DNA from: Antechinus flavipes
Taxonomy: Eukaryota
NCBI RefSeq assembly: GCF_016432865.1
Contig: NC_067400.1
Span: 538,904,001 to 538,968,000 of the forward strand
Direction of reading: 5' to 3'
DNA: 64,000 bases
Below, one piece after another: positions 1 through 64,000 of this stretch (positions are counted from its first letter, which is position 1; every line of letters begins with the position of its first letter). Both the position numbers and the translations under genes were made by a program. The notes beneath the pieces are model-generated. The model saw only the letters and a program-made list of their open reading frames with translations, was not told the origin of the DNA and made no database searches.

Positions 1-119
1 AATCTTTCACAATAAAATTCATAATTTCATAATATCCCATGGGGGGTGCGTGTAATTTGTTTTTAAATGTTCTGCAGAAACTCTTTTCCTAGCAGATAAT
101 TGCAAAACATTTTTTTCAG

Positions 120-590
120 CAAGTGTCTCTGAAAGTCTTCATTTCTCAAATATATGGAGAAACTCAAGTTTATAAAAAATACAAGCTATTTCCCTGATGA
201 TAAATGATCAAAAGATATGAACAGGCAATTCAGATGAAGAAATCAAGTTTATCTATAGTCATACCAAAAATAAATGCTATCAATCACTCTTAATTAGAGA
301 AATGAAAATTAAAACAATTAACCTATTAGATTGATTAAAATGACAGAAAAGGAAAATGATAAATTTTGGAAAGAATTTGAGAAAATTGGAAAACTCTTCA
401 TTATCATTGGAGTTGTAAACTGAACTAAACCATTCTAAAATCCATTTTGGAATTGTAACTTAAGGGCAATGAAATGGTAAAACATCCTTTGATCCAGCAA
501 TACCACTATTAGGCCTGTATCCCAAAAAGATTTTAAAGAGGGGGATGGGGCAGAGAAGACAAATGTGCACCAAAAAATATTTATATTGCC
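120..590 (+). mobile_element. Decayed L1 ORF2 3' fragment
   Basis: aagatatgaacaggcaattc..., gatccagcaataccacta... motifs typical of the marsupial L1 ORF2 end; boundaries approximate. Confidence 0.8.
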
Positions 591-770
591 TCTTTTAGTA
601 GTGGTAAAAAATTGGAAATTGCTAGGATATTTTAACTTTTTTGTGTTTTTTTTTTCCTTTTTAGTCTGTTTATTTTCTATATGTCTAGGATGGAACTATG
701 ATTACACAAACAAAACCCGTATTAAAATCCTTACTATTTTAGGAAGAGAAGAAAAATTTGAAACTCAAAA

Positions 771-1700
771 TTTTGTAAAAAATGAATTTCAAAAATTATC
801 TTTACATATGGAAAAAATAAAATGTTATTTTTAAAAAGTTTATATATATTGTTATTATATCCTGTTAATAATAATTGATACTTCTTTAACAGAAACTTAC
901 TCTTCCCTATGAACTAGAGCCAAACTATCTTTTTAGAAGCCTTTCCAGTTTTGTAAAATGAATTTTAAAAATTATCCTTACATATTGTGGTATATGAACA
1001 TTATGGTATATTATTGTTCCGTAAGAAATGATCAGCAGGATGAATACAGAGAGGATTGGCGAGACTTACATGAACTGATGCTAAGTGAAATGAGCAGAAC
1101 CAGGAGATCATTATATACTTCAACAATGATACTATATGAGAATGTATTCTGATGGAAGTGGATCTCTTCGATAAAGAGATCTAATTCAGTTTCAATTGAT
1201 CAAGGATGGACAGAAGCAGCTACACCCAGCTACACTGGGAAATGAATATAAACTGCTTGCATTTTTGTTTTTCTTCCCGGGTTATTTATACCTTCTGAAT
1301 CCAATTTACCCTGTGCAACAAGAGAACTGTTCGGTTCTGCACACAAATATTGCATCTAGGATATATTGTAACCTATTTAACATGTAAAGGACTGCTTACC
1401 ATCTGGGGGAGGGTTTGGAGGGAGGGAGGGGAAAAATCGGAACAGAAGTGAGTGCAAGGGATAATGTAAAAAGTTACCCTGGCATGGCTTCTGTCAATAA
1501 AAAGTTATTTAAAAATTTAAAAATAAATAAATAAAATAATTATCCTTACATATGGAAAAAATAAAATGTTATTTTTAAAAAGCTTATATATATATTGTTG
1601 TTATATCCTGTTAATAATAATTTATACTTCTTTGGCAGAAACTTACTCTTCTCCATGAACTAGAGTCAAATTACTTTTTAAGAAGCCTTTTCAATTTCCA
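771..1700. repeat. Tandem ~180-bp duplication, second copy split by the L1 insertion
   Basis: Copy 1 ~771-950; copy 2 ~951-985 plus 1555-1700; shared text ttacatatggaaaaaataaaatgttattttt...agaaacttactctt...agaagccttt. Confidence 0.85.
986..1538 (+). mobile_element. 5'-truncated L1 3' end with A-rich tail and 16-bp TSD
   Basis: L1 3'UTR sequence, AATAAA and A-rich tail; TSD aattatccttacatat at 970-985 and 1539-1554. Confidence 0.92.
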
Positions 1701-3010
1701 GACTATCCCTGAAGTCAACCTGATTTTTTGTTTCTGTATCTTTGGTCATGTAACTTCCTAATGGTTGCCATGTTGATTACCTTCATGAATAAACTTTCCT
1801 CACAGTAGGCAACTCATCTTTCTGATCCTCATAAATCTCTATAGCACATAATAGAGAAAGCATGACATCACATTTCTCTGTCTTACTAGTCTCAAACCAG
1901 CTAAATTCTGGGGAAATCCTTACCCAATGAAGTCATTTGTCCTCATTAAATGCATCTAAGTTGCATAACTGTTACTATATTTGTAACAATCTCCTCACAA
2001 GCAATATGAAATTCATTGTTTACCTACCTAACTATAACTTCCTTTTCTGTATAAGGTTGAAAATATGTCTACTACCTGGAAATGCATCAGAAATATGTCT
2101 TTAAGTTCTACAGTCTTCCTCATCTTCATTGCCCTCCATGTGGTCTAAGATTCAGGGACAAGGGCCTCCTTGCTGTTCCTCAAACAGGATCCTTTATCCA
2201 CAGATTCCTTTATCACTGGAATTCCTCCATTGTTAGGAACTCACTCTGTCCTCATCACTGCCAGATGGGTTCCCAACTTTTTTCCAACTCCACTTAAAAT
2301 CCTCCATTCAACAAGGAATATTTCCCCATCTTTTTTTCATATTAGTCCCTTCCTATTATGATATTCAACTTATCTTGTATATATCTTGATCAAATATGCC
2401 TGTTTTCATGTTTTCTTTCTCATTAGTTTAAGTTCCTTGAGGGCTGGAGGTATTTTTTGCCTTTTGATTTCTCTCCACCCATGATTATAGTACTTAAAAT
2501 ATAGGAAAAGATTAATATGTGTTTACTGATGGACTATTATTAGGGAAGATGATGGTGGAAAGATAATTGGAGTCACTCTTTTCCTAGTACTCTTAAGACA
2601 AATTTGTAATCTTTCATACTATTATATTAGCAAATTCTTTGCTGTTCAAAGCTTATTTGTCAAATGAGTCCTATTAAGTCAATCACTCTCTCCCCGAGAC
2701 CTCAACTTTTTCTGCTTTGATTAGTGAGGGACTCTAAGTCTGAGCAACACAGATCAGAAAGCTCAACCAAGAAGACAGAGATAGATGTCACCTCCAGCAA
2801 GAGACAACTTTTAGACCCAGCACTGGATTTCAGATCAAAAAACATTGATTTGATTCAAATTTCTGAACTCTTGTGACACTCTATAAATCTCAATTTTTCT
2901 TGTTTTTCTTATAAGCCTAATAATGATGGGAGCCTTTTAATGAAAATCAATTGAGATTGGGGATATGCAATATATTATTGCGGGAGATAGATACTTACAT
3001 TCCATGCCAC

Positions 3011-3106
3011 AGCCCAGACCAGAGGTCGCTCCTTCTCTTTTAATAGAATTTTCTGAACTATTATACGATTTCTGCTCAAGACTTCTATTTGCCATCGGAT
3101 CTTCTT
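3011..3106 (-). CDS. TRIM-family gene, second coding exon (96-nt coiled-coil exon): KKIRWQIEVLSRNRIIVQKILLKEKERPLVWA
   Basis: Exactly 96 nt, open, phase 0-0, polypyrimidine tgtttcttttacag acceptor and GT donor. A 96-nt exon after the RING/B-box exon is characteristic of TRIM5/TRIM21/TRIM43/TRIM64-type genes. Confidence 0.8.
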
Positions 3107-3378
3107 CTGTAAAAGAAACAGGAATAAATACTGTTAATAAATGTCTTTTCTTAGCCTGAGTTCTGTGACATAGCAGCTATAGTATATAGTTAGTACTATT
3201 TCATTGATTTGTAGGGAAGTCACAGAAGGAAAGATGCTATGTCCCACTCTGACATAGCTGAGTACTCAGATTCAAGAGACAGACTTATGTAGGAACAACT
3301 AAATTGTACATGGAGAAGTCATTGCCAATGATACCCTAAGTCACCTGGAGGAATATCATTGATTTGTGCAGGACTCAC

Positions 3379-3717
3379 CCTGTAGCACAGAGCAGCCACT
3401 GGAATGGGCCAGTGTATGTGATTCTCATGACTTCTTGACTTAGAACAGGTCACACAGAGTAGTGTCTTCTTCCTTTCACAGAATAACTTCAGGTCCTCCC
3501 TGTGTATCTCACACATGCCTTCTCCTTCAGGGTACATGACCATATCAACTCGATTTCTTAGCTGGGAGAATTCCCAGCATATAGTGCAACATAAAGGTGG
3601 AGAGGTATTGTTCCTGAAGCAAGACATACAGATAGTATGTCCACATTCAACTCTGATTAAATTAATGTCTCCTTTCGAGCAATTAATACAGAGACCTTCT
3701 TGTACTTCTTCAGCCAT
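3379..3717 (-). CDS. TRIM-family (RBCC) gene, first coding exon: C3HC4 RING + B-box2 (113 aa)
   Basis: MAEEVQEGL-C10-x2-C13-x11-C25-x-H27-x2-C30-x2-C33-x10-C44-x2-C47 RING; C69-x2-H72-x7-C80...C88-x2-C91-x5-H97-x2-H100 B-box2. Acceptor ctcttcag|GATCATGG (exon starts 3721, strong Kozak) and phase-0 donor AGG|gtgagt at 3378. Confidence 0.88.
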
Positions 3718-4099
3718 GATCCTGAAGAGAAAAAATGAAGCATAGTAAGAATATTTCTACTCCATTGTGGAAGTTTAAAACAAGCACATTTCATGAAACA
3801 CCACAGCAAGCAAAGTAATAATTGATGACACATCTCATAAATTTGGGGCAAAGTCTCCAACAATTATAGACACCATCAGTTGGAAGGATGGCCACAATGT
3901 TGGGTCACCTTGTAGTAACATCTAGTTTTGACCTAGAGTTTGAAGATGTTTCCCATACATTATTCTTTTTGGTCCACACAAAACCCCTATAAAGTACATG
4001 CTATTATCTGCATGGTTGATAGGGAATCTCAAAATAATTATCTAAGTGACTTGTCCAGAGCCACTCAGATACTCCCATTTCCAAGACTAGAAATGTACC

Positions 4100-4718
4100 T
4101 GTGTTGAGGTAATTTTGGTACTCTTACTCAAAACAATCATTATTTATTTGATTTGTTATGATTTGATGAATATCAGCAATTGTATTAGTAAATCAAATAT
4201 GATTAAGTTGTTATTGGGATAAGAATTATGATTAATCCATCATGCATTAATGATTGTATCATATTTATCACCTAGTTTCTTATTAGATAGCAATGTAATC
4301 AGCACATAATTGTTGCATCACTCCCTTCCTTGACTTGGTGACATGCTGTAATAAGATTCATTTGCTTATGCAATAGCCCTCACTATTGTTCACTCCTTAG
4401 TAACTTTTGTTTCAAACCCACAAGTCCCTTAGTCTCTAGGATAGTATAAATCAAACATTGGAGTTTATGACTATTGAAGATCTCATGAATTGTGAAAAGT
4501 CTAGATTTCTCTTAAGATTTCTCCACTTCCAGAACTGATCAAGCAATGAATTGTAATATCTCCTATTTTCATTGCTCTCCCAAGTGTAAAAAAATAGCTA
4601 GCATCCAAGAGAAGGGGTCTTTGATAGTGAGAAAAATCTTGGATTCACTTAATTCAGGATTTCTGGATTCCCCAATAAATTGATTGGGCTTGGAGTTCTC
4701 CATTCCTTTGGTTTCAGA
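4100..4718 (+). mobile_element. Possible solo LTR in intron 1 of the TRIM gene (antisense to it)
   Basis: TG start, internal gtataaaat, AATAAA at ~4675, ends tttca; no TSD confirmed. Confidence 0.35.
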
Positions 4719-5283
4719 TTGGAATTTTCTGGCCTACACTAACTATTCATCACTCAACATTTATTAAGTGCCTACTATGTGGCAAGCAGTGTAACAGAAA
4801 CTTTACAATTCTCATTTGATCAGCCCAATGATCCTGAGAGTTAGGGGATATTATTTCCCTAATTATGCTGCCAAGAAAACTGAAACAAACAGAAGTGAAG
4901 TGACTCACCCAGAATTAAACAGTTAAGTATGTATCTGAGGCTAGATATTGGAATCAGGTCTTCCTGATTCCAGGCCGATTGCTCTACACATTATGCCATT
5001 TGCATAAAAATAATAAATATAATAAGTATTAATAGCAATAAATAGAACATTTGATACAAAGGGAGGGGAAAAAAAGCAAATTTGGAGTCAGAAACTATGT
5101 TCAAATTCTAGTTCTGACACTATCTTTTTGAAGTTGGCCGAGTCATTAAAAAAAAAAATCTCTTCTGGATTCTAATTTCCCTTCATAAATGAGATGATGG
5201 AACTAGATGACCTCTAAGCTTTCCAGCCATACCAGAATTGTAGATCTTCAATAGCAAAGAATTTTCCTCAGAGGGACACTTAC

Positions 5284-5350
5284 CTTGGATATCCTGCCAA
5301 AACTCTGAGCTTCTGGAATCTAGCTTTCCAATGTCTTAAGCCAAAGCAGT
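5284..5350 (-). other. Putative non-coding first exon of the minus-strand TRIM gene (5' end approximate)
   Basis: Ends in consensus donor CCAAG|gtaagt (5283), contains no ATG, starts ~30 nt downstream of a TATA box. Confidence 0.55.
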
Positions 5351-5377
5351 ACACAACACCAGAATGGGATCTGGGGC

Positions 5378-5385
5378 TTATATAT
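5378..5385 (-). promoter_or_regulatory. Candidate TATA box (ATATATAA) of the minus-strand TRIM gene
   Basis: Minus strand reads catatataagcccc, at suitable spacing upstream of the leader exon. Confidence 0.5.
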
Positions 5386-5550
5386 GTTTTCCTCGTACAC
5401 TTCTCCACCCACATAATCAGTGTGAATTACTAGGATGAAATAACTGTGAAATACAAGGTACTTTTTCCTCTCCAAGAAAACCCTTTTTTGATTTTGTTAC
5501 CCTGTTATTCTCTTTTTCCTTCAGATACAGAATGAATCTAGGTGTTCCAC

Positions 5551-5577
5551 TCATCAATCAATCAATCAATCAATCAA
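5551..5577 (+). repeat. (TCAA)n microsatellite
   Basis: tcatcaatcaatcaatcaatcaatcaac. Confidence 0.9.
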
Positions 5578-8530
5578 CTACTTCTTAAATGATGACTAAG
5601 TTTTAGCATTTGTACTATGCCTGGGGAGGGGGGAGATACAGAGCTAGAGAATTGACTTCTGGGAAATTAATTCACCTATCTCTTTAGCACCTAAGAATAA
5701 TTAGGTAGTAATTACCAATTCTGGTCTTTTTAAATTACAGGGTTTTTGTTGTTGTTGTTGTTTAAATCAAGAGTTATCTTATTTATATTTTATTATGATT
5801 TCAAAGACCCAACTATTTGTAGGAACCAGATGTGGTGCAAGTTTTTGGAAGACTAATATACTTTGTGAATAAAAGACTGAGTGATGGGAGTCCATGGTGG
5901 CTCCAGTCTGCCCCAAGAAAAGGCTCTAAAGTTTTGGAATTACATAGGTACTCTCTTATACAACATGAAGGAGATTCTTTATTGTTCAGTTATTATTAAA
6001 TTATTGTCTAACTCTTTGTGACCCTATTTGGAGTTTCCTTAACAAAGATATTGGAGTGGTTTGCCTTTTTTTTTTCCCTCTAGCTCATTTTACAGATGAG
6101 GAAACTAACAGAGTTAGTCACTAGATTTTCATAGCATTGCAAGTAAATTTCTGGAGTCACTTTTGAATTCTGGATGATTCTTTTTGACTCCAACCCAGGC
6201 AATCTATCCACTGTGCCACCTTGCTCAGATTCCCCTTTATTATTGCCTCACCAATCCCCATCTCTGGCCAGCTTCAGATGGATTCCCATCTCCATCCAAA
6301 AGAATATTATGTTTGGAGACCTTTGAGGCTTCCTGAAATCTGTAACCTCTGTCAGGGATGCCCATGGCTGGGCTAGCAAACTATGGACTAACACACCCCA
6401 GAACACATGGATAGGAGGTGGTCAAATTTTGGTCTTTTTTTGGTCCAGAGTAGGGGCACATCTCCTTCAATGCAAACTTGCCCCTGGACCCAGAGTAACC
6501 AGAAGGTCTTCTACTAAAGCTCTTGTACTGTGACCATTTAGACTAATATGAGCCAGATATCATAGCATAGGAGCCAGATCCAATCTGAAAATCACCATCA
6601 GCATTCCAGATGCATTATTGTTATGAGCTGTTCAAGCTACTGGTTCCTAGTGGACTTTCTACAGATGGTGCCAGGATTATTCATGGACAAAGACATTCTC
6701 AGATATTGGGTTATTCAGAGGCGGGGGAGGGGGGAAGGGGGGTAATTGAAGGGACCTTTGGGGTTCCATGATTCCTCAAGGAATGGACTTAGAGGAAATT
6801 TTTATTGTATTATTTAAACCTAGCCCTGATGGGCTAAGACACCAGACCTATACACAGACCAAATTTATTTAATGCTTAACTCAGAAGTTTGGGATTCACT
6901 GACCGGAAATGTTCTGAAAAAGCCAAATCTAATTAATTTAAAGGAGCCTTCTCTCAGCATCATCTCAAACAGCTTATGTGTCTTCTCTGGAAATTGCCTC
7001 CATGCTGGACAGTCAAGTATCATTTCTAGATTTCATTGTTTAAATTCCATATAACATGTAATTTAACCAAACTGAGGATTGTGAGGAGGCTATTTTTGGG
7101 TTTTGGCATTTTTTTCTCTTTCTGGACACATTAATTAAACTTCCTTCTAAATTATTTCAGTCTAGTAGGTTTTGATGTCATTCTCTACCACAACAATTAA
7201 TCAACAAACTTTTCAGAAGTCACCCAGGAAGGAAATTAGGTCCCCTAGGGTGAGTCTTGTTTGCATTGCCTTCCTCCAACCAGCTGGCATTCCAAAATTC
7301 TGCCTCAAGCACTTTCTTCAACCAACATGTGATTCCCTACTCCAGCTCAGCCCTACCAAGAGTTCTCCTTCCCTTTCTGAAAATACTGAGAATACCCAAT
7401 ATTTGGACATGAATGGCAGTAAAACAAAGAAATGGTTCCATGAATCAAATGCCTATCTAGGGACCTGATTTTTAGCTTCCAGGTCAAAGTCATAAACTCT
7501 CAGGTCCATGAAAAGCATAGTGGTATGACACAAAAGTCTAATACTCTAACAGGATGATCTTTAATCCTGATTGTTGGCTGTTTTGAGGGATTTCATTCTT
7601 TACAACTAAGGGACCCCACAATGAGCCTCCATGGATGCTTTAACCCACCCCCTCCTGTAAAAAGCTCTTCTTAACTATCCTAAATTGTCACAGATTGCTA
7701 AACAGAGCTAAAAGAGCATCAAAACCAACTCTAACCCATAAAATGCTGAAGCTGCTATCAGTGAGATGACCAAAAATCTCTTAAGAAAGCCAAATCTCAT
7801 TAATTTAAGGAGGACTTCTCTTTTGGCTTTTGGTTTGGCTCCTGAAGTTATTTGACCTGGTCCTTACCCCCATCCTTACTCCCACCCCTCACTCATGGCT
7901 GCTGGTTATAAGCCCCTAAGCTTTTGTAGAAAACCAGCCTAAGAAATTGCCCAATAATGTTCAGATTTGAAATGTTCATGGTTGTAAGTTAGAACTCCAT
8001 CCTCCTTCCAATTGCCACAACCTCATTTCCCTCAATTAAATCTTAAAGCTTGGCTTGGGACCAAGCAGTAATTCAATAGTCTTATAGGTGTCCCTGCAGT
8101 GTATTCATTAACCTTACTTGCCAAGGCCACATTGCATGATCCATTAGATTGTTAGCTCCTTGAAAGCAAGACATATATCCCAGTAGAATGTGAGTTCATT
8201 GAGATCTGGGATAATGGTTTGGTCTTGGTTGGTGTCCCTAAGGATTTGCACAAAGTCTGACATTAATTAAGTGAGCACTTAATGTGCCTATGAAGAATTA
8301 CTGACTTGTGAATTCATCTCAAATGAGTAAGGTAAATATGAAGATGGGCCTGGGAGATCTAGGCTTTTACTAGTAAGGGAAAGAAAACTTGTGTTTTAAA
8401 ATTTAATTAGTCTGGGAGTTCACACCCTGGAGGTGTAAACTAAGAGGGGTAGGGAAGTGCCTGGGAAATATAATTTAGTGGCAGTTGTGTACTTTCTTTG
8501 AACTAAAATGCTTCCATTAAATGTTTTCAG

Positions 8531-8560
8531 GAGGGACAGATGCTTCCAAAGAGATGAAAG
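8531..8560 (+). other. Candidate 30-nt 5'UTR micro-exon of the plus-strand TRIM copy
   Basis: tgttttcag|GAGGGACAGATGCTTCCAAAGAGATGAAAG|gtaagt; consensus splice sites only. Confidence 0.35.
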
Positions 8561-9518
8561 GTAAGTTTCTCAGCAAATTTCCTTTATTATCAAAAACCCA
8601 AGATGGCAGGTTGGCTGGAAATTTAAAGATTACCTAATCTGGCCACCTCATCTTATAAGTATACATACATATTGAAGCTAAAAGAGATTTAAATGACATG
8701 TGTAAGCAGATAAGAAGTTCAACTAGGATTGGAGCCTCAGCACTTTGACTCCAAATTCTGGTTACTTCCTCTTTAATGTATTGTAGATTGAGAAATTTAA
8801 GGGGAGATCTGAAGTAATGAAGAAGGGGGCTTGATTGTTGTTATTCACTCATGTCTGACTCTTCATGACTATATGTAGGGGTTTTCTTAGTAAAGTTAAT
8901 AAAGTGATTTGCCATTTCCTTCTCCATGTCATTGTAGAGAGGAGGAAATTGAGGCAAACAGGATTAAGTGATTTGCCCAGGGTCACTACTATTTTGGAAG
9001 TTCAAACAGCCCCCATTATCAGAACCCTAATCCACCTACCCTATTTCCATTCTTACATAGAGATAGATGGATTTCTAAGACTGTCTAGCTTGAGAAATGT
9101 CTGGGTTCTGGTCAGTCATGTAGATTCCACCAGGCGCCTCTTCATCATTCCCTGGCCTCTCTCTAGTTCCTCCCCAACTCCTCCCTTCTTCTTCCCCTGA
9201 CTTCCCAGACCCTGCCCTTGATCCTCCTCTTCCCTGAGTCTTTAAAGGTTCCCAAACTCCCAAGATTACAATTTAATCATTTGATTCTGCCTTGCCTCTT
9301 GTCATGTCTGATTGAATCTGTGAGCTATTTCTTTTGACAAATCTCTTTTCTATGATAAATTTCTCACTTAGATGTTTCTGGTCTCTTGAACCACTTTCTC
9401 CTATTCTAACAGCCTAAAATTATGCTTCCCTATTGTATTATTTTCTAATAATCTAAAATTATGCCCTCCCAATCCACTTTAACACAGTGAGGTCAGATTT
9501 GAATGCAGGAAGAGTGAC

Positions 9519-9716
9519 TCCGTGTAGTACAGGGATTCTTAAACTTTTTCCACTTATAACCCCTATTCCTTGAGAAATTTTGACATACTCAGATATATAG
9601 TATATAAAATAAGTACACAAATCAAATATTTGCTGATAATAAATCATACCTTTGCAACCCTCACATACAGTTACACCACCCCATACAGGATTGCAACCCA
9701 CAGTTTAAGAAGTTTG
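9519..9716. mobile_element. hAT/Charlie-type MITE remnant
   Basis: Imperfect terminal inverted repeats cagggattcttaaac ... gtttaagaagtttg; ~200 bp. Confidence 0.55.
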
Positions 9717-10205
9717 CATTGAGGAAAAAATGAGAGGATTGATGCATGTAAATTTTATGTTATTCTACAAGGTGTTTCACTGTTCTTGTTCACCCTACTG
9801 TGGTAAAAAGATCCCCATACATTTACTGCATATTTTCATTGTGTTATGTAATTAAGTCCCCAAAGCATAGTGCAAGTGTCATGGAATCCTCTGAACAGGA
9901 ATATTTTTAATATATATACCATTGTCACAGAACCTTTATAAAAGTACTTTATGACACAAGGAAATTATAAATAGTTTTTGAAGGTAGAAATTCTAAGTAC
10001 AACCTTTACAAATCATTCCTTGAAAAAAATTTAATATTAAGATCACAAGATTTTAGCTTGCAAAATATTTTTTACTGGTACCAAGTATATGTCAGATACA
10101 GTGTAAGTGTTGGGGGTATAGGTCCCATAAAAGCAAAAGAAAAGACTACCCCTGTTTTCTAGGAGCTTAAATTCTAATAGGAATATTATTGTTGTAGTGA
10201 CTTCA

Positions 10206-10447
10206 TGTTGGAATCCTTACAAACTGCTAACTAATTAGAGTTGATCTAATCTTACAAGAAGATGTTTTGGGCAGAACCTGAAACAAGGTACTAAGTAGAA
10301 CTAATTAGTACAATGCTTGTGTTTGCACCTTTACTCATTGGAGTTCACAAGTATGCCAGCTTCACAAAGTAAACTTTGTAACTTTGTGAGTTCACACCTC
10401 CCTTGAAGCTCTTTGGGCCAGAGAGCACTATGGGAGAAAACCCATAA
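10206..10447 (+). mobile_element. Truncated LTR (family B, 5' arm only)
   Basis: Starts tgttggaatcc; homologous to both arms at 30744-31529; flanked by cttca/acttca on both sides. Confidence 0.85.
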
Positions 10448-10478
10448 CTTCAACTATACATACTCTTTGTCTTAATGC

Positions 10479-11028
10479 TGTGAGGGATGTAGAAGATCTT
10501 TACCCAAAATGACTACTCAGAGATCACTGAGAAAGCAGAAAAATTATTTATTAATAAATTCTCATGAGAATGAGCAATTCCACTGCGAGGAGGGAAAGAG
10601 AGAAAGCTCTCAGTAGAATACAGTTTTTATAGGTTTGGTAACAAAGGATTACATCATAGGTTGGGGAATATTGAGAAATAGGTGCCTTCTCCCCTGATTG
10701 AATGTTAAACATTGGTGCCAAAGGCAGATTAGAATGGAATGCTTTGTTTCCCTGATTCTGAGAGGAATCATCAGTCAGACCTTCAAACTTCAGAAGTTTG
10801 AGCTGACAGCATTTAATAATCTAAATATTGATAACATTGAACAAGGATAAATGTCATCATTTCTGGTTAAGTAAATATATTTCTAACTGGCCAAGGCTCA
10901 AATAAATATGAGCCTGCACATATTATACAGGTCATGGGGAAACACAGAAATAATGAAAATAAAATACAGAAAAATAATTCAAACATTCCTGTAAGTTCTT
11001 CACCTTATCTCTCTCTGTATTCCATACA
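10479..11028 (-). mobile_element. Solo LTR (family A), 550 bp, 4-bp TSD ATGC
   Basis: TG...CA ends; atgc at 10475-10478 and 11029-11032; homologous to 31746-32284. A 4-bp TSD is typical of ERV1-class elements. Confidence 0.88.
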
Positions 11029-11205
11029 ATGCTGTCTGTATTTGCTAGAAAGTTTGCTAGAAGGTTTGTGGTAGGAAATCACTGAATATCATTTTACTTA
11101 TTGTCAAATAAGTAAATCCTGTATTTCAGGAAATGTGTTTGCTTTGAAGCAAATAAAAATAGGGAGTGAAAGAACAATCTTATTCTGTGTCATTGTCTTC
11201 TTCAG

Positions 11206-11565
11206 GCTGAGGGAAGATGAATTTGAAGAGATACAAGAGAGAAATACTACTCGATATGAGTGTCTCTTAGAGACCTCTAAGCAAATCATTCTTGAATGTG
11301 GACACACTGTGTGCAAGAATTGCTCCAGAAAAAACGTTTTGTATCTTCATGTTGTACTATGTGCTCGGAATTCTCCCAGCTCAGAATTCATCAAGTTGAT
11401 ATTGTCATGTACCCTGAAGGAGAAGGCTTTTGTGAGATGCACAGGGAAAACCTGAAGTTTTTCTGTGATACCAACAAGAGTCTACTCTGTGTGACCTGTT
11501 CTAAATCAGAAGATCCTGAGACCCACATACATTGGCCCATTGAAGTGGCTGCTCTCCTTTATAGG
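11206..11565 (+). pseudogene. TRIM-like RING/B-box2 pseudo-exon, paralog of 3379-3717
   Basis: Acceptor ttcttcag| and donor TATAGG|gtaag. 1-nt deletion near 11345 splits ORFs 11135..11455 and 11296..11607; ATG at the homologous position is out of frame; first RING Cys missing; B-box His replaced by Pro (CAT to CCT). B-box half is closely similar to the minus-strand copy (MYPEGEG.CE.HRE.LK.FC....LLCVTCSKS....HIHWPI.VAAL.YR). Confidence 0.82.
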
Positions 11566-11821
11566 GTAAGTCATATTGCAGTCATGGAAATCCCTAGATT
11601 GCTTTGAAGTATTCCTTGGTTGTGACCCTTTCATGTCCATTGTGGTTATTTCTGTATTAATTTATCCCATTGAGCTATTATCATTCTGCTTACTCAGCAA
11701 TCTATCAAAAGAGGTCAAACAGCCACTTTTTCCTGCTGTGATTCTTCCTTAAACATCAGACAGTATTGGTATTTCAGGGCTCATGAATTTCTCAGCCTTT
11801 CACATTGCATGCTCTCAGCCT

Positions 11822-12735
11822 AGGGTGGATACATTCTTGATAACTTTTTGAGCATAGTTCCAAATTGCTCTCCAGAATGGCTGGATGTGTTCACAATTCC
11901 ACCAACAATGTATCAGTGTCCCTGTTTTCCCACATCCCCTCCAACATTCCCCATTATTTTTCCCTGTCATTCTAGCCAATCTGACAGGTGTGTAGTGGTA
12001 TCTCAGAGTTGTCTTAATTTGCATTTCTCTGATTAATAATGATTTGGAGCATATTTTCATATGTCTATAAATAGTTTCAATGTCTTTGTCTGAGAATTGT
12101 CTGTTCATATCCTTTGACCATTTATCAATTGGAGAATGCTTTGATTTCTTATAGATTAGAGTCAATTCTCTATATATTTTGGAAATGAGGCCTTTATCAG
12201 AACCTTTGATTGTAAAAATGTTTTCCCAGTTTATTATTTCCCTTCTAATCTTGTTTGCATTTGTTTTGTTTGTACAAAAACTTTTCAATTTGATATAATC
12301 AAAATTTTCTATGTTGTGGTCAATAGTGATCTCTAGTTCTTCTTTGGTCATAAATTCCTCCCTTTTCCACAGGTCTGCGAGGTAAACTATCCTATGCTCT
12401 TCCAATTTATTTATCATCTCATTCTTTATGCCTAGGTCATGAACCCATTTTGACCTTATCTTGGTGTACGGTGTTAAGTGTGGGTCAATGCCTAGTTTCT
12501 GCCATACTGATTTTCAATTTTCCCAGCAATTTTTGTCAAATAATGCATTCTTATCCCAGAAACTGGTGTCTTTGGGTTTGTCAAACACTATATTATTAAA
12601 GTTATTGGCTGTTTTGTCCTTTGAACCTAACCTATTCCATTGATCAACTAGTCTATTTCTTAGCCAATACCAGATGATTTTAGTAACTGCTGCTTTATAA
12701 TATAATTTTAGATCTGGTACAGCTAGGCCACCTTC
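11822..12735 (-). mobile_element. Internal L1 ORF2 fragment (C-terminal Cys-rich region), lacking both ends
   Basis: ORF 11815..12417 contains KGLISKIYREL...DKWSKDMNRQFS...CWRGCGKTGTLIHCWWNC; no poly(A) tail. Confidence 0.92.
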
Positions 12736-14459
12736 TAAATGAAATATTTATAAGGCTTCTAGAACAGGGGAGATGTAGTAGACATTGACTACATGTGGAT
12801 TGATTTATTGGTACAATGCAAGACTTGGAAATTCAAGGGTCTGACTCCTGATTCAGATTTTAACTAGCTGTTCTGACTCTGGGAGAGCTAGAAAGTTTAC
12901 ATGAAGGTATAACAGAATGTAGAATAAGAAAAAATAATTCATGCCAACCCATAAAGATACAAAGCCAAAAAAGGAAAAAAAAATTGTTGTTAAACTGAAA
13001 GATATTTTGTACAAAAGACATGGACTTTCTCAAAAAAGTCTTCAGGATAAAAACATTTATCAGTATCATGTGAATTGTGGAATAATGTTTGGTAAAGACA
13101 AGAAGGCAAAATTGATCAATGAAAAAAATGGGAAAATTTAATAGAATTTGGTGGTTTCTTGCAGGTATGTACATTATATGTACGCCTTCTGACTACTGCT
13201 TGTGACAATAAACTTCTCATAAATTTGATTTCTGGTAAATGTGTTATTGTTATCTAAATATTATTGCAATAAAATGAAAGTTATAATAATCTACCTCTGC
13301 TATGACTAGTAGTAAAAATTTGTGACTGCAATTTGATATTCTCAATTTTGAATTCATATATATTATCTGAATTATTGTCAGTAATCCACCATTTGAGGGA
13401 AGTGCTATGAGTTACTCAAAGAAAGTGCTAACTGAAAACTGCTACAGGTCAGTTATTGCCTATGCCTGGGTATCTTGAGAGCCTTACAAAGTATAGTAGG
13501 ATATTCTTACTCAGTTTCATCCTTGTGTTGTATAACTTTTTTTGAATAGGAATATTTTTCTTCTGATTAATCCTGAGTTTCCTTATAGTACCCTATGAAT
13601 AAGGTGGAATTTTTTATATGAGTGACTATTACAAAAAGTTAATTATTATCCATTTAAAATTCAACAGACCTAAAGATACTTTATCCTATTATACCTAAAA
13701 TAAGTCATTCTGTAGCCTTGGGCAATTGTCTTGATATAACTATGTCCCTCCTTTTCACAGCAAATGTCTCTATGGCAGATAAAACCAATTTTTTAGACTA
13801 ATTCTTGTTGCGGTGGTGCCTTTGAATTGCTATATTGGGATGGAAATACAAAACACTTCATTCTTGTTGATATTTGACCTAAAATTCGTGTTTATAAGAT
13901 TAAGTACTTAAGATCTGAACTAGTTTTACTAGAGGGCCAATCTGATTAGATTTCATCAGGTTTTGCTAAATTACACTGTTTTATTACTAATAGGCTTCAT
14001 TTAGGAAATCTTTACAAATGACTTGGGATGTGGATGTTAGTCAAAGGGCAGTAGAGGAAGATCCTGATTGGAGTTAGGGCCATCATGGGAGCAGTTACCA
14101 GGGAAATGGTCCAAGAAGATGTGCATGGATGCTTGAGAAACAAGTAAGAGACACTTGCCACACAATTAAAAGAATAGATTATGCACAGGATTTGACACAT
14201 AGATGGTGGTCAAAGCAAGGTGTTATTCATCAATAATTGCAGTTGGGAGAATAATATGATATCAACTTCTCTGGAAACCTTTAGGGGTCCTTTTTGCAGG
14301 ATAATTGTTATTTAATAGAGGAGTAATCTGAAGAGATATATTCAACTGTGTTGGCCAGAGAGAGAACACTGAATCTTAATTACCATCATGATAACTATTC
14401 TATGGATCAGAGTATCCATTTAAATTATATTCAAATTCTTAAACAAAAGTGTGAAAGAG

Positions 14460-15975
14460 GGCATTGAACCTTGCAAAACCTTGTGTTCCAAATCCACCCC
14501 CCACTGACTCCTTTAAATGGCAAGTAATTCAATATATTAAACATGTTAAAATACATGTTAAATTCAATACATGCATGCATATTTATATAATTATCTTGTT
14601 GCACAAGAAAAGTCAGACCAAAAAGGAAAAATGAGAAAGAAAATAAAATACAAGCAAATAAGAAAAAGAGTGAAAATGTTATGTTATAGGATATACTGTG
14701 ACATATTTAACATGTATAGGACTGCTATACGTGGGGTATATTCTGAAGGGAGGGGATGAAAGGAGGGAGGGAAAAAGTCAGAACAGAAGTAAGTGCAAGG
14801 GATAATGTTGTAAAGAAATTTTTTCCAAAATAAAATATAACAAAAAAAAAAAAAACCCAACCAACCAACCAAACAAACAAACAAAAAAGAAAATGTTATG
14901 TTATGATTCACCCTCAATTCCCACAGTCTTCTCTTTGGGTATAGATGGGTCTCTCTCTATCACAAAATCGTTGGAAGTGGTTTCAATCATCTCATTGCTG
15001 AAAAGAACCATGTCCGTCAGAAATGATCAACATATTATCTTGTTGTTATGTACAATAACCTCCTGGGTCTGCTCATTTTACTTAGCATCAGTTCATGTAA
15101 GTCTCTCCAGGCCTCTCTGAAATCATCCTGCTGATTGTTTCTTATAGAACAATCATATTCTATAACATTCATATACTGTAACTTATTCAGCCATTCTCCA
15201 ACTGATGGGCATCCACTTAGTTTCTCATTTCTTGCCACTACAAAAAGGGCCACCACAAAAATTTTTGCACATGTGGGTCCCTTTCTCTCTTTTAAGATCT
15301 GTTTGGGATGTAAGCCTAGTAGAAATACTGTTGTATCAAAGGGTATTTTGATAGCCCTTTGGGCACAGTTCCAAATTGCTCTCCAGAATGGCTAGATCAA
15401 TTTACAACTCCACCAACAGTTTATCAGTGTTCCAGTTTTCCCATATCCCCAACATTCAACATTTGTCTTTTCCTGTCATCTTAGCCAGTCTGAGAGGTAT
15501 GTAAACCCTCAGAGTTGTCTTAATTTGCATTTCTCTGATCAATATAGTGATTTAAAGTACTTTTTCATATTTCTAGGAACAGTTTCAATTTCTTCATCTG
15601 AAAATTGTCTGTTCATGTCCTTGGACCATTTATCAATTGGAGAATGGCTTGAATTCTTATAAATTTGAATCATTTCTCTATATATTTTAAAAATGAGACC
15701 TTTATCAGAACCCTTGAAGGTAAAAATGTTTTCACAGTTTATTGCTTCCCTTCTAATATTGTCTGCATTAGTTTTGTTTATACAAAAACTTAATATACTC
15801 AAAATTATCTATTTTGTGTTTAATAATGTATTCCAATTTTTCTTTGGCTACAAATTCCTTCCTTCTCCACAGATCTGAGAGGAAAACTATCCTTTGTTCT
15901 TCTAATTTGTTGATAATATCTTTTTATGTCTAAATCATGAATCCATTTCAACCTTACTTAGTATATGGTTTGGGT
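14460..15975 (-). mobile_element. L1 3' region (ORF2 end + 3'UTR), host of a nested insertion
   Basis: ORF 15539..15802 KGSDKGLIFKIYRE...SPIDKWSKDMNRQFS; L1 3'UTR text; boundaries approximate. Confidence 0.9.
14687..14888 (+). mobile_element. Short L1 3' end nested in the opposite orientation, 15-bp TSD
   Basis: A/(AACC)/(AAAC) tail; TSD gaaaatgttatgtta at 14672-14686 and 14889-14903. Confidence 0.9.
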
Positions 15976-18900
15976 CAACATATTGCCTACTACAGTCGGA
16001 GTGATGTAGGGGATGGAGATTAATGTTTTGAGCCTTCATGGAATTTAAGACTAGGAAAAAAATGACAGAATTTATTCTGGATTTCACAGTCTACCACAAT
16101 TTTTGGCAGTGGAGGTTAAATTCAGGTTTCTCTTAGTTCCAAGTTCAGGTCTGTTTGCTAAGGCAAGGCTATTTTCTAGTAGTTAGCATGTTTCTAAGGC
16201 AGTCAGTGAAAATTCTGATCTGAACTGGTTAATAATCACCAACTTTTATATAATGATTTAAGGTTTAAAGTTTTTTATGTTACCTCACTAGATCTTCAGA
16301 ACTCAAAGAAGTTCTATTGTTAGTTCTATTTTCCAGATTATGAAACTGAAGCAGAGAAATCAAGTGACTTTCTCAGAACCACAGTCAACATATACCCAAT
16401 TCATAGGATCATCCAGATATTCCTCTTTCGTACACATCCTTCATCCATGACTACCCTAAGATCAAATACAGGAAAATCCTGGATTTTGAAAATTGGAGTA
16501 AAAATTTAATAATTATGCACATACACACATATATAATTTGCACATGTATATTTTTGCACACACCCACATCAAGTTGGTTTTTCTATGAGTTAAGTTCTTA
16601 ATGCTAATAATAAAACACAATAGTGAGGAAGGAGTAGAAAAGAAGAGTTTTCACTGGGGAATTGATCTTTGATAAGAATTCTTCCCAGTTTGGGCTACAT
16701 CAAATATTTTTTGAGCTAATCAAAAAAAATATCAAAAATATAAGATTCATAAGAATTCATAAGAACTCTCCTATTTAAGACCAATATACAAAGCTGACAT
16801 TAAGTCATCTTTGCATATATCTAAAAATTAATTGTCTCCTTCCCCACCAAACTTTACCTGGGCTTTGAGGGCCCAGAGATCAGGAATTAATCTTTGATTA
16901 TGTGTCATTGACTTATTAACAATCTTGTTTAAAAATTGTTGGCTCTTCAGAATATGGTTAAATGACTAAAATCAAATAGATTACAGGCATAAAGAAAACC
17001 AATCATTATTAAATGAATAACATTTTTTTCTCATGCAAGATTTATTGTTGACCCTGGGCAAGTCACCCTGCCTTCATTTCTTCTCTTCATCTGCCAAATG
17101 AATTATAGAAAGAAATGAAAAAATGACTCCAGTATTTTTGCCAAGAAAAGCCCCCCAAACACTAATATATTGTTGGTGGAATTGTGAATACATACAGCCA
17201 TTCTGGAGAGTCTTTAAAAAAAAAAAAAAAAGCAAGGGAGGCCTGGCAAAACCACTAGCCTCTCTCTTTCAAAGTTATCTGGGTCAAGTGGAAAGATATG
17301 AAGATAATGTATATCTTCAGAATAGGGACAGGACAAAGATATATGACAAAGGTAAAGCTTAACTTTAATGAATTAGCAAATTTCACTTTAGTGAATTTAG
17401 CTTACTACTTGGGAGGGAAAAGAGATGCCATTGACTTTGAAATGTTTTCCATTGGGTAAAACAAAATATATAAGTCTTTTGACAGTTGTAACTGTATCAA
17501 TAATGTGTTAATAATTGTATCTTATTCCGGGTTCCTCTGATTCCTCCTTTCTAGTCAAGTACCTTTATAAATAGTATAAAGTAGCAATAGCAGGAAGTAA
17601 GACTGCAAAGGAAAATATGGAAGTCCTGAACAAACCATACCAAATATCAAAAGAGCATTATCACACATTAGCCAAAATTCACATCTTGGTAATGTGTGCT
17701 GAATCAGGGAAAGCCATTTAAGCTTTTTTATTATGGCCTTTTGGTCCTTTGCAATGTAAATTTTAAATTCCAGATATCAGTAATAATACCATTAGATCAT
17801 TAAATGGTTCTAGTAATTTTGAGTTAATTTGAGCACATTAAGTTTTAAGTTTGATAACTTTGAAGTGACTTGGATATGTTAGTGAATACACCTCAAGATA
17901 GCAGAGATAAGAGTTAATCTTTTCTCCAAAAAAAATCTTTTAAAAACAGGATCTCAAATCCCTGCCTGTTGAACATTTCCATCTCTTATGGTCCCAGGCT
18001 GCGAAGTGCTCCCAATTCTCAACCCAATTCCACCTGCACTACAAGCTTCTATACTTCCCCATCTTTTAGCTGCTTGTCTTTGTACTTTCTGTGCTGTTTG
18101 CCCCTATTCCCTCTGTGCTTCATTAAAATATGATTACAGTCCCATTTCTTACTGCCATTATGGTCTTTCTTGGTAAGTATCCAAAGAATGGGCATATCTG
18201 TCCCATTTCATAATTTTATAAGTTAATTATTAATTCAAGTAGTCTTACAATGTTTGCTTTTGTGACAGGGAAAAACAGTGGAAAAGTCAAATTTAAGATC
18301 ATAGTCCTAAATGATAAATTTTAATTTTGATCGTAGAGGCTATAGGAAACTATTGAATTTCTTTCAGGTCCATTTAAATATTCACAAATGTCTAAATATA
18401 TGATTTTATATATGTTTTAGTTACTATCTTTGGATGGATTTTTACTAATTGCTCTTAAGGCCTCAATTCTCAAATTGAACTGAGCCCTTTACATATAGAA
18501 TTGTTCTAATTAATTTTCAAGAAATTTTTTTATTGGAATATTTTTTGAAAATGAAAAAATAAAGAGGAAGTAAATGCTTATTCATATCCTGCACAAAACA
18601 ACTTAAACTATCATACATAAAAGTACATACATTGTATGCATATGAATTGTTAAAAGAAAAGGGAAAAATACTTATAAAACTCAGAATACCAGAAACAGAA
18701 CCCCTAGTCAAAGCAGTCAGGAAGGAATAAATGAGATATTTAAGGCATTAATTTGACACCCTGGAAAATAAAGAATGGTTCAGTAAAACACCATGATTCT
18801 CTGCATGCAATATAGTATTATGGTTTTACAAATAAAAACTTAAAATCCAATAATTTGTCTGTCCAAGGAGATACACAGACAAAATGTATGTCAGCATTAT

Positions 18901-19199
18901 CTATGACTTACATAGTAGAAATAACTGCTTGCCCTTAGGAAAGGACTAAAGAATACTTCCCTTTCTTTTAGTACATGAGATTGCACTTCGTTCAATATAG
19001 TTGATGTAGGTCCATTAAATACAATACCTTTTAATAGTTACACAATCCTAAGCATTTAGTTTAACTAAAAAAAAAAAAAAAAAAAAATTGTCACAACGTG
19101 TCAAAGCTCAAACATTAAATGGACTGATTGCCAAAGAAATCCATCATTCAAAAGGAGGCTGAATAGATAATTATTTTTTAAATTGTTTTGGTTATAGCC

Positions 19200-19720
19200 C
19201 GGGATGGGATAGTTGGGGAGAGCGAGGCTGGTGTAGCCCACATCGCATAGCAAAGGTTCCCGGTATGGAGGAAAATAAAGCCAGCACAGGTGCTCTTGGC
19301 CATTCCGGGACCGGCTACACAGCTTCCCTGTGCCCTGTGCCAAAGAGGTGCCGCCAAGAGTCACGGCATCTCCGAGCCGCAGCCGCCTGGCAGTCCTCAG
19401 CGCAGTCGCAGTGTGGAGCGGTTTTCTGAGGGAGCCGTGACTGGCAGCTTCAGGGCTTTGAAACGGCTGTGGTGCCATCTTTCAGGCCCAGAAGAAATTC
19501 CCCAACTGGGACGCTGGAATGGAGTCCAGAATACTCTCGGACTGGCAGTGTGGGCTTACGTGCCTGCAGTACTCATTGCTGCAACAAGAACCCCACCAAT
19601 AAGGAAACTGCTCCGCTGGAAGCTGTCATCCAAGAAGTCTGCCGGTTCTTGTTCCAAGGTGCCAACATGAACAAGCTGAATTGGATATCCCCCATGAGGT
19701 GCCACCCCACGGTGGAAGAG
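19200..19720. promoter_or_regulatory. CpG-rich, GC-rich island-like segment
   Basis: About 16 CpGs in 19200-19470 and about 22 by 19720 (hand count), in a window otherwise strongly CpG-depleted. Confidence 0.5.
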
Positions 19721-20049
19721 ATCAGCAGAAGTTATATTGTCAAGCTAGTCCTGCTCACTTTAAGAACTGATCTCAACTTAGGAGACAAATTCAGCGAGAT
19801 CTACAAAACCAGCAAGGAGCAGGGTGTCCAATTTCTGGAAAGACTGCACAAACAGAAAACTAGAAGTCTATAGGAAAGAGATCTGCCAAAAGAGGCAGTG
19901 CAAGCGAGATTAACCATCTAGAAATCTAACGTTGAAGACTAAAGAATACAAAAGTACCTGAAGCCCACAGCTTTCTGTACCCAGGAAGAAAACATACTTG
20001 AATTAGAAAGCTATCAGATGGTCAGAAACCCACATTCATGGAGTCAGGA

Positions 20050-21540
20050 GCCACCCATTTGAGGAAGTGGGAGTCAGCAACAGGAACCCAGGAAATCAAG
20101 GTCAGGACCAAAAAGTATCCCACCTGATGCTCCTTCCAAAAATTCTAGGGGGGACGAACCAGGCAATGGAATAAAGTCTAAATCAGGATCTGGAAGTGAA
20201 GATATAAGTAAACAAAAGGAGACACAAATGCTATAAAGAAGCATTATGGCTCCAGTGATACCTAAGAGGCAAACCTAGAGAAAGAGAGTAACCTCAAACA
20301 GAATCTGAGGCAGGAAAATGGCTTGGCCACAAGAACTCCCAGAGTACCTAGAAAGAGGTAAAAAGAAACCTGAAATGGGAGCTAGCTTAAAAAGCTATTA
20401 CACAAGTAATAGACTCTCTGAAAATTAACAGATCAAACAAATCAATAATTTCATGAGAAAAGAAATATTAGAACAAAACTAGAAGAAATATAGAAGAAAA
20501 TAAACGTATGTATTACCAAAAATGACTGGCCAAGTAGAGATAATTTAAAAATCATTGAACTTGCCAAAAAATTATGATTAAAAAGAAAGCCTAAATAGCA
20601 TATTTTAAAAATTATAAATTGAAAAATGGCTAGATCTATTTGAACCAGAAGACAAAATGAAGCTAGAAAGATTTCTCTAGTTACCTCCTGAAAGGACCCC
20701 CTCCCCCCCAAAAAAATTAGGAATAGCCAAAATAAAAATCTTTCAGATCAAAGAAAAGACACCAAGAATCACCCATAACTTTATAGCTACAATTATGAAA
20801 AAGAAAATCTAAGATAAAGGGGGGAAAATGAAGATTTAGGACAATAATTTATCCTGCAAAACTGAGCATATCAAATAGATTAAGAAGGAATATACTCTGT
20901 TGCTAATGGAATATTTATAAAAACTGACCTTGAAAGCATATAAAGCAAAAAAAAAAGCATAAAAAGCATATAAGCAAAGAATAGAAAAACAAAAATATTA
21001 AGCACATCTTTTAATGTCCACCCTACAAATAAACAAAAAAAGACTTTGGAAAAAATATTGAGAAAGAGACTAAATTATTTAATCTTAAAGAATTGGTGGT
21101 TTAAAAAGTTATTATTAAAAAAAAAGAATTGGTGGTTTAAAGACAAGTTATAGAAGTGATAGAAAATTTCATTGAAGATGCAGTTAAAGCATTCTCAAAA
21201 TCCTAAGAGGAAAATTGGTGACTATGTAATTTATATACTTTTATCGATGAAAAAATGGTAACAAATCAATGAATTGGGCATGAAATTAAAAAAAAAACTG
21301 GAAAAGCAATAAATAAATCCAATAAAATGTCAAAATAAAAATTCTGAAAAATAAAGATGAGATTAATAAAAGCAAAAGATTGATAAGTTTGAATTGATTG
21401 TAAAGTACTGATTGTTGATAAGTAAAACTAATAACTTTAAAAAATTGTTTAAAATCTACAAATGTGGTCAATTTGCTTGTCTAAAAAGCCAGTTTTCAAA
21501 TTAGAACAACGCTGGAGAATCATTAACAATAAAGAATGGA
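20050..21540 (+). mobile_element. Old L1/HAL1 5' region and ORF1 remnants
   Basis: Decayed ORF1-type text (agtaaacaaaagg..., gagataatttaaaaatcattgaacttgcc..., gaagctagaaagatttctctagttacctcctgaaagg); boundaries approximate. Confidence 0.7.
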
Positions 21541-22699
21541 TTTTCAGAGGGTAGATAATTTTGATTAAAATTCCAGGTCACAAAAACATTTGAATTTTAT
21601 TTTGTGAGTTTTTCTTAAATGAGACATTAATTTTCCTTTTACAAAAATCAAATTCTCAAGAATCCTCCTTAAGATTCTTCCTCTGGCCTATAGATAGCTT
21701 TATCTTTCCTATATACACATTTCAGATAAAGACACAAAGAGTATTGATATACTGTTGTAAATGAATACTTATGTTTCTTGTTATTAAAATTTTTTAGCTC
21801 TTACCAAGAACAAATGAATGTACTTGAACCAAAGTTAAAAACAAATTGTTCTGTCAATATTATGCCAATGTAGACCTTGGTCCTGATAAACTTATCAATG
21901 AAGAAATAACTGGATGATTTTTCTGAGGGCTAAGTTCTCTGACTATGTGTTGTACTAAGCTTGAGTTATTTTTAGACATCTATAAGTGCTACCACCCTAT
22001 TTTCTGTATTAAAAAAAAAAAAGCTTCACTGTTGGTTTGTGTTGTTTCTTTTAGATATATTTTTATTTTTCCAATAATTAAAAAAATTATTTTAGAGACT
22101 ATTTCCTCATAGGTTCACTTCAACCTAACTTTATTATTTAGTGTAAATTGTCCCTTTTATAAGTGTGATATTGGAGTGGGGCTTGGAAGGAAATCCTTTA
22201 CAAATAACTTGTAGGTGAATTCACTCCTTTGTTAAAAGTGAAAGTGTGAACTCAGATCTCAAGGATTTGGGAAGAACTGGAACTGGATGGAAGAGTAAGG
22301 TTAGAAGGATCAAATGACTCTAATATTCCTAAGAGGGACCTAAAGAGTATCTTTGTATCATTTTTCCTGATCATTATGTGAGTACCTTCCTTGCATGAGT
22401 TATCCATAAAATAGTTTTTTAGGCAAACATAATATGTGACATTCAAGTAAATGTGGCCAGTCCATCTGAGTTGCATTCTCTGCAGTAGAGTTTAGTTTGA
22501 AAAAGATCTCCGTGTTTGATTTCTTATCCTGCCAGGTGATCTTCAGAATCTTTCTAAGACAATGCAAGTGGAAATGATTTATTTTCCTGGCACAGTGCCA
22601 ATATACTTTTCAGGTTTGATAGGTATACAATAATGAGATCTGAATTGTTATTTATAGACCTTTCTTGTTCTGTGATTTCCTATAAAGACTCTCAAATAC

Positions 22700-23712
22700 T
22701 GAATTAGATTTGGCAATGCATGTGTCAACCTCATTATCAATGTCTGCATACCTAGAAAGTATTTTGCCAAGATAAGTGACTTTATCCACAGCATTTAAAA
22801 CTTTTCTATTTGATGTAATCTATTGTTCCACAAATGGTTGATATGGTGCTGGCTGGTAGAGAAGCCTAATTTCTCAGTGTTAATTGTTAGGCTAAAATTA
22901 GCACAAGCAGCAGAGAATTGATCCATATTTGCTGCATCTCAGCTTCAAAGGCTGAATTGAGTGCATAATCATTCATAAACAAACAAAAAAAGTTATGCAC
23001 CAATTCTCCTTCCATTTTAGTCTTGTCTTATAGCCTTATCAAGTTAGATAATTTACCATCAATGCAATAGCTGACCTAATGCTGTGTTCATCCTCATTGA
23101 AGGTACCCAACAATACTGTTGAAAACATGATGCTAAAAAGCATTGGCACAAACACATAGTCTTGCTGTATTGGAAAAGTTCAAGTGCATTATCCATTATG
23201 CAGAACCTGAACAAGCATACCCCAATGAAAATGACAAACTTCTCCAGGCAACCAAATTTTGACATAATTTTCCATATGCTCTCATAACTGACAGTATCAA
23301 AGGCTTTACTCCAATCAACAAACATTGTGTACGGATCTTTGTTCTGCTCCTGGAATTGTCAGGCACCACAAATCATATTGACTGTTAATACAGAAAATTT
23401 CAGTCAGTTTTTGTATGACCAACGGACCCTCTTACATACACACACAACTTATAAATTTCAGTTGGAATAGAATAAGCACTAGGTGCTTTGCCACAGAAAA
23501 GAAGCCCAGTGGCATTCAAAAATCTCTTCTTCTGTTGGCTAGAGACAGATTGACTTCAACCAGAACTAAATGATCAATGGCTTCAGCATTGATTGCTGAT
23601 GGTCTGTTGAGAACACAGAACTATTCAGTTCATTTTTCCAGAATCATGTCTTTATCACAAATAAATGTGGCTCCATCAGCACGTTAATATATCTTTAGCT
23701 CATAAATAGCCT
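22700..23712 (-). mobile_element. RTE-clade LINE reverse transcriptase remnant
   Basis: ORF 23059..23325 FVDWSKAFDTVSYESIWKIMSKFGCLEKF matches the RTE RT motif FVDLTKAFDTVSREGLWKIMSKFGCPEKF. Confidence 0.85.
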
Positions 23713-25829
23713 TCAGGGCATGATAAAAATACTTTTTATTGTTACTATCAGTGTGAAACTAATTTCATCTTTTTTTTTTTTAACTGAACCAAGAATCTTG
23801 CTTCTCTCTAAGTTTTACTTGGACTTTATGTTGGATGAATTTCAATGCTGCCTTTTTAGACAGATGAACTATCTTACTGATAAACCCTGTATAGTTTTGT
23901 TTGTTTGTTTGTTTTGTTATTGTTGTTCTTAATTTAGCAACTTCTGAATTTCCCCATCATTTTCATTAAGTCAGTCTTGATTTTGTGAGTATTTTGATCA
24001 GGATGAGTAATTGCAGTGCTGTACACTAACTTTCTAAAAGTTGCCTATTTCTTTTCTATTCCACTGTTGTAGCTAAAGGGCTATAAAACTGTGCATACTT
24101 TGATGCAACAATACACTATTAGAGCCATATCCCATTCTATACCTTTAATTCATCTATTCTCTGTCAAAATGTGAGAAATATGACCTTTTATTGGTCTTTT
24201 GGAATTGGTCGTTATATTAGAACTTTTAAGTCTTTTAAATTTTTTGTTTACATTTTGTTTTTTAATTAACCAAAAGTCTTTTTCTTATCCTCTCTCCAGC
24301 ACTTTTTCCTTCAAATGGGGACAAAGAAAAACAAATTCATTACAAACACAATTAATACACATTTCTATAAAAATCATTTGTCTCATTCTGCATTCTGAAT
24401 ATTTGATATCTTTATCAATAAGTGGGCAACATGTTTTATTATTAATTTTATGAAATCTTGATTAGTCAATATGCTGATAAGCTTCTAATTCTTTCAGTAT
24501 TATTCCTAAAGTTCTTAATGCATCAGTTATTATCTTGGTTTTGTTCATCAATTTTCACAAGCTTGCCAAGTTTCTGTGAAATCTTTTTCATAATTTAACA
24601 TAACACAATAGGGATGTGATTTAGGTAAGCAATTTTAAGTTCCAAATGATAAGATTGTAGGCATCAAGTGTCGGGGGTCAATCATGTGAAGAATTCATAA
24701 TAGCTATTCTCTTTGGCAAAAGGTAGGTTCAAGAAGATATTATAGACAATGAAGAAATACAATAGACACCAGAAGTGGTAAATATGAAATAGAGTTGGAA
24801 GATTGCATAGTTAGACATCAAAGTGATTTTAACAATTAATGATGTAAAAGACAAGTTCCCTAGTGGAATTCACAATTAACAAAAAGAAAGGGAACACCTT
24901 ATGAGGTTGGAGTATGCCATTAGCTGGCAGGCTAAATCTATAGAGGAGTTAGTTATAAGGAGAAAGAACAGAGACATGGAGGGGTGAGAGGAGAGATACT
25001 ATGTGACAGGGGAGAAGAAAGGGGAAAGACAACACAAGGCAGAGAACCAAAAGGGATTCATCAAAGATAGCATGAACCATGGACAGATTTATAGGGGAAA
25101 ATTAACTTCAGGGGTTTGATACCACTTGGATTTCTGGCTGAATGCTGCAAGATGTGGCTATAAGGTTAAACTGATCCTATTAGTGCTCTTCTCTGCTTGC
25201 TTCTGGGAATAATTCTATTGATGCTTTAGTAGTTCTCTGTCAACCCCACCTAGTTACTTTTTCAATAGTATTCTAAGATATTTAAATACTCTAATTTCCT
25301 TAACCATTTCCCATTTGATGGGTTTTCTCTCAGATTCCCATTCCTTCTTAATCTACTTTCCCTCTAATTTGTCCTCTTCCCTTCTCTTCCCTTCACTTCC
25401 TATTTCCCAAGTAAGTAAAATATGAAGTAAAATGTATTTCTGTATCCCATTGTGGGTACATGTGTGTTTATCATTCTTTTCTTTAAACAGTCCAAATGAG
25501 AATGACGTTGAAATGTGAGCTTCTCACTCTACCCTCCTTTGTGTTTGTTTGTATACATGTCTACTTATGCACTCTGATTATGTGAAAGGACTTGTAGAGA
25601 GTTCAATAGATATTGCTGATGGTACTGTTTCAGATACTATCAGTGGAATGGACCCATTCTGGGGGTGGTTCTATGCTTCACAAAGAAAATTCTCCCCAGG
25701 GTGTCTTCAGCTTCTTGGCATTGGTAATTTTTACAGCAATGGATTTCCTGCCAGTACCTGTGCTTGTCATTCCTGTTTCCAGATTCAAAACCAATTGCAT
25801 TTTCTATCTGCTGAGAGCACCATCTTGTG

Positions 25830-27065
25830 GACAAATTATCAAGAAAAACTGTTCTGATATTCTAGGACCAGAGAGTAAAATAGAAATGGAAAGAACACAC
25901 TGATCATCTCCTGAAAAAGATCCCAAAACAAAAACTCCTAGGAATATTATAGTCAAATTCCAGAACCTCCAGGTCAAGGAGAAAATATTGCAAGCATCTA
26001 GAAAGAAGTAATTCAAGTAGAGTGGAGCCACAGTCAGGATAACACAAGATTTAACAGCTTCTACATTAAAAGACCAGAAGACTTGCAATATGATATTTCA
26101 ATGGAGCTAGGATTGCAATCAAGAATCACCTACCCAGTAAAACTGAATATAATCCTTTGGAGGAAAAGGTGATCATTCAATGAAATAGGATTTTCAAAGC
26201 ATTCATAATGAAAAGACCAGAACTGAATGGAAAATGTGATTTTCAGATACAGAACTCAGGAGAAACATAAGGAGGTAATCAGGAAAGTGATATAATAAGG
26301 GACTTAATAAAGTTTATCTGTTTATGTTCCTACATGCAAGGATGATACGTGTAATTCATTAAAACATTCTCATTATAATGGCAGTTAGAAGGAGTACATA
26401 TAGACAGAGGGCATGGGTGTGAATTGAATATGAAGGAATAATATCTTTTTTTTTAATTGATAAAATTAAGGGGTAAGAGTGGAATGTACTGGAAGAAAGG
26501 TAAAAGAAGTGGAATGGTGCAAATTATCTGTCATAAAAAAGAGACAAGAAAAAGCTTTTACAGTGAAAGGGAAGAGAGGAAGGAGAGAATGAGTGAGTGA
26601 ACCTTACTCTCATCAGAATTGTTGGGGAATAACATATAAGCTCAATATGGGTATCGAAATCTATCTTACCCTACAGGAAAATGAGGGGAATGGGATATGA
26701 GAAAGGGGGATGGGTGATTAAAGAGAAATCATAATAGGGGAGAAAGTAGTCAGTAACAAAACACTTTGAGGAGGAACAGGGTAAAAGAAGAGAGAATAAA
26801 TGGGGGGTGGGGTGGGGAATACAATTAGCAATAGTAATTACAAAACAATTTTCAAAGCAAGTTTTATTGGTAGAATATTATTGTTCTCTGGAAAATGATG
26901 AGCAGGATATTTTCAGGAAAAAACAAAAAACCTGGAAAGTCCTCCATGAACAAACATGGAACAAAGTGAAATATACTGTATACAAAATAATAGCAATGTT
27001 CTGGGATGACCAGCTGTAAATGACTTCATTATTTTCGGTAGTACAATCAATCATCCACAACTTCT
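25830..27065 (+). mobile_element. L1/HAL1 ORF1 3' half and downstream remnant
   Basis: aaattatcaagaaaaactgttctgatattctagga..., aaaactcctaggaatattatagtcaaattccag..., ggagccacagtcaggataacacaag typical of marsupial L1 ORF1. Confidence 0.8.
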
Positions 27066-28107
27066 CTATCTAATCTAACCTTTTGAAAGTTTGAAGCTAT
27101 TCCTTCCCACCTATTTTTGATTTTATCAAGAAAGATCAGGACTCTAAAAAAACAGATTCCTGCCCTAAGGTATAATCAAAACAATCTCATACCTGCACAC
27201 TCAACCAATGTTACAACATATATTTATTTTGGGGTTCCCAGAAAATAAAATGGGTGTAGAATAGTTGTATTGATTCACCTCAATAACTGCTCACATGAAG
27301 CTCTCTGCCCATGCCCATACCATTTAATTTTAACTCAGTAGGATCCAGTATCCCAAGACCTCTTGAGTTTACATGGTCACTGTCAATTATATATATGTTC
27401 ATCTTGGAATATTTATTGGTCTAAAATCAAGAAAAGAACCAATATCGAGGAAGTAGATTTTTTTTTTGTCTGTCAATCCCACCTAATTATTCTGAGATCA
27501 TCAGGATTACAAAAGATTTCAATTATATTTCAATACAGGTATCAAAAAGATATTTGAAAAACAAATTTAAGGATCCCAGGTTAAGAACTGAAAAAAAATG
27601 CCCCAAATTCTTCTCTAATGCCTCAAATAACTTAAACTATTTATAAAATTTTGAGAATACAGAAAAATCAAATAAGGAAGGTACAAAATTAGCTCAGAGA
27701 GAGATACAAGGTTAAGAGATTGAGAGTATATGCCTCCAGTACTGAAAAGTCAGTGAAATTCAGAAACTAAATGTGGATTTGGGAAATATTCTGAGAAAAA
27801 TATTTAATTTATTGCAGATTGAGCAAGTGGTTTCCATTGTTTTGCCCAGAGACTAAGATGTTTATCTTGGGAAGGAATTTTTCTCATTATCCTACATTAA
27901 AAACACCAAGCTTTAAACAAGCCTAATTTTATAAGGGAGACCTACAACTCTGACTCCACAAAAGAAGAATAGTCACTTGTAAAGGATATTGTAGAACAGA
28001 TTTATGCATCTCTTTTCAACAATGAGGTGATTTAGGCCAATTCCAATAGACTTGTGATAGAGCCATCTGCATCCAGAGAAAAGACTAGAAGGATTGAATG
28101 TGGATCA

Positions 28108-28385
28108 CAACATAGTATTTTCACCTATTTTATTGATGTAATTTGTTTTCTTTCTCATTTTTTTTTTGATCTGATTCTTCTTGTGCAGCAAAAGAAATAT
28201 GGAAATATGTTTAGAAGAATTGCACATGTTTAACCTAGATTGGATTAGTTGATGTCTAGAGGAGGGGAAAACTGAGCAGGGAGGGAGAAAAATATGGAAC
28301 ACAAGATTTTGCAAGAGTGAATGTTGAAAACTATCTTTGCATGCATTTTGAAAAAATAAAAAGCTATTATTAAAAAAAAAAAAAG
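28108..28385 (+). mobile_element. L1 3'UTR end with poly(A)
   Basis: ...gttgaaaactatctttgcatg...aataaaaagctattattaaaaaaaaaaaa. Confidence 0.85.
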
Positions 28386-29178
28386 GTTTAGGCATCAATG
28401 AATGTTGTCACCTACTGCCTACCTCATTTTATCTGAAAATAGGAAGTAGGGACAAAACTTACCTTTCTAATATCCATTATCCTGAGATTAAAAACAAACA
28501 AACAAACAAAAACAAAAACTAGAAAATAGTTTGGGACAGTTCATGTCATGTTCCTTACTATGCATTTTCTGTGATATTCACAGATCCTACCTCATCGTTA
28601 TTTCCTCATCTAGTGGTTACCAATGTTTAACATATTTTTTTTTTTGGTGAAGGACCTGAGTAGCTCCCAGAGAGTAGAAGTCCTCTGTTTACAGCAAGAA
28701 AGAGGCCAAGAGGGAACCTCAACAGGTTTGGCTGGTTTCAGCCAAGGGCAGAGGAATGGGGGGAGGAATGCCAGTTCTTAGGACTCTGAGATAGAGGTAG
28801 GAGGTCCCAGACTTCTCTGGTCAAACCATTCAAAAGTCTCTCCTAAAGCCCAAATTGTCAAACCATACCCAAGACCTCGCACAGGTGGTCCTCAGCACAT
28901 GGAGTATCCCTGGAAAACTGGGAACAGGAGCTGAATCAATCTATAAACTTTAGTGGCCCATCGCTTCTCTTCCTCCCAAGTAGTTGGGGAAAGAGGGCTT
29001 TGCAAGGGAGTAATCTAGATTCTGAACTAATTGTTCTAAGGAGGAGAAAATGGAGGACTTTCTCAACCAAGGGACCCTCACATTCAGCATTAAAAAACAG
29101 AAAACCTGCCTCCTTCTCTGGATCCCTCTAAAAGCCAAGAATGGATTTGACCTTGGCCTGAAAGCACTGCTCTTCTCC

Positions 29179-29583
29179 TGTAATGCTGGAGAAACTGAGC
29201 CAAGATAGAGAGTTATAGTATTTTATTTATTGGAGAGCTTAATTGACTGGATTGGACTCTCATCTCCAAGTATCCATTATCAAAAGTATTCCAGAGAAGT
29301 GGGGGGAGGGAGAGGCAGAGTGCGCACTGGTCATTCTGATAAGTTGGGAAGGTCTGGAGTCATGATGTCTAAGATAGAAGGTCTTCCTCTTATCTGGGAT
29401 TAAACATTTACAATTTATAATCTTAGAGCAGCCAGCCCTAAATTATATTAGTCCTAATGATCAGGAAGGGGAGGGGGGGTGGTATTGCAACTAGGGGAAC
29501 TAAGGCAGAACAATTCAGGGTAATTGAGGTATAATTATTAGAGAAACTGAGGTAGAACAATCAAAGGAAATTGTGGCATAACA
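29179..29583 (-). mobile_element. Solo LTR (family C), 405 bp, 4-bp TSD CTCC
   Basis: TG...CA ends, AATAAA on the minus strand; ctcc at 29175-29178 and 29584-29587; related to 34611-35278. Confidence 0.85.
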
Positions 29584-30743
29584 CTCCCTGGCCCCTGCTT
29601 TCTCTCTTCCTTCTTCTCCTCTGAAAATCTGCAGTACCTCACTGGTTAATGTAGTACATTTGGAGAGTGCCCCACTTTCCATGGCAAGGGGAGCGGCCCA
29701 CAGAGTTAGTCTTCAAAATTGTCTCAGAATTCAAAATGTGGCCTCCCAGTGATCCAGAGTCTGTTAGACCCCTGAAGCTAGGTTGTGTTCAGAAACTGGA
29801 GTCCCAGTGTATGAGGAGGGAGACATAGGATCCCTTGCTCTACACCAAAGCCTTCAAACTCTAGTCCTACCCCCAACTTTGCTACCTCTATAAGTTATCA
29901 GCCTCTGTGTGTACCCATTTATCCTTGGGTACCTTTTACAGAGTGTAAGAAATGACCACTGAGGTTGACTCTGAACTCCCTTAGGGGACCATTTAACTCA
30001 ACTTCTATACTTAGCATTGCCAAGACCCTCTTTCCCTCCCTTCTAATGCCTTTACTTAGAGATCACCTTCCCTTTACCCTTTTTTGTCCCCATGGTTTTT
30101 TCATGTTTTCTCCCTCTTTAGAAAGTAAGCTTTTGGAGGACAGAAATGACATTTTTACTTTTCTTGATATTCCCTCTGTTTATCAATGTCTGGTGCCAAG
30201 TAAACACTTGATAAATTTTGATAATTGTTAAACCCACTTCCTCCTTGGATAAACTGTCCTAGGGAAGAAAGTCTGGTCAAGGCTAGGTCAGCAAGTCACC
30301 ATCTCCTAGAGGGAGTGGGAATCAAGATTTCTTTAGATTTGTCATCCTAAATAAACCCCTACCCCTAAGGCCTCTTACAAAGGGGCTCAAAGAATCCTCT
30401 CTGCTCACCCTCAGGAGTCTGTCACTTTTGATCTCTTAATGCTGTTTTTTAAGTGGAGAGGATGATGGAGGTAGTGTCCAGGATCAATCTTGAGGGCCAT
30501 TGGAAGAATGGCAAATGTTCTTTTCCCCTGAAGATGCCAGTTAGATCCAACTATTGAATTCTTGTCCCCTGGGTTAGAGGGTGCAATTGAGGTATGTGTA
30601 GGGAAAGATAGCAGGGTCAATTCAATTCAATAAATAGGTGTTAAGTACCTGCTATGTAGGCACAGTGCTGAACACTAAGGTTACAAATAAGAGACTAGAA
30701 CTTTTCCCAATAAATATGGGAGTGAAGCAATTATTTCCCTAAT

Positions 30744-31529
30744 TGTTGGAATCTTTACAAACTGCTAACTCATTAGAGTTGATAGATTATTGATTTGATC
30801 GTACAAGATGATGTTTTGGGCCAGAACCTGAAACAAGGTACTAAGTAGAACTAATTGATACCATGCTTGTGTTTGCACCTTTACTCATTGGAGTTCACAT
30901 GTTTGGGAAATTTCAGGGTTTAGTATGAGATATCTGAATTCACACCTCCCTTGAAGCTCTTAGGGCCAGAGAGCACTATGGGAGAAAACCCATAATCCCA
31001 TTCTCTCAGAAGAGTCATATATAAGCCAGTGAAGAGTGATTCATTCCAGAATATTTTCCACTTGGCTGGCTGGTGGCAGAAGAAGAGTTTTGAAAGGAAG
31101 AAGCTATGAATGGAGAGTTAGGTGAAGATTGAGAAGGCTCTCTCAGAGGCAAGACAGATTCAACTTGATGCTGGCTCTGGAGGCTGAAGAAAGCAGAGGC
31201 AGAGGCTGAAGGACAAAACCTTTGGATTTGAAGACATTCGGAGGGAGCTCTTGGAACCAATCAGAGAGAGAGAGGGATTATGGGTTTTCTCCCATACTGC
31301 TCTCTGGCCCTAAGAGCTTCAAGGGAAGTGTGAATTCACAAAGTTACAGTTTACTTTGTGAATCTCCCATACTTGTGAACTCCAGTGAGTAAAGGTATAA
31401 ACATAAGCATTGTATTAATTAGTTCTACTTAGTACCTTGTTTCAGGTTCTGGCCCAAAACATCTTCTTGTAAGATCAGATCAATAATCTATCAACTCTAA
31501 TGAGTTAGCAGTTTGTAAAGATTCCAACA
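30744..31529. mobile_element. LTR-derived fold-back element (family B): 256-bp inverted arms around a 274-bp spacer
   Basis: Left arm 30744-30999 (tgttggaatc...cccataatccc), right arm 31274-31529 (gggattatggg...gattccaaca); flanks cctaat/cttaat; spacer has TATA catatataagcc. Confidence 0.9.
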
Positions 31530-31745
31530 CTTAATAATTGAAAGAGTTCTGGAAATGCTAGTTATAACAATAAGACAAGAGAAAGGAATTCAAAGAATAA
31601 AAATAGATAAAAAGGAGATGAAATATTTTTGCTGGTGAAAGGATGGTATACTTGAAAATCCTAGGGAATTAACTAAGATACTAATTGAGACAATAACTTC
31701 AATAAATTTTCAGGCTATAAAATATGTCCTTAAAAATCAACAGCA

Positions 31746-32284
31746 TGTATAGAATAGAGATAAGGTGAAGAACTTAAGGAATGTATGAATTCTTTTTCTG
31801 TATTTTATTTTCATTATTTCTGTGTTTCCCCTATGACCTGTATATTTACTTGAGCCTTGGCCAGTTAGAAACATATTTACTTAACCTGAGCTGATGACAT
31901 TTATTAGTATTTGACATTTGTCGATATTTAGTCTATTAGTTAGACTACTGTCTGCTTGGTTAAGTCTGAAGGCCTGACTTTCTGTTTCCTAGAAATCAGG
32001 AGATTTCCGGGAAACAGAAATCTTCCATTCCAATCTCTCCAAATAGCAACAACCAATTAGATGCCTCCCCCTCCCCTTCTCAATGCTCTCTTACTTGTGA
32101 TGTAATTTCTTGTATAAAAGCTATGTATCTTTACTACTTCTTTAGCCCTCCTCGAGCTTTCTCTTTCTTATCTTGCAGATGGGATGGCTCATCCTCCCGA
32201 GGTTTTCAATAAACAACTTTTCTGCCTTCTACTGAATGATTTCTGAGTAGTCATTTTGGGTAAGGGTCTTCCACATCCCTCACA
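31746..32284 (+). mobile_element. Solo LTR (family A)
   Basis: tgtatagaata...catccctcaca, AATAAA at ~32208; homologous to 10479-11028; flanks agca/aaca (3 of 4 match). Confidence 0.82.
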
Positions 32285-32539
32285 AACATTTCTAAATAAT
32301 AATAACAAAACACAAGAAGCAAAAATAGAAAGGGAAAATCCCATTTCAAGTAATTGCAAAATGTATAAAATATCTGTGGAAATCACACAAAAGACTTTTA
32401 GATTCAATTACAAAGTATTCCAAGTTAAATAGCCAGAAAAAAGATTTAGTGCTCATAGCTAGGCCATGCCAATATAATAAAAATGCCAATACTATGAAAA
32501 TTGATTTACATTTTTAATAATATATTGTACAACCAAATT

Positions 32540-34000
32540 ACCAAATCTATCTAGTTTAGCATGGTGCTTAATATTCTCTAAATTCAGTATGATTGATTTA
32601 ATCTTACGCTAGTGATATAATGATTGGTTTATACTCAGTGTAGAGCATATAAACTGGGAGCTCAAGCTCTCGGAGTGAAGTAGAGAGAGATTCAATTCCA
32701 TCTTCAGTCAGGCTCCTGATGGCTGGCCTGGGCCTCTTGCACTTCTCTACTGAAACATTGACCACTTAGTCTGATTACAGACATTTGCTGTAGGAGATAA
32801 AATCTTTTGGGACTGCAATTGATATTTATTTGGAGTTTTGAATTTAGGTATGACTCTGCATAGCTCATCAAGGAATATACCACAAGCTACTCAGAAGAAG
32901 CTGTTAGAGGTGGAAGGTAAATTTTGGGAACGAATTAGAAGGACTATCTTGGTCTCAACTGAGATAAAATCCTTCTGACTCAATTTCCCAGTGAATCTGG
33001 TTTAAGGTGGAATGGCTAAAAAAAAAATTAGGGCAATTATGTGAAATAAAACTGCCTTAAATAAATCGAGTCCCTGAACTTTCCTCTTATAGCAAATGTC
33101 TGTAATCAGAGCAATTGGTTAGTGAGATATAAAAAACAAGTATGGAGATATTGTAATTTGCAGCCCAGCCCTAGAGGACTTTTTGGTTGTTGCTAGTATA
33201 TCTTTAATCCTTTTACTTCCTGGGGCTAGAATTTTTTTTATCTATCGGCTTACTTCACCCAACTACTTGGGGCCACTCCCACTTTGCCTTTTGTTCTTTG
33301 AGAGAAAGCTGGGAATTTCATCAAGCCCTGATGAGGCTAATTTTTTAGAACTCTAAAAGTTAAACTAATCTGCCTAAAGAGTCTTTTACACTGTATGTTG
33401 ATGGCAGGTGGGGCTAGGTCCTTGGGGTCTCTGGAATCTTATACCCCTGACTTATTTATCAAAGATCTATACTATCTTCAAATGTGTTTTTCATGTTTTG
33501 CTTGATCATGGGGGGCTACATGGAAAGAGAATTTTTGACACCCAAACAATTTCCCATTAAATATGCAGAGAAAATAATTACTGCCAGCTATCCTTGGACC
33601 CCAAGGTTTCTGCTGTTTCTTAAAAGAAGGGGAATTAAGGCCAGGTGAAAGGAAGCAGGCTTATAGATCAGCTGCCTACGTTGCTGATTGTTTGCCCCTG
33701 ACCATGGCAACTTTAATTCCCTGACTTCTGGTTCCCTCATATACCTCCCCAAGCAAGTAAATTCTGAAAAGAGCCTGCACATATGCCCCTTGCAGGGACT
33801 TCAAACTGCTTTCAGTTTTGTTAACACCTGTTAAAAAACCTTGGGTAAAAAAACCTTCTCTTGTAAGGCTCTAGCATTTTTGTGGGAGAGATCATACTCA
33901 CTGAAGGGCACATGTTCTATCTATTACACCTACTCCTTTAAGGAAACAAAAGCAAGAATTTGGAAAAACACTGCTTGGTATCTATCCTAGGAAAGCTGTT
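32540..34000. mobile_element. Cluster of probable degenerate LTR fragments
   Basis: CCAAT/TATA-like promoter text (gattggtttatac, gcatataaactgg) and TG-initiated blocks; not resolved individually. Confidence 0.35.
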
Positions 34001-34610
34001 AGGATGAGAGACATTTATGATAGCCTCATTCTCCCCCAGCCTTCTTCTGGATGGGGTTCCTGGTTACTGTCCTTAGTAACCTCTCCATATTATCTCTACT
34101 ATCTATTATTTTATAACTCTTTATTCTTTCTCTTTTACTCATATTTAGCCCTTGCATTTTAATATACTTGTGAGAGCTGCTTCTTCCAGACTCTGAGCCA
34201 TGAAATTCCAACTACTTGGTCATCCTGAAAATCACCGAAACCTGATTCTGACATTCAGGGTCAGACTTAAGAGAATAAACTAAATGGAATTCACTGACTT
34301 TTTTTCTTACAGAGAAGGAATCACAGATTTGGACGATTAGTAAGCATTTTAAAAGGGTCTACTACAAGCCAGGAACTGCTAAACTCTGGCACAGAGGACG
34401 ACAAAAAGAGTCCTTGTCCTCAAAAAAATTCACAATGTAATGGAAGAGATACAAGTATACAAATATGTTTAAACAAGTTATAAACAGGAAATAATTAAAA
34501 GAGAAAAGGCACTAGAATCTAGAGGGGTTGGGAAAGACTTCCTACAGGTGGTGAGATTTTAGGCGGGATTTGAAAGAAGTCAAGGCAGAAATGAAGAGAG
34601 AGCATGGGGA

Positions 34611-35278
34611 TGTTGTGCCAGTTCTCTTTTAATGTCCTGACCCAGTTTCCCTAATTGTCCTATTTAGTTAATCTGCCTCAGGTTATAACCATTCCCTCTT
34701 AATGTTAGATAGGCTAAAGGTCTAATTCAGGGGTCCTCAAACTACAGGCCGAGGGCCAGATGTGGCAGCTGAGAAAGTTTATCCCTTCTCACTCAGGGCT
34801 ATGAAGTTTATTTAAAGGCCCACAAAACAAAGATTTTGTTTTTACTATTGTCCGGCCCTCCAACAGTCTGAGGGACAGTGAACTGGCCCCCTATTTAAAA
34901 AGTTTGAGGACCCCTGTACCTTAGGCTAAACTTATTCATTCTTAATGTTTAATGGGATAAAGGTCTTTATCCATTTTAGACATCATTAGCATATCAGAAG
35001 CCTCTTCAGTACCTCCCTCCATTATGTCATCCATTTCCTAGGTGCCTCCCCCCATTAGGTAATCCCTACCCAGGTACCTCCCCCCTTATGTCATTGTTCT
35101 TGTTACCCTATAAAAGAATCTTGTATCCAACATTCAGGGTTGGATTCTTTGAGACAATAGTCTCATTCAGCCCTGGGACCAAACCATGGATACATTTGGT
35201 CCAGTAAATCTCTCACTTTAAATAAAATATTAAATTGTTCTCTAATCTCTATCCTGCCTCAATTTCTTCAGCATTACA
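34611..35278 (+). mobile_element. Solo LTR (family C) interrupted by a hAT MITE
   Basis: tgttgtgcca...cctataaaag...aaataaaa...cagcattaca; ends resemble those of 29179-29583; no TSD match seen. Confidence 0.75.
34728..34916. mobile_element. 189-bp hAT/Charlie MITE resembling OposCharlie1 (OC1) non-autonomous elements
   Basis: Perfect 16-bp TIRs caggggtcctcaaact / agtttgaggacccctg. Left flank gtctaatt resembles a Charlie target site; right flank does not duplicate it. Confidence 0.8.
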
Positions 35279-36659
35279 AAACATGTCTAATCCATCTTTC
35301 ATGTGACAAATCTCCCAATATATGATTGTTGTCATATCCCATCTTTTCTTCTCCAAGCTAGCATTTATACTTTATATATATATATATTACACACACATAT
35401 ATATATATACTAGAATTTATATAGTTCTTTAAGATTTGCAAAGTGTTTTATAGATGTTATTTTCTTTGATACTCACTAAAACCCTGGGGAGTGAGTACTA
35501 TTATTATACTCATTTTATAGACTGAGATTGAGACTCATAGCTAGTAAGTGTCTGAGGAAGAATTTGAATCCAGATTTCACTGACTCCAGATCTAGCATTC
35601 TATATGCTGTACCATCTGTTTTATACAGAACCACACAATCATAAGAGTTGAAAAGTGTATCAGTCGTCATCAAGTCTATAACTAAACAAGAATCCTTTCT
35701 CCAATATCCCCAAACAAGTGGGGATCTAACATGAGTATTCATGAAGTGATGGAAAACTTAACTTACAAATGGGTTGATTCCACTTTGAGACAATTTTAAT
35801 TGTCAAAAAGTTTTTTCTGGGACAACTAAGTGATATAATGGTATAAAGCACTGGTCCTGAAGTCAGGAGGAGTTGAGTTCAAATTTGGCCTTAATTGGTT
35901 ACTAGCTGTGTGACCCTGAGCAAGTCACTTCATTCCTTTTATAAAAAAGTATTTTTCTGTCTATCGAGGTGAATATTCCTCACTGCTCCTAGTTGGATAA
36001 ATAGGTGTTACAGTAGAATGCTGGGCCTGGAGCCAAGAAAACTTGAGTTCAAATTCAGCCTGGCACTTACTAGCTTGGATGACCCTGGTCAGGTCACAAA
36101 CCTATTTGCCTCAGTTTATCATCTGTAAAATAAGGTGGAAAAGGAAATGTCAACACTACCCCAGTATCTTTGTCAAGAACATCCCAGATGGATTCACAAA
36201 GAGTAGGACAGACTAAAATGACTGGACAACAATGACGACAAAACAACACAGGATTTTTGTGAAGACTAAATGAGATAATAATAAAACATGGTATCTAGCA
36301 CATAGTAAATACTAGATAAATGTTAGCTATTATATTAATTGTACCCTGTAGGAATAAGTAAAACAAGTTAAATATTTACTTCCAGAACTTCCAAAGTATT
36401 CTATCAACTTTCACTCTATGTTTTGGATTTTTTTGTTTTACATTAAGTTTCATGTATCCTATATGCTACAAATTCTACCAACTAATCTTATCTGGCACAG
36501 TTTTGAGTACCTTAATCCTGTAGCAACAATCTCCTCCCATGTCTTTCATGAAAAGAATTGGGATGGACATATTTTTGAGAAGTTTCAATCAATGATTTCA
36601 CACTTAGCATAAACACTTTGTAATTGCTAAAATTTCAAAAGAAAACATCAGAACACAGG

Positions 36660-38325
36660 AATTTTAGAGAACGCTTTATTTGGACAGATTTCTAGCATTA
36701 TCTTTATTTTTCATTAAGGCAATTATATTCCTCCTCTATGGAAGGAGGTTAGCAAGAGAGACAGTTATCTAAGGCTATAGGATAAGTATAGATTAGGCTA
36801 AGGCAAAATTCAAACCTGTGCATATAGATACAATGGAAACATTGATTGGGGGGTCAACATAAGGGATACCTCTTAAAAGAACCAATAGAGGATTTCTACT
36901 GCTTAATGGCTAAAGTCCATTAAGTTAAATCTTTAAATGAGACACCTCTGTCAGCAGATCATTTCAACGCAAATTAGGAGATGGTCTGGTGTTAGTGAGA
37001 ACTGATGTGTTACTTTTAGGCCTTTAAATTTGTTTCTTGAGATTTTCTTAAGTGCAGCTATTCAAATCCACAGAGCTTTTTTTTTTAAAAATTAATTATG
37101 TAACTGACTATTAAACTGGTTATCTGACATGGATAGAATTCATTGGCACATATCCCCATGAGGTGCATCATAAGGATTCTAAAGTTTCATGAAAGTAAAC
37201 TGTTAATGACATGGTCTATATAATAATCGATACACTAAAATTCTGAAAACAAATCACACTAAGGTATGGATACCCCCAATATTGCTAGAAGCAGAGGTAT
37301 TTCTCAACTATTCAATTTTATCTGAATGTTAATGGACATGAATGACTACCATTATGGAGAGACAAACAACTTCAATGAACATATGCAAGTCAAAATCTCC
37401 ATTTACTCCATTTTAATCTCTCCACATTCAAATCTTGGTCAGAGGAAAGAAATGAACTCAGGATTTTGTGCCCAGGTTTCTAAGTCCAATCTTGTCTTGA
37501 ACTGGAACACTATGTGGATAAAAAAAATAGCTGTTTACTTATTGAAAAACTAAAAGGTTGAAATTTTGGAGCTCCATGAGTTTGGGGAGTAAGGCAAGGT
37601 TAAGCCCTGGAGATGGAAGAACATTGCCCAATAATTTAGGCTCAAATCTGATAGGTAGAAGACTGCCCCCGCAAAAAACATACCTTCAATTAATGATAAG
37701 GATGGCTGTAGCTTGGGAAGGGGCAAAGAAAAGTCACAGGCAATGCTAAAAGAAGAGGCTGCAGGTTAGGAACAGGGAATGAGAATTAAAAGAAGAGGCA
37801 CCAGCAAGGAGTATCAAACCAAGAGAACCTCACAGAGACCAAAGACTTTGCATAGACAAGTGATAGATTTCTGCTGACAGTCTTAAAAACTGCTGATTTC
37901 TCTTCTTCCTCCATCACTTTGTTGTCTTAAAAAAATCTCTGCAACTGAATTCTGCTGGGAATAATAACAATACTGTAGTCTTTATATTAGTCTAATGATT
38001 AAAAGGAGGTTGTTGGGCAGGATTTTGAGAAAAGAAAATTTCTGGATTTTCAAGGGAAACAAATATATTCAAGGGTATAAATTATTGAACGTGAGGTTTT
38101 GGGTTTGTTTCTTTTGCAAAGAAATGAAGTACATTTCTATGAAACATAGGATAGGTTATTTGGCTGAACAACTAAATGCTGCTTAGAACCTTGTTTTAAT
38201 GTTATATCTCAAAACTCTGGAATGGCTTAGCCAGTCCACATGCTTCTTGGGTCTTGAAAAGGGCATCCAGTGTTGAGGCAGTCAAAATCGTGTGATTTAG
38301 CCTCTAAGTCCAACCCTATTTGGCC
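36660..38325 (-). other. LCP1: LCP1 3'UTR (approximate end)
   Basis: Largely repeat-free unique sequence after the stop codon, ending near two AATAAA signals; end position inferred. Confidence 0.7.
36675..36708 (-). terminator. LCP1: Candidate LCP1 polyadenylation signals (AATAAA at 36675-36680 and 36703-36708)
   Basis: Plus-strand tttatt twice, ~1.65 kb downstream of the stop codon. Confidence 0.6.
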
Positions 38326-38458
38326 TTATACTTTCTTCATCCCCTTTCCCATGAGACATGCAAAAACTGTCATCACCATTTTAGGTTTCACCTCCACCAG
38401 GTCTTCTGGAAGAGCATATACTCTTGCACCAATTTTTCGGGCCATTGAAATGGCATAT
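38326..38458 (-). CDS. LCP1: L-plastin terminal coding exon (~16): [43 protein letters not shown]
   Basis: 133 nt ending in TAA (plus-strand tta 38326-38328). The ten exons sum to 1311 nt = 436 aa + stop, matching the C-terminal 436 aa of 627-aa human LCP1. The MKKV C-terminus fits LCP1 (MKRV) rather than PLS1/PLS3. Confidence 0.97.
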
Positions 38459-41199
38459 CTAAAAAATAAAATGAGAGATGAATTAAACATCTAAGAGAGG
38501 GGTCATATAATTTCAGTTATGTATCATTTTGAACACATTTGGCTACTGTCTAAAGGGCTCTGGAATAAAAGTTCACATCAGGGTACATTTGGGGCTAATA
38601 GCCAGCTCAGTTCTGATACTCAGTTTAGAAAAGAAGGAAGGTTTCAGATCCTGCCTCCGTTTCAATCTTTTTATATGATCAAGCAATCTCTAAGATTTCC
38701 TTCTATTTCTCACAAAGGACTCTTTATTGTGCAAGGGTATTGCTGAAGAAAGTCACAGACTTGTATGAATATACAAACGTATGCTATTATTTAATACCAT
38801 CTAGACTTTTGCTTTAACTTGGCAATCTGTTGATTCCCTGGTATATGTCCTACAATAGTTATCCCAGAACTTCTCCATTCTTCTGAAAACTATATACCCG
38901 TCTTCTTTCCTCCAACACTGTTAAAAGGACTGCAAGTTTAATTTACTGAAAAGATAGAAGTAACCATCTTCCCCATTCTCTACTTCTAGATGTCTCTGAA
39001 AACTATTCTTTCTTCTTTCCCTCCTATATTGTCTTCAACTATTGAAGAAAACTGTCGTTTCTAGATCACATCCCCCTTCCTGAATCTGAGATCTTATTGC
39101 AGCATTTTCCTTCTTTTCAACATCTTCAATTGTTCTCTTCCTGTTGGCCCATTATTATTAGATTTTAAATACTTTTTGGTCTTCCTTAACTTTAAAAGAA
39201 AAACCCATTTACTTTCAACTGTTACCTCAAATTTCTCTACACTACACTGTAAAGCTATGCTTCCTACCTCTTCTTCCTCATTACTTCCTTTCTCCTTACC
39301 TGAAATTGCACTTTCAAAGTTGAGTCATCTCAAAGTTATCAAATCCATTGTTTCTCAACTACTCTTTATTTTACACAGCCTTTCTGTTAGCATCTGAGGT
39401 TATTTAAGGCTCTTGAATTTTAATGCTATACTTTTATAGTTTTCTTCCTAACCCTATAGTTATACCATGTCTGTCTCCTTTGCTAGTTGCTTTCATTCTT
39501 ACCACTGAGAAAATATAATCAGTTTTCAAAGCTCAATATTGGGCTAGTTCTATTCTGGCTCCAACACTTATAGTCTGGGTGACTATGGGAGAATCACTCA
39601 ATTCTTTATAGCCTCAATTTTTCTTTTTTTCCAAAATGGAGATAAAAATTCTATTTGATATGGTTGCTTTTAGAAAAACATTTACCCAACCCTTAACTGC
39701 TACATAAAATGTGAACTGTTTATTCTTACCTAAATTCTGTTCTTTTGGAAAGCCCATCCATTTTCCTGCCTTCAATTATGACCTCTAGGTTAATTTCCCA
39801 ATCTAAATTTTTAGTCCTGAGCTTTCTCCTGGGTTTCCATCCCTAAATTTGCAACTATCTATTGGACATTTCCATGTGGCTATGTTGCCAAAACCTTAAA
39901 TAACACAACAAAAATTCAACTTTTCTGTTTTTATTAGCAATAACTATTAGTCTTTCAGTTATTCAGGCCCCAAACCTCTGAGTCAACTTTTTACCTTCCC
40001 ACCACCCACATGTAAAAAGTATCTATTTATTATTGGTTTTCCTTTTGATATACCCTTCCAGTTATTGACCTCTGCCTCCGCCTACCCTGGTTCAAGTTTT
40101 AACCACTGAACACCTGAGACTATTGTAATAGTCTCTAAACCAACTATGTTGTCTCCAGTGTCTTCTTCCTTCAACTTACTTTACATATGACTGTCGGGTT
40201 ATTATTAAAATTAATATTTAGTGGGTTTTGTGGATTTTTTTAGAGCTAAGGGGACTTTATAGATCATTATATATAAACTTTATAGCTTATTTAAATCATT
40301 TGGCAATTAAAGAAAATTGCTGTCCTCATGTAACTAATGCCTATACTAAAAAACCTCCAGTATCTTCATTTTTCTAAAAATTAAATCTCAGACTCCTTTG
40401 TCTGATATTTAAAACTCTTTAATTTAGCATTTAAAAATTACAATTTTAGAGAATTGCTCAAACCACCAAGCAATCAAATGATGATCTCAGGGTCAGGAAG
40501 CAATGAATTAGAGGCAGGATTTAAACCCAGTTTTTCCCAAGTTTTAACGGTAGTCGCAGAGAAAATTTCTCATCTAAAAATCCTTGACCAATGAAATTAT
40601 GGTCTGACATATTTTTAAAATATATTTTTCAATTTAATTTTCCTGCTTGACCTTCTCCCTCAATAAATCTTTGTTAATTTAACTTAGTTTTGATTACATC
40701 AAAGTCTCTTGTTTTATATTCAAGAAGTTTTTATTCTTTTAAGGGGCTCAAAACAACTAGCACCAGCATCAACAAACCTTTATGCAATTCTTGTTATGCT
40801 TAAAGTTGTGTTAGGCAGTGGGAATTTCAAGAAATGTGATAGTCCAAGCACTCTCCCACTCATCCACTTAACATCATTTTGGGTGGCTGGATGTACAATT
40901 TAGGATTGGGGAAACAGACAATAAAAGATTCAAGAAGATTTTGCCTGGTTTGATGCTATAAATAATAAGGCTCTTGATTCTCACTTATAATTTCTGAGGT
41001 AGAAGATAGTAAGAATCATTACATCATTGGTTGCAACATCTAAGGGTTTGCATTCTTTTTTGTTTCATAGATCTTTACAAACAATCTAGTGAAACCTAAA
41101 ATTCTTTTCTCAGAATAACACTTTAGAAAGCATGAAATAAGATTACAAAAGTAACAAATTATATTGAATCTGTCATATAAAAACATTTCAATATAATGT

Positions 41200-41465
41200 A
41201 TATGTCATATATACACATACACGTTATGTGTTATAAACAAGTATGTTTATACTTATCTGTTTATATCTATTTATATATGTGTGTTTGTAAGCACATCAAT
41301 ACTTATTTATGTGTAGGTGTATATACATACATAACAGTATTCACATCTTGTTGATATGTGTATATATGTATATGTCCATGTGTATATACATATGCATTCA
41401 CATGTATATATGTATACACACATGTATATATTAATATATAAGTACACACACACATATACATGGAC
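41200..41465. repeat. Degenerate (TA/CA)-rich simple repeat
   Basis: tatatacacatacacg...atgtatatatgtatacacacatg. Confidence 0.85.
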
Positions 41466-44304
41466 CCACAAACAGGTTAATAAGAAACCCTGCTTTAAAC
41501 CCATATACTTGACAGGTAAACAGAGGAAAACCACAAAGCACTCTTAGTTGCCTGAGTCAATGCCATACAATTTCCTTTAAAATTCAGTTCATAATTCAGT
41601 AGGGAATAGCAAACTGGTCTGCAAGCCAGGAATAACTGGACTTCAGTCCCATCTCTGTAATATTCCGGCTGTGTGCCCTGTGAAAATCATTAAACTTTTC
41701 AGGTTAAATGGTCCAGGTTATTTCAAAGAAGATTCCCATATCAATTTGCTTTAGTAGAAGGAACTTTTTTACCAGGAATTTCTTATACCAAGGAAATCAC
41801 AGGACCAATTTCTATCCCAATTAAGTTTGTAGATGCTGGTTTAGTTCTGAGGCTAGTGCTTTAAAAACTTATTGATGTACTTGAAATGTGTTTTTCTAAA
41901 AATTCTTTTTACAAACATTTGTTGTGTGCCTGTTATGAGCAAAACAACATTTTAGGTACTAAAGAAGGTACAAAGTTTAAGTAAGATATGATTCTTGTCC
42001 TCTTTAGCAGGAAGAAATAACACAATGTTACATAAGTGAGTCAGAGTCCCATATCAAAGTTTTGTTTGGGGTTCAAGGTAGAAGCAGAGAATATTTTGTG
42101 GAGGAAGGAGGAAGAAAAATTCAGGCATTGAAACAGTCCTAGTAAAGTCATGAGGCTGGGAGAATACAAAGTATGTTCTACAGATTGGGAGAAGGAAGTT
42201 CAAGAGAACAGTACACTTTAGCTAGAGAAGAGATTTCATCAATGACTGAGAGAAAGAAGGGCTGTTGGGGGAGGAGGCTGGGTGGTTGTGGAATTGAATT
42301 CAAAGTTATTTAAATATATATGTGCACAGAAGTGCTATTAGCAAATCTATATCTAAGTATTAAAAATTATGATGACCCTGGCATGAAGGCTGGAAGAAGG
42401 ATATCATAAAGACAGAATCTTCATGTCAAGTAACTTTGTAACTTCCACTTAATGGGATATTGGGGAAGGACTTGTGCTTCAAGATAGGGAATAAAATGTT
42501 GCCTTTGGAGTTTCAAAGGTGTGTCTACTACTCTAGGAACCCATTCTTGCAAGAATATAAAATAAATCTTTTCCTGCATTAAAAAAAAAAAAAGACGTAG
42601 AATCTTGCATGAGAAGACAACTTAGAGATCATCTACTCTCACCCTTTCATTTCACAGATAAGGAAATTGAGACTCTGAGAGGGGAAGCAACAGAAACAAG
42701 TTCAACTTAAATCCAGGACTACTGACTCCAGATCCATTATTATTGCTCCTGTATCTTGTTGGATCCCTTGACCAATAGGCTATTTCCATAATGGAAATAG
42801 ATGGTAATGACTACCTGTATTAAGGTGATTGTAGAGGAAACAGAGGAAAGGGATGTTGTAGATGAACAAACATGAAACGATTATTAATTGTTTTCTGTCA
42901 CCTTGAAAGGTTTATAGCATTATTTCTAGAGGGAAATAAACTTCAATTTTTAATTAGGTTGACAGTTACACATCTTTCCCCAACTGCTAGGCAATGTTAT
43001 GGGAAGGGTTAGATAGGGCTGAAGATATCAGTTCTTGAGCATGCTTAGCTTACTAATTCTATACTTTATATAAGACAAGGGACATTTTAAACTTCTTTAA
43101 ATGTAGGCACCTAAGTCCTAAGTTCTTTAAGTCACCACCCATTATCCAGGATTCTGGATATTTGTAAATAAAAAATTCAGATCCCTAAGGGACACAGGAA
43201 TAGAACTTAGACATAGGTTTTCCCACTGCCTGCTCCCATGATGTGGGTCATTTGTGAGTAGAGTATTTAATTTGTTTAAGATCTTTCAAGAGAATTGCTG
43301 TGAGCTGATGATCATGAAACTAGTTTTATGAAATTATATGCTGAATTGAGAGGAACGTTGGTATAGTGAATAGATGGCTGACATCAATATCAGTAAGACT
43401 TGACTTCAAGAACCCACTTCTCAAACTGTGGGATGCTGGGCAAGTCACATGATCTCTCAGGACACCAATAACCTCTAAGACTACAAATTGAAAAACAATT
43501 AATGACCTGCATTTTCAGAAGGAATTTCTTCACTTGGAAGATTTCTACACGGACTAAATCACAAGTAAAAAATTGCTGAAAGGTCAACTACTAAAAATTT
43601 GGGCTAATTTTTGACAAAAAGAGTCTTAACCTCAAGAGCCATTTTCTTATACTGCTATGAAAATTAACAGTGTGAACATCAAACAACAATGATAGAAATA
43701 ACACTTAAAACATGTCAACAGCGGCAATAATGCCAGTATGATTCACAAGTTAATGTAAAAAGACTTTTTTATTTTAACACTCTCCCTTATTCCTCTTGGA
43801 AATCTGGGTTCTCTACCCTTGAGAAAAAATTTAAGATCCTGTCACATTTGATAGGCAATGTGGCATTAGGAATCAGGGAGTCCTAGAAACAAGTCTCATC
43901 TCTGACAGTAGCTCTGTGATAAGAAATAAAGTTTCTTAACCTCTTACAATCCATGATGAACTTTCTAAGGTTCTTGTTGCAGAGTAGTGTCAATCTGTAT
44001 TGGTAAAGTGAGTTTCCTATACCAATGAAATCCCTGAGACTACTAAGCAGTGTAGTGGATAGAGCCCTGGGTCTGAAGTCAGGATAGATGTCAGTTCAAC
44101 TCTAGGATCACATGCTAAACAAGTATGTCTGTTTCCCCATATATAAAATAGAGACAAGAACATTATTGACATATTTTTGTGAGGATGAAATGAGGAAATA
44201 TTTGTAAACACTACTAATATATGTAAAACATAATAGGTTATATAAATGCTTATTCTTTTCCTTTCTTCTTCCTACCCCACCAAAAAGAAAATGTTTTTAC
44301 ATAC

Positions 44305-44429
44305 TTGGCATTATTGAGCTTTTCTTCATCATCTAGATTCTCTGTTTTCAAAAGATCATATTTAATGGATCCTGGTTGAATAGCATCAATGAGATCCAGA
44401 ACAGGCATACTTGTGCTGATCTTAGGATC
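44305..44429 (-). CDS. LCP1: L-plastin exon (~15): [42 protein letters not shown]
   Basis: 125 nt, tctag acceptor and gtatg donor, phase 0 to 2. Confidence 0.97.
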
Positions 44430-47400
44430 CTAGAGAAAGAAAGAAATTTTACATACAGATATATATATAGTTATCTCTCCTGTTTTAATTTCCATTGGTC
44501 ACAAGAAGAATAGATCATTCAAGTTACATTTTTGTGATTTCTATACAGTTTATTTTGAGATCTCAGCAGAATTTTATTCCTTCAAATGAACTACTTCAGA
44601 ATGGACTATAACCTCAAGAATGAAAGGAAGAGGCCTCCGGAAGTTCAAATGTATCTATTTATTATTATTTATTTTAAAAAATATTAATATTGGTAACAAT
44701 AAGTCACACTTTTAAAGAACTTTAATATTTACAAAGTTGGGTTTTTTTTCTCCTCCAAACAGCACATTGTAATTATTGTCAAGTGACAGAGAAGGAAATT
44801 GACTCTAAAAGCCACCAAGTGATTTGTCCATAATGACATGGCTAGAAAGTGTCTGAATTGAGACTCAAACCAATATCTATGGAGTCTAAATTTGGTATTC
44901 TTTCCACTCTCTCAGAAAAAATCCAGTTCACAAATACCTGGGAAGATGTCATTCATTCCATTAATGATAAAATACATCTAGCATCAGATAAAAGGAAAAA
45001 CCTTAAAAAAACCTGTAATTTTATGAAATCTGTATTAATAATGAATAAATTTATCATTCCCTACATATTTTAATGAATACTGTTTGGGAGAGAAAGATTA
45101 AGATAGTTCTTACTCTCAGTTTAGTTAAGGAGAAATAACTTAAGATAATGCAATATTTTTTTAAAATGAGAACTAAACTATAGTACAGCCTGCAAGTGAT
45201 GTGGATGTCAGAAAAGGGTTAAATCAGGAAAACTGGAAGAGACAGAAAAGAGTATTCTTGGAAAAGTTTGGCCTTGAATTGGTCTTTAAGAAAGGCTAGT
45301 ATCTGGATGGGCTGAAGAAAGCTGAAGGCAAACTAGGCTCGGGAAGTTGAACAAGACATGTTCACAGGACAGTGAGGAATCTCTGAAATGTACAAGAGAG
45401 TATCATATGCATAAGATAAGGTTGCACATGTATCTGAATGTTAGAGTGGAGGAGCCCTTTTAAGTTCTTGTACAAATAAGAATCATAATGATATGGTGGC
45501 AGTGTATAAGATTCTTATTCTTTCTATTCAGAAGCATTATTTACATATATGCATATACATACATACATACATATATACACACAAATCTATTTATCTATCT
45601 ACCTATCCACATACTCCACACACATTTTTTTAAATGTCATAAGTGATCCCAAAATGCCTGGGAAGGAGAAAGCACAAAGCTAAAATGAGTCAGTCTTTTT
45701 ACTTTCACTTTAATCACTTATTTTAGCCTTCTATCATCATGAACTTTTAATTAGAATTTCTAAGAAGCTAAAATGCCAGATTTGAATTTTACCTTGATTC
45801 CTAGATTTGATTTATTAGATGCGATGCTAACAAGCAGTATAAAGACAATACCACAAGAGGGAGCAGGAGACTAACTAATAATATCAGGAGACGGTTAGGC
45901 AATGAAGCAGCTACAGTGGGGAAAATAGTAGATTTTCAATCAGAAACTCCTGATTTATATCTTGTCTCCACCGTACATTAATTATGTGGCCTTAGGAAAA
46001 AAGCAATTTTTCCTGAGCCTCAACTCTCTGAAATGAAAAATGGGGATAAAAATATTTGTACTTCCTAAAAATGTTATAAAAGTTATAATCCACAAACAGC
46101 ATTTAAAATTGGCTTGGGATGTTTGTATTATTTATGTAAAATACAATATTTGATCCTTAAAAGAGTCCTATGAATTAGGTACTGTTGCAATTATATTCAT
46201 TTTTGTTTATGAGGAAATCTTAGAATGATCAGCCTAAAGTTATACATCTAGTATAGTATACTACTATATATCTAGTAGTATAATCAGTATACATCTGGCT
46301 AACAGAGCCAGACTTGGAACTCAGGGCTTTTGATGGCAAATCCAGACGATTCTTCACCGCATAATTTCAGGACCTTCACAAACTGTATAATACAAAGTTG
46401 ACTGGGAGTACAAATAGAATTCACTCATTTTGTAAGGAAATTTGAAACCAAAATGGCATTTCACTTTTGTACAGGAAGTCCAATGTTTCTCAATTGGGCT
46501 TTCATTTTTACAGAAGATTTGCAGGATGATAACAACAACAACAACAACAACAAATAACCTGAATCTCACTCTTGCTATTTTTATCCCATTAGTTAACACT
46601 GAGAACTATGTTCTACATAGTAATTGCCCAATGGATCTAGAGCAACTCCATTTGCCAAAAGCAGAAGCCACTGGCCTTTTACTGGGGAGGAATGACTTTT
46701 TGTTTCCTTGAAGTATCATGATGCCTGATGCTTCAGGAGACTTGGGATGCTATGGCCAAGGATACTAACTGAGGAAGAAAGGAAGACTTTTCTCTAAGGA
46801 AAGAGTGAGGGTGGAGTTATTCCCCACTGCCCCTTGGGAACACAGTTTGTTATATTGTCTTCCCTAGCAGAATATTCATCAGGCCTCATAGAGGAATTGA
46901 AAGTTAATTGGCTTACACATTTTAAGGAAAATCACCTATTCTATCAACATTTGATCTATATTAGTTGGAGTTAAACTAGGAACTCACGACATCTGGCCAG
47001 CTAAGAGGCATAATGGATAGAATGCCAGACCCGTAATCTGGAAGACCTGAATTCAAATCTAGCCTCAGATATTTACAGCTAGTGTGGGCAAATATTTAAT
47101 TTATTTGCCTCAGTTTTCTCATCTGTAAAATGAGCTGGAGAAGGAAATGCAAACCACTCCAATATCTTTGCCAAGAAAACCCCAAATAGAGCTACAAAGA
47201 GTAAAACATGACTGAACAATAATAACTATTTTCTACTCATTTTAAAAATGCCACAGTATCCAGGATTTTGTTAAAGCAATAGCAAACTTTGACTTTTGTT
47301 TTGCTCTTGATTCATATTACATTAAAAAGAAAAGGGAAAAAAAAGCCTTTTAAAAAAGGAACAAGACTTTTCTTCATCAAAACAACCATAAGTGGTGGTT

Positions 47401-47801
47401 ATGATCTGTCAATCATACTGGCTTTCTGTGTATGTTAACTTCTTAAATGCAATTATTCTGAGACACATGATGCAAGTATTTCTAAAATCAAAGCCTGTGT
47501 TGTATTTCTAAAAAATAAAAATAAAAAGGATGTTGATAAATATGATAGTGTGTGAAAATAAATATCATTCCCAATAATGACTTCTTAGAGAAATCTGTCA
47601 ATATTCATTTCATGTTATAAATGTCACAACAACAATGGGTCATTCTGACCCTAGACTGTTTCAAAGTCAACAAGAAAAAGCTTCTATATTTAACAAACAT
47701 CATATAATGGCATTGTACAATACAACAAAAAACCAGTAAACTTCAACACTGGGAATAAGGATCTAGGTCTTTAACAAGCAATATGGGACTGAGATTTTTA
47801 C

Positions 47802-47925
47802 CTTGAAACTACTGATAGATGAGCACTTCTCAGCTTCTTTCAATGTTTCATTCACCCAATTGACAATAATATCATCATAGACTTTCTGTCCTCCACCAAT
47901 ATCTTCAAGAATACTCAGTGTATAC
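47802..47925 (-). CDS. LCP1: L-plastin exon (~14): [42 protein letters not shown]
   Basis: 124 nt, AG/GT bounded, phase 2 to 0. Confidence 0.97.
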
Positions 47926-47980
47926 CTATTCCCAAAAAAAGAAAAAAACTTTATGTTATCACATAAGAACTCATTACATT

Positions 47981-48125
47981 GGGGCAGATAGGTGGTGCAG
48001 TAGATAGAGCACTATCCCTGAAGTCAGAAGGAGCTGAGTTCAAATCTAGCCTCAGACACTTAACTCTTCCTAGCTGTGAGACCCTGGGCAAGTCACTTAA
48101 CCCCAATTACCTCAGGGAAAAAAAA
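47981..48125 (+). mobile_element. Marsupial CORE-SINE (WSINE1/SINE-1-like)
   Basis: ggggcagataggtggtgcagtagatagagcac...gagttcaaatc...ccccaattacctcag + A tail. Confidence 0.88.
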
Positions 48126-48900
48126 GACATTAAAAAATAATTTATTATGTTAAGTAGAAATAGTAATGATAGTATTTCTTTTTTTTTTTAATCTATCATT
48201 ATTATCATAATAGCAACAACATCATGGCCCAAGAGTAGACACAAAGTACTTTCACTTGCTTTATTTCATTGATATTCATAAGTGGCATTACTATAGATAG
48301 AAATCTAATTATACTCTTTCTGGCTCAGAGGAATACTGTCATATCTGAGGTATTGGAATCACAATGGAGTATTATTGCTTTCTAAGATAATTTTAATTAA
48401 AAGCTTCATTGTTATTATGTCACACAGTACAAATTTCAAAGCTCCCCATCATCTCTCAAGGGGAAAAAAGGAGAGGAGGGAGACAGAAGAAAGCAGAAGA
48501 AGAAAAAGAAAGACCGATGAACAGGGAAGTGTAAATGGAACAAGATTATTCTAGCCAGAGCTACATATTTTACACATAAGTAATGAATTCAAAATAAAAA
48601 TCAGTAACAAAAGCAGAAAATAACTAAAAGCTGAAAGATCGGGTGGACCAGAATAATTGGGGAAAACATTTAAATAGTTTTATCCCAGAGAAGAAAAATT
48701 AACACGAAAACATTTTTTCAAGCAAAAGAAACATTCAAAAGGAAAATGTTAAGAAACTTTTAGGCAGCTAGGTGGCACAATGGACAGAATGCCTGGGCTG
48801 GAGTCAGGAAGACTCCTGTTCCTGAGTTCAAAAGTGAGTTCAGATATTAGCAAGCCAAATCCTGGGCAATTTACTTAATTGCTTAATCCTGGGCAATTTC

Positions 48901-49029
48901 TTTTTTTTTTTTTCTTTCCTGAGGCAATTGGGGTTAAGTGACTTGTCCAGGGTCACATAGTTTAGGAAGTTTTAAGTGTCTGAAATCAGATTTGAACTCA
49001 GGTCCTCCTGAATTCAGGGCTGGTGCTCT
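48901..49029 (-). mobile_element. 5'-truncated WSINE1-like SINE inserted into an older MIR-like SINE, 15-bp TSD
   Basis: TSD atcctgggcaatttc at 48886-48900 and 49030-49044. Confidence 0.85.
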
Positions 49030-49617
49030 ATCCTGGGCAATTTCTTTAGCTCTGTAAAATGAGTTAAAGAAGGAAATGGTAAAAAGCCATTCCAGTACCT
49101 TTGCCAAGAAAACCATAAAAGTTAGGGTTGACTGAACAAAGAAAAGAATTTCTGGTCCCAAAGACTGAACTAGAATAAATCATACCCTTCTGCATAATGT
49201 CACAAAAACTGTCTTGCCTCAGAAATTTCATGGCATATTCTATATGTCTTTGAGTTTATATCCTCAAAAGAGTTTACTCAATAATAATAATATTTTTTGT
49301 TTCCTTTTTTATGCCTACTTACATCTCAGTCCAATACAATTAACATTACCTTAAATTTCTAGGTTATAGAAATAATGGGATTAGACTCAATAACTTTTGA
49401 GATCTCTTTCAATTCTAGAACTAAAATCCCATACAAGTTTAGATTTGACTCCTAAAGGCATCTAGTGATGTCTTCCATTACTGAAAATCACCTTTTGTTG
49501 AGTTTGGCCTACCAGTTAGGCGAAATCCTATTCTTGGTTGCTGAAGTTACTTAGCTCTAAAATGTAGTGACATGTGTCTATTAGCTGGGTAACCAATTTA
49601 TCCAACATAACTAATAC

Positions 49618-49751
49618 CTTCTCATTAACTGCCAAATTAAGGCTAATGTCAATGTGCGGTTTCCTTCATTGAGATCCTGTCCAGCAATGCCAACAAGAGA
49701 AAACTTGGCTTGGTTCTTCCCCAGTTCCACAGCATAGTTACAGTTCTCAAG
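49618..49751 (-). CDS. LCP1: L-plastin exon (~13): [44 protein letters not shown]
   Basis: 134 nt, AG/GT bounded, phase 0 to 2. Confidence 0.97.
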
Positions 49752-50806
49752 CTGTTAATGATCAAACAGAAAAATGATTTAGTATTGTCATCTTCATATG
49801 AAATTTCCATTATAAAGCACATGGGTATAACAGATGATGGATATAATACAAAACTCATTTTTTTTCAAAGTACTAGCCTTTATTCTTAACTCCTCTGAAT
49901 ACTCTTCCCCAGACAGAATAAAGGAATCTATTATCAACATTTTCTATGACTTTTCTTAAATCTGAACCTCTGTTATCATAAATGTAAAGAACTCCCAAGA
50001 ATTAAAAACTCCTTCAATGAAGAAGATGGCAATTTGGCTCTAATTAATAAATTTAAGAGAATTGCCTGAGGTCAAGTGACTCATTGATGGTCACATGGGT
50101 AGTATGTAGAGAGACAGGATTTGAACTTCAGTGTTCCTGATTCCAATGCAGATTCTTTCTCCACTATGCCATGCTACTTCTTATGATGAATAATGTCTAT
50201 CCAGATAGATAGAAAAAAAAAATTAGGGGAAGGCAATTGGAGTCAAATGACTTGCCTAAGGTCACACAGGGTGGGTCTGAGGATGGGTTTAAATTCAGCT
50301 TCTCCTAACTGTAGGGCTAGCACTCTATCCACTGGGCCATCTAGTTGCTCCAAGCAGAAAGTTTTTGTTTTGAAGGTTGAAATCCATTTTCTTGGACTAA
50401 GGAATGAATATGATAAGTAGCCTAGATTTGTATCTCTAGGGGTCTGATTCTATGGTGCAGTGTTGTTGTGGTGTTGTTTGGTTGTTCTAAGAGAACTATA
50501 ACATAAGGGAAATAATCCTATGACAAATAAGTGAATTGGATTTTAAGTGAGGGAGGACTGTGTAAGGTCACCTACCTCACTTTCTTTTCTAGAGTCCTGT
50601 AGGGTGGCAAGATGTAGATCAGAATGACTAAAGATGACCCTGGATGCAAAAGGAAACCTTGACCTCTTTTAAGTTAAGGTCTTTAAATAAGTCTCAGTTT
50701 AACTGAGGCAACATCCATTCATTCAGTGATTAAGGCTAGGTAAGAAATGAGGCAGAGCATGGTCTCTTTTATCTAGTCAAATAGCTTTTCTTTCTCTTTT
50801 CCTCTC

Positions 50807-50939
50807 NNNNNNNNNNNNNNNNNNNNNNNNNNNNNNNNNNNNNNNNNNNNNNNNNNNNNNNNNNNNNNNNNNNNNNNNNNNNNNNNNNNNNNNNNNNNNN
50901 NNNNNNNNNNNNNNNNNNNNNNNNNNNNNNNNNNNNNNN
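50807..50939. other. Assembly gap (133 N) in an LCP1 intron
   Basis: N run flanked by CT-rich and CA/TA-rich simple sequence. Confidence 1.
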
Positions 50940-52008
50940 TGCACAATACACATATACATGTGTTTGTATGTATGTGTGTGTATTTGTATATTAATCTGTG
51001 AGGAAAAGAACCTCTAGAATTTCTGGTCAAAACAGAAAAAAAATGCTGTTTATATTTAATCCTATCAAGACCCAAACAATGACTAAGTGGGACCTATTAT
51101 TGATCATAACTATAATTCATCTCAATATTTTTATTACTCCAACAGTTACCAAATGTTCTACATAGTAGATGCTTAATGATATTTTTAAAAATAAATGTGT
51201 CAGCTAAGTCTTTCTTGATCAATGGAAATAGTCTCCAAATTTTCCTGCCTGATGATGGCATCATACTCTAAAGAAAGGGGAAAGGAATGCCTACTATGTG
51301 CCAAGTACTTGCCACTTTAATCTGATTTAAACCCCCAAAGTGCTATTATTCTCTCCATTTTAGAGATTAAGTAAGTTGCCCATGATCAAGCTAGTAAGTG
51401 TCTGAGGTCAAATTTGAAATAGCTTCCCGAGTTCAGGCCCAGTGCTCTATCCTTGCTACCTAACAGGAGAAGTCATTACTACCAAGTTAAAGTTTTTTAA
51501 AAGTGTCTGAATTGAGAGCATAACGCCTTGGAAAGCAGAAACATTTAATAAATCTTTCCCTGGAATTGAATGACCAGTTTGTAGATGTGTACATCATGTG
51601 CCAGATGATCAGACTTGTCTCTCTGGGTGAAAATGGTGACAAGTGTTTGAAATATAACTCATATCAAGAATTTTTCACATTTTCTTACATTCATACTGTA
51701 CTTGAACTGCAAAACTACAGCAAATTCATCAAAGCATTGAGTATTATTGCCCTCTACCACACCTTGATAGCGATTCAACCTTCATTAATTAATTGTTCAA
51801 CAGATCCCTTGAATGGCTGAGTTTATGGCAATTCACATGGACAGTTTGAATTTCTCATATTCCAGGCCCATATCAGACTGCCAAACCTACCTGGGGCTAC
51901 ATAATATCTAGAACTTTGGTACCTGATGTGATTCATGGCAACAAATTGTAGCTCTTAATGTGGACATTAGACCTATTTGCCCAAATAAGCCATCGACACA
52001 AAAAGAGA

Positions 52009-52010
<2 letters not shown>

Positions 52011-52064
<54 letters not shown>

Positions 52065-52201
52065 GGCTGAGGCAATTGAGGTTAAGTGACTTGCGTAGGG
52101 TCATACAGCTAGGAAGTATTAAGTGTCTGAAGTCAGATTTGAATTCAGATCCTCCTACTTCAGGGGCTGGTACTGTATCCACTGTGCCATCTAGCTGCCC
52201 C
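52011..52201 (-). mobile_element. WSINE1-like SINE with (GA)n tail, seen as (CT)n at 52011-52060
   Basis: ttttggctgaggcaattgaggttaagtgact...ctagctgcccc preceded by ~25 CT units. Confidence 0.88.
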
Positions 52202-52527
52202 AAGAGAATCTCTTTTGCAAGGTATAGTGGAGACCTAGACAATCTATAGGAGCTGTAGGAATATGGCATTGTCTTCTCTAATAAACTCAATCAGAATATT
52301 CACATTCAGTGTTTTTGGTAAACTAATATTTAATTGTAAAGAGGTTATTACCTAAAATAACAGGGACACTTTAAGGGGGAAAAAAAAGCTGCTCTAGTTT
52401 CTGATCTTTGTGTTTTTGTGTAAATGTTACTTATTTGAGCTTGGCCTCCTGATAAATTATTCACACAGTGTTTGGCAAGGTTATTCCTGCATTAGCCTAT
52501 TTGAGTCTGGCAATGGTATTTGCCTAC

Positions 52528-52642
52528 CTTCTTCATGTTACCCCCCAGTTTAGGGTATGGCGGTTTGTTCACTCGATTCCAGTCCACAGGTACTTTAATC
52601 TTTTCATAGAGCTGGAAGATGACCAATGAGTCTGACAAATCA
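52528..52642 (-). CDS. LCP1: L-plastin exon (~12): [38 protein letters not shown]
   Basis: 115 nt, AG/GT bounded, phase 2 to 0. Confidence 0.97.
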
Positions 52643-52974
52643 CTAAAAGAAAAAAAAATACTCATATATCGCCTCATGTAAACCTCATATAAGCCACACA
52701 TCTTTTACAGAACAAAGCAAAGAAGAGTCATTTTCCATAGGAAGTAACACAGAGAAGCTTAGAGCTTGTAGACTGCTCTTTTCAAGGTAGATTTACTAAG
52801 AAGTAGTGACCCAAATTTTAATTACAATCTATGCTATTGAATATTTTTTCCCCAAAAAGGAAAGGAAGAGAAAGATGTAAGATCATGAAGAACTGTGACA
52901 TATCTACTAGGAGCTTTGATTGCAGATCAAATCAGTGGGTTGACATATCCCTGGTTTATGTCAGAGAAGGCATG

Positions 52975-52975
<1 letters not shown>

Positions 52976-53013
<38 letters not shown>
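52976..53013 (+). repeat. (AAC)n microsatellite
   Basis: About 12 AAC units. Confidence 0.95.
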
Positions 53014-53014
<1 letters not shown>

Positions 53015-53711
53015 GCTTCTTTTAAAAAAAATCTGTTCATTTAGTAATGCAAAAAAGCCATACTTATAACTGCATTTTTATGATACTTTGAAATTTACAG
53101 AGCTCTTTCCTATGCAAGGATCCCTATATTTATAGATAAAGAAACTGAGGCTAAAAAGGTTGAGTTTTGTTCTCAAGGTCACATAAAAGAATGACATAGT
53201 AAACAGTTATTCAAAATATCTAATTCCAAATCCAGTCCTTTTCCTGCTACCACCAATGGTTAGAACAAATCAGTGTGATACATACTGAAGCTACTAATAG
53301 GGCTAATAGAGGATATGTGGAAAGCTGGCTACTTGGCCTACTGTAATTGAGAACTAAAAAAAAGACCCTTAACCCAACTTAACCATAGATCCCTGTTTTG
53401 CATTTAAATCTAAATAGCCAGCTCAATTTCCCAAAGAACTCTTATCATAATTTTTCTTTTCTTAAAGCAGCCCCAAGAAATCTATTAATCTATGGATATG
53501 GATGCTGTCCTGTTGGTCTCACCATGTTGTCTATCCTCAGAAAATAAGGTGGGTGTGGCCATATACTTCTTGTGTCTGTTATTATTTGGAGTGACTGGAT
53601 GAGAATAAAAGACAAAAGCTGAATTCTTTTTGTGCTTCAAGATAGGGAAAACCATACTTGAAGATATCTCTTTTTAAGGTGTTTCTAGGCCAAACTTCCA
53701 TGTCTCCTTAC

Positions 53712-53790
53712 CTGTATAAATGATTGACTCGAGGACTCACACCCAAGGAATTCATCCAGTTCCTAAATGTACGCTCCTCCCTGGTCTCAC
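53712..53790 (-). CDS. LCP1: L-plastin exon (~11): [27 protein letters not shown]
   Basis: 79 nt, tttag acceptor and gtaag donor, phase 1 to 2. Confidence 0.97.
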
Positions 53791-55339
53791 CTAAAACAAC
53801 AGAGGACAACCAGTTATTAAAGAAATGTGTAGAAAACATGTTATCCTTATAATCAGAATAGACAGAGACTTTAAAAAAATTCCAAATGGAGTGAGAAAGC
53901 AGCTGACAAGAGGGACTAATAGTAATGAGCCTTGATTTCAGCTGTTATCACTGACCAATTCCAATTAGTTAAATCTTTCTTCCTCCCCCACCATGTATGT
54001 GCCCAATACAGTGCTGGGCATGATGAAGAATACAAAAGACACCAGAGGCCTTGTGCTCAAGGACTAGTGGTCTAATCAGAGAGATAAGACGGCTGTGCAC
54101 AAAAGAGAAAACAGTTTAAGACAAATATAATTACTAAGTGACCAAATGCGTGATATAGATAGTAAGTGCTAAGGGAGATGAGAAAGAGAGAAACAAGTGT
54201 GGGTCATCTTTATAGGAAAGATAGCATAGAGGAATATGTTTGAGCAAGGACTTTAAATACTCATGAGATAGATCTCTTTGGGTTGCTTTTTTTTGGTGTT
54301 TTTTTTGGGGGGGAGGCTTTGTTAATGGGGGAAGAGGAAGTCCAGGAGGTAGAGAGAAATGGGGAAGGTGTTGCAGTCCAGGGAAAAAGTGTGAACAAAG
54401 GCATGACAATGGAAATGAACATAGCATCTGTTAAAAGATACTAATTCAATAGACATCTTAAGATTCCTTACCTGGAATCAGAAAGATCTGAATTCAAATT
54501 TGACCTCAGCTACTTAATAACTGTGTGATTCTGGGCAAGTCACTTAACTCTATTTGTCTCAGTTTCCTCATCTGTAAAATGAGCTGGAGAAGGAAATGGC
54601 AAACAGCTGCAGTGTATTTAACAAGACAACTTCAAATGAGGTAATGACATGTCAAATGAATCACAACTGAAACAACTTGAACACATTAAATTTAGAAGAA
54701 GAATGGCTAAAACATCTTGCCCATGGAAACTTCCATTAAGTCCCTTAATATCTATTTTTTAATGCAATGTTTTATTTCATTTAATAGTGAGATGAAGATG
54801 TTGATGTTTCATCTGAAAATAAGATGCTGTCCCAGTCATTTTAGTTGCATCTGACTCTTCATGACCCCAATTTGGGATTTCCTTGCCAAAAGTATTGGAA
54901 TGGTTTGCCATTTCTATCTTTGGTTCATTTTCAGATAAAGAAACTGAGGCAAGTGGGATTAATTAATCTGCCCACGGTCACACGGTAAGTAAGTATCTGA
55001 GGCTAGAATTGAACTCAGAAAGATGAGTCTTTCTGACTCCAGATCTGGCACTCTATTCACTGATAGTGGGATGAGCATTGCTTTTTTGAAAGCATTGAAT
55101 CCTGATAATGGGTGAAAACTATATATAATGGATGGGATATAAGAGTAGTTGGTTATTTCTTCTTGATTATAATTGATATGACTTATCTGTTTATTCAATT
55201 TTTTTCTTTATGCCAAGAAACTTAAGTGCTCACCAATGTGTTCTGTTATGTTTGTAATCATTTATGAATTACAAACTGAACAGCTATCCTATGTGTTTTG
55301 ATTTTTCCTAACATCTTGATATAATCAGTTAAGAGTTAC

Positions 55340-55535
55340 CTTCAAAAGATCCCCAATCAATATCTTGGTTCTCTGGTTTATGTAAGGCAGGGTATCTGTT
55401 GAAGAGATTGGCAATGAAAGCCAAGTTCAACTTGGGGTTCCCACGGACAACATCTGTGGCGGTGACAAATTGCCGGCATCCCAGTCTTTCTGCTTGTTGC
55501 AACATACATTCTGCCCTCTGGATGTCATCCTTCTC
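55340..55535 (-). CDS. LCP1: L-plastin exon (~10): [65 protein letters not shown]
   Basis: 196 nt, AG/GT bounded; ORF 55329..55544 covers it. Confidence 0.98.
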
Positions 55536-56246
55536 CTGCATCAATTTAGACAGATCTCAAATCTTGGTCAAAGGACCATAAGTCTTGAAGTTATAGATAT
55601 AATATAAAAATTAACACTAGGTTTACTTATATCCTGGTATTTTCCCATGGAAACTACACCACATTATTAGCATTTTATTTATAACTTTTATTTGCCTGAA
55701 ATCAATACCCAAGATATAAATCTAAAAGAGATCTTAAAAAGATTAACTCTAGAACTGGAATTTTATCTAAATGAATTATAGATAGGTACCTGTCCTTTAA
55801 AAAAAAAACTTCCGAGACAATTCACAAGTTCTTATAGTAGAATCTAATACATAATTAAATGTATCAGGTATTTTTAGAAGATGCCTCATTATTCAATTTT
55901 GGACAGATTATATAAAATAAGTTTATAAAATTGTTTAAAAATCAGTTAAAATTCTACAAGAATAAGAATTCCTTTTTACTTTGGGACTTACATAATATAT
56001 AACATAATAGCAATAATAGCTTATTATATAGCACTCTAAAAGTTTGCAAAGAACATTGTATACACTTCTCATTTGAGCCCTATAACAACCCTGTGAGGGA
56101 GATACAAATGAAAAACCTAATGCTCACTAATAAAGGGCCTTACCTCAAGATTATATAGATATTAAGTTTTAGAGTGAGAATTTGAATTTTGGCTCTCCAG
56201 TCTTCAAGTCCCACATTCTTTCTAGTATACTGTATAGTCCCTTAGA

Positions 56247-56264
56247 CTATATATATCTATATCT

Positions 56265-56295
<31 letters not shown>

Positions 56296-56297
56296 TA
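56247..56297 (+). repeat. (ATATCT)n/(TA)n microsatellite
   Basis: ctatatatatctatatctatatctatatctatatctatatatatatatatac. Confidence 0.9.
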
Positions 56298-56676
56298 CAT
56301 AATACGAAGTATATTCATATTACCCAAATGTTTTCTTACTCATCAGTTACTCAACCAGTGCTTAGCATATAGTAGTTACTTAATAATGTTTACTGACTGA
56401 TCAATTCTTTTCATTTGCCAGGCAATTGGGATTAGGTGATTTGTAAGTATTAAGTGTCTGAAGCCACATTTGAACTCAGGTCCTCCTGACTTCAAGATCA
56501 GTTCTCTATCCACTGCTCCATTCAGCTAATCCAACTGATCAATTCTTTAACTCTTATATCTTGTTTTTTAAGAGTAAGAATTCCTTAACACCAATCCCAT
56601 TCAGTGAGGCACAGAAAAAGAGTGATCTTTGAACTTTAAGGTCTTACTAAGAGAGAGTTTATATGTCCATTCTTAC

Positions 56677-56772
56677 CCTTATTCCTGACATGTCAATAGT
56701 AATAGCTGGAATACCTTCTTCATCTCCTTTTGGAGCCACCTGTTCAAGCAGGTGGAAATAAGCTTTGGAGTC
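56677..56772 (-). CDS. LCP1: L-plastin exon (~9): [32 protein letters not shown]
   Basis: 96 nt, tttcag acceptor and gtaag donor, phase 0 to 0. Confidence 0.97.
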
Positions 56773-57003
56773 CTGAAAGAAAGCAAGAAATTACATCTTA
56801 AAATAATGCAATAACTACAGGTGTGCTATGACAGTATTTCCCAATAGCAAGCATGCTTTATTTCTGATTCAGTAAATATTCAAGATTAGAATTTCATTAA
56901 CAAAACTAGAAACAATTTTACTAATTTGCATATTATGGCTTATTATATAATTTCACTTCAATAACTTCTATTCAAAAGCAATTAAAAAAAACTTTAAATT
57001 ACA

Positions 57004-57035
<32 letters not shown>

Positions 57036-59227
57036 ACAACCATATGCTACCATTGTTGCCATTTAAGAGGTTACAGTTAATTTATATGTATTAAGTTGTA
57101 TGCATGAAAAATATATACCTTTAAAATGCTGTAGAAGTCAGTCAGCTAAGGATTAAACAAAAGACATGACAGGAGGAAACAGAAGAGTTCAAAGAAACAT
57201 TAAATGGACACTAAGCAAAACAGAAGAAAGTCAGAGATAGAAGTTGAAGCAATCAGCAAGCATTCTTTAGGACTAAAGGGGAGAGTAAAATAGTGCATGC
57301 AGTAAATTCTTGGCTAGACCTTTTGAACTCACAAATCCAGAAATAAAAGCCAAATTAATTCTATCTTACAGAATAGTGACAGCAATTTGAGTTTATGGAT
57401 GGTATTTTCACTATCCTTAATATTCTGGAAAATGTCTCATCCAGGAGAAGAATTTTAAGAATTTTAATCTTTTGAAAGTATTTTCTTATTTTTACATGTA
57501 AAATAGAGATTAGAGGGGAAAGGGAGAGGGATAATTTAAATTCTCTAAAAGCAGATTAAGTGATCATATGTATTTTAGATAAAAACAGTTATAGAGATAG
57601 TGTTTTCTACTTATTAAATCAGAATAATAGTATAGTGTTATTCATTTCTCTTATTAACCTACACTGGGAAAAAGTGATTTTCAATCCCTGTCACACCATC
57701 AGACCTAACCTCAATCTTTCGGCTTGACTTTTTTTGACAGTCTCTTTGGGGGTATTGTCAAGGCAGTTCAGTATGAATAGATAATAAAGTCCAAATTCTA
57801 AAAACAGGGCTTAGTTATATTATATGCCATAACATTTCTTGCCACTTCGGTTATATTCAGAGTCCCAGGAAAAAAACAGAAATAGCCAAATCACCAGATG
57901 CCACATAAAGCTCCCAGAGACTAATATGAACTCTACAAACAGAATGACTGTCTGCTGTCTCCATAAATGTTGATTTTATGTGATTTAGAGTACATATTTC
58001 TTTTAATGTTGCCATCAAAAAGAGAATTTGCATCAATATATCAATATTACTGTACTTTTAAAAATGATTCTTATCTCCTATAGAAACTTTTCAAACTCTC
58101 AAGTGGTTACAACTCTGAAAGAGCTGAATAATTCTATTGAATAGAAATCAGTTTAATTTGTGTTTCTAAACACAAATAATCAAGTAGCTTAATTTTGATT
58201 GAGAAAAGATGTAACAATTTAGGAAGGCTGAATTGCTAATGGAATTTGTGATTCAGTCATTACAATCATGTCCAATTTTTCATGACCCCACTTGGGATTT
58301 TCTTGGCAAAGAATTTTGGAGCCATTTGCCCTTTCCTTCTCTAGATCAATTTATAGAAGAGGAAACTGAGGCAAACAATATTAAGTGACTTACCCAGAGT
58401 CACACAGCTAGTTAACATCTGAAACAGGATTCATACTCAGGTCTTTCTGATTCCAAATATTGCTATCTGTTGTACCACCTAACTGACTTTAGTTAGGTGG
58501 GAATATGAACTTGAGGCTATTAATAGATATACCAAGCAAATAGGAAGCTTTCTATAAGGAAGCATCCCTGTAACTAGAACACTATGGAAAAACCAATAAG
58601 AGAAGCTAAGGCTTCAGCAATGTAAAGAATCATACCAATTATCTAGCTCACAGCATACTTAGTGCATAAAGCAGATACTTTATTGGAACACCTAATTTAC
58701 AGAATCCCAAGGATGGAAAGTATCTTGAAGGTGTGTAAACCTTGTCTCTGTTTATTAGCTTATCTTCAAACTATCTATCCCTGAGTAAAGCTTTTAGTCT
58801 CTTGAGCAAAAGACAACCACTTTTCTTGTAATGCAATTAAATGTACCATATTTTTTTTAATTACAATGAGAAATTACTTTCTGCTGTCTAACAAAAATTT
58901 CTTTCATCCTATCTCTGCCTTTCCCCACATCTTGATTTGTTCTCGACCAGAAAAAAAAACAGCTGTTGTTTCTCACTAATGTATCTTCTTTCTGTATGTT
59001 TAAAAATAGCAATTATGCCTTCTTTGCGGGGTGTCTGAAACTGATAACTGAGATTTTAGTAGGAAAACTCTTATTCAGGAGAAGAGTTCTCAGATTTACT
59101 ATATCTGAAATTCATAAAATTTTTCATATGTAGAAAATAAGTACATTTTCACAAAATCTTCACTATAAAAACAAAAACAAAACATTTTTGTTCTTAAATT
59201 CTTCAAAGAAAAATGAGTTTTGTTCAT

Positions 59228-59372
59228 TTTTTTCCCCTGAGGCAATTGGGGTTATGTGAATTGCCCAGGGTCACACAGCTAGGATGTGTTAAGTGTCTGA
59301 GACCAGATTTGAACTTAGATCCTCCTGGACTTCAGGGCTAGTTCTCTAATCACTGCACCATCTAGCTGCCCC
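59228..59372 (-). mobile_element. WSINE1-like SINE
   Basis: ttttttcccctgaggcaattgggg...catctagctgcccc. Confidence 0.88.
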
Positions 59373-60039
59373 CTTGATCATTTTTTTAAAATTTTTTAAA
59401 TTTTTAAAAATTTTTTAAATTATTATTTTTTTTAGGACTCAAAGATATTTTACTTTATTATTTATAGAAAACAAAACAAAACAAAACCCACAGGTCCAGA
59501 TACATCAGGTTAACAGCAGGTGCAATTTTTGGTTCACATTTCTAAAAATTGGCTTCAAACAAGACAGCTCTTTGGCAGTCCACTATTTCTATCCCCTTTG
59601 TTAATATCATTTTTGCTTACATTCCCTACCCCCCTACCCCAAGTTAACATTTATATTATCTACTTAAGAAAACAAGATAAACCAAGAATGATGCATTGTG
59701 GACTTTGCCATATACTTCAAGTGAAAATTGCTCCTTGTTAGAGCAACACATATCATTTGATCATTTTTTTAAAAGAAAAGTATTCACCAATGATGAAATT
59801 AGAAAGATAGCAGTCATATCTATAGTATAACCTGCTCCTGCAAAAAATGACATTTGTTTCTTTTTCCTTTATATTCTCTTCTTCCTTTGTTTTACCTACT
59901 GAGCTCCAGTAATTGCTAACTGATGTACATAAGACTTTTAAAATATGTATAACACAGTCACTAGAGCCTTGGAGATGCCTCCTCAGACCCAGGAGTGATA
60001 ATTTCACCAAATCCAAAAGCCTATAGGCCAAAGTTCTTA

Positions 60040-60236
60040 AACCTGAAGCTTGTGGAGATATTTCAGGGGATCCATGAACTGATATGAGGGGGAAAAGTTA
60101 TACTCTTATTTTTCACTTACTTTTAATCAAAATTCATCACTCCCTTAAATTTTAAATATTTTTCTAAAGGGTCCATAGGCTTCACCAGATTGCCAAAAGG
60201 GTCCATGACACAAAAAAAGGTTAAGATCTCCTGCTA
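60040..60236. mobile_element. Old hAT/Charlie-type MITE remnant
   Basis: agttcttaaacctg...ggggatccatgaac...gtccatgacacaaaaaaaggttaagatctcctg. Confidence 0.5.
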
Positions 60237-60335
60237 TAGCCAGATCTAAAGAACAGTATCTAGGTGGAACTTCAACCAGTCCTAACACCTTCCCTCCAAT
60301 ACTAGTCAAATTGAATTCAACTGCATTCTTCCTAC

Positions 60336-60478
60336 CTTGATGTCAGTACTGAAGTTGTTGATTTTATTGCAGCCTGAATTTTCCAGGTGATAATTTGCCC
60401 ATCTCAGCAATAGGTCCTCGGGGGAAAGTTTCATCAAATCCTCCAGACTCTCACCTTCCCTCAAAAGGGCAATCAGAG
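60336..60478 (-). CDS. LCP1: L-plastin exon (~8): [48 protein letters not shown]
   Basis: 143 nt, AG/GT bounded, phase 1 to 0; not in the ORF track, read manually. Confidence 0.97.
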
Positions 60479-62604
60479 CTAGACAAATAAAAAAGTGAAA
60501 AGGAAAAAAATAAATCCGAGGTGCATATTGAAATTGGCCATGTCTTCTATCAATATAATCTATGGAATTAATCTGAAGAAGGAATTAATAGTCCTTTAAC
60601 CTCTCTGGGTTGGGTTCATCATCTGTAAAATGAGGCAGTTGAAAAAAAAATGTCTTCTAAGGTCCCTTCTAGTTCTAACATTCTAATTCTATGACTTGTC
60701 CACATGGTATCATACTGATTGGCCAAATTTTCTTTTTTTTTTTTCCTTCATAGTCAAACTCCTTAAAAAGAAATTGAGGAAGGGAAAAGACAGACTAAAA
60801 CTCTGTGGAGGTGTAATGGAAGATTCCAATTAGATTTAACACAAGATCCCCATAGTTCTTTCTCCCTATTAATCTCATCTCAGCTAATATTCCCTGTGTC
60901 CCTGCAAGGAAAATGGATGGAAGGCATAATGGCTTTATTTGTTATTCTCTAATTTAAAGTAAAACAATTGAGGCAAACAAAGAAGTTAAGTGAGCTATTC
61001 AAGATCCCAATGGTACAAACTAGAAATATATCACTCATATTAAAATCCACTCTGTGTTCACTAAATCATGTTTCCTGATAAGATATTTACTTTTCAGAAA
61101 TCAATTAGATAACAATGACAATATAACTGTTTCTTTTCAATTCTCAGAGATATTTTAGAATTCAAATGCTTGTATAATTAAAACATCCCACCAACATAAT
61201 CTATTCTCCTTTCCACTTCCAGAAGAAAAGGTTTTGTTTAGATGCAGACTTATTTTAGAATCTGCCATTTTCAAACCAAAATTTTTATGCCACAGTTTCT
61301 AAGATTTATATTGGCTCTTTTCCTCCTTTAAAAACATTAACTATAAAGAAATATCACAAGAATACAATATATATGAATTGAGAACATGTAAAGTTCTCTG
61401 TGCTGATTATTACAGTTATAAAATAAGATATAAAAGACATCATGGGACACTCCACAGACTATCACAATTCAAAGACAGAAGTGACATATCTGGCTAAATA
61501 GAAGTCAAATAAAAGTTACATTTCAAGTCCTAGTCATATCTGTATATGAAATAAAGCTTTTAGATTTTGAAAACTGAATGTATTCACAATCATTTAATTA
61601 TGCTCTTATTTTACATATGAGAAAAATGAGGCTCATAAAGATGAAATGGCTTGTTCAAGATCTCATAGCTAAATCAGTGGCAGACCCAGAATTAGAAATC
61701 AAGTTTCTGGAACCCAATCCAGGGGCCTTTCTATTACAGTCTTGTGTTGTGTGGTATTTAGTACCTACCTGTGAGATTGGAATATTGTTAAGTTTGTATG
61801 CGAATGGAAAGGCTTTGTTGTAGCAGGTGTTTAAACTTACATCAGTACTTTCTTATGAATTGTAAATCTGACATGTGACTTGTATTCTGCTTAACACATG
61901 AAAATTTCTTCAAGAATCTACATTTCTAGATGGGGATAATTCTGTATAAATTCAAGCACAAAGTAATCTACAATGTTCAATTATTATATTGGGTGGAAGT
62001 GGCACAACAGATAAGAGTGCTAGGCTTGGAGTCAGAAAGACTCCTCTTAATGAGTTCAAATATGGCCTCAGACCCTTGCTAGCTTATGTGATCCTGAGAA
62101 AGTGACTTAACCCTGTTTGTCTCGATTTCCTCATCTGTAAAAGGAGCTGGAGAAAGAAATGGCAAGACACTCCACTATCTCTGTCAAGAAAATCTCAAAT
62201 GAGGATCATAAAGAGTCAGATATGATTGAAATAACTGAACAGACAAATATTCTATTATCTAGCTCTAAAATGAGCTATCTGAGGAAAGGTTTTTGAGGCT
62301 GAAGTCCCAGACAGCTGAAGTAAGTTTCAAGTTCCATTTAAATAGGCTTCACCAGCCTGTGGTATTAAGAAGCTTTCACTTTCTTATTTTAAGAAGTCTG
62401 ATTATTATGGGAAAGAAGAGAAATGACAAAATATTGAGTTTCATCTGCTGTGTCAAGTAGAGAGCTCAGTATTAATTTACATATACTTTATTCAAGTCAT
62501 CTTTAAAAATCTGAACCTGCATATCCACATCATTCTCTACTTCATCAAAATATATGCATTAATAGAAGGTTATCCCAGAAAATAATAGGCTTTAGCCTCT
62601 GTAC

Positions 62605-62770
62605 CTTCATTTCTGCTGAGTTCAATATCGGCAAACAATCCAATTTTGATGACTTGCCACAAAAGGCCCAAGACCAGATAAGGTTTTCCCTCTTTTAAGT
62701 CCTCAGCTCCTATGTTAACAACATGGCACCCAATGGCTGAAGCGGAGTTCAGAGCCAGGTTCAAATTCTC
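62605..62770 (-). CDS. LCP1: L-plastin coding exon (~exon 7 by human numbering), CH1: [55 protein letters not shown]
   Basis: Translation matches L-plastin; cag acceptor at 62771-62773, gt donor at 62603-62604; 166 nt (phase 0 to 1). Upstream exons lie beyond the window end. Confidence 0.97.
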
Positions 62771-64000
62771 CTGGAGGGGGGAAAAATGAGAAAACATGCC
62801 AATAAATACCAGGTGGTAATTAATGGTGACAACAACAACAACTTGACAACCATCACTTGACAACCAACATCTAATTTCTTCTGAAGACCTTACAGAGCTT
62901 TGAAGGCTTTTTTTCTCATTAGACCACATAACATCTCTAAGAAAAAAAACAGTGGTAAAAAAAAAACAGAATGAGAAAAAAGAGAAGAATTTAAGATAGA
63001 AGACCCAATGGTTAGTCTAATTCTGTATTCTTCAAAAAACAAATATTAAGTGGAGTAACCATTTTAATAATGATTCTTACATTCCCCATCCTGCTGGGAT
63101 GGAGGCAGCACACTAAACCCCCTACTGAGAAAAAGTCAACATTATAATATTCAAGGAGGCCACCCATTGTCTTGTCATTGCCTATGCACTATAACCAACA
63201 GTTGATGTAAAGAAAGGTCATAAAAGAAAGAGGCATTAGCTTTCTTGGCATGGAAAGTGAGTGGGAAGAGAATAATAACCAACATTCAAATTTCTGGAAG
63301 AGATATGGCTGGTGGTGTTATGTATATTTACTGAGTACTTATAATATTTAAATAACTTGGTTAAATAATATTAATTTATTATAACCATGTTAACTCATTT
63401 ATACAATTTGGAGAGGGGTTAAAATATGCCAATTCAATTTAAACACAGTGATCTCAGGGCCATTTGAAAGTCAAGGAAAAAAAGGATGGGAGAATACTGA
63501 TGGAAATGGCCTACAAAGCAGGAAAAATGTCAGGGATTCACAGAGTTATGATCAAAGAATAATACAAGCTTAATCTTACACAGGGCTTTAAGGTTTGCAA
63601 GGAATTTAAATTTTCCTTTGAAATTTTCAATTGCTTTTCATCCATGAGGTAGGTGCTATTATTATCCCATTTTACTGATGAGGAAGTTGAGGCACAAGAG
63701 GCTAAATAATTTGCCCAGTGTCACACAGCTAGACAATGTTTGAAGCAGGATTTGAATCCAGATTTTCTTGGCTCTTCCATCATTCTATTATGCTGTAATG
63801 TTTTTCCTTTATTATTTAATTTTTTTTAATTGGTAAATTCAATTTTATTTTACTTTTATTAAGATCTACCTTCTCTGCCTCTTACTTCCTTGTTCTTTTC
63901 CAATGAGAAAGCAAGAAAAATAAAACCTCTGTTACAAATGTGTACAATCAAGTCAAACAAATCTTTACATTGGGTAAGTTCAAAAAAAATATGCCTCAAT

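Follow-up and report, generated by a model that had tools for sequence, protein, structure and literature searches.

Promoter-proximal half of a probable marsupial-specific TRIM gene copy near LCP1 in Antechinus flavipes

TRIM genes are a classic ground on which individual lineages have innovated in innate immunity and in early development. In the class-IV TRIMs (TRIM21, TRIM5 and TRIM11/17/27(RFP)/39/41), a RING, a B-box2 and a coiled coil are laid out on an exon plan that is common to them and to the family described here; in the canonical TRIM5-type gene, exon 3 measures 96 nt and exon 4 measures 231 nt, and the SPRY of TRIM5 is the capsid-binding domain. The eutherian TRIM43/49/51/64/77 group, like the marsupial family described here, is composed of lineage-restricted, tandemly amplified and divergent TRIMs, and the proteins of the TRIM43 group carry PRY/SPRY. 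The closest relatives of the present locus are three computational gene models of the Tasmanian devil, Sarcophilus harrisii, namely XP_031817301.1 and XP_031817302.1 (both 'TRIM43-like') and XP_031817306.1 ('TRIM17-like'), which are clustered at LR735556.1 517.75-517.95 Mb and whose pipeline-made C-termini vary and are partly aberrant. Around them stands a wider family with the same architecture (Dromiciops XP_043849653, Monodelphis XP_007495512, members in Trichosurus, Notamacropus and Macrotis, and the A. flavipes protein P0013, labelled 'TRIML2').

The window, that is, the whole 64,000-nt stretch of A. flavipes DNA analysed here, carries on the minus strand of positions 2999-5385 what is read, with a probability of roughly 75%, as one copy of a TRIM gene specific to marsupials, represented by its promoter-proximal half; the copy would sit in a cluster near LCP1 and belong to a multi-copy dasyurid subfamily. 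The preliminary description of an apparently intact gene was overstated, as only exons 1-3 lie in the window. Its reading of the 5' part of the gene on the minus strand (TATA box, ATG-free leader, intron 1 of 1562 nt, start context and intron 2 of 272 nt) was borne out.

A TATA-like box (ATATATAA) was read directly at 5378-5385 (minus strand), about 25-30 nt 5' of the presumed transcription start; the same box, ATATATAA, is invariant across the three devil paralog loci, and its role as a promoter is putative. The putative non-coding leader exon (5284-5352, minus strand, 5' end presumed) ends at the donor CCAAG/GTAAGT (5284/5283); the devil copies match it at 91-97% identity and retain the GT donor. 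No ATG occurs on the minus strand in the 94 nt spanning the TATA box to the leader donor. Intron 1 (3722-5283, minus strand, 1562 nt, acceptor TTTTTTCTCTTCAG/G) carries a SINE-like element and aligns colinearly with its devil counterparts, which are about 87-92% identical. No second copy of the promoter and leader was found in the 64-kb window or at the P0013 and P0165 loci; the idea that this segment is a repeat, or a promoter common to the family, was dropped, since it is single-copy among the window and these loci.

Exon 2 (3379-3721, minus strand) opens its frame at an ATG at 3717 in a strong context (GATCATGG), contributes 113 codons and ends at the donor CAGG/GTGAGT (3379/3378). As had been proposed, a C3HC4 RING pattern and a B-box2 are both encoded in it: all eight RING ligands (C10, C13, C25, H27, C30, C33, C44(43) and C47) show C3HC4 spacing, the B-box2 ligands (C69, H72, C80, C88, C91, H97 and H100) show B-box2 spacing, and the zinc ligands of both domains are all kept in the family alignment. 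The Pfam B-box model PF00643 matched residues 66-105 (32.9 bits against a cut-off of 24.1, E=7.3e-8); no Pfam RING model reached its threshold (the best, E=0.005, scored 17 bits where 27 were needed), and the basis of the RING call is therefore the ligand pattern together with the alignment of this region to the TRIM21 RING-B-box structure 5olm in the PDB. The PDB matches of the exon 2 product were B-box and RING-B-box structures of TRIM41/21/72/39/5, the top one being the TRIM41 B-box (E=6.9e-8), and its language-model neighbours were RING/B-box TRIM clusters without exception. A chance open reading frame was ruled out by the family matches and by the zero indels relative to the devil paralogs. 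A word-indexed search among short proteins (113-aa query, targets of 62-198 aa) returned zero matches.

Intron 2 (3107-3378, minus strand, 272 nt) has splice sites common to the devil copies. Exon 3 (2999-3106, minus strand, 108 nt, 36 codons, KKIRWQ...PLVWAVAWN) opens in phase 0 after ACAG/AAG, closes at the donor AAT/GTAAGT and encodes the start of the coiled coil; its splice contexts match the devil loci. The phase-0 start at 3106 had been placed correctly, but the exon had been given 96 nt and an end at 3011, at a weak donor (GCT/GTGGCA) 12 nt short of 2999. The end at 2999 agrees with the devil models XP_031817301/302, and tblastn alignments of devil proteins span 3109-2999 at 76-89% identity. 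With this end, the spliced product within the window becomes 149 aa rather than 145 aa; the complete protein is expected to have about 346 aa, of which this is the N-terminal portion. The remaining segment (1-2998, minus strand) is the 5' part of intron 3 and contains L1-derived fragments. No homologs of exons 4-7 were found in the 64-kb window by tblastn with devil proteins. Window positions 1-951 align to 31480-30549 of the devil locus L001, in which exon 4 begins at 32837; carried over to the colinear A. flavipes copy, the spacing of the devil loci puts the expected exon 4 about 1.35 kb past window position 1. By analogy with the closest paralogs, the full gene would comprise seven exons and encode about 346 aa. 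Exons 4-7 are predicted to measure, in this order, 282 nt, 23 nt, some 100-130 nt and 165 nt, the last of them with an ...FFICT-like end. Only exons 1-3 fall inside the window, and the chances that the copy is both complete and active are about even.

Judged from its sequence, 2999-5385 is the front half of one copy of a marsupial-restricted TRIM family, found in opossums, Dromiciops, the bilby, diprotodonts and dasyurids, which are all marsupial orders sampled. An exhaustive HMMER search with the exon 2 product retrieved three Sarcophilus proteins at 89-91% identity and those of other marsupials at 49-67%, with E values for family members from 5e-66 to 1e-24. With the family profile as query, 21 marsupial proteins scored E<=1e-93, and the next matches, after a gap, were reptile TRIM41-/RFP-like proteins at E~1e-16. 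Among the matches whose names were looked up, the nearest non-marsupial ones of the 113-aa product were reptile, fish and monotreme TRIM7/11/39/RFP-like proteins, and the nearest outside the family were platypus TRIM11-like, echidna TRIML1 and reptile or amphibian RFP-, TRIM39-, TRIM41- and TRIM7-like proteins. In the tree, both the nesting of the window copy within the devil trio and the split of the family from the reptile outgroups are supported at 100/99. Members of the wider family, at 45-67% identity to the window product only, fall in other subclades of the tree; common to them are a short RING with CW[EK][FY]SQL, a MYPEGEG linker and a B-box2 with HxxHxHWPI, and, on the C-terminal side, an exon 3 whose end is rich in W, a KP[DN]xxxLQD motif that closes the coiled coil, and about 100 aa of tail.

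The names automatically assigned to family members at NCBI conflict (TRIM43-, 49D-, 51-, 64-, 17-, 15- and 11-like, TRIML1/2 and even 'nestin-like'), and they are therefore taken as best-hit labels only. The locus was thus rightly presented as a divergent TRIM without a clear named ortholog: its strong relatives are all marsupial and the next, at E~1e-16, are reptilian. It is lineage-specific in being marsupial-restricted, but it is no one-off, as homologs at 89-91% identity are annotated in S. harrisii. No protein model containing the window exon was present in the searched protein collection, though the A. flavipes sister-subfamily member P0013 is there. The public annotation of A. flavipes appears to lack a protein-coding call for this gene. 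No paper on the marsupial TRIM family was found in the literature searched; one TRIML2 paper concerns other genes. The Logan protein P0007 was dropped as evidence of splicing. Two in-frame TGA codons in it had been read as Trp by the gene caller, and its contig shows exons 2 and 3 joined, an A-rich end and a genomic-looking 5' flank, from which it is taken to be a pseudogene transcript or a retrocopy of a distant marsupial. Separately, six sequencing runs (about 3-4 Gb each, three organisms) contained 32-49% of the words and resemble low-coverage DNA.

The window is colinear with the three devil loci for 8-12 kb, introns included, at a substitution divergence of 7.0-8.3%, as compared with 6.5% (mismatches per aligned column) for a nearby orthologous A. 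flavipes/devil pair. The devil paralogs share with the window copy the frame, splice sites, TATA box and leader, at 89-91% identity in the RING/B-box exon and 76-89% in exon 3. A second, paralogous RING/B-box exon (copy B, 11205-11567, plus strand) lies head-to-head with exon 2 and is a pseudogene: it has no in-frame ATG, its first two RING cysteines are gone, and a 1-nt deletion puts the RING and the B-box in separate frames. About 290 nt of copy B align with exon 2 at 80% identity, and BLAST aligned none of the flanking sequence. Two of the three devil loci include a head-to-head counterpart of copy B; the counterpart in L002 keeps a single open frame without ATG, and that in L003 is largely deleted. 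On the preferred reading, each copy of the dasyurid subfamily is paired head-to-head with a decaying partner exon, and the duplications date to about the Antechinus/Sarcophilus split.

The devil paralogs are under purifying selection: omega among them is 0.25-0.44 (p<0.005, 298 codons), and exons 2-4 and 7 are open in all three. The visible exons of the window copy contain no stop codon and no indel; against each devil paralog, no indel occurs in 447 coding nt, where the non-coding DNA on either side predicts 4-6 (P=0.002-0.015 for each pair). Pairwise omega between the window copy and the devil copies is 0.43-0.59, significant against one devil copy only (p=0.03). The earlier characterization of the gene as fast-evolving is only moderately true on these values, those of the devil paralogs being the lower. 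On the branch of the window copy itself, the exons changed at the same rate as the non-coding DNA (12/447 versus 110/4086, 2.7% each, p=1.0).

This equality of rates is what would be expected if the window copy were a recently relaxed or dead paralog, be it a pseudogene of recent origin or a fragment of the 5' part of a gene, in whose visible exons no stop or frameshift has arisen yet, an explanation to which somewhat under even odds are given. On the window branch alone, only about 2 indels would be expected, so that the probability of none is about 0.1, and the 12 substitutions are estimated to leave the frame free of a new stop with a probability of about 0.6; because of these two values, the intact 447-nt frame is not very improbable under neutrality. 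The exon also has no protein model, although the collection contains A. flavipes proteins, and the family shows birth and death, copy B having decayed in the window and been deleted from one devil unit, and exon 3 of one devil copy having a GC donor. Against a dead copy, the zinc ligands, the donors and acceptors of the coding exons, the start context, the TATA box and the leader donor are all intact; the eight private residue changes of the window copy include none at a zinc ligand; the singletons of this copy are 8 non-synonymous to 4 synonymous, which corresponds to an omega of about 0.5 rather than 1, the counts being small; and the three devil paralogs keep exons 2-4 and 7 open under purifying selection.

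Returning to the reading of 2999-5385 as part of a marsupial-specific TRIM gene, the architecture of the complete protein was taken from its relatives. Full-length family members comprise a RING, a B-box2, a coiled coil and a tail of about 100 aa. Six full-length relatives (the corresponding exons of the window copy being off-window) gave zero matches to PF13765 or PF00622 at E<=1, and an hhalign comparison with a SPRY-bearing RFP-like protein reached 99% probability with the alignment stopping at the end of the coiled coil; a PRY/SPRY remnant in the family tail is unsupported by Pfam and hhalign alike. Assignment to the PRY-SPRY class in the preliminary description consequently holds for the gene structure but not for the C-terminus of the family. 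An AF2 model of a full-length paralog (pLDDT 66) contains helices at 111-144 and 196-245 and a small C-terminal sheet of three short strands, and Foldseek matched it best, though weakly (best E=1.6e-3), to TRIM5/TRIM21/TRIM72 RBCC structures. The protein of the window copy is thus predicted to begin with a divergent C3HC4 RING and a B-box2, to continue in a long coiled coil that contains an insert, and to end in about 100 aa of tail without a detectable PRY/SPRY. It may act as a RING E3 ubiquitin ligase that dimerizes via the coiled coil and recognises its targets through the short tail or the coiled-coil insert, not through a SPRY; E3 activity is a point that we infer, because the RING is sub-threshold in Pfam and a Trp directly follows the last RING cysteine of the window copy.

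With respect to function, the window copy could be a marsupial ortholog or co-ortholog of the cleavage-stage embryo genes of the eutherian TRIM43/49/51/64/77 group, with the same role, which is considered improbable. The gene structure is of the class-IV type, many family members are named TRIM43-, 49D-, 51- or 64-like at NCBI, and a 'TRIM43-like' Atlas cluster neighbours a full-length member, though weakly (score 0.81). The names of other members, however, are TRIM17-, 15- or 11-like, TRIML1/2 or nestin-like; no eutherian or TRIM43-group protein was among the non-family matches whose names were looked up; no PRY/SPRY is detectable in the marsupial family; and the LCP1 neighbourhood differs from the sites of the human TRIM43 and TRIM49/64/77 clusters, which we take not to be located beside LCP1. 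Family searches and Atlas neighbours together do not put the marsupial family nearest the TRIM43 group. A role as a restriction factor of the TRIM5/22 kind, acting against viruses or retroelements, with an arms race behind the dasyurid amplification, is similarly unlikely, since the SPRY is undetectable in the family and the whole-CDS omega of the devil paralogs is well under 1, even with a multi-copy and recently duplicated subfamily, a moderately high omega in the N-terminal exons (0.43-0.59) and top structural matches to the TRIM5 B-box and coiled coil. The antiviral or germline/embryo role earlier suggested for the window copy is a guess. A broader proposal, in which marsupials have their own TRIM family with a short conserved tail of about 100 aa replacing PRY/SPRY, the window copy is active, and the dasyurid amplification reflects either a germline or early-embryo ligase role parallel to that of TRIM43/49/64/77 or a restriction-factor arms race, is tentative and on the whole doubtful.

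The window copy is a fairly ordinary lineage-specific paralog of a family already auto-annotated in related species, and the gain from the window alone is small, consisting of a curated exon structure for one paralog, of which exons 1-3 are the visible part. The inconsistently auto-named marsupial gene models deserve a single family name. Compared with class-IV TRIMs, to which the family is about 25-35% identical, the exon plan is retained as a leader, a single RING and B-box exon and a short phase-0 exon, with a long coiled-coil exon of 282 nt and a 23-nt exon (GATGTGGCAGAAACATTGGAAAG) in the devil paralog L001; exon 3 is 108 nt in the window copy and exon 4 is 282 nt in that devil paralog, as against 96 and 231 nt in the canonical gene, and the family differs further in its shorter RING, which lies under the Pfam thresholds, and in having no detectable PRY/SPRY. 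Compared with the TRIM43/49/51/64/77 group, from which many of its members take their NCBI best-hit names, the marsupial family is distinguished by having no detectable SPRY. Should the family be active, a SPRY-less TRIM expansion would have arisen independently in marsupials, and its targets and expression could be compared with those of the eutherian TRIM43/49/64/77 or TRIM5/22 expansions.

On the minus strand, a TATA-like box ATATATAA (5385-5378) and a leader exon with the donor CCAAG/GTAAGT (5284/5283) were located by direct reading and script indexing, and the 94 nt from the box to this donor contained no ATG. By direct reading, intron 1 (1562 nt, 5283-3722) ended in the strong acceptor TTTTTTCTCTTCAG/G, the start ATG lay at 3717 in the context GATCATGG, exon 2 (113 codons) terminated at the donor CAGG/GTGAGT (3379/3378), and intron 2 comprised 272 nt (3378-3107). 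The TATA box, ATG-free leader, 1.56-kb intron, Kozak ATG exon and 272-nt intron of the preliminary description were reproduced in this way. Its third exon was retained as open, in phase 0 and starting at 3106, but was extended from 96 to 108 nt (3106-2999, opening ACAG/AAGAAG; reading and homology). Devil (Sarcophilus harrisii) proteins were aligned by tblastn over 3109-2999, and the end ...GTCTGGGCTGTGGCATGGAAT/GTAAGT was common to all four copies (window and three devil); the exon was therefore ended at 2999, with the last residues ...PLVWAVAWN, and not at 3011, where GCT/GTGGCA forms a weak donor.

Exons 4-7 gave no match anywhere in the window by tblastn with ten family proteins, and in all three devil loci the stretch that aligned with window 1-951 lay about 1.35 kb before exon 4; therefore, any remaining part of the gene would lie just past the window's first base. 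The gene had been called apparently intact, which is an overstatement, as the window carries the 5′ half only (exons 1-3); the spliced product, previously given as 145 aa, has 149 visible aa, the N-terminal part of a protein expected to be about 346 aa long. Also within intron 3, an L1-like stretch of about 560 nt is flanked by two direct-repeat units of about 185 nt each (767-951 and 1511-1697, 81-86% identical).

In the exon 2 product, all eight RING ligands were found in C3HC4 order (C10, C13, C25, H27, C30, C33, C44, C47), followed by a B-box2 pattern (C69, H72, C80, C88, C91, H97, H100). The Pfam B-box model scored 32.9 bits against a curated cut-off of 24.1 (E=7.3e-8), but the best Pfam RING model reached only E=0.005, below the Pfam thresholds, so the RING of the earlier description is supported by its ligand pattern and by the structural match to TRIM21 given below, and the B-box2 by Pfam as well. 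The RING is atypical not only in these sub-threshold scores but also in its short loops and in the Trp that follows its last cysteine. Best matches among solved structures were the TRIM41 B-box, the TRIM21 RING-B-box, TRIM72, TRIM39 and TRIM5.

The exon 2 product was scanned exhaustively with HMMER against 1.84 billion representative proteins. The top three matches (89-91% identity over all 113 residues) were the devil models XP_031817306.1 (labelled TRIM17-like by NCBI), XP_031817302.1 and XP_031817301.1 (both TRIM43-like), and the next ones, at 49-67%, came from Dromiciops, koala, Gracilinanus, Monodelphis and Macrotis. A search with a family profile of 14 sequences returned 21 marsupial proteins at E<=1e-93, adding Notamacropus, Trichosurus, Sminthopsis and Antechinus flavipes, beyond which scores fell to E~1e-16 (reptile TRIM41-like and RFP-like proteins). 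Named non-marsupial neighbours of the 113-aa product were platypus TRIM11-like, echidna TRIML1 and reptile, amphibian or fish RFP-, TRIM7-, TRIM39- and TRIM41-like proteins, and none of the non-family matches whose names were looked up was eutherian. NCBI labels within the family conflict (TRIM43-, 49D-, 51-, 64-, 17-, 15-, 11-like, TRIML1, TRIML2 and nestin-like), as expected of best-hit names in a family without an ortholog. With these labels, and with all strong profile matches being marsupial, the proposal of a divergent TRIM lacking a clear named ortholog was supported, except that homologs of the window copy were already annotated publicly under inconsistent names. The window copy adds a new member, un-annotated or un-modelled, to a TRIM family restricted to marsupials. 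The family, SPRY-less and marsupial-only, is of more interest than the single copy; it appears unstudied, and no paper on it was found by literature search.

All three devil genes fall inside a 200-kb interval (LR735556.1, 517.75-517.95 Mb), with P0165, a fourth gene of the family, next to them at 517.69 Mb; colinearity with the window extended over 8-12 kb at each of the three loci. Substitution divergence was 7.0-8.3% between window and devil and 7.5-9.1% between devil copies. The orthologous pair of the A. flavipes P0013 locus and the devil P0165 locus differed by 6.5% mismatches per aligned column, so the distances measured from window to devil are consistent with a comparison between species. 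On these sequence distances, the duplications would fit a date at about the Antechinus/devil split or slightly before. A pairing of the window copy with L003, the XP_031817306 gene, was favoured at quartet-informative sites (45 vs 20 and 20, binomial p=2e-4), and the protein tree likewise joined the two (support 98/82).

The exon 3 donor of L003 (10719/10720) is GC (AAT/GCAAGT), not GT, which probably explains the exon 3 skipping and aberrant C-terminus of the NCBI XP_031817306 model. The 126-aa N-terminal extension of XP_031817301 derives from exons about 17 kb upstream (10001-11170 and 11077-11946 of its locus, L001); these overlap, on the opposite strand, sequences that also match the unusual C-termini of the two remaining devil models, which suggests that the models are chimeric pipeline products.

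Both the window and two devil units carry a paralogous RING/B-box exon, copy B, oriented head-to-head with the gene. The window's copy B (11205-11567, plus strand) is frameshifted by 1 nt, and both its ATG and the first two RING cysteines are missing; that of L002, another of the three devil loci (about 2593-3048, minus strand), is a single open frame without a start codon, and that of L003 is mostly deleted. Between the gene's own exon and copy B, BLAST could align only about 290 nt of exon sequence, which places the inverted duplication long before the unit duplications. Elsewhere in the window, 19200-19600 stands out as a GC-rich island (59% GC amid 25-35% GC). Long frames are open on both of its strands, and it may represent a CpG-island promoter situated between the TRIM pair and LCP1. 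Open frames recognised by eye as plastin/LCP1-type exons (47766-63016, minus strand) place the TRIM gene downstream on the same strand, and a run of 133 N (50807-50939) is an assembly gap or masked.

The window copy may be either live and fast-evolving or recently relaxed. Against relaxation, no indel was found in 447 coding nt in any pair of the four copies, where 4-6 events were expected (P=0.002-0.015 per pair) from 9-14 gap events per kb of flanking DNA; start context, splice sites, TATA box and leader donor were conserved, and the devil paralogs gave omega 0.25-0.44 over 298 codons (Fisher p 4e-7 to 4e-3). Relaxation is favoured by pairwise omega between window and devil copies (0.43-0.59, significant only versus L002, p=0.03) and by the window's own branch, whose 12 private exon changes in 447 nt (8 non-synonymous, 4 synonymous) equal the non-coding rate (110/4086, p=1.0), whereas exons on the L001 and L003 branches were significantly slower than non-coding sequence (p=0.02 and 0.04). 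Moreover, no protein model with exon 2 was present in the collections searched, which include an A. flavipes protein of the sister subfamily.

Six sequencing runs of unknown kind contained 32-49% of the words in a window stretch that is mostly intron, which fits low-coverage DNA better than mRNA. The protein P0007 was rejected as splicing support: its source, Logan contig SRR23565335_23277 (ORF 461-1042), has two in-frame TGA codons that were read as Trp, joins exons 2 and 3 without an intron and has an A-rich 3′ end. This contig is either the transcript of a pseudogene or a retrocopy, and stems from a family member of a distant marsupial.

In the family alignment, the short RING terminates in CW[EK][FY]SQL and is followed by the linker MYPEGEG, B-box2 ends in HxxHxHWPI.VAA, exon 3 in a tryptophan-rich W.V.W motif and the coiled coil in KP[DN]...LQD, and complete members have a conserved tail of about 100 aa. 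An AlphaFold2 model of one full-length member (mean pLDDT 66) showed zinc modules, two long helices with a small insertion between them, and a tail built from one helix and three short strands; the best Foldseek PDB matches were TRIM5 B-box/coiled coil, TRIM21 and TRIM72, all with weak E-values. By homology to RBCC proteins, an intact member is predicted to be a RING E3 ubiquitin ligase that would dimerise through the coiled coil, with B-box2 possibly mediating further assembly. Target choice would be left to the conserved short tail or the coiled-coil insert, because SPRY was undetected. By analogy with other amplified TRIM clusters, a germline/early-embryo or antiviral role can be guessed.

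The preliminary description had taken the exon layout and B-box tail as typical of PRY-SPRY-class TRIMs. The gene structure is indeed shared with class-IV TRIM genes, as seen in the exon plan of devil L001 (339+, 108, 282 and 23 nt, the last being GATGTGGCAGAAACATTGGAAAG with AG/GT flanks, then two more). However, no Pfam PRY/SPRY match was obtained at E<=1 in six full-length members, and the profile alignment with a SPRY-bearing RFP-like TRIM (99% probable) ends where the coiled coil ends.
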